Source: Hyalangium minutum (GTDB lineage Bacteria; Myxococcota; Myxococcia; Myxococcales; Myxococcaceae). From it: DNA of 64,000 bases. The stretch is taken from the NCBI RefSeq assembly GCF_000737315.1, contig NZ_JMCB01000002.1, positions 670,718 through 734,717 on the forward strand. Direction: 5' to 3'. How positions within the stretch are numbered: position 1 is the stretch's first letter; every line of letters begins with the position of its first letter. The notes under the pieces are model-generated. The model was not told the DNA's origin. It made no database searches and saw nothing but the letters and a program-made list of their open reading frames with translations. Positions 1 through 64,000 of this stretch are shown one piece after another. Both the position numbers and the translations under genes were made by a program.

Positions 1-525
1 TCCGCGAGCGGTGACGTGTACGGCCGGCTGCGCGCGGTGGCGCGGGAGCTGTCCGTGGATGTGCCCGGCGTGGGCAGCATGGTGGAGCTGGCGGCGGGCG
101 GGAACGCGGAGGCACTCTCTCGCGTGGTGGAGCTGGCGGGTGCGTCGCGCGGGGATGGGCCGGCGGAGACGGAGCTGGCCCAGGCGCTCGGTGAGGTGGC
201 TCGCACCGCGCCGGAGGAGCTCGTGGGGGCGCTGCGCGAGGCGGGCAACGGCGAGCGGGACGTGGCGGTATCGCTGCTGGCCCGTGGGCTGGTGCAGGTG
301 GGCGATGCGGACCATCCGTTCTGGAAGTCCCTGCGCAAGCAGCTCGGCGCTTCGGATCCGGCCCTGGTGACGTTCGTGCGCAACCTGGATGCCACGCTCT
401 CTCAGAAGGTGGCCGAGCAGAAGGCGCCTCGGGCGCCGGACTCCGTGGAGGTGTCGGGTCCGGGCTCGGCAGTTCCGGTGGGGCCTGGTACGTCGCGGAC
501 GGCCGAGACGCGTCCCGGCGGGTAG
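1..525 (+). CDS. Hypothetical protein, C-terminal part (5' end outside window); helical, possibly HEAT-like
   Basis: Frame open from base 1 to TAG at 523-525, with GC3-rich codons; no diagnostic motif. Confidence 0.6.
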
Positions 526-766
526 GAACTGGAAGGGTCCGGGCTCCTATCCCCGGATCATTTCAGGACTCTTGCCGCTCCAAGCAAGCAGCCGAGGACC
601 CGAGCGCGCCCGGCATACTCGCCGGGTTCCGCGCCCGGCTTGGTTCGTGTATACCTGTACAGGTGTTCGCTGGGTGCTGAACCCGGTGGATTGGCGCCGC
701 TCCGTGGTGGAGCGGCTACCGAGCGGCTGGCCCGAGGTGGGCTGGCTATCGAAAGGCAGGGCAGTC

Positions 767-1258
767 ATGGCAGGAGGCGTCAACAAGGTCATCCTCATTG
801 GCAACCTCGGAGCGGACCCCGAGGTGCGCTTCACCCCGGGCGGTCAGGCGGTCGCCAACTTCCGCATCGCCACCAGCGAGAGCTGGAACGACAAGAACGG
901 GCAGAAGCAGGAGCGGACCGAGTGGCACCGCATCGTCGTCTGGGGAAAGCTGGCCGAGCTGTGCGGCGAGTATCTGAAGAAGGGCCGCCAGTGCTACGTC
1001 GAGGGCCGCTTGCAGACGCGCGAGTGGACCGACAAGGAGAACCGGAAGAACTACACCACCGAGGTGGTGGCCACCGCAGTCACCTTCCTGGGCGGGCGTG
1101 AGGGTGGCGCCAGTGCGGGCGCGGGCGGCGGCCAGCGCGGCGGAGGCTCGTACTCGCGCGGCGGCGGGGGCGATGATTTCGGCGGGCCTCCTCCGGGCGT
1201 GGATGATGGCGGCATGAACCAGAGCGGCGGCAACGGCGAGGACGACATCCCGTTCTAG
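767..1258 (+). CDS. ssb: Single-stranded DNA-binding protein
   Basis: [33 protein letters not shown], Gly-rich linker and acidic DDIPF tail; ATG at 767. Confidence 0.98.
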
Positions 1259-1288
1259 GCCGCGGCTCAGGGCACCCCCGCAAACACT

Positions 1289-1366
1289 GGAGCCCCGGTT
1301 CCCATGCAGCACGGGAACGCGGGGCTCCTTGCGTTACAGCCTTCGACGGAGCCCCCGAGGGGCTCC
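1289..1366. terminator. Two GC-rich hairpins between convergent ssb and the cytochrome b gene
   Basis: GGAGCCCCG-GTTCCC...GGGAAC-G-CGGGGCTCC (1289-1328) and GGAGCCCC-CGA-GGGGCTCC (1348-1366). Confidence 0.6.
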
Positions 1367-1368
1367 CG

Positions 1369-2052
1369 CTACATCTCGATCTGCATGCCCTCGCCGGGGC
1401 CGAAGGCCTCACCGGCCTGGAAGAGCGCGAAGATGGCGCCCCAGGACATGGCCAGCAGCACCAGGAATATGATGATGACCACCGGCTCGAAGCGCCGCAT
1501 GGAGCGCTCGCTGGCGAAGATGCCCCACGCCATGCAGAAGTTCTGGACGCCGTTGGCGATGTGGTACGCCGTGCCCAGCGTCCCCAGCACGTAGACGAAC
1601 AGCGTGGGGCCGTGGAAGCGCATCTCCCGGGCGATGTCGTTGAAGGCCTCGGCCTGGCCGTGCAGCAGCCGCGGCGCCAGGAACGCCTTCCAGATGTGCG
1701 CGCCCAGGAAGGCCAGCACGCCCAGGGCGCTCACGCGCTGGAGGATGTACTTGAGGTTGCCGTAGTTGTTGTACGCGAGGTTGTTGGGCTTGAAGCTGAA
1801 CATCCGCACCAGGCCCCAGCCCGTGTGGAACAGCAGCGGCAGCAGCGAGACCATGAACGCCAGCGCCTGCGAGAACGGGTGCGCGTACGTGGTGACGGCG
1901 CTCTCCCAGGCCGTGGCCCCGTAGAAGGCGGACAAGTTGTCCCACAGGTGGTTGATCACCCAGAGGGTCAACGGAAAGATGGCCAGGAACGACCCCAGGC
2001 GGGACTGGAGGAGCGGTGTCTTCTGGGGGAGGGCAGCGGCTTCGGTGCTCAT
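1369..2052 (-). CDS. Succinate dehydrogenase/fumarate reductase cytochrome b subunit-like protein (SdhC-like, di-heme type), stand-alone
   Basis: About five TM helices with four spaced His (INHLW, LFHTG, GAHIW, AYHIANG), as in Bacillus-type SdhC. Confidence 0.8.
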   Translation of the reverse strand: MSTEAAALPQKTPLLQSRLGSFLAIFPLTLWVINHLWDNLSAFYGATAWESAVTTYAHPFSQALAFMVSLLPLLFHTGWGLVRMFSFKPNNLAYNNYGNLKYILQRVSALGVLAFLGAHIWKAFLAPRLLHGQAEAFNDIAREMRFHGPTLFVYVLGTLGTAYHIANGVQNFCMAWGIFASERSMRRFEPVVIIIFLVLLAMSWGAIFALFQAGEAFGPGEGMQIEM

Positions 2053-2288
2053 AGGACTCCGGCAACGCGCGGGGGACGACTCCGCGGGTAGGTGGGTCGC
2101 GCGGGGGTTATAACGCGTCCTGGCGGCTCAGGGGCTGGGATCCGCCAGCCCAGGTGGCAGTCAGGGCGCTTGGAGGCATAAGCCGGGCCGATGCCTCGGT
2201 CCAGAAACTCCTCCTAGGGCGGGCAGGGGGCCGGACGCATTCTTCGTTGGCGAGCGCGGCGGTGTTGGGCACGCTACAGCCTCTCCTT

Positions 2289-3182
2289 ATGGCCGATGAA
2301 CTCATCAGTGGGTTGTTGAAAGACGTGGATGTGCGCGTGGTGCTCGCGCTCACCTCGGAGCTGTCGCGCCAGGCGCGGGCCACGCACAAGAGCCTGCCCG
2401 CCTCGGCCGCGCTCCTCTCGCAGGGACTCACCGCCGCCGCGCTCATGGGCGCGCTGCAGAAGGGCGAGACCCGCATCAACATTCAGCTGGAGTGCGATGG
2501 GCCGCTGCGCGGCTTCTTCGTGGATGGGGACACCGCCGGGGTGGTGCGCGGCTACACGAAGAACCCACTGGTGGCCCACATGGGCGCCGAGGGCGGGTAC
2601 CGCTGGCGCCCCGTGCTGGGCAACAAGGGCTTCATCTCCGTGCTGCGCGACACCGGTAGCGGCGAGTACTACCGCTCCTCGGTGGAGCTGGAGCGCTTCG
2701 ACTTCGCCGAGGACCTGGAGCGCTACTTCGGCCTCTCCGACCAGGTGGCCACCCAGCTGACGCTGGCGCAGCTGCCCACGCCGGGCAATGGCGCTCCAGA
2801 GCCCCTGGGCATCGTGGCGGGCGTGCTCCTCCAGCCGCTGCCGAACGGGGACCGGGAGGCCTTTCAGGCGCTCGGGGCCCAGGTCAAGGCGCGCTTCCAC
2901 GAGGTGCTTCAGGCCCACGCCGCCGAGGGGGGCTCCGCGCTGCTCAAGGCGTTGCTGCCCGGACGGACGGACCTGGAGGTCATGTCCCGCTACCCGCTGC
3001 GCTTCACCTGCACATGCAGCCGCGAGCGGGTGAAGACCGCCCTCATGGCCATGGGCCGCGAGGAGCTGACGGATCTGCTGGAGAAGGAGGGGAAGGCGGA
3101 GGTGACGTGCCAGTTCTGCACGACACACTATGTCATCCCCAGTGAGGAGATCCGCGAGCTGATGAAGGAAGCCGGGCAGTAA
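2289..3182 (+). CDS. hslO: Hsp33 redox-regulated chaperone
   Basis: IQLECDGPLRG and C-terminal Zn motif CTC...CQFC; ATG at 2289. Confidence 0.93.
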   Translation: MADELISGLLKDVDVRVVLALTSELSRQARATHKSLPASAALLSQGLTAAALMGALQKGETRINIQLECDGPLRGFFVDGDTAGVVRGYTKNPLVAHMGAEGGYRWRPVLGNKGFISVLRDTGSGEYYRSSVELERFDFAEDLERYFGLSDQVATQLTLAQLPTPGNGAPEPLGIVAGVLLQPLPNGDREAFQALGAQVKARFHEVLQAHAAEGGSALLKALLPGRTDLEVMSRYPLRFTCTCSRERVKTALMAMGREELTDLLEKEGKAEVTCQFCTTHYVIPSEEIRELMKEAGQ

Positions 3183-3311
3183 ACAGAGAGAGACAGGCCG
3201 TGCGCCCCCAGGCGAGCGGACTCGCGACACCCCCGGCGACCTACGCGGGGGGTAGCCCTGGGCCTTCGCTCAAGGTATGACGGAGCAGCACCTCAGCTGG
3301 AGTCTCCATCC

Positions 3312-3989
3312 GTGGCTACCAAGCGGGCAGTGCCTGGTAAGGGAAAGTCCTCCAGGAAGGGCAAGCCCTCGCCCAATCCTTCCAAACCGCAAGAGGCGGA
3401 GAAGCTCGTCTCCATCCCATCGGACGTCGTGCTGGCGCCTCAAGCCGAGGCGCCTCGCATGCCCACCGGGAGAGATCAGTCCCGGCAGCGCTCCTCTGTG
3501 AAGGAGCTGTCGTGGGCGGACTTCGACCGGGCCGTGCAGGAGATGGCGCGCACCATTGGCCAGTCCTACAAGGCGCAGGCCGTGGTGGGCGTGGCCCACG
3601 GAGGCGTCTTCGTGGGCGGGGCCCTCTCCAGTGCGCTCGGCTGCGAGTTCTTCCCCGTGCGCCTCACCCGCCGCAGCCGGGACCGGGGCGATTCGAAGAA
3701 GCTCCAGCTCTCTGGGGAGATGCCGCGAGAGCTGAAGGGGCGCCGCGTCCTCATCGTGGACGACGTGGGGGCCAGCGGCGACACGCTGGAGCTGGCCAGC
3801 ACGCTGGCGCGCAAGGTGGGGGCCCGCGAGGTGATGACCGCCGTCATGGTCGCGCGCCCCGAGAGCTACACGCCCGACTTCTGCGCCCTGTCCACCGCGG
3901 CGTTCATCGTCTTCCCCTGGGACTATGAGCCCGTGACGGGGGGAGCGGAGCTCGCCGACGACGTGGACCCCGATCAGGCGGGGGCCTAG
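3312..3989 (+). CDS. Type I phosphoribosyltransferase family protein
   Basis: PRPP-binding loop [14 protein letters not shown]; VGVAHGG; FIVFPWD. Confidence 0.88.
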
Positions 3990-4005
3990 GAGGCGGACAC
4001 GCGCG

Positions 4006-5922
4006 ATGATCATCGGGACGGCGGGCCATATCGACCACGGCAAGACGTCCCTGGTGAAGGCGCTCACCGGCATCGACACGGACCGGCTGAAGGAGGAGAA
4101 GCGCCGGGGCATCACCCTGGAGCTGGGCTTTGCCCACCTCACGCTGGATGACGGCACGCTGGCGGGCGTGGTGGACGTCCCCGGCCACGAGCGCTTCGTG
4201 AAGGCCATGGCCGCGGGCGCTGGCGGCGTGGACCTCGCGGTGCTGGTGGTGGCCGCGGACGAGGGCGTCATGCCCCAGACACGCGAGCACCTGGACATCT
4301 GCCGGTTGCTCGGCGTGAAGGCCGGGGTCATCGCGCTCACCAAGAGCGACTTGTTGGCGGAGCTGGGCGAGGAGTGGCTCGCGCTGGTGAAGGCGGATCT
4401 GGTGGCTCTCACCGCGGACACCTTCCTGGAGGGCGCGCCCGTGGTGCCGTGCTCCTCCAAGACGGGCGCGGGGCTGCCGGAGCTGCGCGCCGCACTGACT
4501 CGCGCGGCCCAGGGCCTGCCTCAGCGCCCCTCGGATGGGCCCGTCTTCCTGCCCGTGGATCGCGTCTTCACCATCAAGGGCTTTGGCACCGTGGTGACGG
4601 GCACGCTGCTGTCCGGCACTTTGTCAGTGGAAGAGAGCGCCGCGCTGCTTCCCGGACGCCCGGGGCCGTTCCGGGTGCGAGGCATCCAGGTGCATGGGCA
4701 GGCCGCGCCGAAGGCCCACGCGGGCATGCGCACCGCGGTGAACCTGGTGGGCGTGGAGCCCGACGAGATTGATCGCGGCATGGTGCTGGTTCGCTCCGGC
4801 GAGCTGCCGGAGACGCGGATGCTGGACGTGGAGCTCAGCCTGCTCCCTGCGGTGGAGGAGCCGCTGCCCCGGCGGCGCAAGCTGCTGCTGCACCTGGGCA
4901 CCGCGCAGGTGGAGGCCACCGTGGCCCTGCTGGACCTGGAGAAGCTGGAGCCTGGAGAGACGGGCCTGGCCCAGCTCCGGCTCGCTGCGCCCCTGGCCGC
5001 GCTCGTGGGCCAGCGCTTCATCCTTCGAGGCTCGCGCGCGCTGCCCGGCCGGGGCGCCACCGTAGCCGGGGGGAGGGTGCTGGCCATTGCTCCGCCTCGG
5101 CGCCGCAAGGGGGCCTCCGAGGTCGTAGCCCCGCTGCTGGAGGCGGACGCGAGCGGGCACGTCACGTGGCTGCTGCGGCAGGCGGGCTACCGAGGGCTCA
5201 CGCAGGCGGAGCTGTTCGGCCGCTCGGCGCTGCCGCCCAAGGTGCTCACCCGGACGCTGGAGTTGCTGGGCTCGCGAGGCGCGGCGCTGCTGGTGGATCG
5301 CGACAAGCGCCTCTACCTCTCGGGCGAGGTATTCGAGGGGCTCCAGAAGCGAGCCCTCGCGCTGCTGGCCGCCTTCCACGAGCGAGAGCCGATGCGCGAG
5401 GGGCTCTCTCGCGAGGAGTTGCGTCAGCGGCTCTCCGCGGAGCTGGACCCTCGCATCTTCCAGCGGGTGGCGCAGGCGCTGGTGGACACGGGCAAGGCGG
5501 AGCTGGACAAGGAAGTGATGCGGCTCAAGGGCCGGGGACGCACCCTCACGGTCAGTGACGAGGGCGCCCGGGCGCGGGTAGCAGCGGAGCTGGCCGCCGC
5601 GGCGCTGGCTCCTCCGACCTTCAACGAGCTGGCGCAGAAGCTTCAGTTTCCCGTGCCCCGGCTGCAGGAGCTGCTCAAGGTGATGGTGTCAGAAGGAGCC
5701 ATCGTCCGGGTGAGCGATGAGCTCCACTTCGAAGCGGGGGCGCTGACTGCTCTGCGAGAGCGGCTCGTGGCTTACCTGCGAGAGAAGAAAGAGATCTCCA
5801 CCCAGGCCTTCAAGGAAATGGTGGGCCAGAGCCGGAAGTTCGTCATCCCCTTGTCGGAATACTTCGACCGGGAGAAGGTAACTCTGCGAGTCGGTGAGAA
5901 GCGGACCCTGCGGCGAGGATGA
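4006..5922 (+). CDS. selB: Selenocysteine-specific translation elongation factor
   Basis: [26 protein letters not shown] and C-terminal winged helices ending [13 protein letters not shown]. Confidence 0.97.
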
Positions 5923-8432
5923 GCGAGCAACCCTACAGCCAGGCAGCCCTGCGCGCCCTGATCGAGGCCTTCAGCCACCCCATCGTCGTGGTGACGGCCC
6001 CTCACCTGCTGTGGCTGGCGAACGAGGCCTACCTCCGCCTGGTCGGCATGTCTCGCGAGCAAGTGGAGGGCCAGACCTTCCTGAACTTCGTCAACCAGGA
6101 GGAGCGCAGCCGGCTGGCGATGCGCTTCCAGATGTTCTTCGACGGGCAGGTCCCCACCTCCAAGACCCTCCGGCGCCTGATGCCCTCCGCGGATGGGCGG
6201 ATGCACGATGTGTCCACTTACTCGCAAGAGATCAAGCTTGAGGACGGCGCGCGCGGGCTCCTCATTAACATTCACGAGATGCCCGATCGCCCCCCTGTGC
6301 TGGCCATTGCAGAGCGCCTGGTGGAGACCTCCGCCCGGCTCGTCAGCGCGCACTCCGCGGAGGACGTGCGCCGTGTCGCCCTGGAGGGGCTCTCGTCCGC
6401 TGGCTTCCGCGCGAGCTTCCTCAGCTGGGATGGGAGGATGATGACCTCCTCGGCCGTGGAGGTTCCCCGCACCGATGCGTCGCTGGCCGTCGAGGCGCTC
6501 AGTGAGGGGCGCGCCATCTACGGAGGCACGAACGCCACCGAGGCGAGCCACGTCTACCTCCCTCTGGGCGATGCGCGGCACGGCGTGCTGTGGGTGGATG
6601 GGCCGGGGCTCGATCCGGCGCACGGCTCGGCGCTGGCGCTCTTCGCCAAGGTGGTGGGCACCGCGCTCTCCGAGGCGCGGGTGCAGGCTGAGCGCACGAG
6701 AGATCAGTGGGAGCTGCAGGCGCTGGCGGAGGTGGCGCGCTTCGTTGCCCAGCCCGTGCCTCCCAGCCCCGAGGCCTTCTTGGAACGGCTGACGGCGCTG
6801 CTCTCCGCGGACGCAGCCCTGCTGCTGATCCAGGAGAAGCCTCAAGCCGCGCTGGCCCCCGTCGCGCACTTCGGTCTCCGGGCCGAGGAGCCGGGCAAGA
6901 TGGCGCTCTCCCTGGGGCACGTCCTCGCCGACGCGGCGATGAAGGCCGAGCGGGGAAGGCTCTCGGGACCGTCCGAGGAGCTGGCGCTCCGTGAGGTCTC
7001 GGGAGGCAGGTTCGGCAGTGGCGCGGCGGTGCGCATCACCCGCGGTGGCAAGGTGTGCGGCACGCTCCAACTGCTGCGCGCGCCCGGCAAGCCCTTCCAG
7101 GTGCAGGACCTGCGGCTGCTGGGCACCCTGGTCGAGCTGTTGGTGACGCTGCTCGAGCAGCACCGCCTGCGCGCCGAGTCCGCGCGGCAGCTCTCCGAGA
7201 CCAAGCTGCTGTTGGAGCTGGCCCGGACCACGGCGGGCGTGCTGGACCCGGCGGGCATCCTGGATGTGGCGGCGGACTTCCTCGTCCGCCTGCTGGACGT
7301 GTCCAACTGCTACATCCTCCTCTACGAGGAGCCTGCCAAGGTGCTGCGAGGCGCCGCCAGCTCCGCCACCCACCGCGACTTCTTCCGCTCGGTGAAGATT
7401 CCTCTGGATGGGGACAGCCTGTCGGCCCACGTCGCCCGGCACCGCCGCCCCATCGCCATCGAGGACCTGGAGATGACGCCCGGCGGCTACAACGACGAGC
7501 TGGCCCGACGCTTCGAGGAGAAGGCCGTCCTCGGGCTGCCGATGACGTCCCGGGACGAGCTCATCGGCGTGGTCATCGTGGACGACACCCGGGGGCCGCG
7601 CATGTTCGGCCCCGAGATCATCGAACTGGCGGAAGCCACCTGTGGCCAGTTGGCCCTCTCCATCGCCAACGCGCGCCTGTACGAGTCGCTGTGGATGTCC
7701 TACGCGGAGCTGGCCGCCGCCCGTGCGGAGATGGTCAAGCGCGAGCGCCTGGCCGCCCTGGGCGAGCTGTCCGCCATTGTCGCCCACGAAGTGCGCAACC
7801 CCTTGGGCGTCATCAACAACGCCGTCACCACGCTGCGACGTCTGCTCAAGGTGCAGGGCGATGCGGCCATGCTGCTGGACATCCTCTCGGAGGAGAGCGA
7901 CCGGCTCAACCGCATCGTCGCGGACCTCATCGACTACGCCCGGCCGAGAGACCCCATCCTCCAGCCGGAGGAGGTGAGTCGCGTGTTGTACGACGCGCTC
8001 GAGGCGGCCCGAGGGCTGGCCGGTCCCGGCGCCATGGCCGTCACGTTCCGGGTCGAGGTCGAGCCCGAACTGCCGCCCGTGCACATCGACCGTCGGCAGA
8101 TTCGGCAGGCGCTCGTCAACATGGCCGTCAACGCTGTCCACGCCATGCCTCAGGGCGGCGAGGTGACGGTGCGCGCCCGCCGGGAGCTGCACGACAACCG
8201 AGACCATGTGCGCATCGACATCTCGGACAAGGGCATGGGCATCCCCCCCGAGCTGCTTCACCGGGTGTTCGAGCCCTTCTTCACCACCAAGGCTCAGGGC
8301 ACCGGCCTGGGGCTCGCCGTGGTCCGCCGCATCCTGGATGAACACCGGGGCGAAATTTCTGTCGATAGCGCTCCAGGCCGTGGCACGACCTTCACGATCC
8401 GGCTACCCTTCCTTCCACCTTCTCTCCAGTGA
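5919..8432 (+). CDS. PAS/GAF sensor histidine kinase (probable PxrK/SpdS-type partner of the downstream activator)
   Basis: PAS then GAF domains; H-box AHEVRNPL; N-box NMAVNA; DKGMG, FFTTK and GTGLGL; ATGA overlap with selB. Confidence 0.92.
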   Translation: MSEQPYSQAALRALIEAFSHPIVVVTAPHLLWLANEAYLRLVGMSREQVEGQTFLNFVNQEERSRLAMRFQMFFDGQVPTSKTLRRLMPSADGRMHDVSTYSQEIKLEDGARGLLINIHEMPDRPPVLAIAERLVETSARLVSAHSAEDVRRVALEGLSSAGFRASFLSWDGRMMTSSAVEVPRTDASLAVEALSEGRAIYGGTNATEASHVYLPLGDARHGVLWVDGPGLDPAHGSALALFAKVVGTALSEARVQAERTRDQWELQALAEVARFVAQPVPPSPEAFLERLTALLSADAALLLIQEKPQAALAPVAHFGLRAEEPGKMALSLGHVLADAAMKAERGRLSGPSEELALREVSGGRFGSGAAVRITRGGKVCGTLQLLRAPGKPFQVQDLRLLGTLVELLVTLLEQHRLRAESARQLSETKLLLELARTTAGVLDPAGILDVAADFLVRLLDVSNCYILLYEEPAKVLRGAASSATHRDFFRSVKIPLDGDSLSAHVARHRRPIAIEDLEMTPGGYNDELARRFEEKAVLGLPMTSRDELIGVVIVDDTRGPRMFGPEIIELAEATCGQLALSIANARLYESLWMSYAELAAARAEMVKRERLAALGELSAIVAHEVRNPLGVINNAVTTLRRLLKVQGDAAMLLDILSEESDRLNRIVADLIDYARPRDPILQPEEVSRVLYDALEAARGLAGPGAMAVTFRVEVEPELPPVHIDRRQIRQALVNMAVNAVHAMPQGGEVTVRARRELHDNRDHVRIDISDKGMGIPPELLHRVFEPFFTTKAQGTGLGLAVVRRILDEHRGEISVDSAPGRGTTFTIRLPFLPPSLQ

Positions 8433-9883
8433 CTGACGCCATCATCCCTCCCAGTTCCACTCCTCTTCCGAGCCGCGGAAGTGTCCTCGTGGTGGACGAC
8501 CAGCACAACATGCGCAAGACCACTGCTCTGGTCTTGAGCACCGAGGGCTACTCCGTCTTTCAGGCCGGCACGGGGCAGGAGGCGCTCGACCTGCTGGCCA
8601 AGCACAGCGTGGATGTGCTCCTGACGGACCTGAAGATGGAGCCCATGGACGGCCTGTTGCTGCTGAAGAAGGCGATGGAGGTTGCGCCCCGGCTGCAGGT
8701 CATCGTCATGACGGCCTTCGGCTCCATCGACAGCGCGGTGGAGGCCATGCGGTTGGGGGCGTACGACTACATCACCAAGCCCTTCAAGGACGGGGTGCTG
8801 CGCCACCGCGTGGAGCTGGCGCTGGAGCGCTCGCGGCTGTTGTCCCAGGTGAACCTGTTCGCCGACGAGTTCAACCAGCGCCACAACCTCAATGCGCTGG
8901 TGGGCGCCAGCCCCGCCATGCGCGAGCTGAAGAGCCGCCTGCTGCGCGTGGCCCAGAGCGATGCCACTGTGCTGATTCAGGGCGAGAGCGGTACCGGCAA
9001 GGAACTGGTGGCGCGCGCGCTGCACACCCACAGCCGGCGCAGCTCCAAGCCCTTCGTGCCCGTCAACTGCGCCGCCATCTCCGAGAGCCTGCTGGAGAGC
9101 GAGCTGTTCGGCCACGCCAAGGGCGCCTTCACCGGCGCAGTGAAGGCCCGGCGCGGCCTCTTCGAGGAGGCGGACGGCGGCACCCTCTTCATCGACGAGG
9201 TGACGGAGACCAGCCCCGCCTTTCAGTCCAAGCTGCTGCGCGCGCTGCAGGAGGGCGAGGTGCGCCGCGTGGGCGAGTCCACTTCGGTGCGCGTGGACGT
9301 GCGCATCGTCGCCGCCACCAACCGCGACATCGAGGTGGAAGTCCGCGAGAAGCGCTTCCGGCAGGACCTGTACTACCGCCTCAACGTGGTGACACTGCGG
9401 GTGCCCCCGCTGCGCGAGCGCCTGGAGGACGTCCAGGACCTGGCCAAGCACTTCTTGAAGCGCGCCAACGAGCGCAACTCCCGGCCCCGGAGCTTGTCCT
9501 CCTCGTCCGTGGCACACCTGATGGACTACAGCTTCCCGGGCAACGTTCGCGAGTTGGAGAACCTGGTGGAGCAGGCCGCCGCGCTGGCCGAGGGCGACGA
9601 GCTCATGCCCGAGGACTTCCCGGTCCGCGCCCAGGGGCAGCTGACGCCCACTTCCGCGGAGCTGGCCAGCGCCGCGAGGGCTCCGGGCAGCCCCACGCAC
9701 ACCCTGGCCGAGGTGGTGGAGGAGGCCGAGCGCCGCGCCATCCTCCAGGCCCTGGAGCGCCACCAGAAGGACCTGGCCCGCGTGGCCGACGAGCTGGGCG
9801 TTTCCTCCACGACGCTCTGGCGCAAGATGAAGCGAATCAAATTGCCAGAGACGGGCCCGGGGAGCGATCCTCAGGGCAAGTAG
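8429..9883 (+). CDS. Sigma54-dependent response regulator (NtrC family; probable PxrR/Nla19-type)
   Basis: Receiver VVDD/LTDLKM; AAA+ GESGTGKE, GAFTGA and FPGNVRELEN; Fis-type HTH; GTGA overlap with the kinase. Confidence 0.95.
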   Translation: MTDAIIPPSSTPLPSRGSVLVVDDQHNMRKTTALVLSTEGYSVFQAGTGQEALDLLAKHSVDVLLTDLKMEPMDGLLLLKKAMEVAPRLQVIVMTAFGSIDSAVEAMRLGAYDYITKPFKDGVLRHRVELALERSRLLSQVNLFADEFNQRHNLNALVGASPAMRELKSRLLRVAQSDATVLIQGESGTGKELVARALHTHSRRSSKPFVPVNCAAISESLLESELFGHAKGAFTGAVKARRGLFEEADGGTLFIDEVTETSPAFQSKLLRALQEGEVRRVGESTSVRVDVRIVAATNRDIEVEVREKRFRQDLYYRLNVVTLRVPPLRERLEDVQDLAKHFLKRANERNSRPRSLSSSSVAHLMDYSFPGNVRELENLVEQAAALAEGDELMPEDFPVRAQGQLTPTSAELASAARAPGSPTHTLAEVVEEAERRAILQALERHQKDLARVADELGVSSTTLWRKMKRIKLPETGPGSDPQGK

Positions 9884-9964
9884 GCAGGCGTGGGCGGGTG
9901 AGACGGGCGGAAACATCACCACCGTCTCCCAGTGGATGAAACAACCCCCAGGAAGTGCTTCAGC

Positions 9965-10123
9965 TTTTCAGCCCTGAAAACGCTGTCACACGGCGGCGGG
10001 GCTGGGCGGCCTTCCGAGCCTGTAAGCGTCTGAAAAGACGAGGGGCGGAGGGGAAGCGGCATTTCAAATCTGAAATGACTTCTCCAATCTTCAGATCTGC
10101 AAGCTGGGTTTCAGCGCTGCAAT
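9965..10123 (+). promoter_or_regulatory. Candidate enhancer sites: four TTCA-N4-TG(A/C)AA dyads
   Basis: TTTTCAGCCCTGAAAA 9965-9980, ATTTCAAATCTGAAAT 10061-10076, TTCAGATCTGCAA 10090-10102, TTCAGCGCTGCAA 10110-10122. Confidence 0.6.
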
Positions 10124-10209
10124 CGCGAACTTGAAATAAAACCCCCGCTCCGAAGCAGGCTGATCCTCTAAGTGCCTGAGAGAACTAGAATTCACCCCGT
10201 CGTTGGCAT

Positions 10210-10225
10210 TGGCACGCGGGCTGCT
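10210..10225 (+). promoter_or_regulatory. Sigma54 (-24/-12) promoter
   Basis: TGGCACG-CGGG-CTGCT with exact GG-N10-GC spacing (GG 10211-12, GC 10223-24). Confidence 0.85.
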
Positions 10226-10235
10226 AAGACACTCC

Positions 10236-10356
10236 TCGGGACGCATCGAAGCGAGGCTGAAGGAGGTTCCCCCCCACCCCTTCAGCACTTCCGGTGAGTC
10301 ACTTATGAAGACCCGCGGCCCGGCTCCCTTTTGGGGTGCCGGGCCGCCTTCATTTT
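10236..10356 (+). ncRNA. pxr: Pxr-like small regulatory RNA (ends approximate)
   Basis: Lies between an NtrC-type regulator and a GNAT, as at the M. xanthus pxr locus; sigma54 promoter; hairpin GCTGAAGG...CCTTCAGC with C-rich loop (10256-10286), short middle stem, terminal hairpin GCGGCCCGGC...GCCGGGCCGC (10315-10347) then a T-rich tail. Confidence 0.8.
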
Positions 10357-11157
10357 ATGGCACTGAGGCCTGGCACTCCCGCGGACTACGCAGTCTTCGC
10401 TCGGCTCTTCCTGGAGCTCGGGGTGCGCGAGCCGCCTCCTTCTCCCGAGGTGTGGGCCGCGGAGCTCATGCCCCTCACGCAATTCCATGATGGGCCTCAG
10501 GGACCCGTGGCGTACGTGGCGGCGGATGTGCTGGGGGACCTGGGCTACGTGGTGCAGCTCGTGGTGGATGGGGCCGCCCAACGGCAGGGGCTGGGCCGGC
10601 GGATGATGCAGGAGGTGGCGGCGCACTTCCGGGCCCGAGGCTGCACACGCTGGGGCCTGAACGTGAAGCGGGACAACACCGCGGCGCTCGCGCTCTATGG
10701 CTCCTTCGGCATGAAGCCGCTGCGTGAGGCGGTGTCGCTGACGGTCTCCCGGGCCCAGGTGGCGGCGCTCCCCGCCGCGCCCGAGAGCCTCCAGGTGGTG
10801 CCCGTGGTGGAGTCCGAGTGGGCACCGCTCACGGCGGCCTTCCAGATGATGCCGGAGAAGCTGGCGCGGTTCTCGAAGCGGGCTTCGCACCAGTTGCTGC
10901 GGCTGCACCAGCCCGGAGCTCTCGAGCCGATGCGCCTGGGGATGATGGACCTGCGTCAGGGGGGGGTGCTCTTTCCGTTCTTCGCGGCCACGCCGGGACA
11001 TGCGCGCGCGCTGCTCGAGGACGCCTTCCGCCGCTCGGGTGTCGAGGCGCTCCACGTGGCCGTGACGGACGACGCGCCGCTCGCGGAGGTGCTGCGGGCC
11101 GCGGGGGCGGCCGTTGTCATGGAGACGCTCCAACTGCAGGGGCTGCTGGCCTCGTAG
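10357..11157 (+). CDS. GNAT family N-acetyltransferase
   Basis: Acetyl-CoA motif AQRQGLGRRMM; NVKRDNTAALALYGSFG; ATG at 10357. Confidence 0.9.
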   Translation: MALRPGTPADYAVFARLFLELGVREPPPSPEVWAAELMPLTQFHDGPQGPVAYVAADVLGDLGYVVQLVVDGAAQRQGLGRRMMQEVAAHFRARGCTRWGLNVKRDNTAALALYGSFGMKPLREAVSLTVSRAQVAALPAAPESLQVVPVVESEWAPLTAAFQMMPEKLARFSKRASHQLLRLHQPGALEPMRLGMMDLRQGGVLFPFFAATPGHARALLEDAFRRSGVEALHVAVTDDAPLAEVLRAAGAAVVMETLQLQGLLAS

Positions 11158-11898
11158 TCAGTGCAGGCTCCGCGCTTCCTGGCTCTGCCGGTAGGGGGAG
11201 AGCCGCAGCGAGTGGACGAAGCCTACGGGGGTGATGCCGCGCCCGTTGCGGTAGGGCCAGAAGCGCAGCGTGGCCGGAGGGAGCTCCACCTGTTCCAGCA
11301 GCCGCAGCTCCACCAGCGGATACCAGCGGCCAGCGGCCTCGCCTCGGAGGGGACGCACCTCGAAGGTGAAGCGGGCCTGCCCCGAGCGGCGCGCGGCTTC
11401 GAGCCGCTCCACCCGGCTGTGTCCCGGGGCGTCCACGTGGCTGGCCACGGCGCGCAGCTTCGCCCGGCCCAATCCGTTCACCAGGAAGGGGGACACCGCG
11501 TAGTAGTCGTTCTCCAGAAAGTCATGGGTGTCCGTGGAGAACGGCGCCAGCCCCAGTGTCCACGGGGAGCGCACGGTGGCGAAGAGCAGATCCTGATCGC
11601 CTGGCGAGGGCTCTTCGGTGACGGCCTCCTCCGAGCGCAGGCGCACCGCGAGCCCGAGGACATCCGGCCACTCGCGCTGTCCGCGCCAGAGGGCCGTGGA
11701 CAAACGCACCAGTGCAGGCCCCGCCAGACGCGAGGCCACCGGCTGGAGGCTCTCGCGCGGGGTGATGATTTTCACCTCGGCACGGTAGGTGATGCCCTCG
11801 GGGTGCAGGAGCCGCGCATGCCGCAGCGTTGCTCCCACCCGGACGGCGGGCCCCCAGATGCCGCCGATGATCCGCCCCAGCTCCTCCGAAAACGACAT
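11158..11898 (-). CDS. Catalase-like (heme-dependent catalase superfamily) protein, 246 aa
   Basis: RLLHPEG, PDVLGLAVR, DLLF, LRFWP and R..PYRQSQEAR motifs; AGGAG RBS before ATG 11898. Confidence 0.7.
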   Translation of the reverse strand: MSFSEELGRIIGGIWGPAVRVGATLRHARLLHPEGITYRAEVKIITPRESLQPVASRLAGPALVRLSTALWRGQREWPDVLGLAVRLRSEEAVTEEPSPGDQDLLFATVRSPWTLGLAPFSTDTHDFLENDYYAVSPFLVNGLGRAKLRAVASHVDAPGHSRVERLEAARRSGQARFTFEVRPLRGEAAGRWYPLVELRLLEQVELPPATLRFWPYRNGRGITPVGFVHSLRLSPYRQSQEARSLH

Positions 11899-12000
11899 GC
11901 GGAGACTCCTCCCGGGCCAAAGGTGGAGCGCGGGGTGGGCGGCGCAAAGCGCCAGGGGCGCAGGCTCGTCTGCCTGCCCGCAGGGCGGAAGCGAGGGTTG

Positions 12001-12041
12001 AAAAGACGACGCCCGTCCAGGCACGGGGCCAGGACGGGCGT
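12001..12041 (-). terminator. Intrinsic terminator of the nuo operon
   Basis: ACGCCCGTCC...GGACGGGCGT stem followed on the minus strand by CGTCTTTT. Confidence 0.65.
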
Positions 12042-12070
12042 GGGTGAAACGGGACCGGTGGGCGTGGGGA

Positions 12071-13639
12071 CTACTGGCCTCCGAAGAGGCTGCCAGCCTG
12101 AGTGAGCCACTCGGTGAGCGAGCCCGGGAGGATGCCCAGCACCACCACGGCAGCGGTGGAGAGCACCAAGGTGAGCTCGGTGCCCCAGTTGCGCTCCAGC
12201 GTGTGAGCGCCCTCGGGCACGGGCCGCATGAACATGTAAACGACGACGCGCAGGTAGTAGTACACGCCGGCCGCGCTGGAGAGCACGCCCACGATGGCCA
12301 GACCGATGAGGCCCGTGTCCACGGCGCTGCGGAAGATGAGCAGCTTGCCCATGAAGCCCATGGTGGGAGGGATGCCGCCCAGCGAGAGCATGAAGGCGGC
12401 CATCGCGAACGCCCAGCCCGGCCGGCGCTGCGCGAGCCCGCTGAAGCGGTCCAGGTCCCACGCCGTGCCCTTGTCCTCATCCTCGCGGCGCTCGAGCGCG
12501 GAGACGAGGGCGAAGGCGCCCACGGCGGTGACGGTGTAGGCCAGCAGGTAGAAGAGGATGCCGCGCAGCGCGTCCGCCTGGGCCTTGGCCACGTCCAGCG
12601 TGGCGCCCTCGTTGAGCGCGGTGGAGCCCAGCAGCGAGAAGCCCGCCTTGGGGTGGGTGACGAAGAGGGCGGCCACGCCCACCAGCAGGTAGCCGGCGTG
12701 GGCAATGGAGGAGTACGCCAGCATGCGCTTCACGTTGCGCTGCGGGATGGCCAGCAGGTTGCCGACGATCATCGTCAGGAACGCGAGCGTGGAGAAGATG
12801 ATGAAGGGCACCTGCGGATCCATGCCCTTGCTCACCGAGAGGAACACGCGCACCAGGGCGGCGAAGGCCGCGGCCTTCACGCCGGCGCTCATGAGCGCGG
12901 TGACAGGGGTGGGCGCGCCCTCGTACACGTCCGGCGTCCACATGTGGAAGGGCACGGCGGCCACCTTGAAGGCGAAGCCCGAGGCCACCAGGATGACGCC
13001 GCAGTACACCAGCGCCTTGTGGTCCACCACCGCCTGGCCCAGGTTCTGGGTCAGCTGGGACAGCATCGTGGTGCCGGTGGCCCCGTAGAGCAGCGCCGCG
13101 CCGTACAGCAGCACCGCCGAGGAGAACGCACCCAGGATGAAGTACTTGAAGCCCGCCTCGCTGGGCCGCGTGCCGCGGCGCAGGTATGAGGTAAGGGCAT
13201 AGGTGCCGATGGAGAGCACCTCGATGTTGACGAAGATGGTGATGAGCTCGTTGGAGATGGCCAGCAGGCTCATGCCTGCGGTGGCGAACATCATCAGCGC
13301 GTAGAACTCACCGCGCTCGGCGCCGCGCCGGTGCAGGAAGCCCGCGGAGCTCAGGGCGGCCAGCCCCAGGCCCACGCAGAGGATGAGCGAGAGGAAACTG
13401 GAGAACGGATCCAGCACCGCGTACCCGAGGAACACCTTCTGCGCCGGCTGGAACATCAGCCACACGGAGAGGATGCCGCCCAGGGCGGCGGTTCCCGCGG
13501 TCAGCACCGCCTGGTAGGCGCGCGACGAGGTGGCGGAGAGGAAGACCTCCGAGAGCAGCAGGACGCACGCTCCGGCCACCAGGAGGATGGCCGGCAGCAG
13601 CGGGAGGAAGTCTGCCGAGGTGATGTTGGGCAGGTTCAT
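12071..13639 (-). CDS. nuoN: NADH-quinone oxidoreductase subunit N
   Basis: EAGFKYFILG, FKVAAVPFHMWTPDVYEGAPTP and KRMLAYSSIAHAGY. Confidence 0.96.
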   Translation of the reverse strand: MNLPNITSADFLPLLPAILLVAGACVLLLSEVFLSATSSRAYQAVLTAGTAALGGILSVWLMFQPAQKVFLGYAVLDPFSSFLSLILCVGLGLAALSSAGFLHRRGAERGEFYALMMFATAGMSLLAISNELITIFVNIEVLSIGTYALTSYLRRGTRPSEAGFKYFILGAFSSAVLLYGAALLYGATGTTMLSQLTQNLGQAVVDHKALVYCGVILVASGFAFKVAAVPFHMWTPDVYEGAPTPVTALMSAGVKAAAFAALVRVFLSVSKGMDPQVPFIIFSTLAFLTMIVGNLLAIPQRNVKRMLAYSSIAHAGYLLVGVAALFVTHPKAGFSLLGSTALNEGATLDVAKAQADALRGILFYLLAYTVTAVGAFALVSALERREDEDKGTAWDLDRFSGLAQRRPGWAFAMAAFMLSLGGIPPTMGFMGKLLIFRSAVDTGLIGLAIVGVLSSAAGVYYYLRVVVYMFMRPVPEGAHTLERNWGTELTLVLSTAAVVVLGILPGSLTEWLTQAGSLFGGQ

Positions 13640-13654
13640 GGCGGGAGGGGGTCC

Positions 13655-15364
13655 TTACTGCTGGGCCGTCGGGAGGACGGCGGCCGGAGCGGCGGCGAGC
13701 GGACTGGAGGGACGGAGGGGTGCGGCCGCCGTCTTCTCGGCGGGCAGCGGCATGACCTGGATGGGCAGCTGGTTCTGGTCCGGCGTGGCGCCCGGGGTGC
13801 CCACGCTGGCGCGGGCGATGAAGCGGTTGGTGGAGGGCGCCAGGCGGTCCAGGAAGGGCTGCGGCTGCAGGCCCATGACGAGCACCAGCACCAGGAAGGG
13901 CGCCACAGTGACGAACTCGCGCAGGTTGATGTCCGGCAGGAACTGGTTCTCGCGGTGGGTGAGGCTGCCGAAGAACACCTTCTGCACCATCCACAGCATG
14001 TACGCCGCGCCGAGGATGACGCCCGTGGTGGCGAACACGCCGAACGCCGGGTGCAGGCTGCTCTTGAAGGTGCCCAGCAGCACCAGGAACTCACCGATGA
14101 AGCCGTTGGTGCCCGGCACCGCCACCGAGGAGAAGGTGATGATGAGGAACGAGGCCGTGTACACCGGCATGACCTTGGCGATGCCACCGAAGTCCGCCAT
14201 GAGGCGGGTGTGGCGGCGCTCGTAGAGGAAGCCGAACAGGAGGAACAGCGCGCCCGTGGACACGCCGTGGTTCAGCATCTGGTACGCGCTGCCCGTGGCG
14301 CCCTCGGCGGTGAGCGCCAGCATGCCCAGCATGCAGTAGCCCAGGTGGCTCACGGACGAGTAGGCGATGAGCTTCTTGATGTCCCGCTGCGCCAGGCACA
14401 TCAGCGCGCCGTAGACGATGCCCACCACCGACAGCGTGGCGAGCAGCGGACGGGCCTGCTGGGTGGCCACCGGGAACAGCGGGATGGCGAAGCGCCAGAA
14501 GCCGAAGGTGCCCATCTTCAGCATGACGCCGGCCAGAATCATGGAGCCCGCCACGGGTGCCTGCACGTGCGCATCCGGCAGCCACGTGTGCACCGGCCAC
14601 ATCGGCACCTTGATGGCGAAGGCGATCGCGAACGCGGCGAACATCACCGGGCCCCAAGTATGGAGCGTGCGAGCCAGGCCGCTGACGTTGTCACACGAGC
14701 CCGCGGCGGTGCAGCGGGCCAGTTCCTGGTTGGCACCTAGGAGCGCGTTGTAGATGGAGGCGTAGTCGAACGAGCGCTCACCGGCGCCGCCCGCGATGAA
14801 GTACACCGCGACGATGGCCACCAGCATCAGCAGCGAGCCGGCCAGGGTGTAGAGGAAGAACTTCACCGCCGCCATCTGGCGATCCTCGGCGCCCCACACG
14901 CCCACCATCAGGTACATGGGGATGAGCATCGCCTCGAAGAAGACGTAGAAGAGCAGCACGTCCAGCGACACCAGCGCGCCCAGCATCGTCGTCTGGAGCA
15001 CCAGCAGCGCTAGGTGGAACTCCTTGATGCGGTGGCTGATGTACGTCTGCGAGGCCAGCACCACGAGGGGCCCGAGGAACACGGTGAGCAGCAGCAGGCT
15101 CGCCGCGATACCGTCCATGCCCACGTGGTAGCTCAGCCCGAACTCGGTGAACCACGGCACGCGGTACTCGAGCTGGAACTCGGGGCCGCCCGGCAGGTAG
15201 CGCAAATAGGCCCAGACCCCGAACACCAGGTCCACCAGCATGCCAATGAGCGTGACGGTGCGGATCTGCCCGTGCTCACCCTGGGGCAGCAGCACCACCA
15301 GGGCCGCGAACACGAGCGGCAGGAAGATGACGATGTTCAGCAGGTGGGTGTCGAAGAAGCCCAT
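13655..15364 (-). CDS. nuoM: NADH-quinone oxidoreductase subunit M
   Basis: KVPMWPVHTWLPDAHVQAP, KKLIAYSSVSHLG and NHGVSTGALF. Confidence 0.96.
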   Translation of the reverse strand: MGFFDTHLLNIVIFLPLVFAALVVLLPQGEHGQIRTVTLIGMLVDLVFGVWAYLRYLPGGPEFQLEYRVPWFTEFGLSYHVGMDGIAASLLLLTVFLGPLVVLASQTYISHRIKEFHLALLVLQTTMLGALVSLDVLLFYVFFEAMLIPMYLMVGVWGAEDRQMAAVKFFLYTLAGSLLMLVAIVAVYFIAGGAGERSFDYASIYNALLGANQELARCTAAGSCDNVSGLARTLHTWGPVMFAAFAIAFAIKVPMWPVHTWLPDAHVQAPVAGSMILAGVMLKMGTFGFWRFAIPLFPVATQQARPLLATLSVVGIVYGALMCLAQRDIKKLIAYSSVSHLGYCMLGMLALTAEGATGSAYQMLNHGVSTGALFLLFGFLYERRHTRLMADFGGIAKVMPVYTASFLIITFSSVAVPGTNGFIGEFLVLLGTFKSSLHPAFGVFATTGVILGAAYMLWMVQKVFFGSLTHRENQFLPDINLREFVTVAPFLVLVLVMGLQPQPFLDRLAPSTNRFIARASVGTPGATPDQNQLPIQVMPLPAEKTAAAPLRPSSPLAAAPAAVLPTAQQ

Positions 15365-17563
15365 TTAGAACACCTTGAGGATTGCGTAGAGCACACCGCC
15401 CAGCAGGGCCAGCGCCATGACCGCGGCGTAGGCCTGCGCATCACCGGTCTGCAGGTAGCGCAGCGCGCTGCCCACGCGAGCCGTGACCCATGCCGTGCCG
15501 CGCACCGCCACCGTGTCGATGAGCAGCGCGTCCACGACGCGGAAGAGCACGAAGCTCATGAACTTCACCGGGCGGATGATGAGGAACTCGTAAAGCTCAT
15601 CCACGTAGAACTTGTTCTGCGCCACCCGGCGCACCACGCGCGCGAAGGCCGGGGCCGGCTTCTCTCCCCAGGACGGGAAGAACTTCAGGTACAGGAACGC
15701 CGCCACCGCGCCGCCAATCGTCACGCACACCCAGGCGAACCCGTAGTCGCCGAAGGTGGGCTTGCTGGTGTCCAGCTCCACCGTGCCCGCCTGGCTGGCG
15801 ATGCGGTTGGCCGCGTTGAACACCGGGCTGAGGAAGTTCTCCATCAGCGCCTGCGGCGAGTTGGGCAGCAGCGCGAACGCGTACACCGCCGAGCCGATGC
15901 TGAGCACCGCCAGGATGAACAGCGGCAGCGTCATGTACCAGGAGCTCTCGTGCGCGTGCGCCAGCTTGGCCTCGGGCGAGCGCTTGCCCTCGAACGTCAG
16001 CAGGTACAGGCGCGTCATGTAGAAGGCCGTGCACATCGCGATGCCCACGCCCACCGGGTAGAGCACCTTGGACACCCACTCCAGGCCGTGCAGGTGGTTG
16101 TGGTGCACGCCGTGGAAGATGGCGTCCTTCGAGAAGAAGCCGGACAGCGGGATGATGCCGGTGATGGCCGCCGTGGCGATGAAGAACGTGAGCCACGTCC
16201 AGAACATCTCCTTGCGCACCCCGCCCAGCTTCTTGATGTCCGTCTCGTCCCCGTTGCCGTGCATCACGCTGCCGGCGCCGAGGAACAGACACGCCTTGAA
16301 GAACGCGTGGGTGACGAGGTGGAACACCGCCGCCCAGAAGACGCCCATGCCCACGCCCATGAACATGATGCCGAGCTGGGACACGGTGGAGTAGGCCAGC
16401 ACCTTCTTGATGTCGTCCTGCGCGAAGGCGATCAGCGCCGCCAGCAGCGAGGTGGCCGCGCCCACGATGGCGATGGCCGCCATGGCGGTGGGGCTGAGCA
16501 CCAGCAGGAAGCTCATGCGGCTGAACAGGTAGACGCCCGCGGTGACCATCGTCGCCGCGTGGATGAGGGCGGAGACCGGCGTCGGGCCGGCCATGGCGTC
16601 CGGCAGCCACACGTACAGGGGCAGCTGGGCGCTCTTGCCCGCCGCGCCCAGGAGGAACAGCAGCATGGCCACCGTGAGCACGCCGCCGTAGGTGCGGCCC
16701 TCGAGCGGCCCCGAGTTGATGGGCGTGTCCAGCTTCACCGCGCCGCTGGCCTCGGGCATGGCGCGAGCGAAGGTCTCCAGGCCCTGGAAGGTGACGGGGC
16801 CGCGCTGGTCCAGGCCGGCCACATACCGGCCCGTGGTGCTGCCCACCGGCTGCAGGTCCGCGTCGCTGGCCTGACGCGAGAAGGCGCCCACCAGAATGAC
16901 GATGAGGAACGTGGCGATGAGGAACGCGAAGTCGCCGATGCGGTTGGTGATGAACGCCTTGCGGCCCGCCCACGCCTTGGCCGCGTCGTTGTACCAGAAG
17001 CCGATGAGCAGGTAGCTCGCCATGCCCACGCCCTCCCAGCCCACGAAGAGCAGGACGAGGTTGTCGGCCATGACCAGCGTCAGCATCATCGCGACGAACA
17101 GGTTGAGGTACGCGAAGTACCGCCAGTACCCCTCGTCGTGCTCCATGTAGCTGGTGGAGTACAGGTGGATGAGGAAGCCCACGCCGGTGATGACCAGCAG
17201 CAGCGTCCCGGACAGGTGGTCCACCAGCAGCCCGAAGTTCACCCGGAAGTCGCCCGCGCTGAACCACGTGCCCAGGTCATTCCACAGGGCGTAGCGCGCC
17301 GGCGAGCCGCCGAAGGTGTTCATCACGGACACGGGCACGCCGCTGTCCGTGTGGCTGGTGGCCCAGAACGCCAGCACCGCCAGCACGAAGGAGCCTGCCA
17401 CGGCGGAGCAGGCAATGAGATGTACGTTGGCCCGGCCCAGCATCTTGCCGAACACGCCGCAGATGAACGCGCCCAGCAGCGGCAGGGCGATGATCATCCA
17501 CAGCGATTGCGACAGCACGTCCGGGGCGATGGGCGCGGTCTTGAGGAGACTGGAGAAGTCCAT
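15365..17563 (-). CDS. nuoL: NADH-quinone oxidoreductase subunit L
   Basis: GKSAQLPLYVWLPDAMAGPTPVSALIHAATMVTAG and KKVLAYSTVSQLG. Confidence 0.97.
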   Translation of the reverse strand: MDFSSLLKTAPIAPDVLSQSLWMIIALPLLGAFICGVFGKMLGRANVHLIACSAVAGSFVLAVLAFWATSHTDSGVPVSVMNTFGGSPARYALWNDLGTWFSAGDFRVNFGLLVDHLSGTLLLVITGVGFLIHLYSTSYMEHDEGYWRYFAYLNLFVAMMLTLVMADNLVLLFVGWEGVGMASYLLIGFWYNDAAKAWAGRKAFITNRIGDFAFLIATFLIVILVGAFSRQASDADLQPVGSTTGRYVAGLDQRGPVTFQGLETFARAMPEASGAVKLDTPINSGPLEGRTYGGVLTVAMLLFLLGAAGKSAQLPLYVWLPDAMAGPTPVSALIHAATMVTAGVYLFSRMSFLLVLSPTAMAAIAIVGAATSLLAALIAFAQDDIKKVLAYSTVSQLGIMFMGVGMGVFWAAVFHLVTHAFFKACLFLGAGSVMHGNGDETDIKKLGGVRKEMFWTWLTFFIATAAITGIIPLSGFFSKDAIFHGVHHNHLHGLEWVSKVLYPVGVGIAMCTAFYMTRLYLLTFEGKRSPEAKLAHAHESSWYMTLPLFILAVLSIGSAVYAFALLPNSPQALMENFLSPVFNAANRIASQAGTVELDTSKPTFGDYGFAWVCVTIGGAVAAFLYLKFFPSWGEKPAPAFARVVRRVAQNKFYVDELYEFLIIRPVKFMSFVLFRVVDALLIDTVAVRGTAWVTARVGSALRYLQTGDAQAYAAVMALALLGGVLYAILKVF

Positions 17564-17595
17564 AGGAGGAAGCTCTCGAAGGGCGGGGGACCGCG

Positions 17596-17901
17596 TCAGT
17601 GCTTCATCGTCTTGATGTCTTCGATGTTCACGCTGCCTCGGCTGCGGAACACGGCGATGACAATGGCCAGGCCCACGGCGGCTTCGGCGGCGGCCACCGC
17701 GATGACGAAGAAGGCGGAGATGTGGCCGATGTCGTCACCGCGCATGCGCGCGAAGGCGAGGAACGTCAGGTTCGCCGCGTTGAGCATCAGCTCCACGCAC
17801 ATGAACACCACCAGGGCGTTGCGGCGCACCAGCACGCCGAACATGCCGAGGCAGAACAGCGCGGCGGCCAGAAACAGGGCTAACCAGGGGATGGGGTACA
17901 T
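17596..17901 (-). CDS. nuoK: NADH-quinone oxidoreductase subunit K
   Basis: ELMLNAANL and [11 protein letters not shown]. Confidence 0.96.
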
Positions 17902-17905
17902 GGAG

Positions 17906-18409
17906 TTAGATCCTCGACTTGGCGACGACCACCGCGCCCACCATCGCCACCAGGAGCAGCAAGCTCACCGCCTCGAAGGGCAGCAGCCACGTCGTGAAGA
18001 TGGCCTGGCCAATCGTCTTCAGCGTGCCGAAGCTCTGCTCGTTGCCGCCCAGTGAGGCCACGTCCTTGGGCACCCGGGCCAGCGCCAGGGACAGCACCGC
18101 CAGCAGGCCCACCGCCGAGCCGCCGCCCAGGATGCGCGAGAACGTCATCCGCGCGCTGGGCGCTTCATCTCCCAGGTTCAGCAGCATGATGACGAACAGG
18201 AACAGCACCATGATGGCGCCCGCGTACACGAGCACCTGCAGGGCCGCCACGGTGTGCGCCCACAGCAGCACGTAGACGCCCGCCAGGAAGAAGAAGGTGG
18301 AGACCAGCGCCATCGCCGAGCTGATGGGGCTCTTGGCGAAGATGACCAGCGCCGCCGACAGCAGCGTCAGGACCGCGAACGCTCCGAAGAGGATGTGCTC
18401 GATGCTCAA
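17906..18409 (-). CDS. nuoJ: NADH-quinone oxidoreductase subunit J
   Basis: [20 protein letters not shown] and [16 protein letters not shown]. Confidence 0.95.
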
Positions 18410-19740
18410 GACCAGTCTCCGAACGCACCCCAGGGCTTGTCGCCGAACGGGCAGCGCTTCTCGTGGATGTGCGCCTCGAACTCGGCGCGATACCGCATGA
18501 GGAACGAGTGCGTGGGCAGCGCTGCCGCGTCACCCAGCGCGCAGATGGTGTTGCCCAGGCCGATCGGCGGGTAGGGCGCGATGGAGGAGGCCACGTTGCT
18601 GAGCAGCTCCAAGTCACTCGGCTCGCCGCGGCCCTCTTCAATCTTGCGCAGCAGCCGCGTCTGCCACGGCGTGCCCTCGCGGCACGGGGTGCACTGGCCG
18701 CAGGACTCCTCGGCGTAGAAGCGCGCCACGCGCCACAGGCAGCGCACCATGCACGAGCTGTCATCCATCACGATGACGCCGCCCGAGCCGGCCATCGTCT
18801 GCTTCACCTTGAGCGCCTCGAACTCCAGCGCCACGTCCAGCTCGTCCGCGCCCAGCACCGGCGCCGAGGAGCCGCCCGGAATGACCGCCTTCACCTTGCG
18901 CCCGGCGGGCATGCCGCGCCCGTACTTATCGTCGAAGATGAGCTGGGTGATGGTGGTACCCATGTCCACTTCGTAGACACCGGGGCGGTTCACCGTGCCG
19001 GACAGGCACACCAGGCGGGTGCCGCCGGACTTGTCCGTGCCGAGCTTGGCGTACCAATCCGAGCCGCGCGAGAAGACGTGCGGCACGCTGGCCAGCGTCT
19101 CCACGTTGTTCACCACCGTGGGGGAGCCGAACAGACCCACCACCGCGGGGAACGGAGGCTTCAGCCGGGGCCACCCCTTCTTGCCCTCGAGGCTCTCCAG
19201 CAGCGCCGTCTCCTCGCCGCAGATGTAGGCGCCCGCGCCGCGCACCACGTAGCAGTCGAGGTGGAAGTCCTTGCCCAGCACCGTCTTGCCGAAGATGCCG
19301 GCCTTGTACGCCTCGTTGATGGCTTCCTGCGTCCGCTGGGCGGGGAACTTGAACTCGCCGCGGATGTAGATGTAGCAGGTGTGCACGCCCAGCGCGTACG
19401 ACGCGATGGCGATGCCCTCGAGCATCATGTGCGGATCCAGCTCGAGGATGTACCGGTCCTTGAAGGTGCCCGGCTCGGACTCGTCCGCGTTCACCGCGAG
19501 GTACTTGGGCTTGGGGCTGTCCTTGGGGACGAAGCTCCACTTCAGTCCCGTGGGGAAGCCCGCGCCGCCGCGCCCGCGCAGGTTGGACTTCTTCACCTCG
19601 TCGATGATGGCCGCGGGCGCCATGTCCAGCGCCTTCTTCAGCGCCTCGTAGCCTCCGCGCTTGCGGTAGTGGTCCAGCGTCCAGGACTTGGGCTGACCCC
19701 ACGCGCCGGAGATGATCGGTTCAAAGGCCGTTGTCGCCAT
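18406..19740 (-). CDS. nuoF: NADH-quinone oxidoreductase subunit F
   Basis: LRGRGGAGFPTGLKW, GAGAYICGEETALLESLEG and ESCGQCTPCREG. Confidence 0.97.
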   Translation of the reverse strand: MATTAFEPIISGAWGQPKSWTLDHYRKRGGYEALKKALDMAPAAIIDEVKKSNLRGRGGAGFPTGLKWSFVPKDSPKPKYLAVNADESEPGTFKDRYILELDPHMMLEGIAIASYALGVHTCYIYIRGEFKFPAQRTQEAINEAYKAGIFGKTVLGKDFHLDCYVVRGAGAYICGEETALLESLEGKKGWPRLKPPFPAVVGLFGSPTVVNNVETLASVPHVFSRGSDWYAKLGTDKSGGTRLVCLSGTVNRPGVYEVDMGTTITQLIFDDKYGRGMPAGRKVKAVIPGGSSAPVLGADELDVALEFEALKVKQTMAGSGGVIVMDDSSCMVRCLWRVARFYAEESCGQCTPCREGTPWQTRLLRKIEEGRGEPSDLELLSNVASSIAPYPPIGLGNTICALGDAAALPTHSFLMRYRAEFEAHIHEKRCPFGDKPWGAFGDWS

Positions 19741-19769
19741 TGCAGTCTGGTTCCTTGGAGGAGGGCCGA

Positions 19770-20258
19770 TCAGCTGAGCTTCGCCAGGATGTCGTCGAGC
19801 TTCGCCTTCGTGAGGCTCTCGTGATGCTCTTCATTGATCTGCAGGCAGGGTGCGGTGCCGCACGAGGCCAGGCACTCCGTCTCCCGCAGGGTGAACTTCT
19901 CGTTGGCCTCGCCCGCCGTCAGCCCGAGCTTCTCTTCCAGGTAGGCGAGCATCTTCTCCGCGCCCCAGAGCGCGCAGGAGAGGTTGGTGCACACGTCGAT
20001 GACGTACTTCCCGGGCGGCTTCAGGTGGTACATCACGTAGAAGCTGGCGACCTCATAGGCGCGCTCCGGCGTGACTTCCAGGTGCTTGGCCACCAACCGC
20101 ATGCCCTCGGGGGGCAGCCAGCCCTTCAGATCCTGCAGCAGCCGCAGGGCGGGCAGCATGCCTGCACTCTTACGATCCGGAGGGTAATGGGAGAGGATTT
20201 CCGCGATCCCCGCGTCGAATTTCTTCTGCTCTTCAGAGGTGAACAGGGGCTCCGCCAT
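19770..20258 (-). CDS. nuoE: NADH-quinone oxidoreductase subunit E
   Basis: 2Fe-2S ligands CTNLSC...CLASC; EVASFYVMY; start taken at ATG 20258. Confidence 0.94.
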   Translation of the reverse strand: MAEPLFTSEEQKKFDAGIAEILSHYPPDRKSAGMLPALRLLQDLKGWLPPEGMRLVAKHLEVTPERAYEVASFYVMYHLKPPGKYVIDVCTNLSCALWGAEKMLAYLEEKLGLTAGEANEKFTLRETECLASCGTAPCLQINEEHHESLTKAKLDDILAKLS

Positions 20259-20502
20259 GGCGGGCGCTTCGTAAGGCCCCGGTGGCAGGGTTGTCAACAT
20301 AAACCCTCGAAGTTCCTTGGGACAGCCATCAGCCAATCGCGCAGCGATTTCAAGCGCTTGTGATGGGCCCGTCCGGAAGGCCGCCCCGGGCCACTGGATC
20401 AGCGCCGGGACCCGGGCCGAGGGCCGGGCGAGCGTTCACGGCGAGTAGGAGTCTGGAGGCACTTTCTTTTCCGAGGCCCCCGGATCCGGTACAAGTCGGC
20501 GC

Positions 20503-20967
20503 TTGGGTGACAACTTGAGTGCGGCGGGACCTCACAGCGGCGGAACGCTTCCCACGGGCATCGATCCCGAGGGCTACCGTGTGCTCATCGTCGAGGACAA
20601 CCCGCACATCATCGAGATGTACGCCTACGTCCTGAAGAAGCTGGCGAGCGGGGAGCTGGCGGGCAAAGTGCCTCTAGAGGTGCACTTCGCCCCGGACGGG
20701 CACCACGCCTTGGCTCTGCTGCACGAGCAGCGCTTCAGCCTGGTGATGACGGACCTCTATATGCCCGTCATGGACGGCTTCGCCCTGGTGGAGCGCATCC
20801 GCGAGGAAGAGAATCTGCGCAACATCCCCATCATCGCCATCTCCGCCGGCGGCAAGGAGGCCCAGGACCGGGCCATGCAGCTGGGGGTGGACATCTTCCT
20901 GCGCAAGCCGGTGCGCTTCGTGGAAGTCCTGGAGACGGTGAAGCAACTCTTGCATATCGGGAAGTAG
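20503..20967 (+). CDS. Single-domain response regulator (start uncertain)
   Basis: VLIVEDN, MTDLYMP, ISA and RKP receiver motifs. Confidence 0.88.
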   Translation: MGDNLSAAGPHSGGTLPTGIDPEGYRVLIVEDNPHIIEMYAYVLKKLASGELAGKVPLEVHFAPDGHHALALLHEQRFSLVMTDLYMPVMDGFALVERIREEENLRNIPIIAISAGGKEAQDRAMQLGVDIFLRKPVRFVEVLETVKQLLHIGK

Positions 20968-21003
20968 CCTCCGGGCCGGGAGCCGACGTAGAGTCGCGCC
21001 CCC

Positions 21004-22473
21004 ATGCTCAAGCCCGCCGTCAACCGCGATACCGTGAGTGGCGAGGCCCTGTTCATCCTCCGCAACCTGAGGGAGAACGGGCGCCTGGGACGTTCGAACA
21101 AGCTGGCCGATGTGAAGGCCGCGCTCGAGCCGTCCGTGTCCCTCGAGTTCGACAGCTACTTCTTCTTCCTCCGCAAGTTCCACTACATCGCGATGGATCG
21201 CGAGGCCCAGCTCAAGCTCACCGACCAGGGTGAGCGGGTGGTGGACGGCGACGCGCTGGAGAAGTTCTCCACGGAGGTGGGCGAGTTCTTCGCCGATCAG
21301 ATCCTCGGCGAGGAGGAGGCCACCCAGGCCGGCGACGACCTGAGCACGTACTTGCCGCCCCCGCCTCCGGAGCCCGAGGAGGCCGAGCTGAGCCGGGCCT
21401 CGGCGCCGCCGCCCATTCCGCTGCCTCCGGCGCGGGCCTCACGCACGGCGCTGCCCACGGTGGAGCCCATCATCCCGCCCATGCCCGCCGTGGCTCCTGT
21501 GAGCGCGCCCATCACGGCGTCCATCCCCACCACTGCTCCGATTCCGTCCATCACCTCGCCGCTGTCCCCCTCCATGCCCCCTCCCGCCGCCTCTCCCGCT
21601 GCGCCGGCCGCCCCGAAGGGGATCGAGCTGGACATGCGCTACCAGAAGTTCGACCCCATCGGCTCTGGCCCGCTGGGCACGGTGTTCAAGGGCCGCTTCA
21701 ACTCGCTGGGGCTGGACATCTCCATCAAGGAGCTGAAGGACATCTTCGGCTACTTCTCCTTCCTGCAGCGCGGTGAGGTGCTCAAGCGCCTGAAGAAGGA
21801 GCTGTGCGCCCAGGCCCAGGTGCGCCACGCGGGCATCGCGCAGATCATCGATCAGAACGTGGACTCGGCGCGGCCCTACTTCGTGGTGGAGCTGCTGCGC
21901 GGCAGCCTCAAGGAGAAGCTGGAGGCGGGCGGTGGCAAGGGCGTGCCGGTGCAGCACGCGCTGCGCTGGTTCCTGCAGCTGGCCTACGGCCTGCGCGCCT
22001 CCCACAACGCGGGGCTCACGCACCACAACCTCAAGCCGGAGAACATCCTCTTCGACGGCTACGGCAACGCGAAGCTGGCGGACTTCGGCCTCGGGCGCGT
22101 CATCGAGGTGGATGCCACCAAGGGCATGCCGCAGGTCTTCATGGGCACCGGCGGCATGGTCTACATGGCCCCCGAGCTCATCCACCGCTCCAAGGACGCG
22201 GGCCCCGCGGCGGACGTGTACGGCCTGGGCATCCTCCTCTACGAGATGCTCACCGGGCAGATTCCGGGCCGCCGCTCGCCGCTGCCCTCCGAGGTGAACA
22301 CCGACGCGCCCTCGGGCCTGGACTCCATCTTCGACCGGATGACCCAGGACAAGCAGGCGCAGCGCTACCCGGACATCGATGCGATGCTCGAGGACGTCTA
22401 CAAGGCGTTCCCTGACAAGGAGTACCTGGAGAAGGGCGACCTTGTCCTCTCCTCTGAGTCGCTGGAGGGCTGA
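21004..22473 (+). CDS. Ser/Thr kinase-fold protein with N-terminal winged-helix-like domain and Pro-rich linker; likely pseudokinase
   Basis: GSGPLG, ISIK, HHNLKPEN (Asn replaces the catalytic Asp), DFG, YMAPE and DVYGLG. Confidence 0.88.
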   Translation: MLKPAVNRDTVSGEALFILRNLRENGRLGRSNKLADVKAALEPSVSLEFDSYFFFLRKFHYIAMDREAQLKLTDQGERVVDGDALEKFSTEVGEFFADQILGEEEATQAGDDLSTYLPPPPPEPEEAELSRASAPPPIPLPPARASRTALPTVEPIIPPMPAVAPVSAPITASIPTTAPIPSITSPLSPSMPPPAASPAAPAAPKGIELDMRYQKFDPIGSGPLGTVFKGRFNSLGLDISIKELKDIFGYFSFLQRGEVLKRLKKELCAQAQVRHAGIAQIIDQNVDSARPYFVVELLRGSLKEKLEAGGGKGVPVQHALRWFLQLAYGLRASHNAGLTHHNLKPENILFDGYGNAKLADFGLGRVIEVDATKGMPQVFMGTGGMVYMAPELIHRSKDAGPAADVYGLGILLYEMLTGQIPGRRSPLPSEVNTDAPSGLDSIFDRMTQDKQAQRYPDIDAMLEDVYKAFPDKEYLEKGDLVLSSESLEG

Positions 22474-22496
22474 GCCCTCGGACCCTCGGACTTCCG

Positions 22497-22526
22497 AGGC
22501 CCTCGCCGGAGCACCGGCGGGGGCCT
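22497..22526. terminator. Bidirectional terminator hairpin
   Basis: AGGCCCTCGCCGG-AGCA-CCGGCGGGGGCCT followed by TCTGCTTTT, between convergent genes. Confidence 0.6.
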
Positions 22527-22534
22527 TCTGCTTT

Positions 22535-23368
22535 TCAGGAGCGGATGCGCGCGGCCAGCTCGCGCTGGCTGAGGGCGTTCTTCTCCAGCAACAGCTCCAG
22601 GAGGGCGCGGAGGATCTTCGAGCTCTTCTCCTGGTTCACTCGCACCGTCTCCAGGCGCTGCAGCTCCTCGGGGGTGAAGCCCGCGGGAGCCGTGGAGCCG
22701 CCCGCCAGAATCTCATCCAGCAGGTCCGAGGCGCTGGAGCCACCGCTCGGAGCGGGGGCGGGCTCGGGGGCGGCCTGCGAGGGGGCAACCTCGGCGATGC
22801 GCTTCACCACCGTGTTGCCGCTCATGTCGACGACCTTGAACTCGTCCCCCCCCTCCTCGTCGGCGGACTCGAGCGCGCGCCGCTGGCCGCTGTAGCGCGT
22901 GCTCATGACGGGCTCCTGGCCGCGGTAGTGGCGCAGGATGGCGGCTTCAATCTCGCGGTCGCTGGCGATGACGACCACCACGCGGGCACGGGCGCGGGCG
23001 GCGACCTGATCCACGGTGTTCAGGTCCGTGGGGTCCGCCATGGCGAGCACCAGCGTCTTGCCGTTGTCCTTGATGGCGACGGGGAAGATGCCCTTCTGCT
23101 CGGCCATGGTGACATCCACCTTGGCCAGGGCGCCCGCGTCGCGGGTGAGGTTGCCCAGCGTCATGCGCTGGGTGCCGGTGGCCTGGGCAATGGCGCTGAG
23201 GACGGTCTCCTCCTTGGCGAGCCCCATGTCGGTGACGACGCGGGACAGGCGGCCTCCCCATTGGTCATGCCGGGCGAGCGCGCTGCGCAGCTGCAGCTCG
23301 TCGATGACGCGGGCCTTGACGAGGAGTTCTCCAATACGGTTGCGCGGTGGGGGCGGTGGTGCGGCCAT
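22535..23368 (-). CDS. Stand-alone MshEN/GSPII_N domain protein without ATPase
   Basis: RIGELLVKARVIDELQLRSAL...RLSRVVTDMGL; LVLAMADPTDL. Confidence 0.8.
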   Translation of the reverse strand: MAAPPPPPRNRIGELLVKARVIDELQLRSALARHDQWGGRLSRVVTDMGLAKEETVLSAIAQATGTQRMTLGNLTRDAGALAKVDVTMAEQKGIFPVAIKDNGKTLVLAMADPTDLNTVDQVAARARARVVVVIASDREIEAAILRHYRGQEPVMSTRYSGQRRALESADEEGGDEFKVVDMSGNTVVKRIAEVAPSQAAPEPAPAPSGGSSASDLLDEILAGGSTAPAGFTPEELQRLETVRVNQEKSSKILRALLELLLEKNALSQRELAARIRS

Positions 23369-23400
23369 GGCCCCAGTGTAACGTCAGGAGCGCGAGAACG

Positions 23401-23751
23401 ATGAATTCTGACTTCCGCGAGTGCTTGGCCGAGGGGGTGGCCCTGTTCAACGCTGGCCGTTGGTACGAGGCTCACGAACTCTGGGAGGAGGCCTGGAGGC
23501 GCGAATCCGGCCCTCGCCGGGCACTGCTACAGGGGCTCATCCAGGTGGCGGCGGGCTGGCTGAAGCAGACGGAAGGCCGGGCGGAGGGTGCTCGGACGCT
23601 CTTTGGGCGGGCGCTCGAGCGCCTGGAGCCCCTTCCCACCCCCTGCGAAGGGGTCGACGTGGGAGTCCTGGTGTCGCAGGTGCGCCAGTGGCGCGAGGCA
23701 GGCGCCCACGGCACCCCCGTGCTGACATTCCACCCGGTACAGGAGGCGTGA
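23401..23751 (+). CDS. DUF309 family protein
   Basis: LFNAGRWYEAHELWEEAW and QGLIQVAAG. Confidence 0.85.
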   Translation: MNSDFRECLAEGVALFNAGRWYEAHELWEEAWRRESGPRRALLQGLIQVAAGWLKQTEGRAEGARTLFGRALERLEPLPTPCEGVDVGVLVSQVRQWREAGAHGTPVLTFHPVQEA

Positions 23752-23755
23752 ATCG

Positions 23756-23950
23756 ATGCAGCCCTTCGCGGACGAGCAGGTGCAGAGCTGCCCTTACTGT
23801 GGGGAGGAGGTGGAGGTGCAGGTGGATGCGATAGGGCCGTCCTCAGAGCAGTACGTGGAAGACTGCCCGGTGTGCTGCCGGCCGTGGACGGTCTCCGTGT
23901 CCCGAGACGGGGAGGAGGTCTTCGTCAGCCTGGGGCGGGACGACGACTGA
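23756..23950 (+). CDS. CPXCG-motif cysteine-rich small protein
   Basis: CPYCGE...YVEDCPVCCRP. Confidence 0.88.
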   Translation: MQPFADEQVQSCPYCGEEVEVQVDAIGPSSEQYVEDCPVCCRPWTVSVSRDGEEVFVSLGRDDD

Positions 23951-24096
23951 GCGGCTCGCCTTGACACGTTTCAAAGCATGGTTCTCTTGAGACTAACGAA
24001 GCGCGGCTCACCGAAGAGGCGGGGGCCGCCGAGACCACAACAACAACGAGTTTTTTGAGCCGTCCGCTGTCTCAGCGAGACGAAGAGGAGAAGACC

Positions 24097-24543
24097 ATGC
24101 TGAATCGCTGGAATCCGTTCGAGTTTGGCAATGGCGCGGTGGTGACGAGTCACCTGCGGGACTTCGACCAGCTCTTCCAGGAGTTGACGGGGCAGGCCGC
24201 ACGCCAGGGCCGTGAGCTCGCGCCGCCCACCGACATCTTCGAGACCGAGGCCGGTGTCTCCCTGCAGGTGGACCTGCCAGGGCATGATCCGAAGTCCATC
24301 GAGGTGAAGGTGGAGAAGAACGTCCTGACCCTGCGCTCCGAGCGCAAGGCGGACGTGGCCCAGAAGGAGAGCGCGAAGCGTCTGGAGCGCGCCTTCGGCG
24401 TCTACACCCGCAGCTTCAAGCTGCCGGACACCGTGGACGCGAGCAAGGTGGAGGCCCGCTACGAGGCCGGCGTCCTCACGCTGACGATGCCGCGCAAGGA
24501 GGAGTCCAAGCCCCGCGTCATCGAGGTGAAGGTGCAGGGCTAA
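24097..24543 (+). CDS. Hsp20/alpha-crystallin small heat shock protein
   Basis: DLPG, ERAFGVYTRSFKLP and YEAGVLTLTMP; GAGGAG RBS before ATG 24097. Confidence 0.94.
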   Translation: MLNRWNPFEFGNGAVVTSHLRDFDQLFQELTGQAARQGRELAPPTDIFETEAGVSLQVDLPGHDPKSIEVKVEKNVLTLRSERKADVAQKESAKRLERAFGVYTRSFKLPDTVDASKVEARYEAGVLTLTMPRKEESKPRVIEVKVQG

Positions 24544-24563
24544 GCGGCAGGGGTAGGGGAGTG

Positions 24564-24679
24564 GTGGGCTCGGGGTGAGGGGCGTTTGGACGCCACACGC
24601 TCACCCTGACCCTCCCCTTTCGAGGGGAGGGTAGGCCCAGGGGAAGAGGGGCTTCGCCAGGCGGCGAGGCCCCTTTTCT
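24564..24679. repeat. Cluster of intergenic hairpins (REP-like element plus terminator)
   Basis: GGGTGAG...CTCACCC, CCTCCCC-TTTC-GAGGGGAGG and AGGGGCTTCGCC-AGGC-GGCGAGGCCCCTTTT. Confidence 0.45.
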
Positions 24680-25307
24680 ACTTCTTGGTGCCGAGCGCCA
24701 GCGGGATGCGGAACAGCTCGAGCACCTGCTGCACGTCCAGCGGCTTGGCCAGGCACGCGATGGCGCCGGCCTGCTTGGACTGCTCCACCACCTCGGGCGA
24801 GTGGTTGGACGTCATGGTGATGAGCCGCACGCTCTCCATCTGCTTGCGAGCGCGGATGCGGCGGCACACCTCGAGACCGTCGATGTCCGGCATGTTCAAG
24901 TCGATGAGCATGCCGTGGGGCTTCTGCTCGGACACGAGCAGCAGCGCCTCGACGCCGCTGCTGGTGCTCTGCAGCTCCACCTGGGCCGCGTAGGGCTTGA
25001 ACGCGCGCTTGATGGCGTCCAGCACGGGGCGCTCGTCATCCACGACCAGCAGCTTCACCGTCCCGCTGCCCAGCTCGTCAGGCACGGGCATCTGGTGGGT
25101 GATCAGGAAGGCGCGCAGGTCGGCCGAGCGCACGCGGCGGTGACCGCCAGGCGTGCGGAAGGCCATCAGGATGCCCCGGTCGATCCACTTGCTCACGGTC
25201 GACGGATCCACTTGCAGCAACCGACTGATGTCGTGGGTGGTGTACAGCTGGTCCGTCGTGCCCGACGGCAGCAACTCTTCCTTTGGCTGACCAGAACCGG
25301 TGCTCAT
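24678..25307 (-). CDS. Response regulator with N-terminal excisionase/MerR-like HTH and C-terminal receiver
   Basis: YTTHDISRLLQVDPSTVSKWID...TPGGHRR, then VVDDE, IDLNMP and AKP. Confidence 0.9.
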   Translation of the reverse strand: MSTGSGQPKEELLPSGTTDQLYTTHDISRLLQVDPSTVSKWIDRGILMAFRTPGGHRRVRSADLRAFLITHQMPVPDELGSGTVKLLVVDDERPVLDAIKRAFKPYAAQVELQSTSSGVEALLLVSEQKPHGMLIDLNMPDIDGLEVCRRIRARKQMESVRLITMTSNHSPEVVEQSKQAGAIACLAKPLDVQQVLELFRIPLALGTKK

Positions 25308-25336
25308 GGAATTAAACACCTACCTTGAAACCGAGG

Positions 25337-25917
25337 TTACTTCAACCCAACCCGACTGCTTTTCGACTCCGACCGTTTCATCAAACCTACCACGTCTTCC
25401 CACCGACCACTCGCCTTCAGACACAGCTCGACCAGTTCCCGTGCGGCTCCATGGCCTCCGCGGCTCTGGGCCACGAAGTGTGCTTCCTGCCGCACCTCCA
25501 CCACGGCATCGGCCGGACAGGCCGACAATCCTACCCGTGACATAGGACCCAGGTCATTCAGGTCGTCCCCCATATAAGCACAGGACTCAGCGGGTATGGA
25601 GAACTGGCTGAGCAGTTCGTCCAGAGCGGGCCCTTTTTCCTTCTTTCCCTGGAGAATAGCTGCCAGCCCCAGCTCTCGCCCACGAACATCGACAATGGAG
25701 GAAGTCCGGGCAGTCAGGATGGCGGCCGGGAGGCCTACCAGGCGGGCCATGACGAGGGCGTGGCCATCCTTCACGTCGAAGCGCTTCATCAGCTCGCCGT
25801 CGCTGCCGTAGTAGAGGCCGCCGTCGGTGAGCACGCCGTCACAGTCGAACACGAGCAGCCGCACCCGGGCGGCCCGGGCGTTCAGCTCCTCCTTGGTCGG
25901 CTTGGGAAGCGCCTCGA

Positions 25918-25921
<4 letters not shown>
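25337..25921 (-). CDS. kdsC: 3-deoxy-D-manno-octulosonate 8-phosphate phosphatase
   Basis: HAD motif FDCDGVLTDG, FDVKDG, YMGDDLND and GGHGAARE. Confidence 0.93.
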
Positions 25922-28412
<2,491 letters not shown>

Positions 28413-28463
28413 TCAATGATTCTGTGGAGCCCGGCAGGGTTGGCGTGCGTCTGAACGGACGGC

Positions 28464-28697
28464 TCAGGTGCCGTCCTGACCCTTGGGGCGGGAGTGGGCG
28501 TAGTCGCGGGCCTCGGGCTCGCCGACGCGGAAGTCGCGCAACGGACAGTGACGGCAGGTCCACCCGTCCCAGGCGCGCTTCACGGCCAGGTGCAGGCAGC
28601 GGTCGTAGTGGAAACAGAAGAGGTTGCGTTGGGCCTCCACCGCTCCCTCTTCACGGATGGCCGAGGGCAAGGGGGTGGGGCAGGGTGTGATCGGCAC
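28464..28697 (-). CDS. Small Cys/His-rich hypothetical protein (77 aa), possible metal binding
   Basis: GGAG RBS then GTG at 28697; RNLFCFHYDRCL...WDGWTCRHC. Confidence 0.6.
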   Translation of the reverse strand: MPITPCPTPLPSAIREEGAVEAQRNLFCFHYDRCLHLAVKRAWDGWTCRHCPLRDFRVGEPEARDYAHSRPKGQDGT

Positions 28698-28794
28698 GGC
28701 TGGGTTCTCCAGAGAAGTCTTGAGGCTTCCCCCCCGGCTGCAAACAGGTTGAGCGCGTGCACATTCCCGAAACTGGAGTGAGGAGTGGGGACAT

Positions 28795-28857
28795 AAAAAG
28801 GCCCGCTCTCCCCGTGCGCCCCTTTCGGGTACTGCGCGCATGGGAGGGCGGGCCCTC
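28795..28857 (-). terminator. Long GAAA-capped hairpin followed by U5
   Basis: Minus strand GGCCCGC-C-CTCCC-A-TGCGC...CCC-GAAA-GGG-GCGCA-C-GGGAG-A-GCGGGCC-TTTTT. Confidence 0.7.
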
Positions 28858-28884
28858 ACTGCTGGCTCCACATCCGCCGGGTGG

Positions 28885-28947
28885 CTAGTGCGCCATGCCA
28901 GCGGAGGTGGATGCCTGACTGATGTTGGTCAAGGCATCACCTCCTTT
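28885..28947 (-). other. Perfect SD (AAAGGAGGTGAT) plus 15-codon ORF MTNISQASTSAGMAH, SD sequestered in a hairpin
   Basis: SD at 28947-28936, TTG at 28932, TAG ending at 28885; stem 28903-28944. Confidence 0.4.
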
Positions 28948-29009
28948 CGTCTGCGGCACCAGTGTTAATCAAGAGCAGGGTGCGTGCGCTAGTGCTTGAT
29001 GTGGGCAAT

Positions 29010-29868
29010 GTTGGCTGGCGCGCAGGCTGGCTGCTCTCCATCCGGCCGGGCGCATGGGCTCTGGGCGGGCGAGAGGCCCTGCACTCGGCACTCTCTTGCT
29101 CACCCTGCGCGTGAAGCTGTTCGCCCAGCGCGAGGAGATGCCGGTGGACCTCGCGCTCGGAGTTCACGTGGGCCCGTCGGTGGGCAGTGGCATGGCGCTC
29201 GCCCGGGAGCCGCGCGCCCTTCCCAGTCTCATGGTGGGCCGCCAGTTCCACCGTCTGCGCGCTGCTCTCGATGCCGGCCTTCTGTTGCGGCCTCGCACCA
29301 TCCTGAGCCCGGACAAGCACATCCAGGACGAGCTCGATCACGCGCTGCGCCTCGGCGGGACCTTGTCCACCCTGGGCTCCGGTCTGCGCGGAGAGCTGGC
29401 CCTCATGGGCTCGGTGCCCTTGTACCGGGGAGGCGCCTTCATCGAGGCTCTCGCGGGTGCACGTCTTCCCGTGAGTGCCTCGGTCGAGGCGTATGCCATG
29501 GCTGGAGAGGAGGATGCCTGTCCCCTCGTGCCGGGCATCCCCGAGATGCACGGCTGTCCCGCGCAGGACACGGTGCTCGACCACTTGGACAACTGTCCGG
29601 ATGCAGCGGGCCCTCCGGCCAACCAGGGCTGTCCAGAAGAGGAGAAGCAGCTGGTGGCCATCCAAAGAGCTCGCATCGAGATCCGCGACACGGTCCACTT
29701 CAACTTCGACAAGGCCACCATCTCGCCCGGAAAGGCGTGGCCCGCGAGTGCATGGAGGCCCGGGGCTTCGGTGAGGATCGCCCCGTCCAGACCAACGCCA
29801 CCGACGCGGGGCGCGCGGCCAACCGGCGCGTGGACTTCATGACTCGCTACACGCCCTCCGCCCCCTGA
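29010..29868 (+). pseudogene. Decayed beta-barrel/TSP3/OmpA (TraB-like) gene
   Basis: Colinear pieces homologous to 34977-36698 and the 3' part of 36887-41008; lacks start and signal, has at least three internal deletions and a frameshift before GKGVARECMEARGFGEDRP. Confidence 0.85.
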
Positions 29869-30120
29869 TGGAGCGGTAGGGTGTCATCCAGTGGAAGAGA
29901 GGGTCCGCAAGTGTAGGTGCGGTTTCCAGCCATGCTGGACGCACGCCTGCTGATCAGGGGGGCTCCAGGCCAGGACGTGGCAAGCGCACACCAGTTTCGT
30001 AGAATCTGGAAGCCTCTTCGGTTGCGTGGCTGACGGGAGTTCCTTGCTCTGTGCCAGCGTGGCTGCTACCTCCGTACAGGCCTGAAAAATTCTGCCATGC
30101 CTGACGGGGGCTGCGTTCGT

Positions 30121-33100
30121 ATGAAGCTCAAGAGCCTGGTGTTGCTGTTACTGGGAGTCTGGGCGGTCAGTGCCTGCGGCGAGGAGACTCGCGCGCTCGA
30201 GACAGAGCTGTCGCCCGAGGCCGTGGCCACGACGAGCCAAGCTGCCCGCAGCACGGACAAGGTGCTCATCCTCGCCAGCAGCGTCAATGGGGGCATGGAC
30301 AGCCGCGAGGCGCAGGCGGTGCGCACCTACTCGCCGTCCACGGAGATCCACGTCAAAACCCCGGACGAGTGGCGCGCGATGACGGCCCAGCAGTTCATGG
30401 AGTACCGCGCCCTCATCATCGGCGACGCGGCCTGTCAGAGCGGCACGGCCGCGCTCGATGCCGCGGTGGAGTCCCGCAGCCGGTGGGGTGCCATCGTCGA
30501 CAGCAACGTGGTGATCATCAGCTCGGATCCGTCCAGCAACAACACCGATTTCCTGGTGGATAACGCGATCAACTCGGTGGTGGTCGACTCGATCCAGTAC
30601 CGCACCGGCATGTACATCGCGCTGGGCTGCGCGTACCAGAATGCGCCAGCCAACACGGTGGTGACGCTGCTGGAGCCGTTCGGCACCTTCAAGGTGCAGG
30701 GAGTCCCCGGCTGCGCGCGGTCCGCGCACATGTTCCAGATGTCCCCGGTCACCCTGTCGAACGGCGTCTATGACGACGCGCTGATTGGCTTGGGGGAGTG
30801 CGCGGCGCGCTCGGTGTTCACCCAGTACCCGGACCACACCTTCTCGCACGCGGCCATTGCCACGAGGACCAGTGGCCCGCCGCTTCCCGGCGAGAAGGAG
30901 TATCTCGACTACCAGATCGATTGGGGCACGCCGACAGCCTTCCACGGAGCTCCTTATGTCCTGGTGCGCGGCGCCATGGCGTGGAGCGCTGGTTGCGGCG
31001 ATCAGGACAACACCCCCGACGGCGAGCAGTGCGATGCGGGTGACGGCACCAATGGCCAGCCCGCGGGACCTGGACAGAGCCCGGATACGACTTGCTCGTT
31101 CGCTTGCCGCCTCAACTGGTGTGGTGACGGCGCCGTGGATGTGGCGCAGGGCGAGGAGTGCGACAACGGCACCGCCAACGGCCGCACGGGCGACGTGAGC
31201 GGCGACATTGGCGCGTGCACCTCGTTCTGCAAGCGCCCCAATATCGCCCCGCCCAACCGTCCCCCGGTGGCGCTGTGCCGCAACGTGACGGTGTCCGTCT
31301 CGAACACCTGCGGCGCGCCCGCGAACATCAACAACGGCTCCAGTGATCCGGATGGGGACCCGATCACCTGCACGCAGAATCCCGCGGGCCCGTACCCCGT
31401 GGGCCCCACGACGGTGACCCTGACGTGCTCGGACTCCCGAGGGTTCGGCTCTTGCTCGGGGACGGTGATGGTGGCGGACTCCGGGGCGCCGACGGTGACG
31501 ATCGATGGTCCGGCCAGCGAGGCCTTGGAGTGCACGCGCGGCGCCACGTACGCGGAGCTGGGCGCCACGGCGCGAGACCTGTGCGAGGGCGCGCTGCCCG
31601 TGAGCCTGTCCGGCTCGGTGAACATGGGCTCGCCGGCCACTTACACGCTGACCTATACGGCGCGGGACTCGGTTGGCAATCAGGGGTCGGCCTCGCGCAC
31701 GGTGGTGGTGTCCGACACGCTGCCGCCGTCCCTCTCCCTGGTGGGAGCGCCCACGATGGCGCAGGAGTGCGGCGTCGCGTTCACGGATCCCAGCGCCACC
31801 GCCACCGACCAGTGCGCGGGGACGCTGCCTGTCACCGTCAGCGGCACGGTGAATGATCGCGTGCGTGGCCCCTACACGCTGACGTACAGCGCGAACGATG
31901 GGCACGGGCACACGGTGTCCAAGGACCGCATGGTGAGCGTGCGCGACACGCGGGCGCCCGTCGTGACAATCACGGGCCCGCTGGGCGTCAATGTGGAGTG
32001 CGGCGGCCCGTACACGGAGCTGGGCGCCACGGCGAACGACCTGTGCGCCGGGCCGCTGGCGGCGCTGCCGACCAGCGCTCCGGAGCCGGCCGTGGTGGGC
32101 GCCTACCCCATCATCTACCAGGCGGTGGATCCCGACGGGAACGTGGGCACGTCGGTCGACAGCCGCACGGTGAACGTGCGCGACACGTTGAAGCCGGTGC
32201 TGACGCTGACGGGCGCCAATCCGCAGCCGCTGGAGTGCGGCACGGCGTGGTCGAACCCAGGGGCCACGGCCCAGGACCAGTGCGAGGGCCCGCTGACGAA
32301 CCGGATCACGGTGAGCGGCTCGGTGGATCACCAAGCGCCGCGGCAGTACACGGTGACCTACAGCGTGAGCGACAGGTACGGCAATACGGAGACGAAGGAT
32401 CGCGCGGTGAGCGTGCGCGACACGCTGCCGCCCGCCATCACAGTGGTGGGCCCGCTGCAGGACTCGGCCGAGTGCGGCTCGACGTACGTGGATGGTGTGG
32501 TGCAGGCCGAGGACGTCTGCGCCGGAACGCTGCCGGTGACGCGGACGGTGGCGGGAGACACGCGGCGTCCGGGCACGATGACCATCGAGTACTCGGCCAC
32601 CGACCCGTCCGGCAACCAGGCCGTGTCGGCGGACCGCCGCACGGTGTCGGTGGTGGATACGCAGGCCCCGGTGCTGTCGCTGCGCGGCACGGCGAGGCAG
32701 CGGCTGGAGTGCGGCACGGCTTTCACGGACCCGGGCGCGGTGGCCACGGACGTGTGCTTTGGGGACCTCTCGGGCTCGGTCACGCTCGCGGGCAGCGTGG
32801 AGCATGGAGCGGTCGGTGACTACACGCTGCGCTACGATGTGACGGATGGCGCGGGCAACCGCGCGGCGCCGGCTGTCCGCACGGTGGAGGTGCGTGACAC
32901 GCTGCCGCCGGTGCTGACGGTGCTGCCGCCGTTCAACGCGCGCGTGCAGTGTGATCATCAGCAGTTCCAGGACCCCGGCGCCACGGCGAGCGACGTGTGC
33001 GCGCTGGACCTGACCGGCTCCATCCAGAGGCAGGGCCTGGTGGACACGGGCCTGCCGGGCACCTACTCGCTGAGCTACCGCGTGGTGGACCCGTCCGGCA

Positions 33101-34980
33101 ACGAGGCCACGGCCAACGCGGCGCGCTCGGTGTCGGTGGTGGATGACCTGCCGCCCACCCTTGAGCTGGTGGGTGCGGCCACCGAGAACGTGGAGTGCGG
33201 CGCGGCCTATACCGAGCAGGGCGTCCGGGCCACCGACCTGTGCTTCGGCGACCTGTCCGACCGCATCGTGCGCGTGGGCCAGGTGGACTCCGCCGTGCCG
33301 AGCGACTACTCCATCGTCTACAGCGTGACCGACCCGTCCAACAACACGGCGAGCACGCAGCGCATGGTGAAGGTGCGCGACACGCTGAAGCCGGTGCTGA
33401 CGCTGACGGGCGCCAATCCGCAGCCGCTGGAGTGCGGCACGGCGTGGGTGAGCCCGGGCGCCACGGCCCATGACCAGTGCGCGGGGCCGCTGACGGCTCA
33501 GATCTCCGTCACGGGGACGGTGGATCATCAGGTGCCGGACCAGTACACGGTGACCTACAGCGTGAGCGATGGACGCGGCAACACGGAGATGCAGGAGCGC
33601 GCGGTGAGCGTGCGCGACACGCTGCCGCCCGCCATCACGGTGGTGGGCCCGCTGCAGGACTCGGCCGAGTGCGGCTCGACGTACGTGGACGGTGCGGTGA
33701 GGGCCGAGGACGTCTGCGCCGGGACGCTGCCAGTGACGCGGACGATCAACGGAGACACGCTGCGTCCGGGCACGATGACCATCGCGTACTCGGCGACGGA
33801 TCCCTCGGGCAATCAGGCCGTGGCGGCGGATCGCCGCACGGTGTCGGTGGTGGACACGCAGGCGCCGGTGCTGTCGCTGCGCGGCACGGCGACGCAGCGG
33901 CTGGAGTGTGGCACGGCCTTCACGGAACCGGGCGCGGTGGCCATGGACGTGTGCTTCGGGGACATCTCGAGCTCGATCACGCAGACGGGCAGCGTGGACC
34001 CTGGCGCCGTGGGCGACTACACGGTGCGCTACGAGGTGACGGACGGCGCGGGCAACCGGGCGACGGCCGCGAGCCGCATGGTGCAGGTGCGCGACACGCT
34101 GCCTCCGACGCTGACGGTGCTGCCGCCGTTCAACACGCGCGTGCAGTGTGACCATCAGGCATTCCAAGATCCCGGCGCCACGGCAAGCGACGTGTGCGCG
34201 CTGGACCTGACGGGCTCCATCCAGCGGCAGGGCTTGGTGGACACGGGCCTGCCGGGCACCTACTCGCTGAGCTACCGCGTGGTGGACCCGTCCGGCAACG
34301 AGGCCACGGCCTCCACGGCGCGCTCGGTGTCGGTGGTGGATGACCTGCCGCCCACCCTTGAGCTGGTGGGTGCGGCCACCGAGAACGTGGAGTGCGGCGC
34401 GGCGTACGTCGAGGCGGGCGTGAAGGCCACCGACCTGTGCTTCGGCGACCTGTCTGACCGCGTCACGCGCGTCGGCGAGGTGAACCCCGCCAAGCCGGGC
34501 GACTACCCCATCGTCTACAGCGTGACCGACCCGTCCAACAACACGGCGACCACGCGGCGCGATGTGGCGGTGAAGGACACGACGCCCCCCACCATCGTCT
34601 GCCCCGACCCCATCGTCGTCGAGGTCCAGCCGGGGATGCAGGCGGACCTCACGCCGGCTGCCGCCCGGGCTACGGACGTGTGCTCTCAGGCGCAGGTGAG
34701 CATCCCCGTGCAGAAGCGCTTCCCGGTGGGCGACACGCAGCTCACGTACACGGCGACGGACGAGGCGGGCAACACCGCCAGCTGCACCACGACCGTCACC
34801 GTTCGTGAGCTCAAGGTGCCGGACCCGGTGCCCGAGCCTCCCAAGCCCGGCCCGTTCGACCGCGCCCTGCTGGGTGGCGGAAGCGGTTGCTCCTCGACGT
34901 CCGGTGGGCCATCGTCGCTGGCGATGATGGGACTCGGAGTGCTCGCGGCCCTCCTGGCCCGGAGAGCCCGGAGGCAATGA
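30121..34980 (+). CDS. Large surface protein: lipobox, globular head, Cys-rich myxobacterial repeat, Ig-like domain, 13 DUF5011-like repeats, HYR-like domain, MYXO-CTERM
   Basis: MKLKSLVLLLLGVWAVSAC; WCGDGAVD..GEECDNG; repeats EC..x..DPGATAxDxC...YxxxDxxGN; C-terminal GGGSGCSSTSGG-TM-RRARRQ. Confidence 0.88.
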   Translation: MKLKSLVLLLLGVWAVSACGEETRALETELSPEAVATTSQAARSTDKVLILASSVNGGMDSREAQAVRTYSPSTEIHVKTPDEWRAMTAQQFMEYRALIIGDAACQSGTAALDAAVESRSRWGAIVDSNVVIISSDPSSNNTDFLVDNAINSVVVDSIQYRTGMYIALGCAYQNAPANTVVTLLEPFGTFKVQGVPGCARSAHMFQMSPVTLSNGVYDDALIGLGECAARSVFTQYPDHTFSHAAIATRTSGPPLPGEKEYLDYQIDWGTPTAFHGAPYVLVRGAMAWSAGCGDQDNTPDGEQCDAGDGTNGQPAGPGQSPDTTCSFACRLNWCGDGAVDVAQGEECDNGTANGRTGDVSGDIGACTSFCKRPNIAPPNRPPVALCRNVTVSVSNTCGAPANINNGSSDPDGDPITCTQNPAGPYPVGPTTVTLTCSDSRGFGSCSGTVMVADSGAPTVTIDGPASEALECTRGATYAELGATARDLCEGALPVSLSGSVNMGSPATYTLTYTARDSVGNQGSASRTVVVSDTLPPSLSLVGAPTMAQECGVAFTDPSATATDQCAGTLPVTVSGTVNDRVRGPYTLTYSANDGHGHTVSKDRMVSVRDTRAPVVTITGPLGVNVECGGPYTELGATANDLCAGPLAALPTSAPEPAVVGAYPIIYQAVDPDGNVGTSVDSRTVNVRDTLKPVLTLTGANPQPLECGTAWSNPGATAQDQCEGPLTNRITVSGSVDHQAPRQYTVTYSVSDRYGNTETKDRAVSVRDTLPPAITVVGPLQDSAECGSTYVDGVVQAEDVCAGTLPVTRTVAGDTRRPGTMTIEYSATDPSGNQAVSADRRTVSVVDTQAPVLSLRGTARQRLECGTAFTDPGAVATDVCFGDLSGSVTLAGSVEHGAVGDYTLRYDVTDGAGNRAAPAVRTVEVRDTLPPVLTVLPPFNARVQCDHQQFQDPGATASDVCALDLTGSIQRQGLVDTGLPGTYSLSYRVVDPSGNEATANAARSVSVVDDLPPTLELVGAATENVECGAAYTEQGVRATDLCFGDLSDRIVRVGQVDSAVPSDYSIVYSVTDPSNNTASTQRMVKVRDTLKPVLTLTGANPQPLECGTAWVSPGATAHDQCAGPLTAQISVTGTVDHQVPDQYTVTYSVSDGRGNTEMQERAVSVRDTLPPAITVVGPLQDSAECGSTYVDGAVRAEDVCAGTLPVTRTINGDTLRPGTMTIAYSATDPSGNQAVAADRRTVSVVDTQAPVLSLRGTATQRLECGTAFTEPGAVAMDVCFGDISSSITQTGSVDPGAVGDYTVRYEVTDGAGNRATAASRMVQVRDTLPPTLTVLPPFNTRVQCDHQAFQDPGATASDVCALDLTGSIQRQGLVDTGLPGTYSLSYRVVDPSGNEATASTARSVSVVDDLPPTLELVGAATENVECGAAYVEAGVKATDLCFGDLSDRVTRVGEVNPAKPGDYPIVYSVTDPSNNTATTRRDVAVKDTTPPTIVCPDPIVVEVQPGMQADLTPAAARATDVCSQAQVSIPVQKRFPVGDTQLTYTATDEAGNTASCTTTVTVRELKVPDPVPEPPKPGPFDRALLGGGSGCSSTSGGPSSLAMMGLGVLAALLARRARRQ
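32176..34569 (+). repeat. Tandem duplication of a 1197-bp block (five Ig-like repeats) inside the surface protein
   Basis: GTGCGCGACACG(T/C)TGAAGCCGGTGCTGACGCTGACGGGCGCCAATCCGCAGCCGCTGGAGTGC recurs at 32176 and 33373, with long near-identical stretches. Confidence 0.9.
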
Positions 34981-36698
34981 TGGGGTGGGCAGGGCTCGCA
35001 GCGATGCGAGCGCGGAAGCGTGTGCAACCAGGTTTGCTGGTCGTGGCCCTCGTGTTTCTGAGCGCCACGGCCTTCGCCCAGCCCGAGGGTGTGCCCACCT
35101 TCGAACTGGAGCTCCTCAAGCTCAACCCTGGCGCCGTGGGCTCCCTGTTGGTGGGCACCGGCGAGCCGCTTCCCGACGGCGACTACCGCTTCTCCCTCGC
35201 TGTCCACTACGAGAACGATCCGCTCCTGCTCTTCGAGAACGGCAAGCAGCTCGGCGCGGTGGTGCGGCACCGGGCCACGACGCACCTGACCGCCGCCTAC
35301 GGTCTGTTTGGATGGCTGGAGGTGGGCGCCCAGCTCCCCGTGGTGCTCATCCAGCGCGGCGATGACCTGACGGACCTGGGCGTGAGCGGGCTCTCGGGAG
35401 GTCCGGCGGTCGGCACCCCGCTGCTCACGGTGCAAGGCCAGTTGCTCTCCCAGGCCAAGAAGGATCACCTGGTGGACCTCGCGCTGGGCCTCCACATGGG
35501 GTTGCCCATCGGCAGCTCCGCGGCGCTTTCCCGGGAGCTGCGGGCCATTCCCAGCCTCATGGTGGGCCGCACCGGTGAGTCCCTCCGCGGCGCCCTCGAG
35601 GTCGGCATGCTGCTGCGCCCTCGCACCGTGCTGACCCAGGACGAGAACGTGCAGGATGAGCTCGGGCATGCGATGCGCTTCACCGGAGGGCTGTCCAGCC
35701 TCGGGCCCCGCCTGCGCGGAGAGCTAGCCCTCAGCACCCTGGTCCCCCTCAAGCGTCAGGGACTCTCCATTGAGGTGCTGGGGGGCGCCCGCTGGCCCGT
35801 GAAGGAGGCCTTCGAGGCGTTCGCTCTGGCGGGCCTGGGCTTTGGCAACGCCCCGGGCACCCCGGACTTCCGCATTCTGCTCGGCATGGCGTACGGCCGC
35901 CCGCGTCCCGCTGCGGTCGAAGTGGCTCCTCCCGTGAAGGAGCCGGAGCCCCCGCCTCCGCCAAAGGACACGGATGGCGACGGCGTCGTGGACGGCGAGG
36001 ACGCGTGTCCGGCGGCCACGGGCAAGCTGGGCATGAAGGGCTGCCCAGATGAGGACAATGACGGTATCGAGGATGGCGGAGACATGTGCCCCACCGAGGC
36101 CGGGCCGGCGGAGCGTCAGGGTTGCCCGCCGAAGGACTCGGATGGCGATGGCGCGCTGGACGAGGTGGACAACTGTCCCACCGAGCCCGGGCCGCTCGAC
36201 CACAGTGGCTGCCCGCCCGCGGACCGCGACAACGACACGGTCGAGGACCTGTCCGACAACTGCCCCGACGAGTTCGGCCCGCCGGACAACCAGGGCTGCC
36301 CGCCGGAGGAGAAGCAGCTGGTCGTCATCCAGCGAGACCGCATCAAGATCAACGACACGGTCTACTTCGACTTCGACAAGGCGACGATCCAGCCGCGCTC
36401 GTTCCCGCTGCTGGACCAGGTGGCGAAGGTCATCCTCGAGCACCCAGAGATCGTCTCGGTGAGCGTCGAAGGCCACACGGACGACTCGGGGCCCGCCGAA
36501 TACAACCGGGGCCTGTCGCAGCGGCGCTCGGAGGCGGTGCGTGACTACCTCATCGGCAAGGGCGTGGCGCCTGAGCGTCTGGAGGCCAAGGGCTACGGTG
36601 AGGATCGCCCCATCGCCTCCAACGCCACCACCGCCGGGCGAGCAACCAACCGTCGCGTGGAGTTCATCACTCGATACTCGGCCTCGGGTGGACAGTAG
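34977..36698 (+). CDS. Outer-membrane beta-barrel + four TSP3 repeats + OmpA domain protein (TraB-like architecture)
   Basis: Signal peptide ...SATAFA-Q; DxDxDGxxDxxDxCP x4; FDFDKATI, EGHTD, LSQRRSEAVR and NRRVEF; ATGA overlap with the upstream gene. Confidence 0.9.
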   Translation: MMGWAGLAAMRARKRVQPGLLVVALVFLSATAFAQPEGVPTFELELLKLNPGAVGSLLVGTGEPLPDGDYRFSLAVHYENDPLLLFENGKQLGAVVRHRATTHLTAAYGLFGWLEVGAQLPVVLIQRGDDLTDLGVSGLSGGPAVGTPLLTVQGQLLSQAKKDHLVDLALGLHMGLPIGSSAALSRELRAIPSLMVGRTGESLRGALEVGMLLRPRTVLTQDENVQDELGHAMRFTGGLSSLGPRLRGELALSTLVPLKRQGLSIEVLGGARWPVKEAFEAFALAGLGFGNAPGTPDFRILLGMAYGRPRPAAVEVAPPVKEPEPPPPPKDTDGDGVVDGEDACPAATGKLGMKGCPDEDNDGIEDGGDMCPTEAGPAERQGCPPKDSDGDGALDEVDNCPTEPGPLDHSGCPPADRDNDTVEDLSDNCPDEFGPPDNQGCPPEEKQLVVIQRDRIKINDTVYFDFDKATIQPRSFPLLDQVAKVILEHPEIVSVSVEGHTDDSGPAEYNRGLSQRRSEAVRDYLIGKGVAPERLEAKGYGEDRPIASNATTAGRATNRRVEFITRYSASGGQ

Positions 36699-36706
36699 GC
36701 AGGCGG

Positions 36707-36733
36707 GCAGCCCCTCGGCGGCTGCCCCTCTTG
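36707..36733 (+). terminator. Hairpin after the OmpA gene
   Basis: GGGCAGCC-CCTCGGC-GGCTGCCC-CTCTT. Confidence 0.5.
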
Positions 36734-36802
36734 CGACTGTCAGGCAGCCGCCGTACCGGCTGATGACTTTGGTGACAAGTCTCCTTCGGAGGGGCACCCG
36801 CT

Positions 36803-36818
36803 GGGCCGGCTCCTTGCT
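36803..36818 (+). promoter_or_regulatory. Possible sigma54 promoter for the fused adhesin gene
   Basis: GGGCCGG-CTCC-TTGCT with GG-N10-GC spacing, about 70 nt before GTG 36887; imperfect -24 element. Confidence 0.35.
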
Positions 36819-36886
36819 GGCCTGAATTACGGTGAATAGCTCCTTTCCGGGCCCGATTCCTCGCGGGCCTGGGGGAGTGCTGTCAC

Positions 36887-39800
36887 GTGAAGCTCAAGAG
36901 CCTTGGGGCGTTGTTGGTGTTGGCATGGGTGGCCAGTTCCTGCGGTGAAGAGGTGAAAGAGCCGGGGAGCGACCTCTCGCCGGAGAGGGTGCGTGACACA
37001 CGCCAGGGGGCCCGCAGTACCAATAAGGTTCTGATCCTGGACAGCAGCGTGAGCAGTGGGAACGGGAGCCGCGAGGCCCGCGCCCTCAGGCACCTGGATT
37101 CCAGTGTCCAGATCGATGTGAAGACTCCCGCGGAGTGGCGCGCGATGACGGCCGAGCAGTTCATGGCGTACCGCGCCCTCATCATTGGCGACGGGGCCTG
37201 CCAGAGCGGCACGGCCGCGTTCGACGCCGCGGTGGAGACCCGCGCCAGGTGGGGCGCCATCGTCGACAGCAACGTGGTGCTCATCAGCTCGGACCCATCC
37301 CACAACCGCACCGAGCAGCTCCTGGAGAACGCGCTCAAGTTCGTTCTCGTGGACTCGATCCAGTACCGCACCGGCATGTACATCGCGCTGGGCTGCGCGT
37401 ACCAGAACGCGCCGGCCAACACAGCGGTGGACCTGCTGGAGCCGTTCGGCGCCTTCTCGGTGCAGGGCGTGCCGGGCTGCGCGTCCACGGGTCACATCTT
37501 CCAGATGTCCCCCGTGACGCTGTCCGATGGCCTCACGGATGGCTCGCTGGAGGGTGACGGGTGCGTGGCGCGCTCGGTGTTCACGAGCTATCCGCGCAAC
37601 ACCTTTGCGTTCGCGGCCATCGCGACCGGCACGGAGAGCACGCCGCTCCCCGGCCAGCAGACGCACATCGACTATTGGTACGAGCCGGGCGCGGAGACTC
37701 CCTTTATGGGCACGCCCTTCGTCCTCGTGCGCGGCGCCATGGCGACGAGCGCCGGTTGCGGCGGTGACTCCAACAACGTTCCGTCCGAGGAGCAGTGCGA
37801 CATGGGCGACGTCTACAACGGTCAGCCCAACACCGGTGGCCAGAATCCAAGCGCGACCTGCTCGTTCTCCTGCCGCCTCCACTGGTGCGGTGACGGCGCC
37901 GTGGACGAAGGCGAGGAGTGCGACGCCGGCAGCAACAACGGCCGCTCGGGCGATGCGGACGGCGACATCGGCGCGTGCACCTCGTTCTGCAAGATTCCCA
38001 ACATCCCGCTGCCCAACCGGCCTCCGGTGGCGCGGTGCCGGGACGTGACGGTGGCCGCGACGAACACCTGCGACCGCCCGGCCGACATCAACAACGGCTC
38101 CAGTGACCCGGATGGCGATGACATCGAGTGCACGCAGAACTCAGCCGGCCCGTACACCATCGGCAGCCACACGGTGACCCTGACCTGCACGGACCCGTCG
38201 GGCGACATGGGCATGTGCACGGCCACGGTGACGGTGACGGACTCGGTGGCGCCGGTGGTGACCCTCTTTGGCCCCGCCAGCGAGACGCTGGAGTGCGTGC
38301 GCGGCGTCACGTATGAGGACCCAGGAGCTTCGGCGAGTGATCTGTGCGAGGGCGCGATGCCTGTCACGGTCTCTGGCTCGGTGAACCTGGCGAGCCCCCG
38401 GGGCTACCCGCTGACCTATACGGCCCGGGACGCGTCCGGCAACACGGGCTCGGCCACGCGCACGATCTCCGTCGCGGACACGAAGGCGCCGGTCATCACT
38501 GTGACGGGCTCGGACCGCCTGTCGCACGAGTGCGGCACGCCGTTCATTGACCCGGGTGCCACGGCGAGCGACGTGTGCGCCGGCACGGTGCCCGTCACCG
38601 CGACGCAGTCGGGCAGCTTGAGCCAGCCGGGCACCTTCACCATCTCCTACGCGGCGGTGGATCCGTCGGGCAACCGCACCACCTCGCCCACCGTGCGCAC
38701 GGTGATGGTGACCGATGACACCCCGCCCACGCTGGTGCTGCTGGGCTCGGACAAGCAGTCGTACGAGTGCGGCACGCCCTTCGTCGACCCGGGCGCCAAG
38801 GCCAGCGATCTCTGCGCCGGGGACCTGAGCGGCCAGATTGTCCGCACCGGCTCCGTGGACACCGCCAAGCTGGGCTCCTACACGATCCAGTACTCCGTGA
38901 CGGATCCGTCCCAGCACACGGTGACGGCGAGCCGCCAGGTGTCCGTGAAGGACACGACGCCTCCCAACATCCTGTGCCCCGAGCCCATCGTCGTCGACCT
39001 GAAGGAGGGCGCGCTGGTCAACGTGACGCCGGGGGCGGCGAAGGCCACGGACTCGTGCTCCGAGGCCCGGGTGATCACCCCCACGCAGGCGAGCTTCCCG
39101 CTGGGCACCACGCCCGTGACGTACACGGCGACGGACGAAGCGGGGAACACCGCGAGCTGCACCACGACCATCACCGTGCGCGAGCTCTCGGGGCCGGGCA
39201 CCCCGTCCGAGCCTCCCGGCCGCGGACCCTTCGACCGCGCGCTGATGGGCGGCGGCAACGGGTGCTCCTCCACCAGCAGCGGCCCCTCGTCGCTGGCGGT
39301 GATGGCGCTGGGCCTGTTCGCGGCCCTGGCGTTCCGGAAGCGCACGCAGAAGCGCGGGCTCGCCGTGGCGACGGTGCTCGTGGCGGCCACGGCCACGGCC
39401 CAGGTCGCGGGCGTGCCGACCTTCGATCTGGAGCTGCTCAAGCTGAACCCCAGCGCCAAGGGCTCGCTGCTGCTCGGCACGGGCGAGCTGATGGACCCGG
39501 GTGACTACCGCTTCTCGCTCACCACGCACTACCAGAAGGATCCGCTCGTCCTCTATGAGAACGGCACGGAGATGGGCGTGTTGGTGCGGCATCGCGCCAC
39601 GGCCCACTTGGCCGCCGCGTACGGCGTGAACAAGTGGCTGGAGGTGGGAGCCCAGTTGCCCGTGGTGTTTCTTCAGCGCGGCGATGACCTGACGGGCATG
39701 GGCGTCGGCCAGCCCAAGGGGGGCGTCGCGGCCGGCACGCCGCTGTTCAACGTGCAGTTCAAGCTGCTCTCCCAGCGCGAGGACGACATGGTGGACCTCT

Positions 39801-41008
39801 CGGTGGGGATGCAGGCAGGGCCGCCGATCGGGAGCGCCTCGGCGCTGGCCCAGGAGACGCGCGCCACGCCCAGCCTCATGGTGGGCCACACCTTCCCCTC
39901 GCTGCGCGCGGCGATCGACGCGGGCATGCTGCTGCGGCCTCGCACGGTGCTGACGCAGGATGAGAACGTCCAGGACGAGCTCGGCCATGCGGTGCGCCTG
40001 GGCGGCATGGTCTCCTCGCTCGGCGAGGGCCTGCGCGGTGAGCTCGCCCTCAACACGCTGGTGCCGCTCAAGCGCCAGGGCTTCTCCGTCGAGATGCTGT
40101 CGGGTGCACGCTGGCCGCTGAGCGAGACGGTGGAGGCGTACGGCATGGGCGGCGTGGGCTTCGGCTCCGCGCCGGGCACTCCGGACTTCCGCGTGCTCTT
40201 CGGCGTCGCCTACGGCCGTGCGCGGCCCGCCAAGGTCGAGCTCGCCAAGTACGAGCCGGAACCCGCGCCGAAGGACTCGGATGAGGACGGCATCCTGGAT
40301 GACGCGGATCGCTGCCCGAACGTCGTGGGCCTGCCCGGCTTCCAGGGCTGCCCGGACCGGGATGGCGATGGCCTGGAGGATGAGGCGGATCAGTGCCCAG
40401 CCGAGCCGGGAGCGGTGGAGCGCCGGGGCTGCCCGCAGAAGGACACGGACGGTGATGGCCTCGTGGACGAGGAGGACGCCTGTCCGACCGAGCCGGGCCC
40501 CGTGGAGCGCCAGGGCTGCCCCATCCGGGATCGCGACAATGACACGGTGGAGGACCGCGAGGACAACTGCCCGGATGAGTTCGGTTCGCCGGACAACCAG
40601 GGCTGCCCGCCGGAGGAGAAGCAGCTGGTCGTCATTCAGCACGACCGCATCAAGATCAATGACACGATCTACTTCAACTTCGACAAGGCGACGATCCAGC
40701 CGCGCTCGTTCCCGCTGCTGAACCAGGTGGCGCGCGTCATCCTCGAGCACCCGGAGATCATCTCGGTGAGCGTGGAGGGCCACACGGACGGCCAGGGCTC
40801 CGCCGATTACAACCGGGGCCTGTCGCAGCGGCGCTCGGAGGCGGTGAGGGCCTACCTCATCAGCAAGGGTGTGGACGCCGAGCGTCTGGAGGCCAAGGGC
40901 TACGGTGAGGATCGCCCCATCGCCTCCAACGCCACCAACGCGGGCCGCGCGGCCAACCGCCGAGTGGAGTTCATCACCCGCTACGGCGTGCAGGAGGGGA
41001 AGCAGTAG
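36887..41008 (+). CDS. Fused surface protein: lipobox, head, Cys-rich repeat, Ig-like, 3 DUF5011-like repeats, HYR, internal MYXO-CTERM, second signal-like segment, beta-barrel, TSP3 x4, OmpA
   Basis: N-half paralogous to 30121-34980 and C-half to 34977-36698, one uninterrupted frame; junction GGGNGCSSTSSG-TM-RKRTQKRGLAVATVLVAATATAQ. Confidence 0.88.
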   Translation: MKLKSLGALLVLAWVASSCGEEVKEPGSDLSPERVRDTRQGARSTNKVLILDSSVSSGNGSREARALRHLDSSVQIDVKTPAEWRAMTAEQFMAYRALIIGDGACQSGTAAFDAAVETRARWGAIVDSNVVLISSDPSHNRTEQLLENALKFVLVDSIQYRTGMYIALGCAYQNAPANTAVDLLEPFGAFSVQGVPGCASTGHIFQMSPVTLSDGLTDGSLEGDGCVARSVFTSYPRNTFAFAAIATGTESTPLPGQQTHIDYWYEPGAETPFMGTPFVLVRGAMATSAGCGGDSNNVPSEEQCDMGDVYNGQPNTGGQNPSATCSFSCRLHWCGDGAVDEGEECDAGSNNGRSGDADGDIGACTSFCKIPNIPLPNRPPVARCRDVTVAATNTCDRPADINNGSSDPDGDDIECTQNSAGPYTIGSHTVTLTCTDPSGDMGMCTATVTVTDSVAPVVTLFGPASETLECVRGVTYEDPGASASDLCEGAMPVTVSGSVNLASPRGYPLTYTARDASGNTGSATRTISVADTKAPVITVTGSDRLSHECGTPFIDPGATASDVCAGTVPVTATQSGSLSQPGTFTISYAAVDPSGNRTTSPTVRTVMVTDDTPPTLVLLGSDKQSYECGTPFVDPGAKASDLCAGDLSGQIVRTGSVDTAKLGSYTIQYSVTDPSQHTVTASRQVSVKDTTPPNILCPEPIVVDLKEGALVNVTPGAAKATDSCSEARVITPTQASFPLGTTPVTYTATDEAGNTASCTTTITVRELSGPGTPSEPPGRGPFDRALMGGGNGCSSTSSGPSSLAVMALGLFAALAFRKRTQKRGLAVATVLVAATATAQVAGVPTFDLELLKLNPSAKGSLLLGTGELMDPGDYRFSLTTHYQKDPLVLYENGTEMGVLVRHRATAHLAAAYGVNKWLEVGAQLPVVFLQRGDDLTGMGVGQPKGGVAAGTPLFNVQFKLLSQREDDMVDLSVGMQAGPPIGSASALAQETRATPSLMVGHTFPSLRAAIDAGMLLRPRTVLTQDENVQDELGHAVRLGGMVSSLGEGLRGELALNTLVPLKRQGFSVEMLSGARWPLSETVEAYGMGGVGFGSAPGTPDFRVLFGVAYGRARPAKVELAKYEPEPAPKDSDEDGILDDADRCPNVVGLPGFQGCPDRDGDGLEDEADQCPAEPGAVERRGCPQKDTDGDGLVDEEDACPTEPGPVERQGCPIRDRDNDTVEDREDNCPDEFGSPDNQGCPPEEKQLVVIQHDRIKINDTIYFNFDKATIQPRSFPLLNQVARVILEHPEIISVSVEGHTDGQGSADYNRGLSQRRSEAVRAYLISKGVDAERLEAKGYGEDRPIASNATNAGRAANRRVEFITRYGVQEGKQ

Positions 41009-41022
41009 CAGGCAGGGGTGGG

Positions 41023-41048
41023 GGCCTGGGCCCTTCGGGGCTCAGGCC
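41023..41048. terminator. Bidirectional UUCG-capped hairpin
   Basis: GGCCTGGGCCC-TTCG-GGGCTCAGGCC between convergent genes. Confidence 0.65.
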
Positions 41049-42814
41049 GCCACGAACTGCCGCTCCACCAGCCGGCGGTACAGGCCGTCCTGGCCCATCA
41101 GCGCGGAGTGGCTGCCGCTCTGGACGATCTTCCCGCCCTCCAGCACCATCACCCGGTCCGCATCCATCACCGTGGAGAGCCGGTGGGCGATGATGAGCGT
41201 GGTGCGGCCCTTCATCAGCCGGTCCAGCGCTTCCTTCACCAGGTGCTCGCTCTCGGCGTCGAGCGCGCTGGTGGCCTCATCAAGGATGAGCAGGCGCGGA
41301 TCCTTCAGCATCGCTCGGGCGATGGCCACGCGCTGCTTCTGGCCGCCCGACAGCTGCACGCCGCGCTCGCCCACCAGCGTGTTGTAGCCCTCGGGGAAGC
41401 GCATGATGAAGTCGTGCGCGTTGGCCGCCTTGGCCGCCGCTTCAATCTCTGCCTGGGTGGCGTCCGCCCGGCCGTAGCGGATGTTGTCCGCGATGGAAGA
41501 GGAGAACAGCAGCGGCTCCTGGGCCACCACGCCGATCTGCTGACGCAGCCACTCCGGGTCCAGCGCCTTCAGGTCCTTGCCGTCCAGGAGAATGTGGCCG
41601 CCCTGCGGGTCATAGAGCCGCCCCAGCAGCGAGGCGATGGTGGACTTGCCCGAGCCCGAGGGACCGACGATGGCCACCGCCTCGCCGGGCTCGATGTTCA
41701 GCTCGATGCCCTGGAGCACCGGCACGTCCGGGCGCGAGGGGTAGGTGAAGCGCACGTCCTGCAGCTGCACGCGGCCCTCGGTGTGGGCAAGGCGCTCGCC
41801 GCCCGACATGGGAATGGTGGGCTGGCGATCCATCAGCTCGAAGACGCGCTCGGAGGCGCCGGCGGCCCGCATGAAGTCCGCCCACAGCTCGGTCAGCGCG
41901 CCCAGCGCGAACGCGACGAACATCGAATAGACGAGGAAGGACGTCAGCCCGCCCACGGTCAGCGAGCCATCCACCACCAGCCGCCCGCCGTACCAGAACA
42001 CGGCCGCCGCGGCTGCGAAGCCGCAGAAGGAAGCCACCGCCATGAAGGTGGAGGACTGGCGGATGCGTCTGCGCGCCAGCTCGAAGGCCCTGTCCACCGC
42101 GGAGCGGTAGCGGGCCACCTCGCTCTTCTCCGCCGCGAAGGAGCGCACCGTGCGCACCCCCGAGAGGCTCTCCTCGGCCACCTCATTGGAGTTGGCCAGC
42201 GCGTCCTGCACCTCCTTGGAGAGCTTGCGCACCCCGCGCCCGTAGAACACCGCGCCCACAGCCACCGGAGGAACCACCGCCAGCATCACCAGGGTGAGCG
42301 CCGGGGAGGTGTAGAAGAGCATCGCGATGCCGCCCAGGGCCTGCACCCCGTTGCGCAGCACCATGGAGATGTTGGCGCTCACGGTGTTCTGCAGCACCGT
42401 GGTGTCCGAGGCCAGCCGGTTGGTGAGCTCTCCCGTCTTACGCTCGTCGAAGAAGGCCACCTCCTGGGACATGAGGCTGGAGAACAGCTTCTGCCGCAGC
42501 CGCGTCACCACGCGCTCGCCGGCCGTGGTGAAGAAGTAGTAGCGCAGCGCCACGGCCACGGACTGGATGGCGAAGATGACCGCCATCCCCAGCGCGATCT
42601 GATCGATCATCGCGCGATCCCTCGCGCCCAGCGCCTCGTCGATGATCTGCCGCATCTTCTGCGGGTACAGCAGGCTCATGCCGCTACCGACGACGAGGAA
42701 GAAGGTGCCCGCGATGAGGGTGCGGGTTTCCGGGCGCGCCAGGCTCAACAGCCGGCGCAGCGTCACCTTCTGGGAAACACGAGACTTGGAGGGCTTGGCG
42801 GGGGGCTTTTCCAC
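41042..42814 (-). CDS. ABC exporter, fused TMD-NBD (ABCB/MsbA/MdlB-like), no peptidase domain
   Basis: GPSGSGKS, LSGGQKQR and ILDEATSALD; start taken at GTG 42814. Confidence 0.93.
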   Translation of the reverse strand: MEKPPAKPSKSRVSQKVTLRRLLSLARPETRTLIAGTFFLVVGSGMSLLYPQKMRQIIDEALGARDRAMIDQIALGMAVIFAIQSVAVALRYYFFTTAGERVVTRLRQKLFSSLMSQEVAFFDERKTGELTNRLASDTTVLQNTVSANISMVLRNGVQALGGIAMLFYTSPALTLVMLAVVPPVAVGAVFYGRGVRKLSKEVQDALANSNEVAEESLSGVRTVRSFAAEKSEVARYRSAVDRAFELARRRIRQSSTFMAVASFCGFAAAAAVFWYGGRLVVDGSLTVGGLTSFLVYSMFVAFALGALTELWADFMRAAGASERVFELMDRQPTIPMSGGERLAHTEGRVQLQDVRFTYPSRPDVPVLQGIELNIEPGEAVAIVGPSGSGKSTIASLLGRLYDPQGGHILLDGKDLKALDPEWLRQQIGVVAQEPLLFSSSIADNIRYGRADATQAEIEAAAKAANAHDFIMRFPEGYNTLVGERGVQLSGGQKQRVAIARAMLKDPRLLILDEATSALDAESEHLVKEALDRLMKGRTTLIIAHRLSTVMDADRVMVLEGGKIVQSGSHSALMGQDGLYRRLVERQFVAA

Positions 42815-42893
42815 GGCGCCCAGCCTAACCCTAGACTGGCAGCGGCGCATCGCTTCGTTCGGAGGGCGGGCGGCCACCCGAGCGGTGGCGTGC

Positions 42894-43760
42894 TCACGAG
42901 GGCATCGTGTCGCGGCCGCGCCAGTCCTGTGTGTCTTGACGCGGAGCGTTCACTCGTACCGAGCCATCCTCGGGAGAGCGGGAGAGCATGCGGACCTCCT
43001 CGGCCTGTACGTGCTCCAGCAGCTCGAGCGAGTGCGTGGCGATGAGGATCTGGACAGGTGGCCGCTCCGATGAGCCCCGGGAGAGCTGCCGGAGCAGTCC
43101 CACCAGGTCTCCCAGGGTGCGCGGAGGCAGCCCCCGCTCCGGCTCGTCGAGCGTCAGCACATCTGGCATGGGCACCTGACACGGCAGCACCAGCAGGGCC
43201 AGCAGCAGGAGCACGCTGTCGGCCACCTGCCATGGGGTGAACCACAGGTTCGGCTGCCACCGGTCCCGGAACCGCAGCTGCTGGGAGCGGGGGCCCGTCG
43301 GCTGGAGGCCTACGTCGCTGATATGCGGCACCCACCGGCACAGCTGGCTCACCACCGCCTCCCGCTGCGGCGGCAGGAGCGAGGCGAACACGCTGGCGAG
43401 GTTGTCTCCGTTGGGGCTCAGCGCCGTGGCCCGGGCCAGGGGAGCATCCGAGCGCAGCGCACCCAACTCCAGCGCCAGCCCTTGAACCGCGAACCCCTGC
43501 ATGGCCCACGAGTCCAACCCTACGATCGGAAACACCCGCCTCTGGTGTTGCCCATCCGAGAAGGTGAACTCCATGGCGATCGGCTTCGTCACATCCAGGC
43601 GCCAATGGTCCGAGTGCTCGCAGGAGATGCGGTACTGCATCCCCTCCAGGATGGACGTCTTTCCCGATCCACTGGGCCCCACCAGCACCGTCAACGGAGC
43701 GAGCTTCAGCTCCACATCCCGGAGGCACCGGAAGTTTTCGAAACGGACCGAGCGAATCAT
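42894..43760 (-). CDS. AAA_21/OLD-like ABC-fold ATPase, degenerate signature, no partner gene
   Basis: IRSVRFENFRCL, GPSGSGKTS, LDEPERGLPP and ILIATHS. Confidence 0.75.
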   Translation of the reverse strand: MIRSVRFENFRCLRDVELKLAPLTVLVGPSGSGKTSILEGMQYRISCEHSDHWRLDVTKPIAMEFTFSDGQHQRRVFPIVGLDSWAMQGFAVQGLALELGALRSDAPLARATALSPNGDNLASVFASLLPPQREAVVSQLCRWVPHISDVGLQPTGPRSQQLRFRDRWQPNLWFTPWQVADSVLLLLALLVLPCQVPMPDVLTLDEPERGLPPRTLGDLVGLLRQLSRGSSERPPVQILIATHSLELLEHVQAEEVRMLSRSPEDGSVRVNAPRQDTQDWRGRDTMPS

Positions 43761-43968
43761 GAGGACCTCTGTGGCTGTCGGACGAAGAACACGCGCTCTC
43801 AGGAACTCATTACAACAAGGTATGATATTTTACTTGGGGCTGGAATTCTCAGCCAGTGCGAGTGGGTGGGTTCAAAATGACCCGGAAGGGGACTTGGGAA
43901 GCATCCACTTCTCGACACTCTGGGGCCCTCCGGCGTTCAATACAGCTGTCATCCTCCCACAAGCTTGA

Positions 43969-47991
<4,023 letters not shown>

Positions 47992-48003
47992 GCCGAGACG
48001 GGC

Positions 48004-49164
48004 TCAGCCCTCGATTCCATAGAACCGGGCGGGGTTGTCCCAGAGGAGCTTGCGCATCGTCTCCTCGGGCAGCACCGAGCGCAGCTCCATCACGTGGTCC
48101 ACGATGTCCTCCCCGTGGTCCGTGTGTGGGTAGTCGGTGCCGAACACCAGGTTGTCCGTGCCGATCATCCGGATGAGCTCCTGGAGGCCCGGCTCGCCGG
48201 GCTCGATGGCGACGACGCAGTGGCGGCGGAAGTACTCCGAGGGCTTCATGCGGACGTTCTCCGACACCTCGCCCTTCATGTACTCGTAGGTGGAGTCCAT
48301 GCGCCACAACCAGTAGGGCAGCCACCCGCAGCCGGACTCGAAGAAGCCGATGCGCAGGCGCGGGTGGCGCTCCAGCACGCCACCCTCGAGGAGGGAGGCG
48401 AGGGCCAACATGGCCTCCAGCGGGTGCGAGGCGGCGTTGTGGGCGAAGCGGGTGGTGAAGCGCTCCGCGCCCGCTGAGGGCAGCCGCACATTGGAGCCCT
48501 CGTGGAGGGCCACACCGATGGAGTGGCGCTCGCAGGCGGCCCAGAAGGGCTCGTAGGCGGGGTGGCCGAGTGTTCGGCCATTCACGGGGTTGGGAGGGAC
48601 GGCCACGGCCTTCCAGCCAAAGCGGGCCAGGCGCTCCACCTCGCCCGGCAGCACCTCGGGCTCGTGCAGACACAGGGCGCCTACGGCCCGGAGGCGCTGA
48701 GGGTTCGCGCTGCAGAAGTCGCGCAGCCACGCATTGTAGGCGCGGGCGAAGGCAGTGGCCCGGGTGGGCTCCATGCCGTCGATGCGCAGAATGAACAGGG
48801 CCATGGTGGGGAAGAAGCAGGCGGCATCCATCCCCGTCTGATCCATGGTCCGCAGGTGGTGCGAGGGGCTGACGGTGGACTCATAGGCCACGGTCCGCTG
48901 CGCGGCGGCCCAGGCCATCTCCACCTGGGTCCGCTCGGAGAGCCGCTGCCACGCGGGCTGCCCATCGATCATCAACGTGGGAGTGATGGGCAGCATCCCC
49001 TTGGGCCCCAGCCGCGCCACACGCTGCTCCAGTGTCTCCTCGGGAGCGATGAGTTGTTCGTAGGGGGCGCCCGCCCGGTACTCGGGGGGCAAATACTCCT
49101 TCCACATCTCGATGGGCTCAATGACATGGCGGTCCGAGTCCACCATCCGCAGTCCTTCACGCAT
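48004..49164 (-). CDS. Amidohydrolase_2 family metalloenzyme
   Basis: VDSDRHVIEP, ALHEG, FFESGCGW and FGTDYPHTD; 8 nt after the YcaO gene. Confidence 0.88.
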   Translation of the reverse strand: MREGLRMVDSDRHVIEPIEMWKEYLPPEYRAGAPYEQLIAPEETLEQRVARLGPKGMLPITPTLMIDGQPAWQRLSERTQVEMAWAAAQRTVAYESTVSPSHHLRTMDQTGMDAACFFPTMALFILRIDGMEPTRATAFARAYNAWLRDFCSANPQRLRAVGALCLHEPEVLPGEVERLARFGWKAVAVPPNPVNGRTLGHPAYEPFWAACERHSIGVALHEGSNVRLPSAGAERFTTRFAHNAASHPLEAMLALASLLEGGVLERHPRLRIGFFESGCGWLPYWLWRMDSTYEYMKGEVSENVRMKPSEYFRRHCVVAIEPGEPGLQELIRMIGTDNLVFGTDYPHTDHGEDIVDHVMELRSVLPEETMRKLLWDNPARFYGIEG

Positions 49165-49172
49165 GGGAGCAC

Positions 49173-51383
49173 CTATAAGAGGAAGGGAACAGGGTTGAGC
49201 TGCGCCTCGGTCAGTGGGCGGGAGAGCCAGCCCATCTTCACGGGGATGTCATAGAGGCGCCCCGGGCCGAAGCGCGGCCAGAAGTGGCGCAGCCCGGGCA
49301 CGGTCACCTTCGCCACGTGCAGGCCCACGTCCGGCCGGGTCAAGTCCAGTACCAGCGTCTCCAGGCCCACGCGGGCCACGCGGGCCACGCACTCGCGCAC
49401 GTCGTCCCGGATGTCCGCCAGGGCGGGCTTGGGGAAGTCCGCCATCGTCTTGAGCGGCACCGTCTCGTCCGGGTGGAGATAGGACTCATCCACCATCCCG
49501 TACTCGTCCCACGGGGACTTGAAGGTGTCTCGCGGATCAAAGATTTGATTGAACTCGGTGATGGCTCGCTGGAGCGCGATGCGCGCATCCAGGTGGGCCC
49601 CGAAGCCGATGCAGTACTGCTGGGTCTTCGTCGAGCGCCCCACGGCGACGAACGTGGGGATGTTCAAGTCATGCGTCAGGTCCAGCGCCCACACCTTCCA
49701 GTGGTGGGAGTGGTAGTGCTCGCGCAGGGCCTGGAAGTACGGCTCGTGGAAGCTGTCGAGATCCACTCCGGGCCGGCGCAGGCAGTTGTACCACCAGAGG
49801 CAGGACGCATCCCGCTCGGCCAGCTCCAGCAGGCCCTGGAGGATGGCCTCCTCCAGGCAGTTGCCGGCCGCATGGCCATTGGAGTCCTGCGGGCAGAAGT
49901 TCTCCTCGCGGGGAATGGGGTAGCGGTTGTAGCAGTACGCGGTGGGCAGGTACTTGCGGCGCTCGTGCGTGAGAGACCAGACGGGCGTCCAGTCCACCTC
50001 GAGCCGCTCGTCGAAGGACACGGGGATGTCCCAGTAGTGCCGGTGGAACTTCTTGTTGAGCTCCACGCGGTTCCGGTACTGCGTCTCGCTGAAGTGCAGC
50101 ACCTCGCGCGGGTGGATGGCGTCCGCGCCCAGCGTCTCCAGGCGCGAGGAGAAGCGGGGCTCGTCTCCCTGGAACAGGGAGCTCCAGCGTTCGATGCCCT
50201 CGCCGAGCGCGCTGGCGCGAGACTGGGCGAAGGTGCGGCCCTTGCCCAGGGTGATGGAGTGGAACTCGGTGTAGTGGGGCGTCCGGGCGTGAGCCGGGCT
50301 GAAGTACGAGGCGGCGAAGACGGGCCTCAGCGCGTGGCTGCGAGACGCGAGCGGCGCCAGGTTGCTGAGCACGCCGGTGATGGGGCTGATCTGCGGCTGG
50401 AGCCGAGCGAAGGTCGTCTCGGGCGTCACGGTGCGAAAGCCATTGTCCTCGGTGAAACCGCGAGGCCGGGGCTCCAGCACGATGGGCCGCTCGGCGCGAG
50501 CCTTCAGGATGCCCGCGTCTCCGCAGGCCGCGCACTGTGGGCGCCGCACCACGGGGTGCTCGGTGAGCTGGAAGCGGCTCAGCTCCAGTGCCACGAGTGA
50601 CTTCTCCAGGGAGCCCTGCTGGCCCTGGGCGATCCAGCGGGCCAGGGCCATGGCGGCCAGCTGCAATCCCGCCTGATGGCTCGAGGGGAGCTCCGCGCGG
50701 GGGAGCGCAAGGGGACGCGAGGCTTCGACGCGTCCGCGCAGGTATGACTCCACGGGCCGGTTCCATGCCAGGCGTTGCGAAAGGCACGCCCAGCACGGCC
50801 CCTCACCCGGGCGGAACACCGGCCCCATCCACGGCGTGGCACCCGAGGGCTTCACGAGCATCCACGGCTCACGCCGCTCCAGCGCCTGGCGGTTGAACGC
50901 CTCCAGCTCCGGTGACAGGTAGTCACGTACGAGGACGACACGAAGCGGTGCGCCTTCGCGAATCGTGAGCCCCGCTCCTTGCAGCGCTTGAATGAGAGGC
51001 TGCGGATCCAAGCCCTCCAGCGCGTGCACGGACACGGGCGAGCGGGCCAGCCGCGAGACGGCCTCGGCGGGAGCCACCCCCAACGACTGCCAGAGGGCCG
51101 CGGCTTCGCTCGGAATGCCGGGCGTGGCCTCGATGAGATGGCCCTGCTTCTCCAACTGCGCCACCGCGTAGAGCACCTCGGGCGCGGAGACCTCCCTCTC
51201 GAGCGCGGAGATGACGTCTTGCACGGAGCGGTGGCCGTCCAGCTTCGCGGCCACGAGCACCTGGACCCGCCCCGACAGCATGAACTGCTCATGCTCTCCC
51301 AGGACGAAGGCCCGCTCCCGGTCGAGGGCTTCGAAGCGGAGATGCGCCTTGAACTGCATGACACGATTGAAGGGATCGCTCAT
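49173..51383 (-). CDS. Fused TOMM cyclodehydratase (RRE + E1-like + YcaO)
   Basis: GPCWACL...RRPQCAACG, GKG..AQSRASALGEGIER, SNGHAAGN, ELAERD and Pro-rich C-terminus PVPFLL. Confidence 0.93.
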   Translation of the reverse strand: MSDPFNRVMQFKAHLRFEALDRERAFVLGEHEQFMLSGRVQVLVAAKLDGHRSVQDVISALEREVSAPEVLYAVAQLEKQGHLIEATPGIPSEAAALWQSLGVAPAEAVSRLARSPVSVHALEGLDPQPLIQALQGAGLTIREGAPLRVVLVRDYLSPELEAFNRQALERREPWMLVKPSGATPWMGPVFRPGEGPCWACLSQRLAWNRPVESYLRGRVEASRPLALPRAELPSSHQAGLQLAAMALARWIAQGQQGSLEKSLVALELSRFQLTEHPVVRRPQCAACGDAGILKARAERPIVLEPRPRGFTEDNGFRTVTPETTFARLQPQISPITGVLSNLAPLASRSHALRPVFAASYFSPAHARTPHYTEFHSITLGKGRTFAQSRASALGEGIERWSSLFQGDEPRFSSRLETLGADAIHPREVLHFSETQYRNRVELNKKFHRHYWDIPVSFDERLEVDWTPVWSLTHERRKYLPTAYCYNRYPIPREENFCPQDSNGHAAGNCLEEAILQGLLELAERDASCLWWYNCLRRPGVDLDSFHEPYFQALREHYHSHHWKVWALDLTHDLNIPTFVAVGRSTKTQQYCIGFGAHLDARIALQRAITEFNQIFDPRDTFKSPWDEYGMVDESYLHPDETVPLKTMADFPKPALADIRDDVRECVARVARVGLETLVLDLTRPDVGLHVAKVTVPGLRHFWPRFGPGRLYDIPVKMGWLSRPLTEAQLNPVPFLL

Positions 51384-51631
51384 GGTCAGTTTTGAACTTT
51401 AGCACTGAATAGCGCCTGGGCTCTTGGGGGTCAGCTCAGACCCGCGTGGAGCGGCGGCGAATTTTCAGCTGGCTTTGAATTCGTGAAAGGAATGAAGGCA
51501 AGGAATTGCGTCTTTACTCGGGTCGAGTCAAAGCATGACAAGTGAAATGTTAGTTTTTGATGAGACATTGTGTTAATAAAAGGGCGGCCGCCAGCATTAC
51601 CCCCAGCGGCCGCTTGAAAGAGAGGGACGTC

Positions 51632-51970
51632 GTGATCACGAGCCACAACATCACCGCAAACTCGACCCAGCAGTTCGGGAAGATCTGGCCGCAGTGCGTC
51701 GCACGGGCCTGGCAGGACGTGGAGTTCCGCGAGTCGCTGAAGCGGGATCCCGTGGGGACGCTCCGTGAGGCGTACCAGTTCGCCTTCCCTCAGGGCGTCA
51801 AGGTGGAGATCGTCGAAGGCAGCGACGAGCTCCATGCCGCTCCGGCGGACACGCTGCGGATGATCATCCCCCCTCCGCCGTCGATGGACGCGCAGCAGGT
51901 GGCGCTCACCGACGTGGAGAAGGGCATGGTGAACGCCCGGCCGTTCAGCCACCACAGCTTCACGACCTGA
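51632..51970 (+). CDS. TOMM precursor peptide with nitrile-hydratase-like leader (BMA_0021/TIGR03795-like), 112 aa
   Basis: VARAWQDVEFRESLKRDP leader, IIPPPP and C-terminal PFSHHSFTT; GAGGGA RBS, GTG 51632. Confidence 0.85.
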   Translation: MITSHNITANSTQQFGKIWPQCVARAWQDVEFRESLKRDPVGTLREAYQFAFPQGVKVEIVEGSDELHAAPADTLRMIIPPPPSMDAQQVALTDVEKGMVNARPFSHHSFTT

Positions 51971-51985
51971 GCCGCCGTATCCTCC

Positions 51986-52007
51986 CATGCTCGACGGATA
52001 GAGCATG
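51986..52007 (+). terminator. Intercistronic stem-loop after the precursor gene
   Basis: CATGCTC-GACGGATA-GAGCATG. Confidence 0.45.
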
Positions 52008-52146
52008 AAAGGGTGTTCTCGAGAGGAGACAGAGCATCGTCGCCGTCTCATGCGCCGCTACGGGTCCCCCTCCCCCCTCCCCCGTAGTTCCTTGGCCGCA
52101 TGGCCCCTCGAGAAATCTGCCCCCGCTTGCAGGCCACAAGGCAGCC

Positions 52147-53553
52147 ATGATCGTCCGTGAGACGCTGTCTCTTGTGCCAGGGGTGAGCCTGGCATCTTCC
52201 ACGGAAGGAGGACGCGTCCTGAATGGACGCGTTCAGCTGACGCTGCCGCCCCTCTCCGGCAGCGTGAGTGCCACGATTGAAGCCCTGGCTCAGGGCGAGC
52301 ACGGACCCGATGAGCTGAGCGAGCTCGCGGGAGGGGGGGGGCTCGCTCAGGTCGCATTCTTCCACAACCTGCTCGAAGCCTTGCGCGCGCACGGCGTGCT
52401 GGCTCGAAGTCTCTCCCTGGACGGCGCGCTGATCGCCCGGCTCTCACCGGAGACAGCCCGTGGGGGAGGTGTCTCACCTCGCGCCGAGATGCGTTACCAG
52501 CTCTCCCGGTTTGCCTTTAGCCGGGTCGCGGAAGGGGGCTCCCAACTGGAGACGCCCCTGTCGATGTCACGCGTGTGGATGGGGACCTGGCACGGCCCGG
52601 CGCTGCTGGGAGTGCTGGCCACGCCGAAGCTCCCGGCCGAGGTGGCCGAGGCGGTGCCCGGAGTTCCTCCAGAGGTGACGGCGGCCTTCCTGGGCATGCT
52701 GCTGGAGGCGGGTGCCCTGGTAGAGGTGAACGCCGAGGGCGTTCCTGTCGAGCGGGAGGCGCTGATCACCTGGGAGTTCCACGACCTGCTGTTCTACCAG
52801 TGGACCCGATGGCCTCGGCACGCGAAGGGCTATGGCGGGGCCACCTATCGCTTCCGGGGGAAGCTGCCGCAGCCTGAGCCGAAGCCGCGGCCACCCGGGG
52901 AGGCTTTGCCGCTGGAGAAGCCGGACATGGCCCGGCTGGAGCGCGGCGATTCCTCGTTTACCTCGGTCCTGGAGCGCCGTCGCACCGTGCGGAACCCAGG
53001 GGGAAAGCCCCTCACGCGCGCTCAATTGGGAGAGCTGCTCTACCGGGCCGTGGGCTTGCGCCACGCGGACTTGGACGGCCGAGACCAGAAGGTGGCGCGT
53101 GTTTATCCATCCGGTGGCGCAATTTATGAAACCGGTGTGTATACAATTGTCCGCAGTTGTGAGGGATTAGAGCCAGGGCTCTACGCCTACCAAGTCGATG
53201 AGCATGCCCTCTACCGAATCCCCGCCCGGACACCGGAGCTGGCGGAGCTGATGCAGATGGCGGCGGACGGGATGGCGCTCCCCGCGCAGCCGCAGGTCGT
53301 CATCGTGCTCACCGCGCAGTTTGCCCGCATGGCCTGGAAATACGAGGTCATGGCGTACTCGGCCATGCTCAAGAACGTGGGGGTCATCTTCCAGACGCTG
53401 TACCTGGTGGCCACCGCCATGGGGCTGGCGCCTTGCGCCCTGGGCAGCGGCGGCGCGGACCTGTTCGCCCGGGCCTCGGGGTTGGATCCGCTCGTGGAGG
53501 GCTCGGTGGGCGAGTTCGCCGTGGGGAGCCGGCCAGACGGAGGGCCTGGCTGA
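52147..53553 (+). CDS. SagB/ThcOx-type FMN-dependent azoline dehydrogenase with N-terminal RRE-like domains
   Basis: RRTVR, YPSGGAIYE, AWKY and KNVGVIFQTLYLVATAMGLAPCALG. Confidence 0.92.
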   Translation: MIVRETLSLVPGVSLASSTEGGRVLNGRVQLTLPPLSGSVSATIEALAQGEHGPDELSELAGGGGLAQVAFFHNLLEALRAHGVLARSLSLDGALIARLSPETARGGGVSPRAEMRYQLSRFAFSRVAEGGSQLETPLSMSRVWMGTWHGPALLGVLATPKLPAEVAEAVPGVPPEVTAAFLGMLLEAGALVEVNAEGVPVEREALITWEFHDLLFYQWTRWPRHAKGYGGATYRFRGKLPQPEPKPRPPGEALPLEKPDMARLERGDSSFTSVLERRRTVRNPGGKPLTRAQLGELLYRAVGLRHADLDGRDQKVARVYPSGGAIYETGVYTIVRSCEGLEPGLYAYQVDEHALYRIPARTPELAELMQMAADGMALPAQPQVVIVLTAQFARMAWKYEVMAYSAMLKNVGVIFQTLYLVATAMGLAPCALGSGGADLFARASGLDPLVEGSVGEFAVGSRPDGGPG

Positions 53554-54300
53554 TCAGAGGCCGCGCTCGCGCATCACGGCCTCGACGCGCGCCACATCCT
53601 CGGGCACGTCCACCGCCACGGTGTTCCACTGAACCTGGCCGCAGCGGATGCGGATGCCGTGCTCCAGCGCTCGGAGCTGCTCCAGCTTCTCGGCTTCCTC
53701 CAAGGGCGTGGGCGGCAGGGTGGCCAGCCGCAGCAGCGTGTCGCGCCGGTAGCCGTAGAGGCCAATATGGGCCCAGCGGCGCACGCTGCCTTCATGGCCC
53801 GCCTCCCGGATGAAGGGGAGGGCGGCGCGGCTGAAGTAGAGCGCATCCCCATTCATCGCGAGGACCGCCTTCACCACGTTGGGGTTGGGCACTTCGGCGG
53901 CCTCCAGGGGCCGGACCAGGGTGCCCATCTCCACCTGCGGGTTCGAGAACAGCCCCGCGAGCAGTTGGAGCGCCTGGGGATCTAGCAGGGGCTCATCACC
54001 CTGGACGTTGATCCACGCGTCCACTTCCGGCCGGCTGCGCGCGACCTCGGCCACACGGTCCGTGCCGGTGGCGCAGTGGGGGCTCGTCATGACCGCCCGG
54101 CCGCCGAAGCGCTCCACCACCTCGCGGATCCGGTCGTCGTCCGTGGCCACCAGCACGTCGAGGAAGGCCCGGGACTCCTGGCAGCGGCGCCATACGTGCT
54201 CCACCATGGGCTTGCCCGCGATGAGGGCAAGCGGCTTGCCCGGGAAGCGGGTGCTGCCATAGCGGGCGGGGATGACGGCGACGACGCGGGGAGGGGCCAT
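53554..54300 (-). CDS. kdsB: CMP-KDO synthetase
   Basis: IPARYGSTRFPGKPL, NVQGDEP, HIGLYGY and LEQLRALE. Confidence 0.97.
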   Translation of the reverse strand: MAPPRVVAVIPARYGSTRFPGKPLALIAGKPMVEHVWRRCQESRAFLDVLVATDDDRIREVVERFGGRAVMTSPHCATGTDRVAEVARSRPEVDAWINVQGDEPLLDPQALQLLAGLFSNPQVEMGTLVRPLEAAEVPNPNVVKAVLAMNGDALYFSRAALPFIREAGHEGSVRRWAHIGLYGYRRDTLLRLATLPPTPLEEAEKLEQLRALEHGIRIRCGQVQWNTVAVDVPEDVARVEAVMRERGL

Positions 54301-54394
54301 GGGGGCCTCCGTCTATCAGATTCAGGACGTCCTATCCCCTCGGAGAAGGGGGGACACTGGCCACTGGGAGGACCGTGCCTAGCTTCCGGATGCC

Positions 54395-55522
54395 ATGAAG
54401 AAGGTTCTCCACATCGTCGGCGCGCGCCCCAACTTCATGAAGGCGGCGCCCATCCACAAGGCCATCGCCGGGCGAGGCCAGCTCGCGCAGGTCCTCGTTC
54501 ACACCGGCCAGCACTATGACGTGAAGATGAGCGACGTCTTCTTCACGGATCTCGGGATGCCCGCCCCAGATGTGTACCTGGGCATCGGCTCCGGGAGCCA
54601 CGCGGAGCAGACCGCGCGCACCATGATTGAGCTGGAGAAGGTCTTCCTCAAGGAGAAGCCGGACCTGGTCTCCGTGGTGGGAGACGTCAACAGCACCATC
54701 GCGGGCGCCCTGGTGGCCTCGAAGATGGGGATTCGTATCGCCCATGTGGAGGCGGGCCTGCGCAGCTTCGACATGCGCATGCCGGAAGAGGTCAACCGCA
54801 TCGTCACCGACCGGCTGGCGGACCTGCTGCTCACGCCGTCTCCGGATGCGGACGCCAACCTCCTCAAGGAGGGGGTGGACCCGTCGCGCATCCACTTCGT
54901 GGGCAACGTGATGATCGACACGCTGCTCACTTCCAAGGCGCGCGCCGAGCAGCTCCCCACGCTGAAGGAGCTGGGGCTCTCGCCTCAGGGCTACGCGGTG
55001 TGCACGCTGCACCGGGCCTCCAACGTGGATGACCCGAAGGTGCTGAGCGGGCTGCTGTCCTCGCTCGCGCACATCTCCGCGCGCCTGCCCGTCATCTTCC
55101 CGGTGCATCCGCGCACGCGGAAGATGCTGGCGGACCATGGGCTGAGCGGGATGCTGGAGCGCTCGCCCGGGTTGCGGCTCGTGGAGCCCATGGGCTACCT
55201 GGAGTTCCTCGCGCTCACGTCGCAGGCGCGGCTCATCCTCACCGACTCGGGCGGCTTGCAGGAGGAGTCCACCGCGCTGGGCGTCCCGTGCCTCACGCTG
55301 CGCGAGAACACCGAGCGTCCCATCACCGTGGAGCAGGGCACCAACCTCGTCGTGGGCACCGACCCGGTGCGCATCACCGAGGAGGCCGAGCGTGCCCTCA
55401 GTGGCCAGGGCAAGCAGGGTCGCATCCCGGAGAAGTGGGATGGGCGCTCCGCCGAGCGCATCGCCGAGCTGTATGAGCGGGTGCTCGGCGCGGACCCGAG
55501 CGAGCTGCGCGTCTCTGCCTGA
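54395..55522 (+). CDS. wecB: UDP-N-acetylglucosamine 2-epimerase (non-hydrolysing)
   Basis: GARPNFMK, HTGQHYD, HVEAGLRS and TDSGGLQEE. Confidence 0.95.
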   Translation: MKKVLHIVGARPNFMKAAPIHKAIAGRGQLAQVLVHTGQHYDVKMSDVFFTDLGMPAPDVYLGIGSGSHAEQTARTMIELEKVFLKEKPDLVSVVGDVNSTIAGALVASKMGIRIAHVEAGLRSFDMRMPEEVNRIVTDRLADLLLTPSPDADANLLKEGVDPSRIHFVGNVMIDTLLTSKARAEQLPTLKELGLSPQGYAVCTLHRASNVDDPKVLSGLLSSLAHISARLPVIFPVHPRTRKMLADHGLSGMLERSPGLRLVEPMGYLEFLALTSQARLILTDSGGLQEESTALGVPCLTLRENTERPITVEQGTNLVVGTDPVRITEEAERALSGQGKQGRIPEKWDGRSAERIAELYERVLGADPSELRVSA

Positions 55523-55552
55523 GTAGCGCGGGGAGTTCGAGGCCCGCTCACC

Positions 55553-57661
55553 TCACGTGGTGGGTGGGCGCGGGGCGGGTCCCGAGGTGGGCAGCGTGAC
55601 GATGAAGGTGCTGCCCTTGCCGGGGACGCTCGTCACCTCGATGCGGCCCCCGTGCCGGAGGATGATGTCCCGGCTGATGGACAGCCCCAGCCCCGTGCCC
55701 TGGCCTCGGGGCTTGGTGGTGAAGAAGGGGGTGAAGAGCTTGGAGAGTGTCTCCTCCGTCATTCCCTTGCCTGTGTCGGAGATCTCCACCACCGCCTCGG
55801 CGTCCTGTTGCCGCGTGCGGATGCGAATCTCCCCGAACGTCTCGATGGCCTGCGAGGCATTGACGAGCAGGTTGGTGAAGACCTGGGCAATCTGGGTGGG
55901 GTGACAGGTGATGGGGGGCAGCGGCCCGAAGTCCCGCACCAGCTCGCACTTGTACTTGAGCTCGTTCCACACCATGCGCAGCGTGGACTCCAGCTCCGCG
56001 TTCAGGTCCACCGCCTGCGCCGAGCCCGAGTCCTCTCGCGAGAACGAGCGCAGGCTCTGGACGATCTCCGTGATGCGCTTGGTGCCCGTCAGCGACTCCT
56101 GGATGACCTCGGGCAGGTCCGAGAGGAGGTTCTCCACGTCCGCCTTCTTCCAGAGCTCGCGCAGGCGTGAGAGCTGCTCCGCGGAGAGGCTCTGCTCCGT
56201 GCCGCGGGTGCCCTCCAGGAGCTCGTGCTGGAACTGGAGCAGCGGCAGGAGCCCGGCGATGTACTTCTCAAGCATTCGCAGGTTGCTCGAGACGTAGCTG
56301 ACCGGGTTGTTGATCTCATGCGCGATGCCCGCCGCGAGCTGGCCCAGCGAGGCCAGCTTCTCGGCGCGGATGAGCTGCCCCTGCCGCTCCTCCATCAGCT
56401 TGCGGTCGGTGATGTTGCGCACGATGCAGACAGCCTCGTCCGGGCCGCTGCGGACGACCCGGGCCTCGTAGCGCTGGACGCCCTGGGGCTTCTCCAGCTC
56501 GTACTCGTAGACGGCCAGGTTCCCATCGCGGATGACCCGGTTCACGTTCGTGAGCGTCTGCTCGATGAAGGGGCGGGGCATGGGCAGGTTCTGGATCTTC
56601 TTGCCCATGAAGGCCTCGGACGGCAGGGCCGTCGGCTCGGGGCTTCCGTCATTCCAGTCGATGAAGGTGCCATCCCCACGGATGCGGAAGAGCAGGTCCG
56701 GGATGGCGCGGAACAGGGCGCGCAGGCGCTCCTCGCTGTGCTTGCGCGCGGTGATGTCCACGTCCGCGCCCACCATGCGCAGGGGCAGGCCCTTCTCGTC
56801 GCGCGCCACCACCCGGGCCCGGCTGAGGATCCACGCCCAGGTGCCCGCCTTGCTCCGGGCGCGGTAGGCGAACTCACACCATGGCGTGTAGCCCTCCAGG
56901 TGCGCGGCGATGAGCTGTTCGACTTCGGGGAGATCCTCCGGGTGGCACAGGCTCTTCCACGTGTCGAAGGTGGGCTCCAGTTCGCCCTGCATGTACCCGA
57001 GCAGTTCCAGCCACCGGCGGCTCACGCGCAGCTCGCGCGTCTGCAGGTTCCAGTCCCAGAGTCCCTCCTCCACGGCGGCGAGCACCTGTCTCAGGTGCGA
57101 CAGCTCCTCCTGCTGCAGGCGGTGCTCGGCTTCCTGGCTCCGGCGCCGCTGCTCGTGGCGTCCCCCCGACAGGAGGAGGGTGCCCAAGGAGAGCATGGGC
57201 TGGAGTTCGGAGAGCAGCTCCGCATCCTCACGGGCGGGAGGAGGGGTGAGCCCCACCATCCCCACCAGCTCCTCTCCGTTCTGGAGGGGCAACAGCAGCG
57301 GGAAGGAGCCTGGCGGTACCGGCAGGGCGCTGGGCTTCACAAGCCTGCCGGAGGAGCCGCGCTGGGCTGCGGAGAGCACGGCGTCCACGAAGGGCTGAAA
57401 GCCCTCGGTGAGGCTGCCGGCGAGGAGCTGGAAGCGCAGGCGGGCGCCAGACTCGGAGACGACCTCCCCGAGGAAACCCGAGGCACTTCCGGTGTGCTCG
57501 ATCAGCAAGGCCAGAAACGGGTCGAGCAGCCGCCGCGCATCCGCTCCGCGGAGGAGTTCCGCTTGGAGCTCGACCAGCGAGCGCCACACGCCGCTTCTGA
57601 CGGGGGCCATCTCCCTCGCACTCCTCATGTCTCGCATGCTTTCCACAGGCTCGATCCGCAC
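55553..57661 (-). CDS. PAS-PAS sensor histidine kinase, orphan (start uncertain)
   Basis: GLWDWN PAS_3, AHEINNP, NLLVNA, DTGKG, FFTTK and GTGLGL. Confidence 0.9.
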   Translation of the reverse strand: MRIEPVESMRDMRSAREMAPVRSGVWRSLVELQAELLRGADARRLLDPFLALLIEHTGSASGFLGEVVSESGARLRFQLLAGSLTEGFQPFVDAVLSAAQRGSSGRLVKPSALPVPPGSFPLLLPLQNGEELVGMVGLTPPPAREDAELLSELQPMLSLGTLLLSGGRHEQRRRSQEAEHRLQQEELSHLRQVLAAVEEGLWDWNLQTRELRVSRRWLELLGYMQGELEPTFDTWKSLCHPEDLPEVEQLIAAHLEGYTPWCEFAYRARSKAGTWAWILSRARVVARDEKGLPLRMVGADVDITARKHSEERLRALFRAIPDLLFRIRGDGTFIDWNDGSPEPTALPSEAFMGKKIQNLPMPRPFIEQTLTNVNRVIRDGNLAVYEYELEKPQGVQRYEARVVRSGPDEAVCIVRNITDRKLMEERQGQLIRAEKLASLGQLAAGIAHEINNPVSYVSSNLRMLEKYIAGLLPLLQFQHELLEGTRGTEQSLSAEQLSRLRELWKKADVENLLSDLPEVIQESLTGTKRITEIVQSLRSFSREDSGSAQAVDLNAELESTLRMVWNELKYKCELVRDFGPLPPITCHPTQIAQVFTNLLVNASQAIETFGEIRIRTRQQDAEAVVEISDTGKGMTEETLSKLFTPFFTTKPRGQGTGLGLSISRDIILRHGGRIEVTSVPGKGSTFIVTLPTSGPAPRPPTT

Positions 57662-57803
57662 TCCCCCCGGATTTAGATGATCCCGTGGATGCCATGTGGA
57701 ACAACAGAGGCTCGCTCCTGTTCTATAAACAGATGTAGGTGTTCAACAGGGACCACTGGCAGTGGGGCAAGTCCTACCCTGCTCGCTTGGGTACGTGGGT
57801 GGC

Positions 57804-58761
57804 ATGACCGAGAACGAGGCCCCCGAGGGCTATATCGACATCGAGTACGTCGTGGAGCCCAACTACGCGGGGTGGCGCCTGGAGCGGTATCTCGGGCAGA
57901 AGATCCGCCGCCTGCCTCGCGAGCGCATCCTGGGCATCATCCAGCGGGGCCTGCTCTGCGAGGAGCGCCTCAAGCCGTCCTCGCTGGTGTATCCGGGGCT
58001 CATCTTCCGCATCCGCCGCCGCGTCAGCGACGAGCCGGAGACGCCCACGGAGCTGCCCTTCCTCTTCCAGGATGACTGGCTGCTGGTGATCGACAAGCCG
58101 GCGGGCCTGCCCATCCACCCCAGCGCGCGCTACCAGAACGGCACCCTCGTGACGCTGTTGCGCGAGCGCTTCGGGGAGGACTTCGCGGAGCCCGCGCACC
58201 GCCTGGACCGGGAGACGAGCGGCCTGGTTGTCTGTGGGCGCACCACCGAGTCCTGCCGGGTGCTCGGTGGGCTGTTTCTGTCGCGCGACGTCCACAAGGA
58301 GTACCTGGCCATCTGCGAGGGACACCCGCCCGAGGACACCTTCGCCGTGGATGCACCCATCGCCGAGGGGACCGAGTTGATCCGCATCGCTGTGCGCATT
58401 GATGCCGTGGAGGGCAAGGAGAGCCGCACGCGCTTCGAGGTGCTCCAGCGCTTCACCCGCGACGGCGAGCCCTTTGCGCTGCTGCGCTGCTACCCGGAGA
58501 CGGGCCGCCAGCATCAGATCCGCATCCACCTGCGCGAGGCGGGCTACCCGCTGGTGGGCGACAAGATGTACGGCCCGGATCCGGGGTACTTCGACCGCTT
58601 CAGCAAGCACTGCCTGGAGCCCGAGGCCTGGGTGCGCCTGCGCCTGCCTCGTCACGCGCTGCATGCCGCGCGCATCTCGTTTCCTCACCCGGGAACGGGC
58701 CAGCGCGTCACCTTCGACGCGCCGCTGCCCGCGGACCTGGAGGACTTCATCGCCGGCCAGC

Positions 58762-58772
<11 letters not shown>
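57804..58772 (+). CDS. RluA family pseudouridine synthase
   Basis: [24 protein letters not shown] and LVGDKMY; ATG at 57804. Confidence 0.94.
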
Positions 58773-60222
<1,450 letters not shown>

Positions 60223-60424
60223 GGTGGCGCCTTATCCCCTTTTCAAGCGCTGAGAGAAACAGGAACCGCTGCTTCGTTGCTTGGTATTCCACCCACCGCC
60301 AGAGTCGGCCGGTGTGGGCAGCGGCTCGGCCTCTCGGAGCAGGCGGGCAGGCCTGAGTTCACCCGTTGATTCCGTGACAGCGAATCACCGAGTCCCGGCA
60401 TGAAACAGCTAGGCTGGCTCTCTT

Positions 60425-61735
60425 ATGGCGACCCGACGCCGGTATTTGCGCTCGCTGCTCCCTTTCGCGCTCCTGACGGCGGGCGCGGCGTATTCCCTCG
60501 CCTCGTGGAACTGGTGTGGGCGCTGGGAGGAGAGCGCCCCGGTGCTCCGAGGTCAGGTTCGTGCCGAGGGGCCGCTCCGGGCAGGCGCCGCGAAGGTGCC
60601 GCTTCAGCCTTCGTTCCCTGTGGTTGTCGCGGGCTACCCGCCGCCGCGCCCCGAGGCCTCCAAGGCGGACCCCTCGCCCCACGCCCGCGCTGTCGTTCTC
60701 CAGGTGGGGGAGGCGCGCGTGGGCCTTGTCTCCCTGGAGCTGCTCTCGGTGACGGGGCCCATGGTGGCGCAGATCCGCGAGCGGGCCTCGGACCTGGGGC
60801 TGCGTGGCGTGCTCGTGTTCGCCACGCACACGCACTCTTCCTTTGGCGGGTATGACTCGCGGGTGGTGGCGCAGCTCGTGGGCACCGGGCGCTACCGCCC
60901 CGCCACTTTGGACACCGCCGTCGCCGCCGCCAGCGACGCGCTCCATCAGGCCGCCGCCGCGCTCGCCGAGGTGACGCTGGAGGTGGGCCACGCCACCGAG
61001 GCGGGCTTCGTCTCCTCCCGCTCGGGAGGAGAGACGCCGGATGGCGCGCTCACCCGCGTGGTGCTCCGAGGCGCCTCCAACCCTGTCGCCGAGCTGCTCC
61101 TCCTCGCCGCGCACCCCACGCTCGTGCCTCGGCGCCGCGAGTTCGTGGATCCGGACTACCCGGGGCGCCTGAGTGAGCTGCGCGAGGCCCAGGGCGGCGT
61201 GGCGCTCGTGCTGCAGGGCGCGGTGGGCAATGCCTCCGTCGCCTTCAATGAAGGGCAGGGCGTGGAGCGCGCCGCCGCTTTCGCGCAGGCCCTGTCCGGG
61301 CTGGTGGAGCGTGCCTCGCCCACGGCCGCGGCGAGTCCCACCCGGCTGGCGTTGGCCCGCGCCGAGGTGGCGATGCCCCGGCCTGATGCCTCGCGGCTGG
61401 TGCCCTCGCTCACCCGTGCGGCGGGGGACAACTTCCTGTGCCAGTCCGCCTCGCGCGTGGCCGAGGTGAGCGCGCTCGCGCTCGGGCCGCTGGAGCTGAT
61501 CACCCTCCCGGGCGAGCCCACCACTGGCGCGGGGCGCGTGCTGACCGCGAGCACCGGCGCGACGGGAGTGCTCGGCCTCTCGGGCGACTACCTCGGCTAC
61601 ATCGAGACGCCCGAGCTCGTGGCTCAGTCCTCGGGCGAGTCCATGCGGCAGTACTACGGCCCCACGCTGCTCTCGCGCTTGCAGGCCGCGGCCCAGCTGG
61701 CCGCCGAGGCCGCGGGGTTTACCCCTGAACAGTGA
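60425..61735 (+). CDS. Neutral/alkaline ceramidase N-terminal domain-like membrane-anchored protein
   Basis: N-terminal TM; VLFATHTHSS, AHPT, DYPG and QGAVGN. Confidence 0.75.
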   Translation: MATRRRYLRSLLPFALLTAGAAYSLASWNWCGRWEESAPVLRGQVRAEGPLRAGAAKVPLQPSFPVVVAGYPPPRPEASKADPSPHARAVVLQVGEARVGLVSLELLSVTGPMVAQIRERASDLGLRGVLVFATHTHSSFGGYDSRVVAQLVGTGRYRPATLDTAVAAASDALHQAAAALAEVTLEVGHATEAGFVSSRSGGETPDGALTRVVLRGASNPVAELLLLAAHPTLVPRRREFVDPDYPGRLSELREAQGGVALVLQGAVGNASVAFNEGQGVERAAAFAQALSGLVERASPTAAASPTRLALARAEVAMPRPDASRLVPSLTRAAGDNFLCQSASRVAEVSALALGPLELITLPGEPTTGAGRVLTASTGATGVLGLSGDYLGYIETPELVAQSSGESMRQYYGPTLLSRLQAAAQLAAEAAGFTPEQ

Positions 61736-61923
61736 GCCGCACCGCCCAAAGACCCGGCCGGTAAAAGATCAGCGCCACCGTAAGGCGCGAGCACAGTGTC
61801 GGTGCGCTGTTGGCTCGCGGCGCCTGTTTCATACCTGTTCGGGGACCCCTCGAAGTGTTGCAATAACGATGAAGCAACAGGGGGAGCCGTTCCGCAGTAC
61901 TCAGGCAGCCTTGGGGGGCAGCC

Positions 61924-62520
61924 ATGCAGCTCAGGGTCTCAGCGCATTCCGGCTTCGAGGTAACGGGGAGAGGAATCCCCGCCGCCCTCGAAGCCTTCGG
62001 GGAGTTCACCGTCCTGGCCGGACAGATGTTGATGGCCAATGGCGTGGGCCGGCCCGACCGAAGCGGGTTCATCCAGCTGGACACCGAGGGTTGGTATCCG
62101 CTCGAGGGCTATCTCCGGACGTATCAGCAAATCGAAGAGCAGCTGGGGCCGCAGATGCTCCGGAAGATGGGCACGGCCAAGGCGAACCACGCCGCGTTTC
62201 CGCCCAACATGGTGGACATCACCACGGCGATGCAGTCACTGGACGTGGGCTACCACATGAACCACCGGCAGCACGGGCGGCCCATGTTCGATCCCCTCTC
62301 AGGCGTCATGCTGGAGGGGATCGGCCACTATCACTGTCAGCTCACCCTGGGGCAGCGGCGCATCCTCATGCGCTGTGACAATCCGTACCCCTGCAAGTTC
62401 GACGAGGGGCTCATCGAAGCCCTGGCTCGGCGCTTCTCGCCCGGCGCCCTGCTGGAGCATGAGGCGGGCTCCTGCCGGCGCAAGGGCGACCCGGTCTGCG
62501 TCTACTCTCTCACCTGGTAG
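61924..62520 (+). CDS. Hypothetical protein with V4R/H-NOX-like features
   Basis: WYP, CDNPYPCKFDEG and CRRKGDPVCVYSLTW. Confidence 0.6.
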   Translation: MQLRVSAHSGFEVTGRGIPAALEAFGEFTVLAGQMLMANGVGRPDRSGFIQLDTEGWYPLEGYLRTYQQIEEQLGPQMLRKMGTAKANHAAFPPNMVDITTAMQSLDVGYHMNHRQHGRPMFDPLSGVMLEGIGHYHCQLTLGQRRILMRCDNPYPCKFDEGLIEALARRFSPGALLEHEAGSCRRKGDPVCVYSLTW

Positions 62521-62911
62521 GGCTCTTCCGGCGGGGGGCGGACTTGCGAGCGCCGGACTTGCGAGCCGCCGGCCTGCGCGCGGCGGGTTTGGGCTCGCGC
62601 GGGCTCTGGGTGGAGTGGCCAGTGATATCGTCGAAGGCCGAGTCCTTCTTGCGCGCCTTGAAGAGCAGCGCGGTGCGGCCCAGGAGCTGAGCGAGCTCGG
62701 AGCTGGTGCCCTCGGCCAGGCGGTCGGCGGCCTCGTGGCGCGTCTCCGGGCCCTCGTTGATCTTCACCTTGATGAGCTCGTGATCCTTCAGCGCCTGCTC
62801 CACGGCACTGAGGAGCCCCTCGGTCACTCCGGACTGGCCGACGATGACGACAGGCTCCAGGTGGTGGCCCTTCGCGCGCAGGGCCCGGCGCTGCTTTCCG
62901 TTCAGCGGCAC
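62510..62911 (-). CDS. yhbY: Ribosome assembly RNA-binding protein (CRM domain) with basic tail
   Basis: LRAKGHHLEPVVIVGQSG, HELIKVK and QLLGRTALLF. Confidence 0.93.
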   Translation of the reverse strand: MPLNGKQRRALRAKGHHLEPVVIVGQSGVTEGLLSAVEQALKDHELIKVKINEGPETRHEAADRLAEGTSSELAQLLGRTALLFKARKKDSAFDDITGHSTQSPREPKPAARRPAARKSGARKSAPRRKSPTR

Positions 62912-62941
62912 AACTCCTCCTATAAATGACGGCGGCGCACC

Positions 62942-64000
62942 CTACTTCTTCTGGGTGGCGATGCGGATCTCCCGCTGCGCGTCGATGTGATCTGGCTGAA
63001 GCTCCACGGTCCGCTTGAAGTGCTTCTGTGCGCCCGTGTTGTCACCCAGCGTCTTGGCGATGACCCCCAGGAAGTAGTGGGCCTGCACGCAGCGCTCGTT
63101 CTTCTTGATGGCGGCCATGAGGTCCCGGAAGGCCTCGGCCTGGAACGCCTTCTTGTCCGGAGCCGCGCAGAAGCGGGCATAGGCGCGCCAGGCGTGGAAC
63201 TCGGCCTCCTCCGCGTTGAGCTTGATGGCCTCGTCGAAGATCGTCACGGCCTCGGCGTACTTGCGGGCCTTCATGAAGACGGTGCCCCGCTTGAAGCGCT
63301 CCTCCGCCTGGAGGATGGCCACCACGTCCACCTCCTCCTTGCCCGTGTCGCCCGACTTGACCTGCTCCAGGTAGTTCTGACGGCTCTTGTCGTCCGTGAG
63401 CGTCCGGTAGGCGTCGCCGATGTAGCCGAAGATCTCCGCCTTGAGCTTCTCCAACTCGGGAGGTGCGCCCGGCGGCAGCGTGTCCGGGTGGTACAGCTTG
63501 GCCAGCTTGAAGTAGGCCACCTTCACCGCGCCGGCATCCGCCTGCTGCGAGAGGCCGAGCCGCTCGAAGAGGTTCTGGCCCTTCAGCGTTGCGGCGGTCT
63601 GCCGGAGCGCGGGGAGCTCTTCCGCTCCGGGGCCCGTCGCGGCACCCGGGGCTGCGGCCGCGGCGGGAGCGCTGGGAGCGGGCACCGAGGGCTTGGTCAC
63701 CGGGGCATTCGGAGCCACTGTGGCTGGAGCGGCGGGGGCTGGAGCGGCGGGTTTGCTGGGAGCCGCAGCGGCGGGAGCAGGAGCGGGTGCAGCGGGAGCC
63801 GGCCGGGGCGCAGCGGCGGGAGCAGGAGCGGGTGCAGCGGGAGCCGGCCGGGGCGCAGCAGCGGCGGCGGGAGCGGGAGCGGCGGGAGCGGGTGCAGCGG
63901 GAGCAGGCGGCCGGAGCGCAGCGGCGGCGGGAGCGGCGGGAGCGGGTGCAGCGGGAGCCGGCCTGGGCGCGGCGGCAGTGGGTGCGGCTGCTGGTGCAGC
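62942..64000 (-). CDS. DnaJ-domain + TPR protein, 5' end outside window, with long Ala/Pro linker
   Basis: [13 protein letters not shown]-domain and TPRs; frame stays open from the ORF-track start at 63718 to base 64000. Confidence 0.9.
63765..63970 (-). repeat. 45-bp tandem repeat (two exact copies plus degenerate copies) encoding [15 protein letters not shown]
   Basis: 63765-63809 equals 63810-63854; related units continue to about 63970. Confidence 0.85.

Follow-up and report, generated by a model that had tools for sequence, protein, structure and literature searches.

TraA and TraB of Myxococcus xanthus (MXAN_6895/MXAN_6898) are the known myxobacterial pair for kin recognition and outer-membrane exchange. 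Their genes overlap by four bases (PMC3325183). TraA is a stalked surface protein with a type I signal peptide (PMC3325183), a hypervariable PA14-like head, a Cys-rich rod and a MYXO-CTERM end, and the published architecture of TraB is a barrel followed by TSP3 repeats and an OmpA-like domain (PMC12045341). The two proteins form a 1:1 complex, and AlphaFold puts the base of TraA on the barrel of TraB (PMC12045341). When TraB is deprived of its OmpA domain, adhesion is kept and exchange is lost (PMC8651087); thus, in TraAB itself the anchor half plays a mechanical part. The same parts also occur in a single gene. MXAN_5598 of M. xanthus is a single open reading frame (ORF) that joins an adhesin region and an internal MYXO-CTERM to an outer-membrane barrel and an OmpA domain. 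In their discussion, Guo et al. (2025, mBio) compared MXAN_5598 to TraA plus TraB and proposed an origin by gene fusion together with processing of internal MYXO-CTERM tags (PMC11980579).

We analyzed a window of 64,000 nucleotides from Hyalangium minutum, that is, the whole stretch of DNA presented, in which positions are counted from the first letter and all features described here lie on the plus strand. The earlier note had singled out positions 30121–36698 as a TraAB-like two-gene surface module. The array extends past this interval on both sides: a B-like pseudogene (29060–29859) is followed by the gene pair A-B, and then by a paralogous second module, A'B' (36887–41008), which is a single reading frame of 1373 aa according to its translation and Pfam matches. 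Judged by its sequence, the locus is a short tandem series of TraAB-like two-part cell-envelope modules, and the two neighboring module copies indicate that a two-part surface-protein/barrel design is reused with different heads. The pseudogene is what is left of a third B-like gene of the TraB family. In a tblastn search of B against the window, two reading frames of it matched B residues 137–362, 396–477 and 523–570 (E 1e-45, 2e-26 and 2e-15). A frameshift, internal deletions and the loss of the first ~136 residues mark it as decayed. Neither L003 nor L002, both syntenic with this locus, has the remnant. The fused module, the pseudogene and the N-terminal lipobox of A all go beyond the earlier note.

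Gene A (30121–34980) encodes a stalked MYXO-CTERM surface protein of 1619 aa with a lipoprotein-type signal peptide, as determined by translation, Pfam and NCBIfam. Orthologues are found at loci L003, L005, L006, L007, L009 and L010, and the start of A at 30121 (MKLKS) is backed by orthologues with the same beginning. The GC3 of the gene is 0.90. The signal peptide, read from the sequence (30121–30177), carries the lipobox V-S-A-C (Cys19), which is conserved in A', in L003, L005, L006 and P0001–P0007, and in the closest representatives. Downstream lie a head without a named family (residues ~46–297; 30256–31011) and two Cys-rich repeat units of the DUF4215/myxococcal disulphide-repeat type (residues ~298–388; 31012–31284), whose DUF4215 match is weak in A (E 0.094) and significant in the relatives P0009, P0116 and P0175. 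The stalk (31255–34572) begins with a Big_9 domain and continues with 13 PF16403 Bact_surface_Ig-like domains (Pfam, 13 stretches, E 5e-178), which recur every 237 nt (direct-repeat families D1 and D2). Within the stalk, a five-domain block is duplicated (32164–34557; 2 x 1197 nt, ~87% identical; repeat family D3, spacing 1197), and this duplication makes it longer than the stalk of the 1061-aa orthologue at L003. A membrane-proximal HYR domain follows (PF02494, E 6.6e-28; residues 1485–1561; 34573–34803). The protein ends in a MYXO-CTERM (34873–34977) that scored 22.9 bits on TIGR03901 (cut-off 20) and 18.4 bits on TIGR03382 (cut-off 15.85) in NCBIfam. All three parts of the tag are present at the C-terminus, namely a Cys-containing signature (GGGSGC), a transmembrane helix and an Arg-rich basic tail (ARRARRQ): GGGSGCSSTSGGPSSLAMMGLGVLAALLARRARRQ. 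The Cys-rich repeat, the long Ig stalk and the MYXO-CTERM that had been read from the sequence alone were thus recovered at the same positions. Lipid anchors are predicted at the two termini of A, so that it is uncertain whether the head really sits at the end of a stalk.

Gene B (34977–36698) encodes a TraB-family outer-membrane protein of 573 aa (Pfam, NF033763). Its start codon overlaps the stop codon of A in the sequence ATGA (34977–34980), as the earlier note had observed. Two related genomes, L003 and L007, share this overlap, which is therefore not a product of chance. B comprises a type I signal peptide (AFA/Q35), a barrel (~36–340), TSP3 repeats (~330–455) and an OmpA-like domain (463–559); on PF00691, B scored 80.8 bits and A'B' 79.8 bits against a gathering cut-off of 27.2. 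The proposed beta-barrel/TSP3/OmpA partner is therefore real by Pfam (TSP_3, OmpA) and by the 12-strand model of the paralogous barrel of B'. On NF033763 (exchanger_TraB), full-length B scored 268.3 bits, below the curated cut-off of 700, and ten further B-family members scored 146–275 bits; members of the family align to TraB model positions 55–500. The barrel of B alone matched this model with 74 bits (E 5e-21, model positions 52–337), and it matched no other NCBIfam model. At least 88 B homologues were found, and none of ~200 B homologues was named TraB in any source. On these profile and sequence comparisons, B is best described as a TraB homologue in a paralogous clade, not as TraB itself.

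The A-B pair shares with TraA/TraB an organization of two genes with a four-base overlap. The first gene of each pair encodes a stalked surface protein with Cys-rich repeats and a MYXO-CTERM end, and the second a protein made of a signal peptide, an outer-membrane beta-barrel, TSP3 repeats and an OmpA-like domain; homology between B and TraB is detectable in the barrel and in the C-terminal part. The traA-traB-like gene order and partner architecture claimed for the locus are thereby upheld. However, the head of A is an unnamed alpha/beta domain, whereas that of TraA is PA14-like; the head of the module is conserved, whereas that of TraA is hypervariable. The stalk of TraA is a Cys-rich rod, while the stalk of the module is built mainly of 3–13 PF16403 Ig-like domains plus HYR (13 in A, where the Cys-rich part is confined to the two DUF4215-type repeats). 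A has a lipoprotein signal peptide in place of the type I signal peptide of TraA, and the module is tandemly duplicated here, with one copy fused.

We consider it most likely, with a probability of about 60%, that A and B function together as a surface adhesin plus wall-anchor complex. A would be exported by Sec and acylated at its N-terminal lipobox cysteine. The MYXO-CTERM helix would hold A in the inner membrane, where the MYXO-CTERM cysteine would receive a lipid and myxosortase would cleave A, and the type II secretion system would then carry A to the cell surface. B would form a 12-strand TraB-family barrel in the outer membrane, and its calcium-binding TSP3 linker and OmpA-like domain would grip peptidoglycan. 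The membrane-proximal end of A, comprising HYR and a conserved linker before the lipidated cysteine, may rest on the barrel of B in a 1:1 complex. In this way, B would give the long, length-variable Ig stalk and the conserved head, whether ligand-binding or catalytic, a mechanical link to the cell wall. For this model speak the homology of B to TraB, the TraB-like architecture and gene overlap, the linkage and the in-frame fusions described below, the proposed processing of internal MYXO-CTERM tags, and the effect of removing the OmpA domain of TraB. Some observations run contrary to it. Two lipid anchors on A fit poorly with a simple head-on-stalk adhesin, the fold of the head gives no ligand clue in Pfam, PDB or Foldseek, and in structure the barrel comes nearest to channels and transporters (FapF, COG4313), so that a part in transport is conceivable.

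The head of A consists of an alpha/beta N-terminal half and a beta-rich C-terminal half. It had no Pfam match even at E<=10, PA14 included, in agreement with the non-TraA head of the earlier note, and it had no sequence match in the PDB. Two identities for the head were rejected. That of a PA14-like TraA variable domain was ruled out by the absent PA14 match and by an AlphaFold2 (AF2) model showing an alpha/beta fold with a beta subdomain, and that of a hypervariable domain by near-invariant Cys/His/Asp/Ser/Glu positions and a pairwise dN/dS of 0.5 in the one orthologue pair compared. Head-bearing proteins without MYXO-CTERM (e.g., L001) show no linkage to B.

If the module were a second kin-recognition and outer-membrane-exchange system, heads would bind homotypically, head to head as in TraAB, and outer membranes would then fuse. 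B is akin to TraB, shares its architecture and is encoded in a likewise overlapping operon, which speaks for such a system. A also outpaces B and the neighboring genes in its evolution, with a dN/dS of 0.43 compared with 0.16 for B and 0.13 for the flanking CTP synthase gene, and its orthologues are 60% identical by BLASTP (75% over globally aligned codons) while those of B are 87% identical. Moreover, two lipid anchors on a protein as long as A could in principle bridge two membranes. The head itself, however, does not behave as the TraA variable domain does. Its family comprises 1478 cluster representatives from several phyla, including Chloroflexota and other non-myxobacterial metagenome-assembled genomes, and ten positions (S61, E63, D102, D136, C105, C170, C198, C227, H203 and D218) are conserved at 90–99% across 147 diverse representatives. 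Between orthologues, the head is 70–78% identical with dN/dS values of 0.50 and 0.32, which resemble the stalk and are no outlier (one orthologue pair); even the heads of the in-genome paralogues A and A' are still 69% identical. In addition, forward screens cited in PMC12045341 turned up no requirement for M. xanthus exchange other than TraAB. A TraA-like recognition role, which the earlier note had offered beside adhesion, is thus not favored, and we regard it as unlikely.

The conserved positions raise another reading, in which the head is a stalk-displayed enzyme, such as a hydrolase with a Cys/His/Asp-type site, serving predation or surface remodeling and not adhesion. The N-terminal half is flavodoxin-like, and its Foldseek neighbors, all weak, belong to the class I glutamine-amidotransferase-like proteins (ThuA-like 4jqs, gamma-glutamyl peptidase 9k7l and peptidase E). 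Relatives join the head to GDSL lipase, Kelch and other extracellular modules. Against this, no structural match was significant, the best Foldseek hit of the head model in the PDB having only E 0.06 and TM <= 0.3. AF2 gave one confident model out of five (pLDDT 80.5, pTM 0.84), and the four conserved cysteines may merely form the two disulphides of an extracellular domain. An enzymatic head appears doubtful, and it would be compatible with the adhesin-anchor model, not exclusive of it.

The second module carries the parts of both genes in one frame. A'B' begins with a lipobox signal peptide, a head, Cys-rich repeats, Big_9, three Ig domains and HYR, and continues with an internal MYXO-CTERM (residues 788–823), the B' signal peptide, a barrel, TSP3 and OmpA. 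The fusion junction (39248–39403), aligned across four genomes, contains in A'B' a GGGNGC signature, a transmembrane helix, an FRKRTQKR basic cluster, a second hydrophobic segment and an ATA/Q cleavage motif; the in-frame fusions in these four genomes retain every sorting signal. AF2 modeled two helices at the junction, followed by a 12-strand barrel. In our reading, the junction forms a helical hairpin with a predicted cut on either side. According to the adhesin-anchor model, A'B' would be made as one precursor that is inserted in the inner membrane as a hairpin of its MYXO-CTERM helix and the B' signal sequence, and myxosortase and signal peptidase I would free both halves, guaranteeing equal amounts. 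Orthologous fused ORFs occur at L003/L004 (1373 aa), L007 (1221 aa) and L008 (2753 aa), and more fusions are present in P0014, P0099, P0100 and P0106; there are at least three fused clusters, with mutual identity under 50%. The fused gene has a dN/dS of 0.35 at a dS of 0.33, with every segment below 1, and is under purifying selection throughout.

A'B' has the same design as MXAN_5598, to which we liken it by the published description (PMC11980579). The suggestion that the system is undescribed is consequently true only in part, since one such fusion had already been noted by Guo et al. in 2025 (PMC11980579). The two differ in their surroundings: MXAN_5598 lies in the ftsA/ftsZ cluster, while the array described here is flanked by pyrG/kdsA and an ABC transporter, and A'B' has an unfused A-B form next door. 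With fused and unfused forms side by side, the junction can be compared with the overlapping-gene state.

The barrel of B' (39404–40270) was modeled with 12 strands at a pLDDT above 90. The model came from an AF2 run on the natural fusion, and its confidence concerns the fold of the barrel, not inter-domain contacts. On NF033763 this barrel scored 46.8 bits. Its best structural neighbors were the polypeptide transporter FapF (5o65, E 1.2e-9, TMt 0.63) and a COG4313 channel (4rl8, E 8e-8), 12-strand channels of the PF13557 type, with TMt values of 0.6–0.68. One might suppose from these matches that B is a channel through which A is exported or threaded, by two-partner or FapF-like secretion, and not an anchor only; the tight gene coupling, the fusions and the PF13557 matches of distant B relatives point the same way. 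Yet Pfam reported no significant PF13557 match for B or A'B', and FapF lacks both a TSP3/OmpA extension and a lipid-anchored surface partner. MYXO-CTERM proteins, TraA included, are reported to be delivered to the surface by type II secretion once myxosortase has cut them (PMC11980579), a barrel of 12 strands is a tight passage for the many folded, disulphide-containing Ig domains of A, and the topology of the fusion would put each half in the periplasm independently. Export of A through B is therefore improbable.

To place the pair in a wider context, 44 loci ascertained through a B-type barrel were surveyed. A stalked MYXO-CTERM-type gene was adjacent on the same strand or fused at 37 of them, in Hyalangium, Archangium, Cystobacter, Vitiosangium, Pyxidicoccus and Myxococcus; rare linkage, which according to the earlier note would count against the module, was not what we found, and in-frame fusions exist in several genomes. 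In 4 of the 37 linked loci, the partner was of the A type and lay upstream or fused, while in 33 it was of an unrelated type and lay downstream. The null hypothesis that a generic adhesin merely happens to lie beside a generic OmpA-family protein, and that the long downstream ORF is an assembly or frameshift artefact, has no point in its favor and can be set aside as very improbable, since it is contradicted by linkage across six genera, by an identical 1373-aa ORF in independent ENA and JGI assemblies, by the fusions at other loci (L007, L008, P0014, P0099, P0100 and P0106) and by purifying selection along the whole fused ORF.

In Archangium, Cystobacter, Vitiosangium, Pyxidicoccus and Myxococcus, "C-type" modules couple a B-family barrel-TSP3-OmpA protein, 40–51% identical to B, to a stalked MYXO-CTERM partner whose number of Ig repeats varies. 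Their gene order is reversed relative to A-B, with the B gene first, and the partner combines a type I signal peptide and a Big_13/Big_6 stalk with a different head of ~450 aa that matches nothing in Pfam. This partner has no BLAST similarity to A, except that the Ig domain just ahead of its MYXO-CTERM is like the one in some A-type proteins (L005 and L008).

A GC-rich hairpin lies immediately 3' of the A'B' stop codon (41012–41060). It folds strongly on this strand (-40.8 kcal/mol, z = -5.5) and is likely a terminator common to A'B' and the convergent ABC-transporter gene.

Genes A and B were delimited by their high-GC3 reading frames in a window whose G+C content is 66-72%. Gene A (30121-34980, forward strand, 1619 aa; GC3 frame, Pfam and NCBIfam), for the stalked protein, begins at 30121 (MKLKS...), a start common to its orthologues, and encodes a signal peptide ending in the lipobox V-S-A-C19, a linker of about 25 residues, and a head of about 250 residues that had no Pfam match even at E<=10. 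The head is followed by two DUF4215-type Cys-rich repeats, one Big_9 domain, a stalk of 13 PF16403 Ig-like domains (Pfam, E 5e-178), one HYR domain, and a C-terminal MYXO-CTERM tag (TIGR03901, 22.9 bits against a cut-off of 20). The stop codon of A overlaps the start of gene B (34977-36698, forward strand, 573 aa; GC3 frame and Pfam) in the ATGA at 34977-34980. B starts with a type I signal peptide (AFA|Q); its N-terminal domain has no Pfam name, and TSP_3 repeats lead on to an OmpA domain. Translation, Pfam, NCBIfam and the ATGA overlap bore out every element of A and B that the earlier note had reported seeing. A repeat search gave an Ig domain period of 237 nt in A and found a five-Ig block of 1197 nt present twice, at about 87% identity; largely because of this duplication, A has its present length, as against 1061 aa for the orthologue at the syntenic locus L003. 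Tandem Repeats Finder reported zero repeats in A, since the repeat period exceeds 500 nt. An Rfam search of the 1.9 kb 5' of A returned zero matches, a consensus scan found no terminator and a sole, weak promoter-like site (29977-30005), and a hairpin 3' of the B stop was no better than shuffled sequences (z = -1.4).

The earlier note had matched B to TraB, the partner of TraA in the Myxococcus xanthus kin-recognition and outer-membrane-exchange pair. B is homologous to TraB but scores below the cut-off of the NCBIfam TraB model NF033763 (exchanger_TraB): full-length B reached 268 bits, compared with a cut-off of 700 bits. The barrel alone matched this model and no other (74 bits, E 5e-21, model positions 52-337), the barrel of the fused paralogue A'B' scored 47 bits, and ten further family members scored 146-275 bits, the alignment covering TraB model positions 55-500 in two of them. 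The approximately 200 B homologues retrieved were labelled “OmpA family protein” by their sources, and the TraB name was absent among them. By these scores, B is a relative of TraB, yet not TraB. TraB itself comprises an N-terminal beta-barrel, TSP3 repeats and an OmpA-like domain, and associates 1:1 with TraA, whose base an AlphaFold model seats atop the barrel (PMC12045341); the traA and traB genes overlap by four bases (PMC3325183). Since B lies below the TraB cut-off, and A falls outside TraA by the PA14 and variable-domain criteria, the locus is like TraAB, the closest known system, in design, but is not TraAB. AF2 modelling of a natural fusion fragment (A'B' residues 690-1135) produced a 12-strand barrel with pLDDT >90, preceded by two helices that coincide with the MYXO-CTERM helix and with the B' signal sequence; the linker is disordered. 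The best structural neighbour of the barrel was the amyloid-subunit exporter FapF (5o65; E 1.2e-9, TMt 0.63), followed by a COG4313 channel (4rl8; E 8e-8), a likeness that agrees with the PF13557 matches in distant B relatives.

Modelling of the A head by AF2 from an 11-sequence alignment gave a best model with pLDDT 80.5 and pTM 0.84, the other four models reaching just 50-60. The N-terminal half is alpha/beta and the C-terminal half beta-rich; together with the Pfam null result, this upholds the claim of a non-TraA head, as the domain is not PA14. In a Foldseek search against the PDB, hits went no further than E 0.06 and TM 0.3; these weak neighbours were flavodoxin-like and class I amidotransferase-like proteins. 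A profile search of PDB sequences returned zero matches. As the Foldseek, PDB-sequence and Pfam searches gave no significant match, no fold family was assigned beyond “flavodoxin-like alpha/beta, weak”. Among 1.84 billion cluster representatives, the head profile matched 1478 proteins at E<=1e-3 and 567 at E<=1e-30, and a sample of the named members contained Chloroflexota, Polyangiaceae and Deltaproteobacteria MAGs. These relatives join the domain with DUF4215, Kelch, GDSL-lipase and Ig domains. The N-terminal lipobox is common to the closest (myxobacterial-type) members, while distant ones have ordinary signal peptides. Twelve residues (C105, C170, C198, C227, H203, D102, D136, D218, S61, E63, W84 and W122) were conserved in at least 90% of 147 representatives. 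Such conservation is probably the signature of a binding or catalytic site plus disulphides, and not of a hypervariable recognition surface. The head belongs to a large family of extracellular domains that share a conserved polar site; the family has no name and deserves one. Four close head relatives (P0102, P0105, P0108 and P0113) carry another conserved C-terminal domain (“GGIDQHG.LYNF...GNAEGH..PL.DR..C”) instead of MYXO-CTERM; therefore, the head combines with C-terminal regions of more than one kind. In the one case inspected (L001), no B gene was linked to a head-bearing protein with another C-terminus or without MYXO-CTERM.

The linkage of A and B was surveyed in one genome per GTDB species, scanned with a 7-sequence barrel alignment (A2), which was used instead of a 12-sequence alignment (A1) that was too diverse for a genome scan. 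Genes at each locus were taken from GC3-filtered calls combined with blastp and tblastn; stop-to-stop ORFs around B in high-GC loci yielded spurious off-frame “upstream genes” and were rejected. The scan identified 44 loci, often several per genome, in Hyalangium, Archangium, Cystobacter, Vitiosangium, Pyxidicoccus, Myxococcus and related MAGs. An A-type gene, defined by the same head, Cys-rich repeats, PF16403 stalk and MYXO-CTERM, was directly upstream of B or fused to it in 4 of the 44 loci (L007-L010), as well as in the separately fetched L003-L006. A and B overlap by ATGA in the window, L003 and L007, and are separated by 70-120 nt in L005, L006, L009 and L010. The order was reversed in 33/44 loci, where B is immediately followed by a different stalked protein of 650-2059 aa, the C-type partner, from a second MYXO-CTERM family that has no name. 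C-type genes lie directly 3' of B in L012-L045 (for example, L019:11812-13782 and L012:11819-16081), and some, of about 2 kb, were missed by the gene caller and recovered by tblastn. Their products have a type I signal peptide, a conserved head of about 450 aa that no Pfam model matched, and Big_13/Big_6 repeats in varying number, from 1 to 9 or more; the family motif in the N-terminal region reads “EPDSFGLGTGRNG...VINSYA...GDLVMVLQTTG”. The full-length copies inspected end in MYXO-CTERM; among the others, some are truncated by contig ends or were seen by tblastn only.

Counting any head, a B-family gene was directly coupled to a stalked MYXO-CTERM-type protein in 37/44 loci, in a survey ascertained through B. 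The earlier note had proposed that rare linkage in other genomes would tell against a joint system, and the coupling is not rare. TraB-type barrel/TSP3/OmpA proteins almost always have a stalked MYXO-CTERM protein, whose head varies, as neighbour or fusion partner, and this near-constant pairing suggests for the anchor half a general adaptor role towards lipid-anchored surface proteins rather than a specialised role in exchange. Of the remaining seven loci, L033 is at a contig end, L047 is truncated, and five are beside T6SS-like genes; a C-type gene is nearby, not adjacent, in L044 and L050, and no clear one was found in the neighbourhoods of L038, L042 and L048. The B-like barrel/OmpA genes adjoining T6SS-like genes in L038, L042, L044, L050 (~3300-9900) and L048 (~5900-15400) are distant (38-44% identity), and their neighbours, judged by N-terminal sequences alone, are TssM-, TssL/DotU-, TssK-, PAAR- and TssB/C-like. 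A subset of the B family may serve as T6SS-associated wall anchors. In two A-type proteins (L005:9502-9924 and L008:6247-6636), HYR is replaced by a last Ig domain (“RARD..G.VDPTPA..W.V”) as in the C-type; therefore, the membrane-proximal domain beside MYXO-CTERM appears to have been exchanged between partner families.

The A-B pair described by the earlier note stands, but its two-gene extent missed a fused module and a B-like pseudogene. The next ORF after B, A'B' (36887-41008, 1373 aa), joins paralogues of A and of B in one frame. It encodes a lipobox signal peptide, head, Cys-rich repeats, Big_9, three Ig domains and HYR, then a junction reading [quoted passage not shown], followed by barrel, TSP3 and OmpA. 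The fusion keeps all sorting signals: the whole MYXO-CTERM (signature Cys, hydrophobic helix and basic cluster) is retained inside the protein, and directly 3' of it comes a second hydrophobic segment with an AxA|Q motif and then the mature B-type N-terminus. If the long ORF were an assembly error or a sequencing frameshift, it would not recur at equal length (1373 aa) in independent ENA and JGI assemblies (L003 and L004), nor be under purifying selection (window against L003, dS 0.33, dN/dS 0.35, all segments <1); this explanation is ruled out. Two Hyalangium MAGs likewise carry fused ORFs that preserve these signals, one of 1221 aa in L007 and one of 2753 aa in L008. P0014 is a contig-truncated fragment covering the fusion junction, and three fused cluster representatives (P0099, P0100 and P0106), with <50% mutual identity, were found among the head-bearing proteins.

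Directly 5' of A lies a B-like remnant (29060-29859, forward strand; tblastn E 1e-45, 2e-26 and 2e-15 in two frames), frameshifted and without the first ~136 residues, which has no counterpart in the syntenic loci L003 and L002. This remnant of a third TraB-like gene indicates module turnover. Modules are gained, lost, fused and resized in this tandem array, as the fused module, the pseudogene and the duplicated Ig block show. The ~680 nt between the CTP synthase start and the pseudogene (28380-29050) has 85-88% DNA identity to L003 and L002, contains a short Cys-rich minus-strand ORF alone (28464-28871), and had no Rfam match.

Evolutionary rates were compared between the window and L003. Identity was 100% for the response regulator, 97% for KdsA, 96% for CTP synthase (dN/dS 0.13), 87% for B (dN/dS 0.16) and 82% for A'B'. 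A, with 60% identity by BLASTP, 75% over globally aligned codons, and a dN/dS of 0.43, was the fastest-evolving gene of the neighbourhood; fast evolution is usual for surface proteins. Within A, dN/dS was 0.50 for the head, no outlier relative to the stalk, and 1.19 for HYR, on 78 codons alone. The paralogous heads of A and A' in this genome share 69% identity.

To our knowledge, no bacterial machine for contact-dependent outer-membrane fusion and kin recognition other than TraAB has been characterised. We put at roughly 15% the probability of the following reading: TraB-family barrels and stalked MYXO-CTERM proteins would form general modular “surface receptor plus wall anchor” machines in Myxococcota, with at least three unrelated heads (the TraA PA14, the alpha/beta head described here and that of the Archangium C-type); some non-TraA modules, possibly including the present one with its doubly lipid-anchored A, would mediate TraA-independent cell-cell coupling or membrane exchange; and A'B' would be a polyprotein cut by two different membrane proteases. 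The analysis itself establishes the anatomy, the TraB homology, the conserved coupling, the fusion with its sorting signals intact and the purifying selection. The mechanism that we propose as the main reading of the modules is drawn from the TraAB and MYXO-CTERM literature (PMC11980579, PMC12045341, PMC8651087). By analogy, A would be exported by Sec, acylated at Cys19, and held in the inner membrane via its MYXO-CTERM helix. B would be inserted in the outer membrane, its OmpA domain binding peptidoglycan and its TSP3 repeats acting as a calcium-binding linker. The A base would dock 1:1 onto the B barrel, and forces on the head would thereby be passed to the wall. In A'B', the MYXO-CTERM helix (periplasm to cytoplasm), the cytoplasmic basic cluster and the B' signal sequence (cytoplasm to periplasm) would form a hairpin, and cleavage on either side of it by signal peptidase I and myxosortase would release equimolar A' and B'. 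The AxA|Q motif is retained in 4/4 fusions, as this hairpin-cleavage model predicts. A differs genuinely from TraA in its predicted lipid anchors, one at each end; the protein may arch over the cell surface, or its N-terminal anchor may serve some other purpose.

The earlier note had called the system apparently undescribed. For the fused design this does not hold, as it has one published precedent, the M. xanthus protein MXAN_5598 (Guo et al., PMC11980579), likened here by its published description and detected in outer-membrane-vesicle proteomics (PMC4158809). For the family, the head and the tandem copies it does hold in the literature found: our search returned no paper on TraB paralogues as a family, on systematic pairing with different MYXO-CTERM partners, on this head domain, or on tandem fused and unfused copies. 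The adjacent unfused and fused copies offer a natural experiment on whether an internal MYXO-CTERM is processed and whether 1:1 supply is important.

Two further features lie 3' of the array. A large signalling protein (43969-47991, forward strand), with Ser/Thr kinase, adenylate/guanylate cyclase, AAA_16 and TPR domains, is kept 3' of the array in L003 and L004. On the reverse strand, 48004-51398 holds a YcaO cyclodehydratase-domain gene (49173-51398) and an adjoining 415-aa ORF, which may be a small RiPP-type cluster unrelated to the A-B modules.

Follow-up and report, generated by a model that had tools for sequence, protein, structure and literature searches.

In social myxobacteria, MYXO-CTERM proteins and the TraAB system govern kin recognition and outer-membrane sharing. 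TraA and TraB, the proteins of outer-membrane exchange in Myxococcus xanthus, are a MYXO-CTERM surface receptor and a partner with thrombospondin type 3 (TSP3) repeats and an OmpA domain, made as two polypeptides from genes that overlap by 4 bases. Outside this group, a substrate of the sortase-like enzyme ArtA of Haloferax volcanii, reportedly studied by Abdul Halim and colleagues in 2017, is said to carry a non-terminal PGF-type tripartite signal that is still processed. Its order of a mid-protein motif, a helix and a basic patch resembles the layout described below for Hyalangium minutum, although the Haloferax protein is archaeal, a Tat substrate and processed by an enzyme of a different family, and we know of neither a further secretion signal nor a further exported domain after its tag. 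A further precedent is FbcH, the cytochrome b/c1 polyprotein of Bradyrhizobium japonicum, for which Thony-Meyer and colleagues, in about 1989-1991, reportedly described a single ORF whose product is cut by leader peptidase at an internal signal peptide to give two envelope proteins. FbcH is part of the respiratory chain, lacks a sortase-type tag, leaves both products at the inner membrane and is unrelated in sequence to the H. minutum ORF.

The closest described protein is MXAN_5598 of M. xanthus, in which a large N-terminal adhesin is followed by an internal MYXO-CTERM, an outer-membrane β-barrel and an OmpA domain (mBio 2025; PMC11980579). Its authors propose processing and surface anchoring for the N-terminal part, compare the arrangement to that of TraA plus TraB, suggest that it arose by fusion of two genes and acknowledge rare internal MYXO-CTERM cases (PMC11980579). 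MrtX cuts the MYXO-CTERM in a Cys-dependent manner, and that paper cites LPXTG and the Haloferax ArtA substrate as sorting tags that are processed mid-protein (PMC11980579). A proteomics study also lists MXAN_5598 in its table of outer-membrane-vesicle cargo (PMC4158809).

The window analyzed here, a stretch of 64,000 nucleotides of H. minutum DSM 14724, contains a plus-strand ORF of 1373 aa (36887..41008; the public gene call is identical) with the same layout of adhesin, internal MYXO-CTERM, barrel and OmpA domain, the comparison with MXAN_5598 being made on its published description. The surroundings differ: MXAN_5598 lies in a cell-division cluster by ftsA/ftsZ, whereas the H. minutum gene lies beside a split pair of paralogous genes, an ABC exporter and a TOMM cluster. 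P0137, which had been guessed to be the ortholog of MXAN_5598, was rejected as it adjoins corA and gyrA and not ftsA/ftsZ. With MXAN_5598 described likewise, proposed processing included (mBio 2025, PMC11980579), the layout itself is already known, and its novelty is lower than an earlier note on this DNA had assumed. What appears to be new is a predicted, conserved internal signal-peptidase site, of which the MXAN_5598 paper makes no mention (PMC11980579), the size of the family and the direction of its evolution, which in H. minutum points to fission and not to the two-gene fusion suggested for MXAN_5598 (PMC11980579).

From its N-terminus, the fused protein consists of a lipobox-type signal, a head domain, a Cys-rich module, Ig-like/HYR repeats, the internal MYXO-CTERM, an internal signal peptide, the barrel, TSP3 repeats and the OmpA domain. 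The N-terminal signal (36887..36943, +) ends in a lipobox-like pattern, VKLKSLGALLVLAWVASS/C19, and it is by this pattern match only that the protein carries the secretion signal expected of a MYXO-CTERM protein; the same pattern occurs in the adhesin of the neighboring split pair (paralog A) and in L005, L007, P0002, P0124, P0122 and P0102. The adhesin stalk (aa 377-764; 38015..39178, +) was recognized by Pfam as Big_9, Bact_surface_Ig-like (three stretches, 151.7 bits) and HYR (73.7 bits). The PA14 domain and TIGR04201 Cys-rich repeats that mark TraA were not found, with no PA14 match in Pfam and no NCBIfam family matching aa 1-470, and an AlphaFold2 model of the head built on a 3-sequence alignment (pLDDT 38) was discarded. 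The Cys-rich module is visible by eye; no model matched it.

Downstream of the junction, the region 39401..40222 (+) is modeled by AlphaFold2 as a 12-stranded outer-membrane β-barrel (pLDDT 80.3, pTM 0.78). Its best PDB matches are the 12-stranded barrels of FapF and the COG4313 channel (E 5.6e-10, TM-scores ~0.6), at a sequence identity of 12-16% that makes this a resemblance of fold only, from which no transport function can be inferred. The barrel is followed by a TSP3 repeat linker (40271..40624, +; Pfam TSP_3, 38.8 bits) and by an OmpA-type peptidoglycan-binding domain (aa 1262-1358; 40670..40960, +), which scores 79.8 bits against the gathering score of 27.2 for the OmpA family (PF00691). 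Pfam thus finds the TraB-type order in which a long N-terminal region, here modeled as the 12-strand barrel, leads into TSP3 repeats and an OmpA domain at the C-terminus. The TraB model NF033763, whose match includes the TSP3 linker, is the top NCBIfam match of the barrel parts of both the fused protein (264.5 bits) and paralog A (268.3 bits), with ten other family members scoring 134-291 bits; neither the fused protein nor paralog A reaches the whole-protein criterion of 700 bits, and the predicted barrel proteins are TraB-like, not TraB. The H. minutum module thus resembles the TraA receptor and its TraB partner, although in the fused gene both lie on one polypeptide whose stalk is built of Ig-like/HYR repeats. 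The earlier claim of a functional link between the fused gene and the split copy is sound, given the match of the barrel to the TraB model and the 4-base overlap that the split pair (34977-34980) shares with traA/traB.

At the junction the fused ORF reads FDRALMGGGNGCSSTSSGPSSLAVMALGLFAALAFRKRTQKRGLAVATVLVAATATAQVAGVPTFDLELLKLNP, in a translation free of stop codons. The internal MYXO-CTERM (39248..39355, +) starts at G788, the first G of GGGNGC (39248), with the invariant Cys793 at 39263-39265, and continues into the hydrophobic helix SGPSSLAVMALGLFAALAF and the Arg/Lys cluster RKRTQKR. TIGR03901 matches a 98-aa fragment at 22.4 bits and a 35-aa segment at 26.4 bits (cut-off 20), and TIGR03382 gives 21.0 and 24.7 bits on the same two segments (cut-off 15.85); the TIGR03901 score exceeds its cut-off only just. 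These scores and the open reading frame bear out the earlier observation that the tag lies mid-protein and runs in frame into the barrel. The usual position at the extreme C-terminus does not apply here, as 551 residues lie beyond the basic patch. The seven residues RKRTQKR stand between the MYXO-CTERM helix and a second hydrophobic stretch, being the tail of the one and the n-region of the other. The internal signal-peptide-like segment (39335..39400, +) has the features of a Sec-type signal peptide, i.e., a positive n-region (RKRTQKR), an h-region of 12 aa (GLAVATVLVAAT) within the usual ~7-15 residues, and small residues at -3/-1 in the c-region ATA, followed by Q839 (39401-39403). Cleavage by signal peptidase I is predicted after A838 (39400|39401), a site placed by the -3/-1 rule and by homology: it aligns with the cleavage site of the N-terminal signal peptides of ~60 stand-alone homologs, all of which start their mature part with Q-P-x-G-[LV]-P-x-[FV]-E-L-E. 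The signal peptide of the barrel protein of the neighboring split pair is MRARKRVQPGLLVVALVFLSATAFA, followed by QPEG, as the earlier note had quoted it, and a DNA alignment of both junctions pairs the basic-patch DNA CGGAAGCGC...AAGCGCG of the fused gene with GCGCGGAAGCGTG of the split partner, which upholds the claim that the basic tail of the fused copy matches the n-region of the partner's signal peptide.

The in-frame fused layout is real, not due to chance, and conserved across many Myxococcota. A colinear full-length ortholog, P0121, is 81% identical and comes from two independent metagenome contigs, and the in-frame junction is present in 5/26 related genome loci (L005, L006, L007, L008 and L010). 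These relatives in genome contigs were found with alignment A2 as the query, a single barrel sequence as the query having found none. In a whole-library profile search of 1.84 billion representatives, the best 150 matches included 20 clusters (50% identity) with the fused layout. P0001, which begins at a contig edge, is merely consistent with a fused gene, and P0006 was kept unclassified. Isolates with fused orthologs include H. versicolor (L010), H. gracile, Archangium violaceum and A. lansingense, among them finished Archangium chromosomes. In the 20 clusters the Cys is invariant, at an average column identity of ~41%, conservation is 90% or more both at the loop's first Arg and at the -1 Ala, and the basic loop, the short h-region and the small-x-small|Q site are kept by nearly all. 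Their adhesin parts are unrelated to each other, being of Ig-like/HYR, Big_13-type, tandem-95, Kelch or PA14 type. The junction from DRAL to PTFDL is exactly 66 residues long in the three closest fused loci and 65 in L006; with a pN/pS of 0.4-0.8 in those three loci, it is only moderately constrained at the sequence level.

This conservation bears directly on a sequencing error, which the earlier note had named as a way for its reading to fail, and on the related explanations of an assembly error or of a recent inactivating deletion that left two genes joined as a dead ORF. The H. minutum assembly is a draft genome, and there is a net difference of 53 nt between the fused junction and that of the split paralog, as such an accident might leave behind. 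However, the same in-frame junction recurs in the 81% identical ortholog on two metagenome contigs, in L005, L006, L007, L008 and L010 and in finished Archangium chromosomes, the length of the junction is conserved, and GC3 is 0.92 along the entire ORF. An artifact or a dead gene is therefore so improbable that this explanation can be taken as effectively refuted.

We consider it likely that the ORF is a true, conserved gene whose product, a surface module resembling TraA/TraB, is made as one precursor and would be matured by two cuts, and that its split neighbor derives from the fused form. In the proposed pathway, the lipobox-type signal would send the adhesin through Sec and the MYXO-CTERM helix would act as stop-transfer, so that the RKRTQKR patch stays in the cytoplasm, where it would do double duty, being the tail of the MYXO-CTERM and also the n-region of the hydrophobic segment that comes next. 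The 12-residue h-region would then re-enter the translocon and carry the barrel-TSP3-OmpA part across, and signal peptidase I would cut after ATA (A838|Q839). The barrel protein thus released would reach the outer membrane by the barrel-assembly machinery and bind peptidoglycan, and a hairpin peptide of ~45 residues would remain in the inner membrane. Adhesin and partner would be obtained in equal amounts and at the same place. The homology of the cut site to stand-alone signal peptides and the conservation of the -1 Ala support a hairpin with two cuts, and cleavage by a myxosortase and by signal peptidase I is the best and most economical reading. In this respect the hairpin proposed in the earlier note stands as the preferred interpretation, with cleavage itself at the level of a prediction; the term self-splitting is wrong, as host enzymes would do the cutting. 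No CPBP protease was found among the scanned ORFs of the 64-kb window, from which a myxosortase is absent.

The second hydrophobic segment could instead be a permanent transmembrane helix, which would leave the whole chain as a two-pass inner-membrane protein with its C-terminal part in the periplasm on peptidoglycan, and OmpA-like domains are indeed known on inner-membrane proteins such as MotB. This is quite improbable. The h-regions of the fused proteins comprise 12-14 residues, next to loops of +4 to +6 net charge, and are thus too short for a stable membrane helix; they are followed by the conserved small-x-small|Q. Moreover, the 270 residues downstream model as a 12-strand outer-membrane barrel, and the barrel part shares 70% identity with a paralog whose N-terminal signal peptide is an ordinary one.

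Cleavage by signal peptidase I alone would leave the internal MYXO-CTERM unprocessed and the adhesin held by its hairpin in the inner membrane or brought inefficiently to the surface. All characterized MrtX substrates have the tag at the very C-terminus, and some TraA surfaces uncleaved in mrtX mutants (PMC11980579). However, the G-rich Cys motif is invariant in the 20 fused clusters despite their low overall identity, which would be hard to explain if it were unused. Once signal peptidase has cut, the tag is again C-terminal save for ~22 extra residues, and internal LPXTG and PGF-type tags are processed, as cited in the MXAN_5598 paper (PMC11980579). We therefore regard a single cut as unlikely.

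The barrel protein might also arise by internal translation initiation, at M806 (ATG 39302-39304, within the MYXO-CTERM helix) or at a nearby start, in which case the locus would hold two overlapping genes and there would be no need for signal peptidase to cut a polyprotein. The homologous ATG(ATG) is the start codon of the barrel gene in the split form, and a Met occupies the M806 position in the close fused relatives L005, L006, L008, L010, P0001 and P0121. Against this, L007 has a Val there, no Met is conserved in the helix of the distant fused clusters, and no purine run resembling a ribosome-binding site was noted upstream of M806 when the sequence was read. We judge internal initiation to be improbable; its product would need the same AxA cleavage, and it is compatible with the polyprotein route.

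The proposed double-cut precursor has its counterpart in the split pair upstream. The paralog A adhesin (ORF from 30097, likely start MKLKSL at 30121, end at 34980, +; 1619 aa in the public gene call) ends in a terminal MYXO-CTERM (34873-34974, +; TIGR03901, 22.9 bits) and a TGA stop codon at 34978-34980, which overlaps with the ATG at 34977 of the barrel-TSP3-OmpA gene (34977..36698, +) as ATGA; an alternative start of this gene lies at 35004 (MRARKRVQ...). The mature part of its product is 70% identical to that of the fused copy. In the DNA alignment the fused junction is 53 nt shorter, with gaps of 41 and 12 nt, and since 53 mod 3 = 2 the barrel frame falls in register with the adhesin frame in the fused copy. 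A fixed-offset comparison detects a decayed tandem duplication in the split pair (34924..35029, +), with two 53-nt units that each begin with ATGATGG. The helix and tail of the MYXO-CTERM are encoded by unit 1 (MMGLGVLAALLARRARR), and unit 2 provides the barrel gene with its N-terminal extension (MMGWAGLAAMRARKRVQ). The units are identical at 29/53 positions (null mean 15.4, sd 3.3), a value reached by 0.07% of the 53-mers of the window. This scar is weak in the window itself, where a repeat-finding program missed the decayed 53-nt repeat, and its identification rests on the fixed-offset comparison together with the clear repeat in orthologs: the orthologous split junctions of L003 and L007 contain a 36-nt repeat of 89-92% identity at a spacing of 44 nt.

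Phylogeny places the split form among fused ones. In a neighbor-joining tree (29 taxa, 200 bootstrap replicates), the split clade is monophyletic in 199/200 replicates, groups with the fused B-type genes in 157/200 and with further fused groups in 122/200, whereas monophyly of the fused B group itself is unsupported (9/200); the support at the deeper nodes is moderate. Because the split pair bears the duplication scar and falls within a clade whose other members are fused, the sequences point to the fused form as the older one in the clade of the H. minutum genes. A frame-shifting tandem duplication of ~44 nt would have produced both the TGA stop and the ATG start at one stroke, as ATGA, and thereby given rise to the adjacent split pair. 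The label fusion given to this gene in the earlier note thus reverses the probable direction of events in this clade.

Extended further, a single-chain precursor might be ancestral to the whole TraA/TraB-like adhesin-plus-barrel family, and the two-gene operons with ATGA overlap, including the canonical traA-traB, might have arisen by frame-shifting tandem duplications across the hairpin. We put this forward tentatively and consider it doubtful. A search for the traA-traB junction that used the MYXO-CTERM peptide of TraA, as given in PMC11980579, yielded no candidate, and the split pair of L027 has no repeat scar, so that tandem duplication cannot account for every split pair. If such an ancestry were true, there would be a polyprotein route that provides receptor and barrel partner equally through the same translocon, and the freed hairpin peptide of ~45 residues could itself serve some function.

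For the H. minutum clade, side-by-side split and fused paralogs with a duplication scar would make a clean documented case of gene fission, in which one small tandem duplication yields stop codon, start codon and translational coupling together. A family with receptor and OmpA-type partner in one chain would be a natural system for 1:1 coupling, and could be used to test whether a non-terminal tag is open to myxosortase and whether, in bacteria, an internal signal is open to signal peptidase I. Regarding expression, a promoter/terminator scan gave one weak promoter-like site (29977-30005) and placed no terminator between the ORFs of the paralog A pair and the fused gene, three in all, which is consistent with a single operon and is no evidence for it. 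A profile of the junction would also allow fused proteins to be better annotated. Their names in public annotation are generic ('OmpA family', 'Ig-like', 'kelch repeat'), and P0136, a distant fused cluster, is called a PA14 domain protein by its source.

The third of three large ORFs lying in a row on the plus strand (36887-41008, 1373 aa) holds in one chain the parts that its upstream paralog A spreads over two genes, an adhesin gene (30097-34980, first in the row) and a barrel-TSP3-OmpA gene (34977-36698, second). A single frame runs through the fused junction and reads ...FDRALMGGGNGCSSTSSGPSSLAVMALGLFAALAFRKRTQKRGLAVATVLVAATATAQVAGVPTFDLELLKLNP..., with Ig-like and HYR repeats on its N-terminal side and TSP3 repeats and an OmpA domain on its C-terminal side. 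The internal MYXO-CTERM described in the earlier note was located exactly (GGG opens at 39248 and the Q839 codon is 39401-39403), and both NCBIfam MYXO-CTERM models score the segment above their cut-offs: TIGR03901 (cut-off 20) gives 22.4 bits in the surrounding sequence and 26.4 bits for the segment by itself, and TIGR03382 (cut-off 15.85) gives 21.0 and 24.7 bits, respectively. The 270 residues past Q839 form a 12-stranded barrel in a structure model (pLDDT 80.3, pTM 0.78). The solved folds closest to this model (39401-40222), those of FapF (which transports amyloid subunits) and a COG4313 channel, likewise have 12 strands, which hints that the partner barrel could serve as a conduit and not solely as an anchor.

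The adhesin of paralog A ends in ...GGGSGCSSTSGGPSSLAMMGLGVLAALLARRARRQ-stop, and its barrel gene has two possible starts, an ATG overlapping the adhesin stop (ATGA) and a second one reading MRARKRVQPGLLVVALVFLSATAFA↓QPEG. From Q onwards, the mature barrel parts of paralog A and the fused copy are colinear and 70% identical. Within the start region (34977-35080), the public call (551 aa, first residues MALVFLSATAFAQ) opens within the signal peptide, leaving out the basic n-region; starts at 34977 (the ATGA overlap) or 35004 (MRARKRVQ) fit better.

Aligned at DNA level, the fused junction lacks 53 nt relative to the split one and, since 53 mod 3 is 2, this difference brings the adhesin and barrel frames into register. 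That such a junction is an artefact is effectively excluded by its recurrence: it is found in a full-length colinear ortholog, 81% identical, on two independent JGI metagenome contigs, in 5/26 genome loci retrieved by barrel alignment (L005, L006, L007, L008 and L010, of which L010 belongs to the isolate Hyalangium versicolor), in two complete genes from metagenomes, P0002 and P0088, and in 20 protein clusters. These clusters come from a junction profile searched against 1.84 billion representative proteins: of its 255 hits, the top 150 include the 20 clusters, which are long proteins (248-2991 aa) whose match spans the MYXO-CTERM and sits within the protein. As read from the sequences, the order of parts is identical in each of the 20, and their adhesin parts are mutually unrelated (Ig-like/HYR, Big_13-type, tandem-95, Kelch plus HYR, PA14). 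Their sources are Hyalangium gracile, Archangium violaceum, A. lansingense, A. gephyra and uncultured Myxococcota, and public annotation labels them simply OmpA, Ig-like or kelch proteins. P0088 (L004:10001-11452) is a complete 483-aa member with a Big_13-type adhesin, internal MYXO-CTERM, internal signal and barrel, in which the TSP3 and OmpA parts are absent; the peptidoglycan anchor is therefore dispensable in some family members.

MYXO-CTERM proteins cross the inner membrane via Sec, are held in the membrane by the helix of the tag, whose Arg-rich tail stays cytoplasmic, are probably lipidated at the Cys, are cut by the CPBP protease MrtX and reach the surface through the type II system (PMC11980579). 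In the fused protein, the MYXO-CTERM helix would stop transfer and leave the RKRTQKR patch inside, where it would double as the n-region of the next, short h-region; this would restart translocation for the barrel-OmpA part, and signal peptidase I would cleave after ATA. The products would be an adhesin at the cell surface, a freed outer-membrane barrel anchored to peptidoglycan, and a leftover hairpin. This pathway is inferred as a whole; internal initiation at the helix Met as the origin of the barrel part is considered unlikely. Internal sorting tags do function (references 45 and 46 of PMC11980579), and the sole described case, MXAN_5598 of M. xanthus, is among the proteins tabulated as outer-membrane-vesicle cargo (PMC4158809). 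Across 20 aligned fused junctions, whose mean column identity is 41%, the MYXO-CTERM Cys is invariant (20/20), and conservation reaches at least 90% at each of the two Gly flanking the Cys, at the Arg that opens the basic patch and at the Ala in position -1 relative to the predicted cut; there would be perhaps one chance in ten that MrtX makes no cut here. Position +1 is Gln in most of the 20, and the predicted cut site coincides in position with the N-terminal signal-peptide cleavage site of about 60 stand-alone homologs (e.g., ...LLLASAALA↓QPAG and ...TGATALA↓QPAG). Failure of signal peptidase to cut is judged slightly less probable still. In the closest members helix 1 has 16-19 residues, the loop has 5-14 residues and carries a net charge of +4 to +6, and the hydrophobic stretch after it is just 12-14 residues long; loops of up to about 25 residues were read from the sequences of distant clusters. 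The junction segment from DRAL to PTFDL is exactly 66 residues long in the three closest fused loci and 65 in L006, and its pN/pS is 0.4-0.8, as would be expected if the signals were constrained by character and not by exact sequence.

The split junctions of a JGI contig (L003) and a Hyalangium MAG (SMAG_U11958, L007:1-6978, with a split pair and a fused gene) contain a scar. Gene 1 ends in ...ALAMMGLAVLAALLARRR-stop and gene 2 reads MMGLAVLAALLRK[RH]VRPGLL...A↓QPEG, its start overlapping the stop as ATGA. A repeat search found in both a 36-nt direct repeat, GGCGATGATGGGGCTGGCAGTGCTCGC.GCCCTGCT, with 89-92% identity and 44-nt spacing, and no repeat at the fused junction; deleting one 44-nt unit gives back the in-frame fused gene. 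A 44-nt tandem duplication of the helix-plus-tail coding segment would shift the frame (44 mod 3 = 2), so that ...AGG AGG CGA TGA would end the adhesin right behind its basic tail and the ATGATG of the second copy would start the barrel gene in the original frame. In paralog A of the window the duplication is visible in decayed form, as two 53-nt units (44 nt, extended by a 9-nt insertion in the tail) that begin ATGATGG at 34924 and 34977 and encode MMGLGVLAALLARRARR and MMGWAGLAAMRARKRVQ; 29/53 positions are identical, versus a null mean of 15.4 (sd 3.3), and 0.07% of window 53-mers score as high. Neighbour joining of 71 barrel domains groups the split-scar genes (window A, L003, L007A, P0007 and P0008) as a single clade (bootstrap 199/200) within an otherwise all-fused group; this clade joins the B-type fused genes in 157/200 replicates, and two further fused groups are added in 122/200. 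Repeat scar and tree position therefore argue that in this clade the fused form is ancestral and the split pair is derived from it by fission, the opposite of the 'fusion' in the earlier note. The scar is not in every split pair, as that of L027 has none. L007, which has the 44-nt repeat at barrel A, shares the gene order of the window (adhesin A, barrel A, fused gene B), and paralog duplication and fission are therefore older than the split of these two Hyalangium lineages.

The best NCBIfam hit of the fused barrel-TSP3-OmpA part is NF033763 (TraB), at 264 bits versus a cut-off of 700, which indicates a paralogous TraB-like family and not TraB itself; ten other members likewise fall below this cut-off. 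TraA has a PA14 domain and TIGR04201 repeats, whereas in the fused-gene adhesin Pfam detected no PA14 domain and NCBIfam no TIGR04201 repeats (aa 1-470). The traA and traB genes share a four-base overlap (PMC3325183), like the split pair in the window. Among the proteins seen, the one nearest to a one-chain TraA-plus-TraB is P0136 (Archangium gephyra PZR11829.1, 2650 aa), a fused protein whose source names the N-terminus a PA14 domain, followed by a Cys-rich repeat. Internal MYXO-CTERM motifs are rare in ORFs, and MXAN_5598, with its adhesin, MYXO-CTERM, outer-membrane barrel and OmpA, has been likened to TraA plus TraB, processing of its N-terminal part being proposed (PMC11980579). The same paper suggests a 'fusion of two genes' for MXAN_5598, whereas the window clade points to fission. 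The architecture is thus already published, although its kind is barely studied: the observation of the earlier note stands and its two-cut mechanism largely survives as a proposal, but the evolutionary direction was reversed and the novelty rated too high. What is new is the conserved, predicted internal signal-peptidase site using the same basic patch as the sorting tag, along with the family's extent and the fission mechanism.

The start signal of every adhesin in the family has a lipobox-like end, [AVI][SA][SA]↓C (36887-36943 and 30121-30180; likewise L005, L007, P0002, P0124, P0122 and P0102). A second lipid is therefore possible, and the mature adhesin might be lipidated both at its N-terminal Cys and at that of the MYXO-CTERM. 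Behind this signal lie a conserved head (about 250 aa; KVLILxSSVxGG..., with strand-helix alternation) and a Cys-rich module (37019-38011, aa 45-375 of the fused copy; 30250-31260 in paralog A), matched by no Pfam or NCBIfam model; AlphaFold2 prediction of the head from three sequences was unusable (pLDDT 38).

The window, with an overall GC of 68%, belongs to contig JMCB01000002.1 of assembly GCA_000737315.1, an accession series (JMCB01) of H. minutum DSM 14724T (PMC5441343), family Archangiaceae, Myxococcota. Coding status of ORFs was decided from third-position GC. A promoter/terminator scan found a single weak promoter-like site upstream of the three-ORF row and no terminator-like sites between the ORFs. 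Besides housekeeping genes, the surroundings of the row contain an ABC exporter and a TOMM-type kinase/cyclase with YcaO. The ABC exporter (membrane and ATPase domains) and an AAA_21/AAA_15 ATPase directly follow the fused gene on the opposite strand (41042-43760, minus), where public annotation also places them. The TOMM-type natural-product cluster (43969-51383) comprises the kinase/cyclase fusion protein (43969-47991; TIGR03903, 1413 bits), an amidohydrolase (48004-49164, minus) and the YcaO cyclodehydratase (49173-51383, minus).
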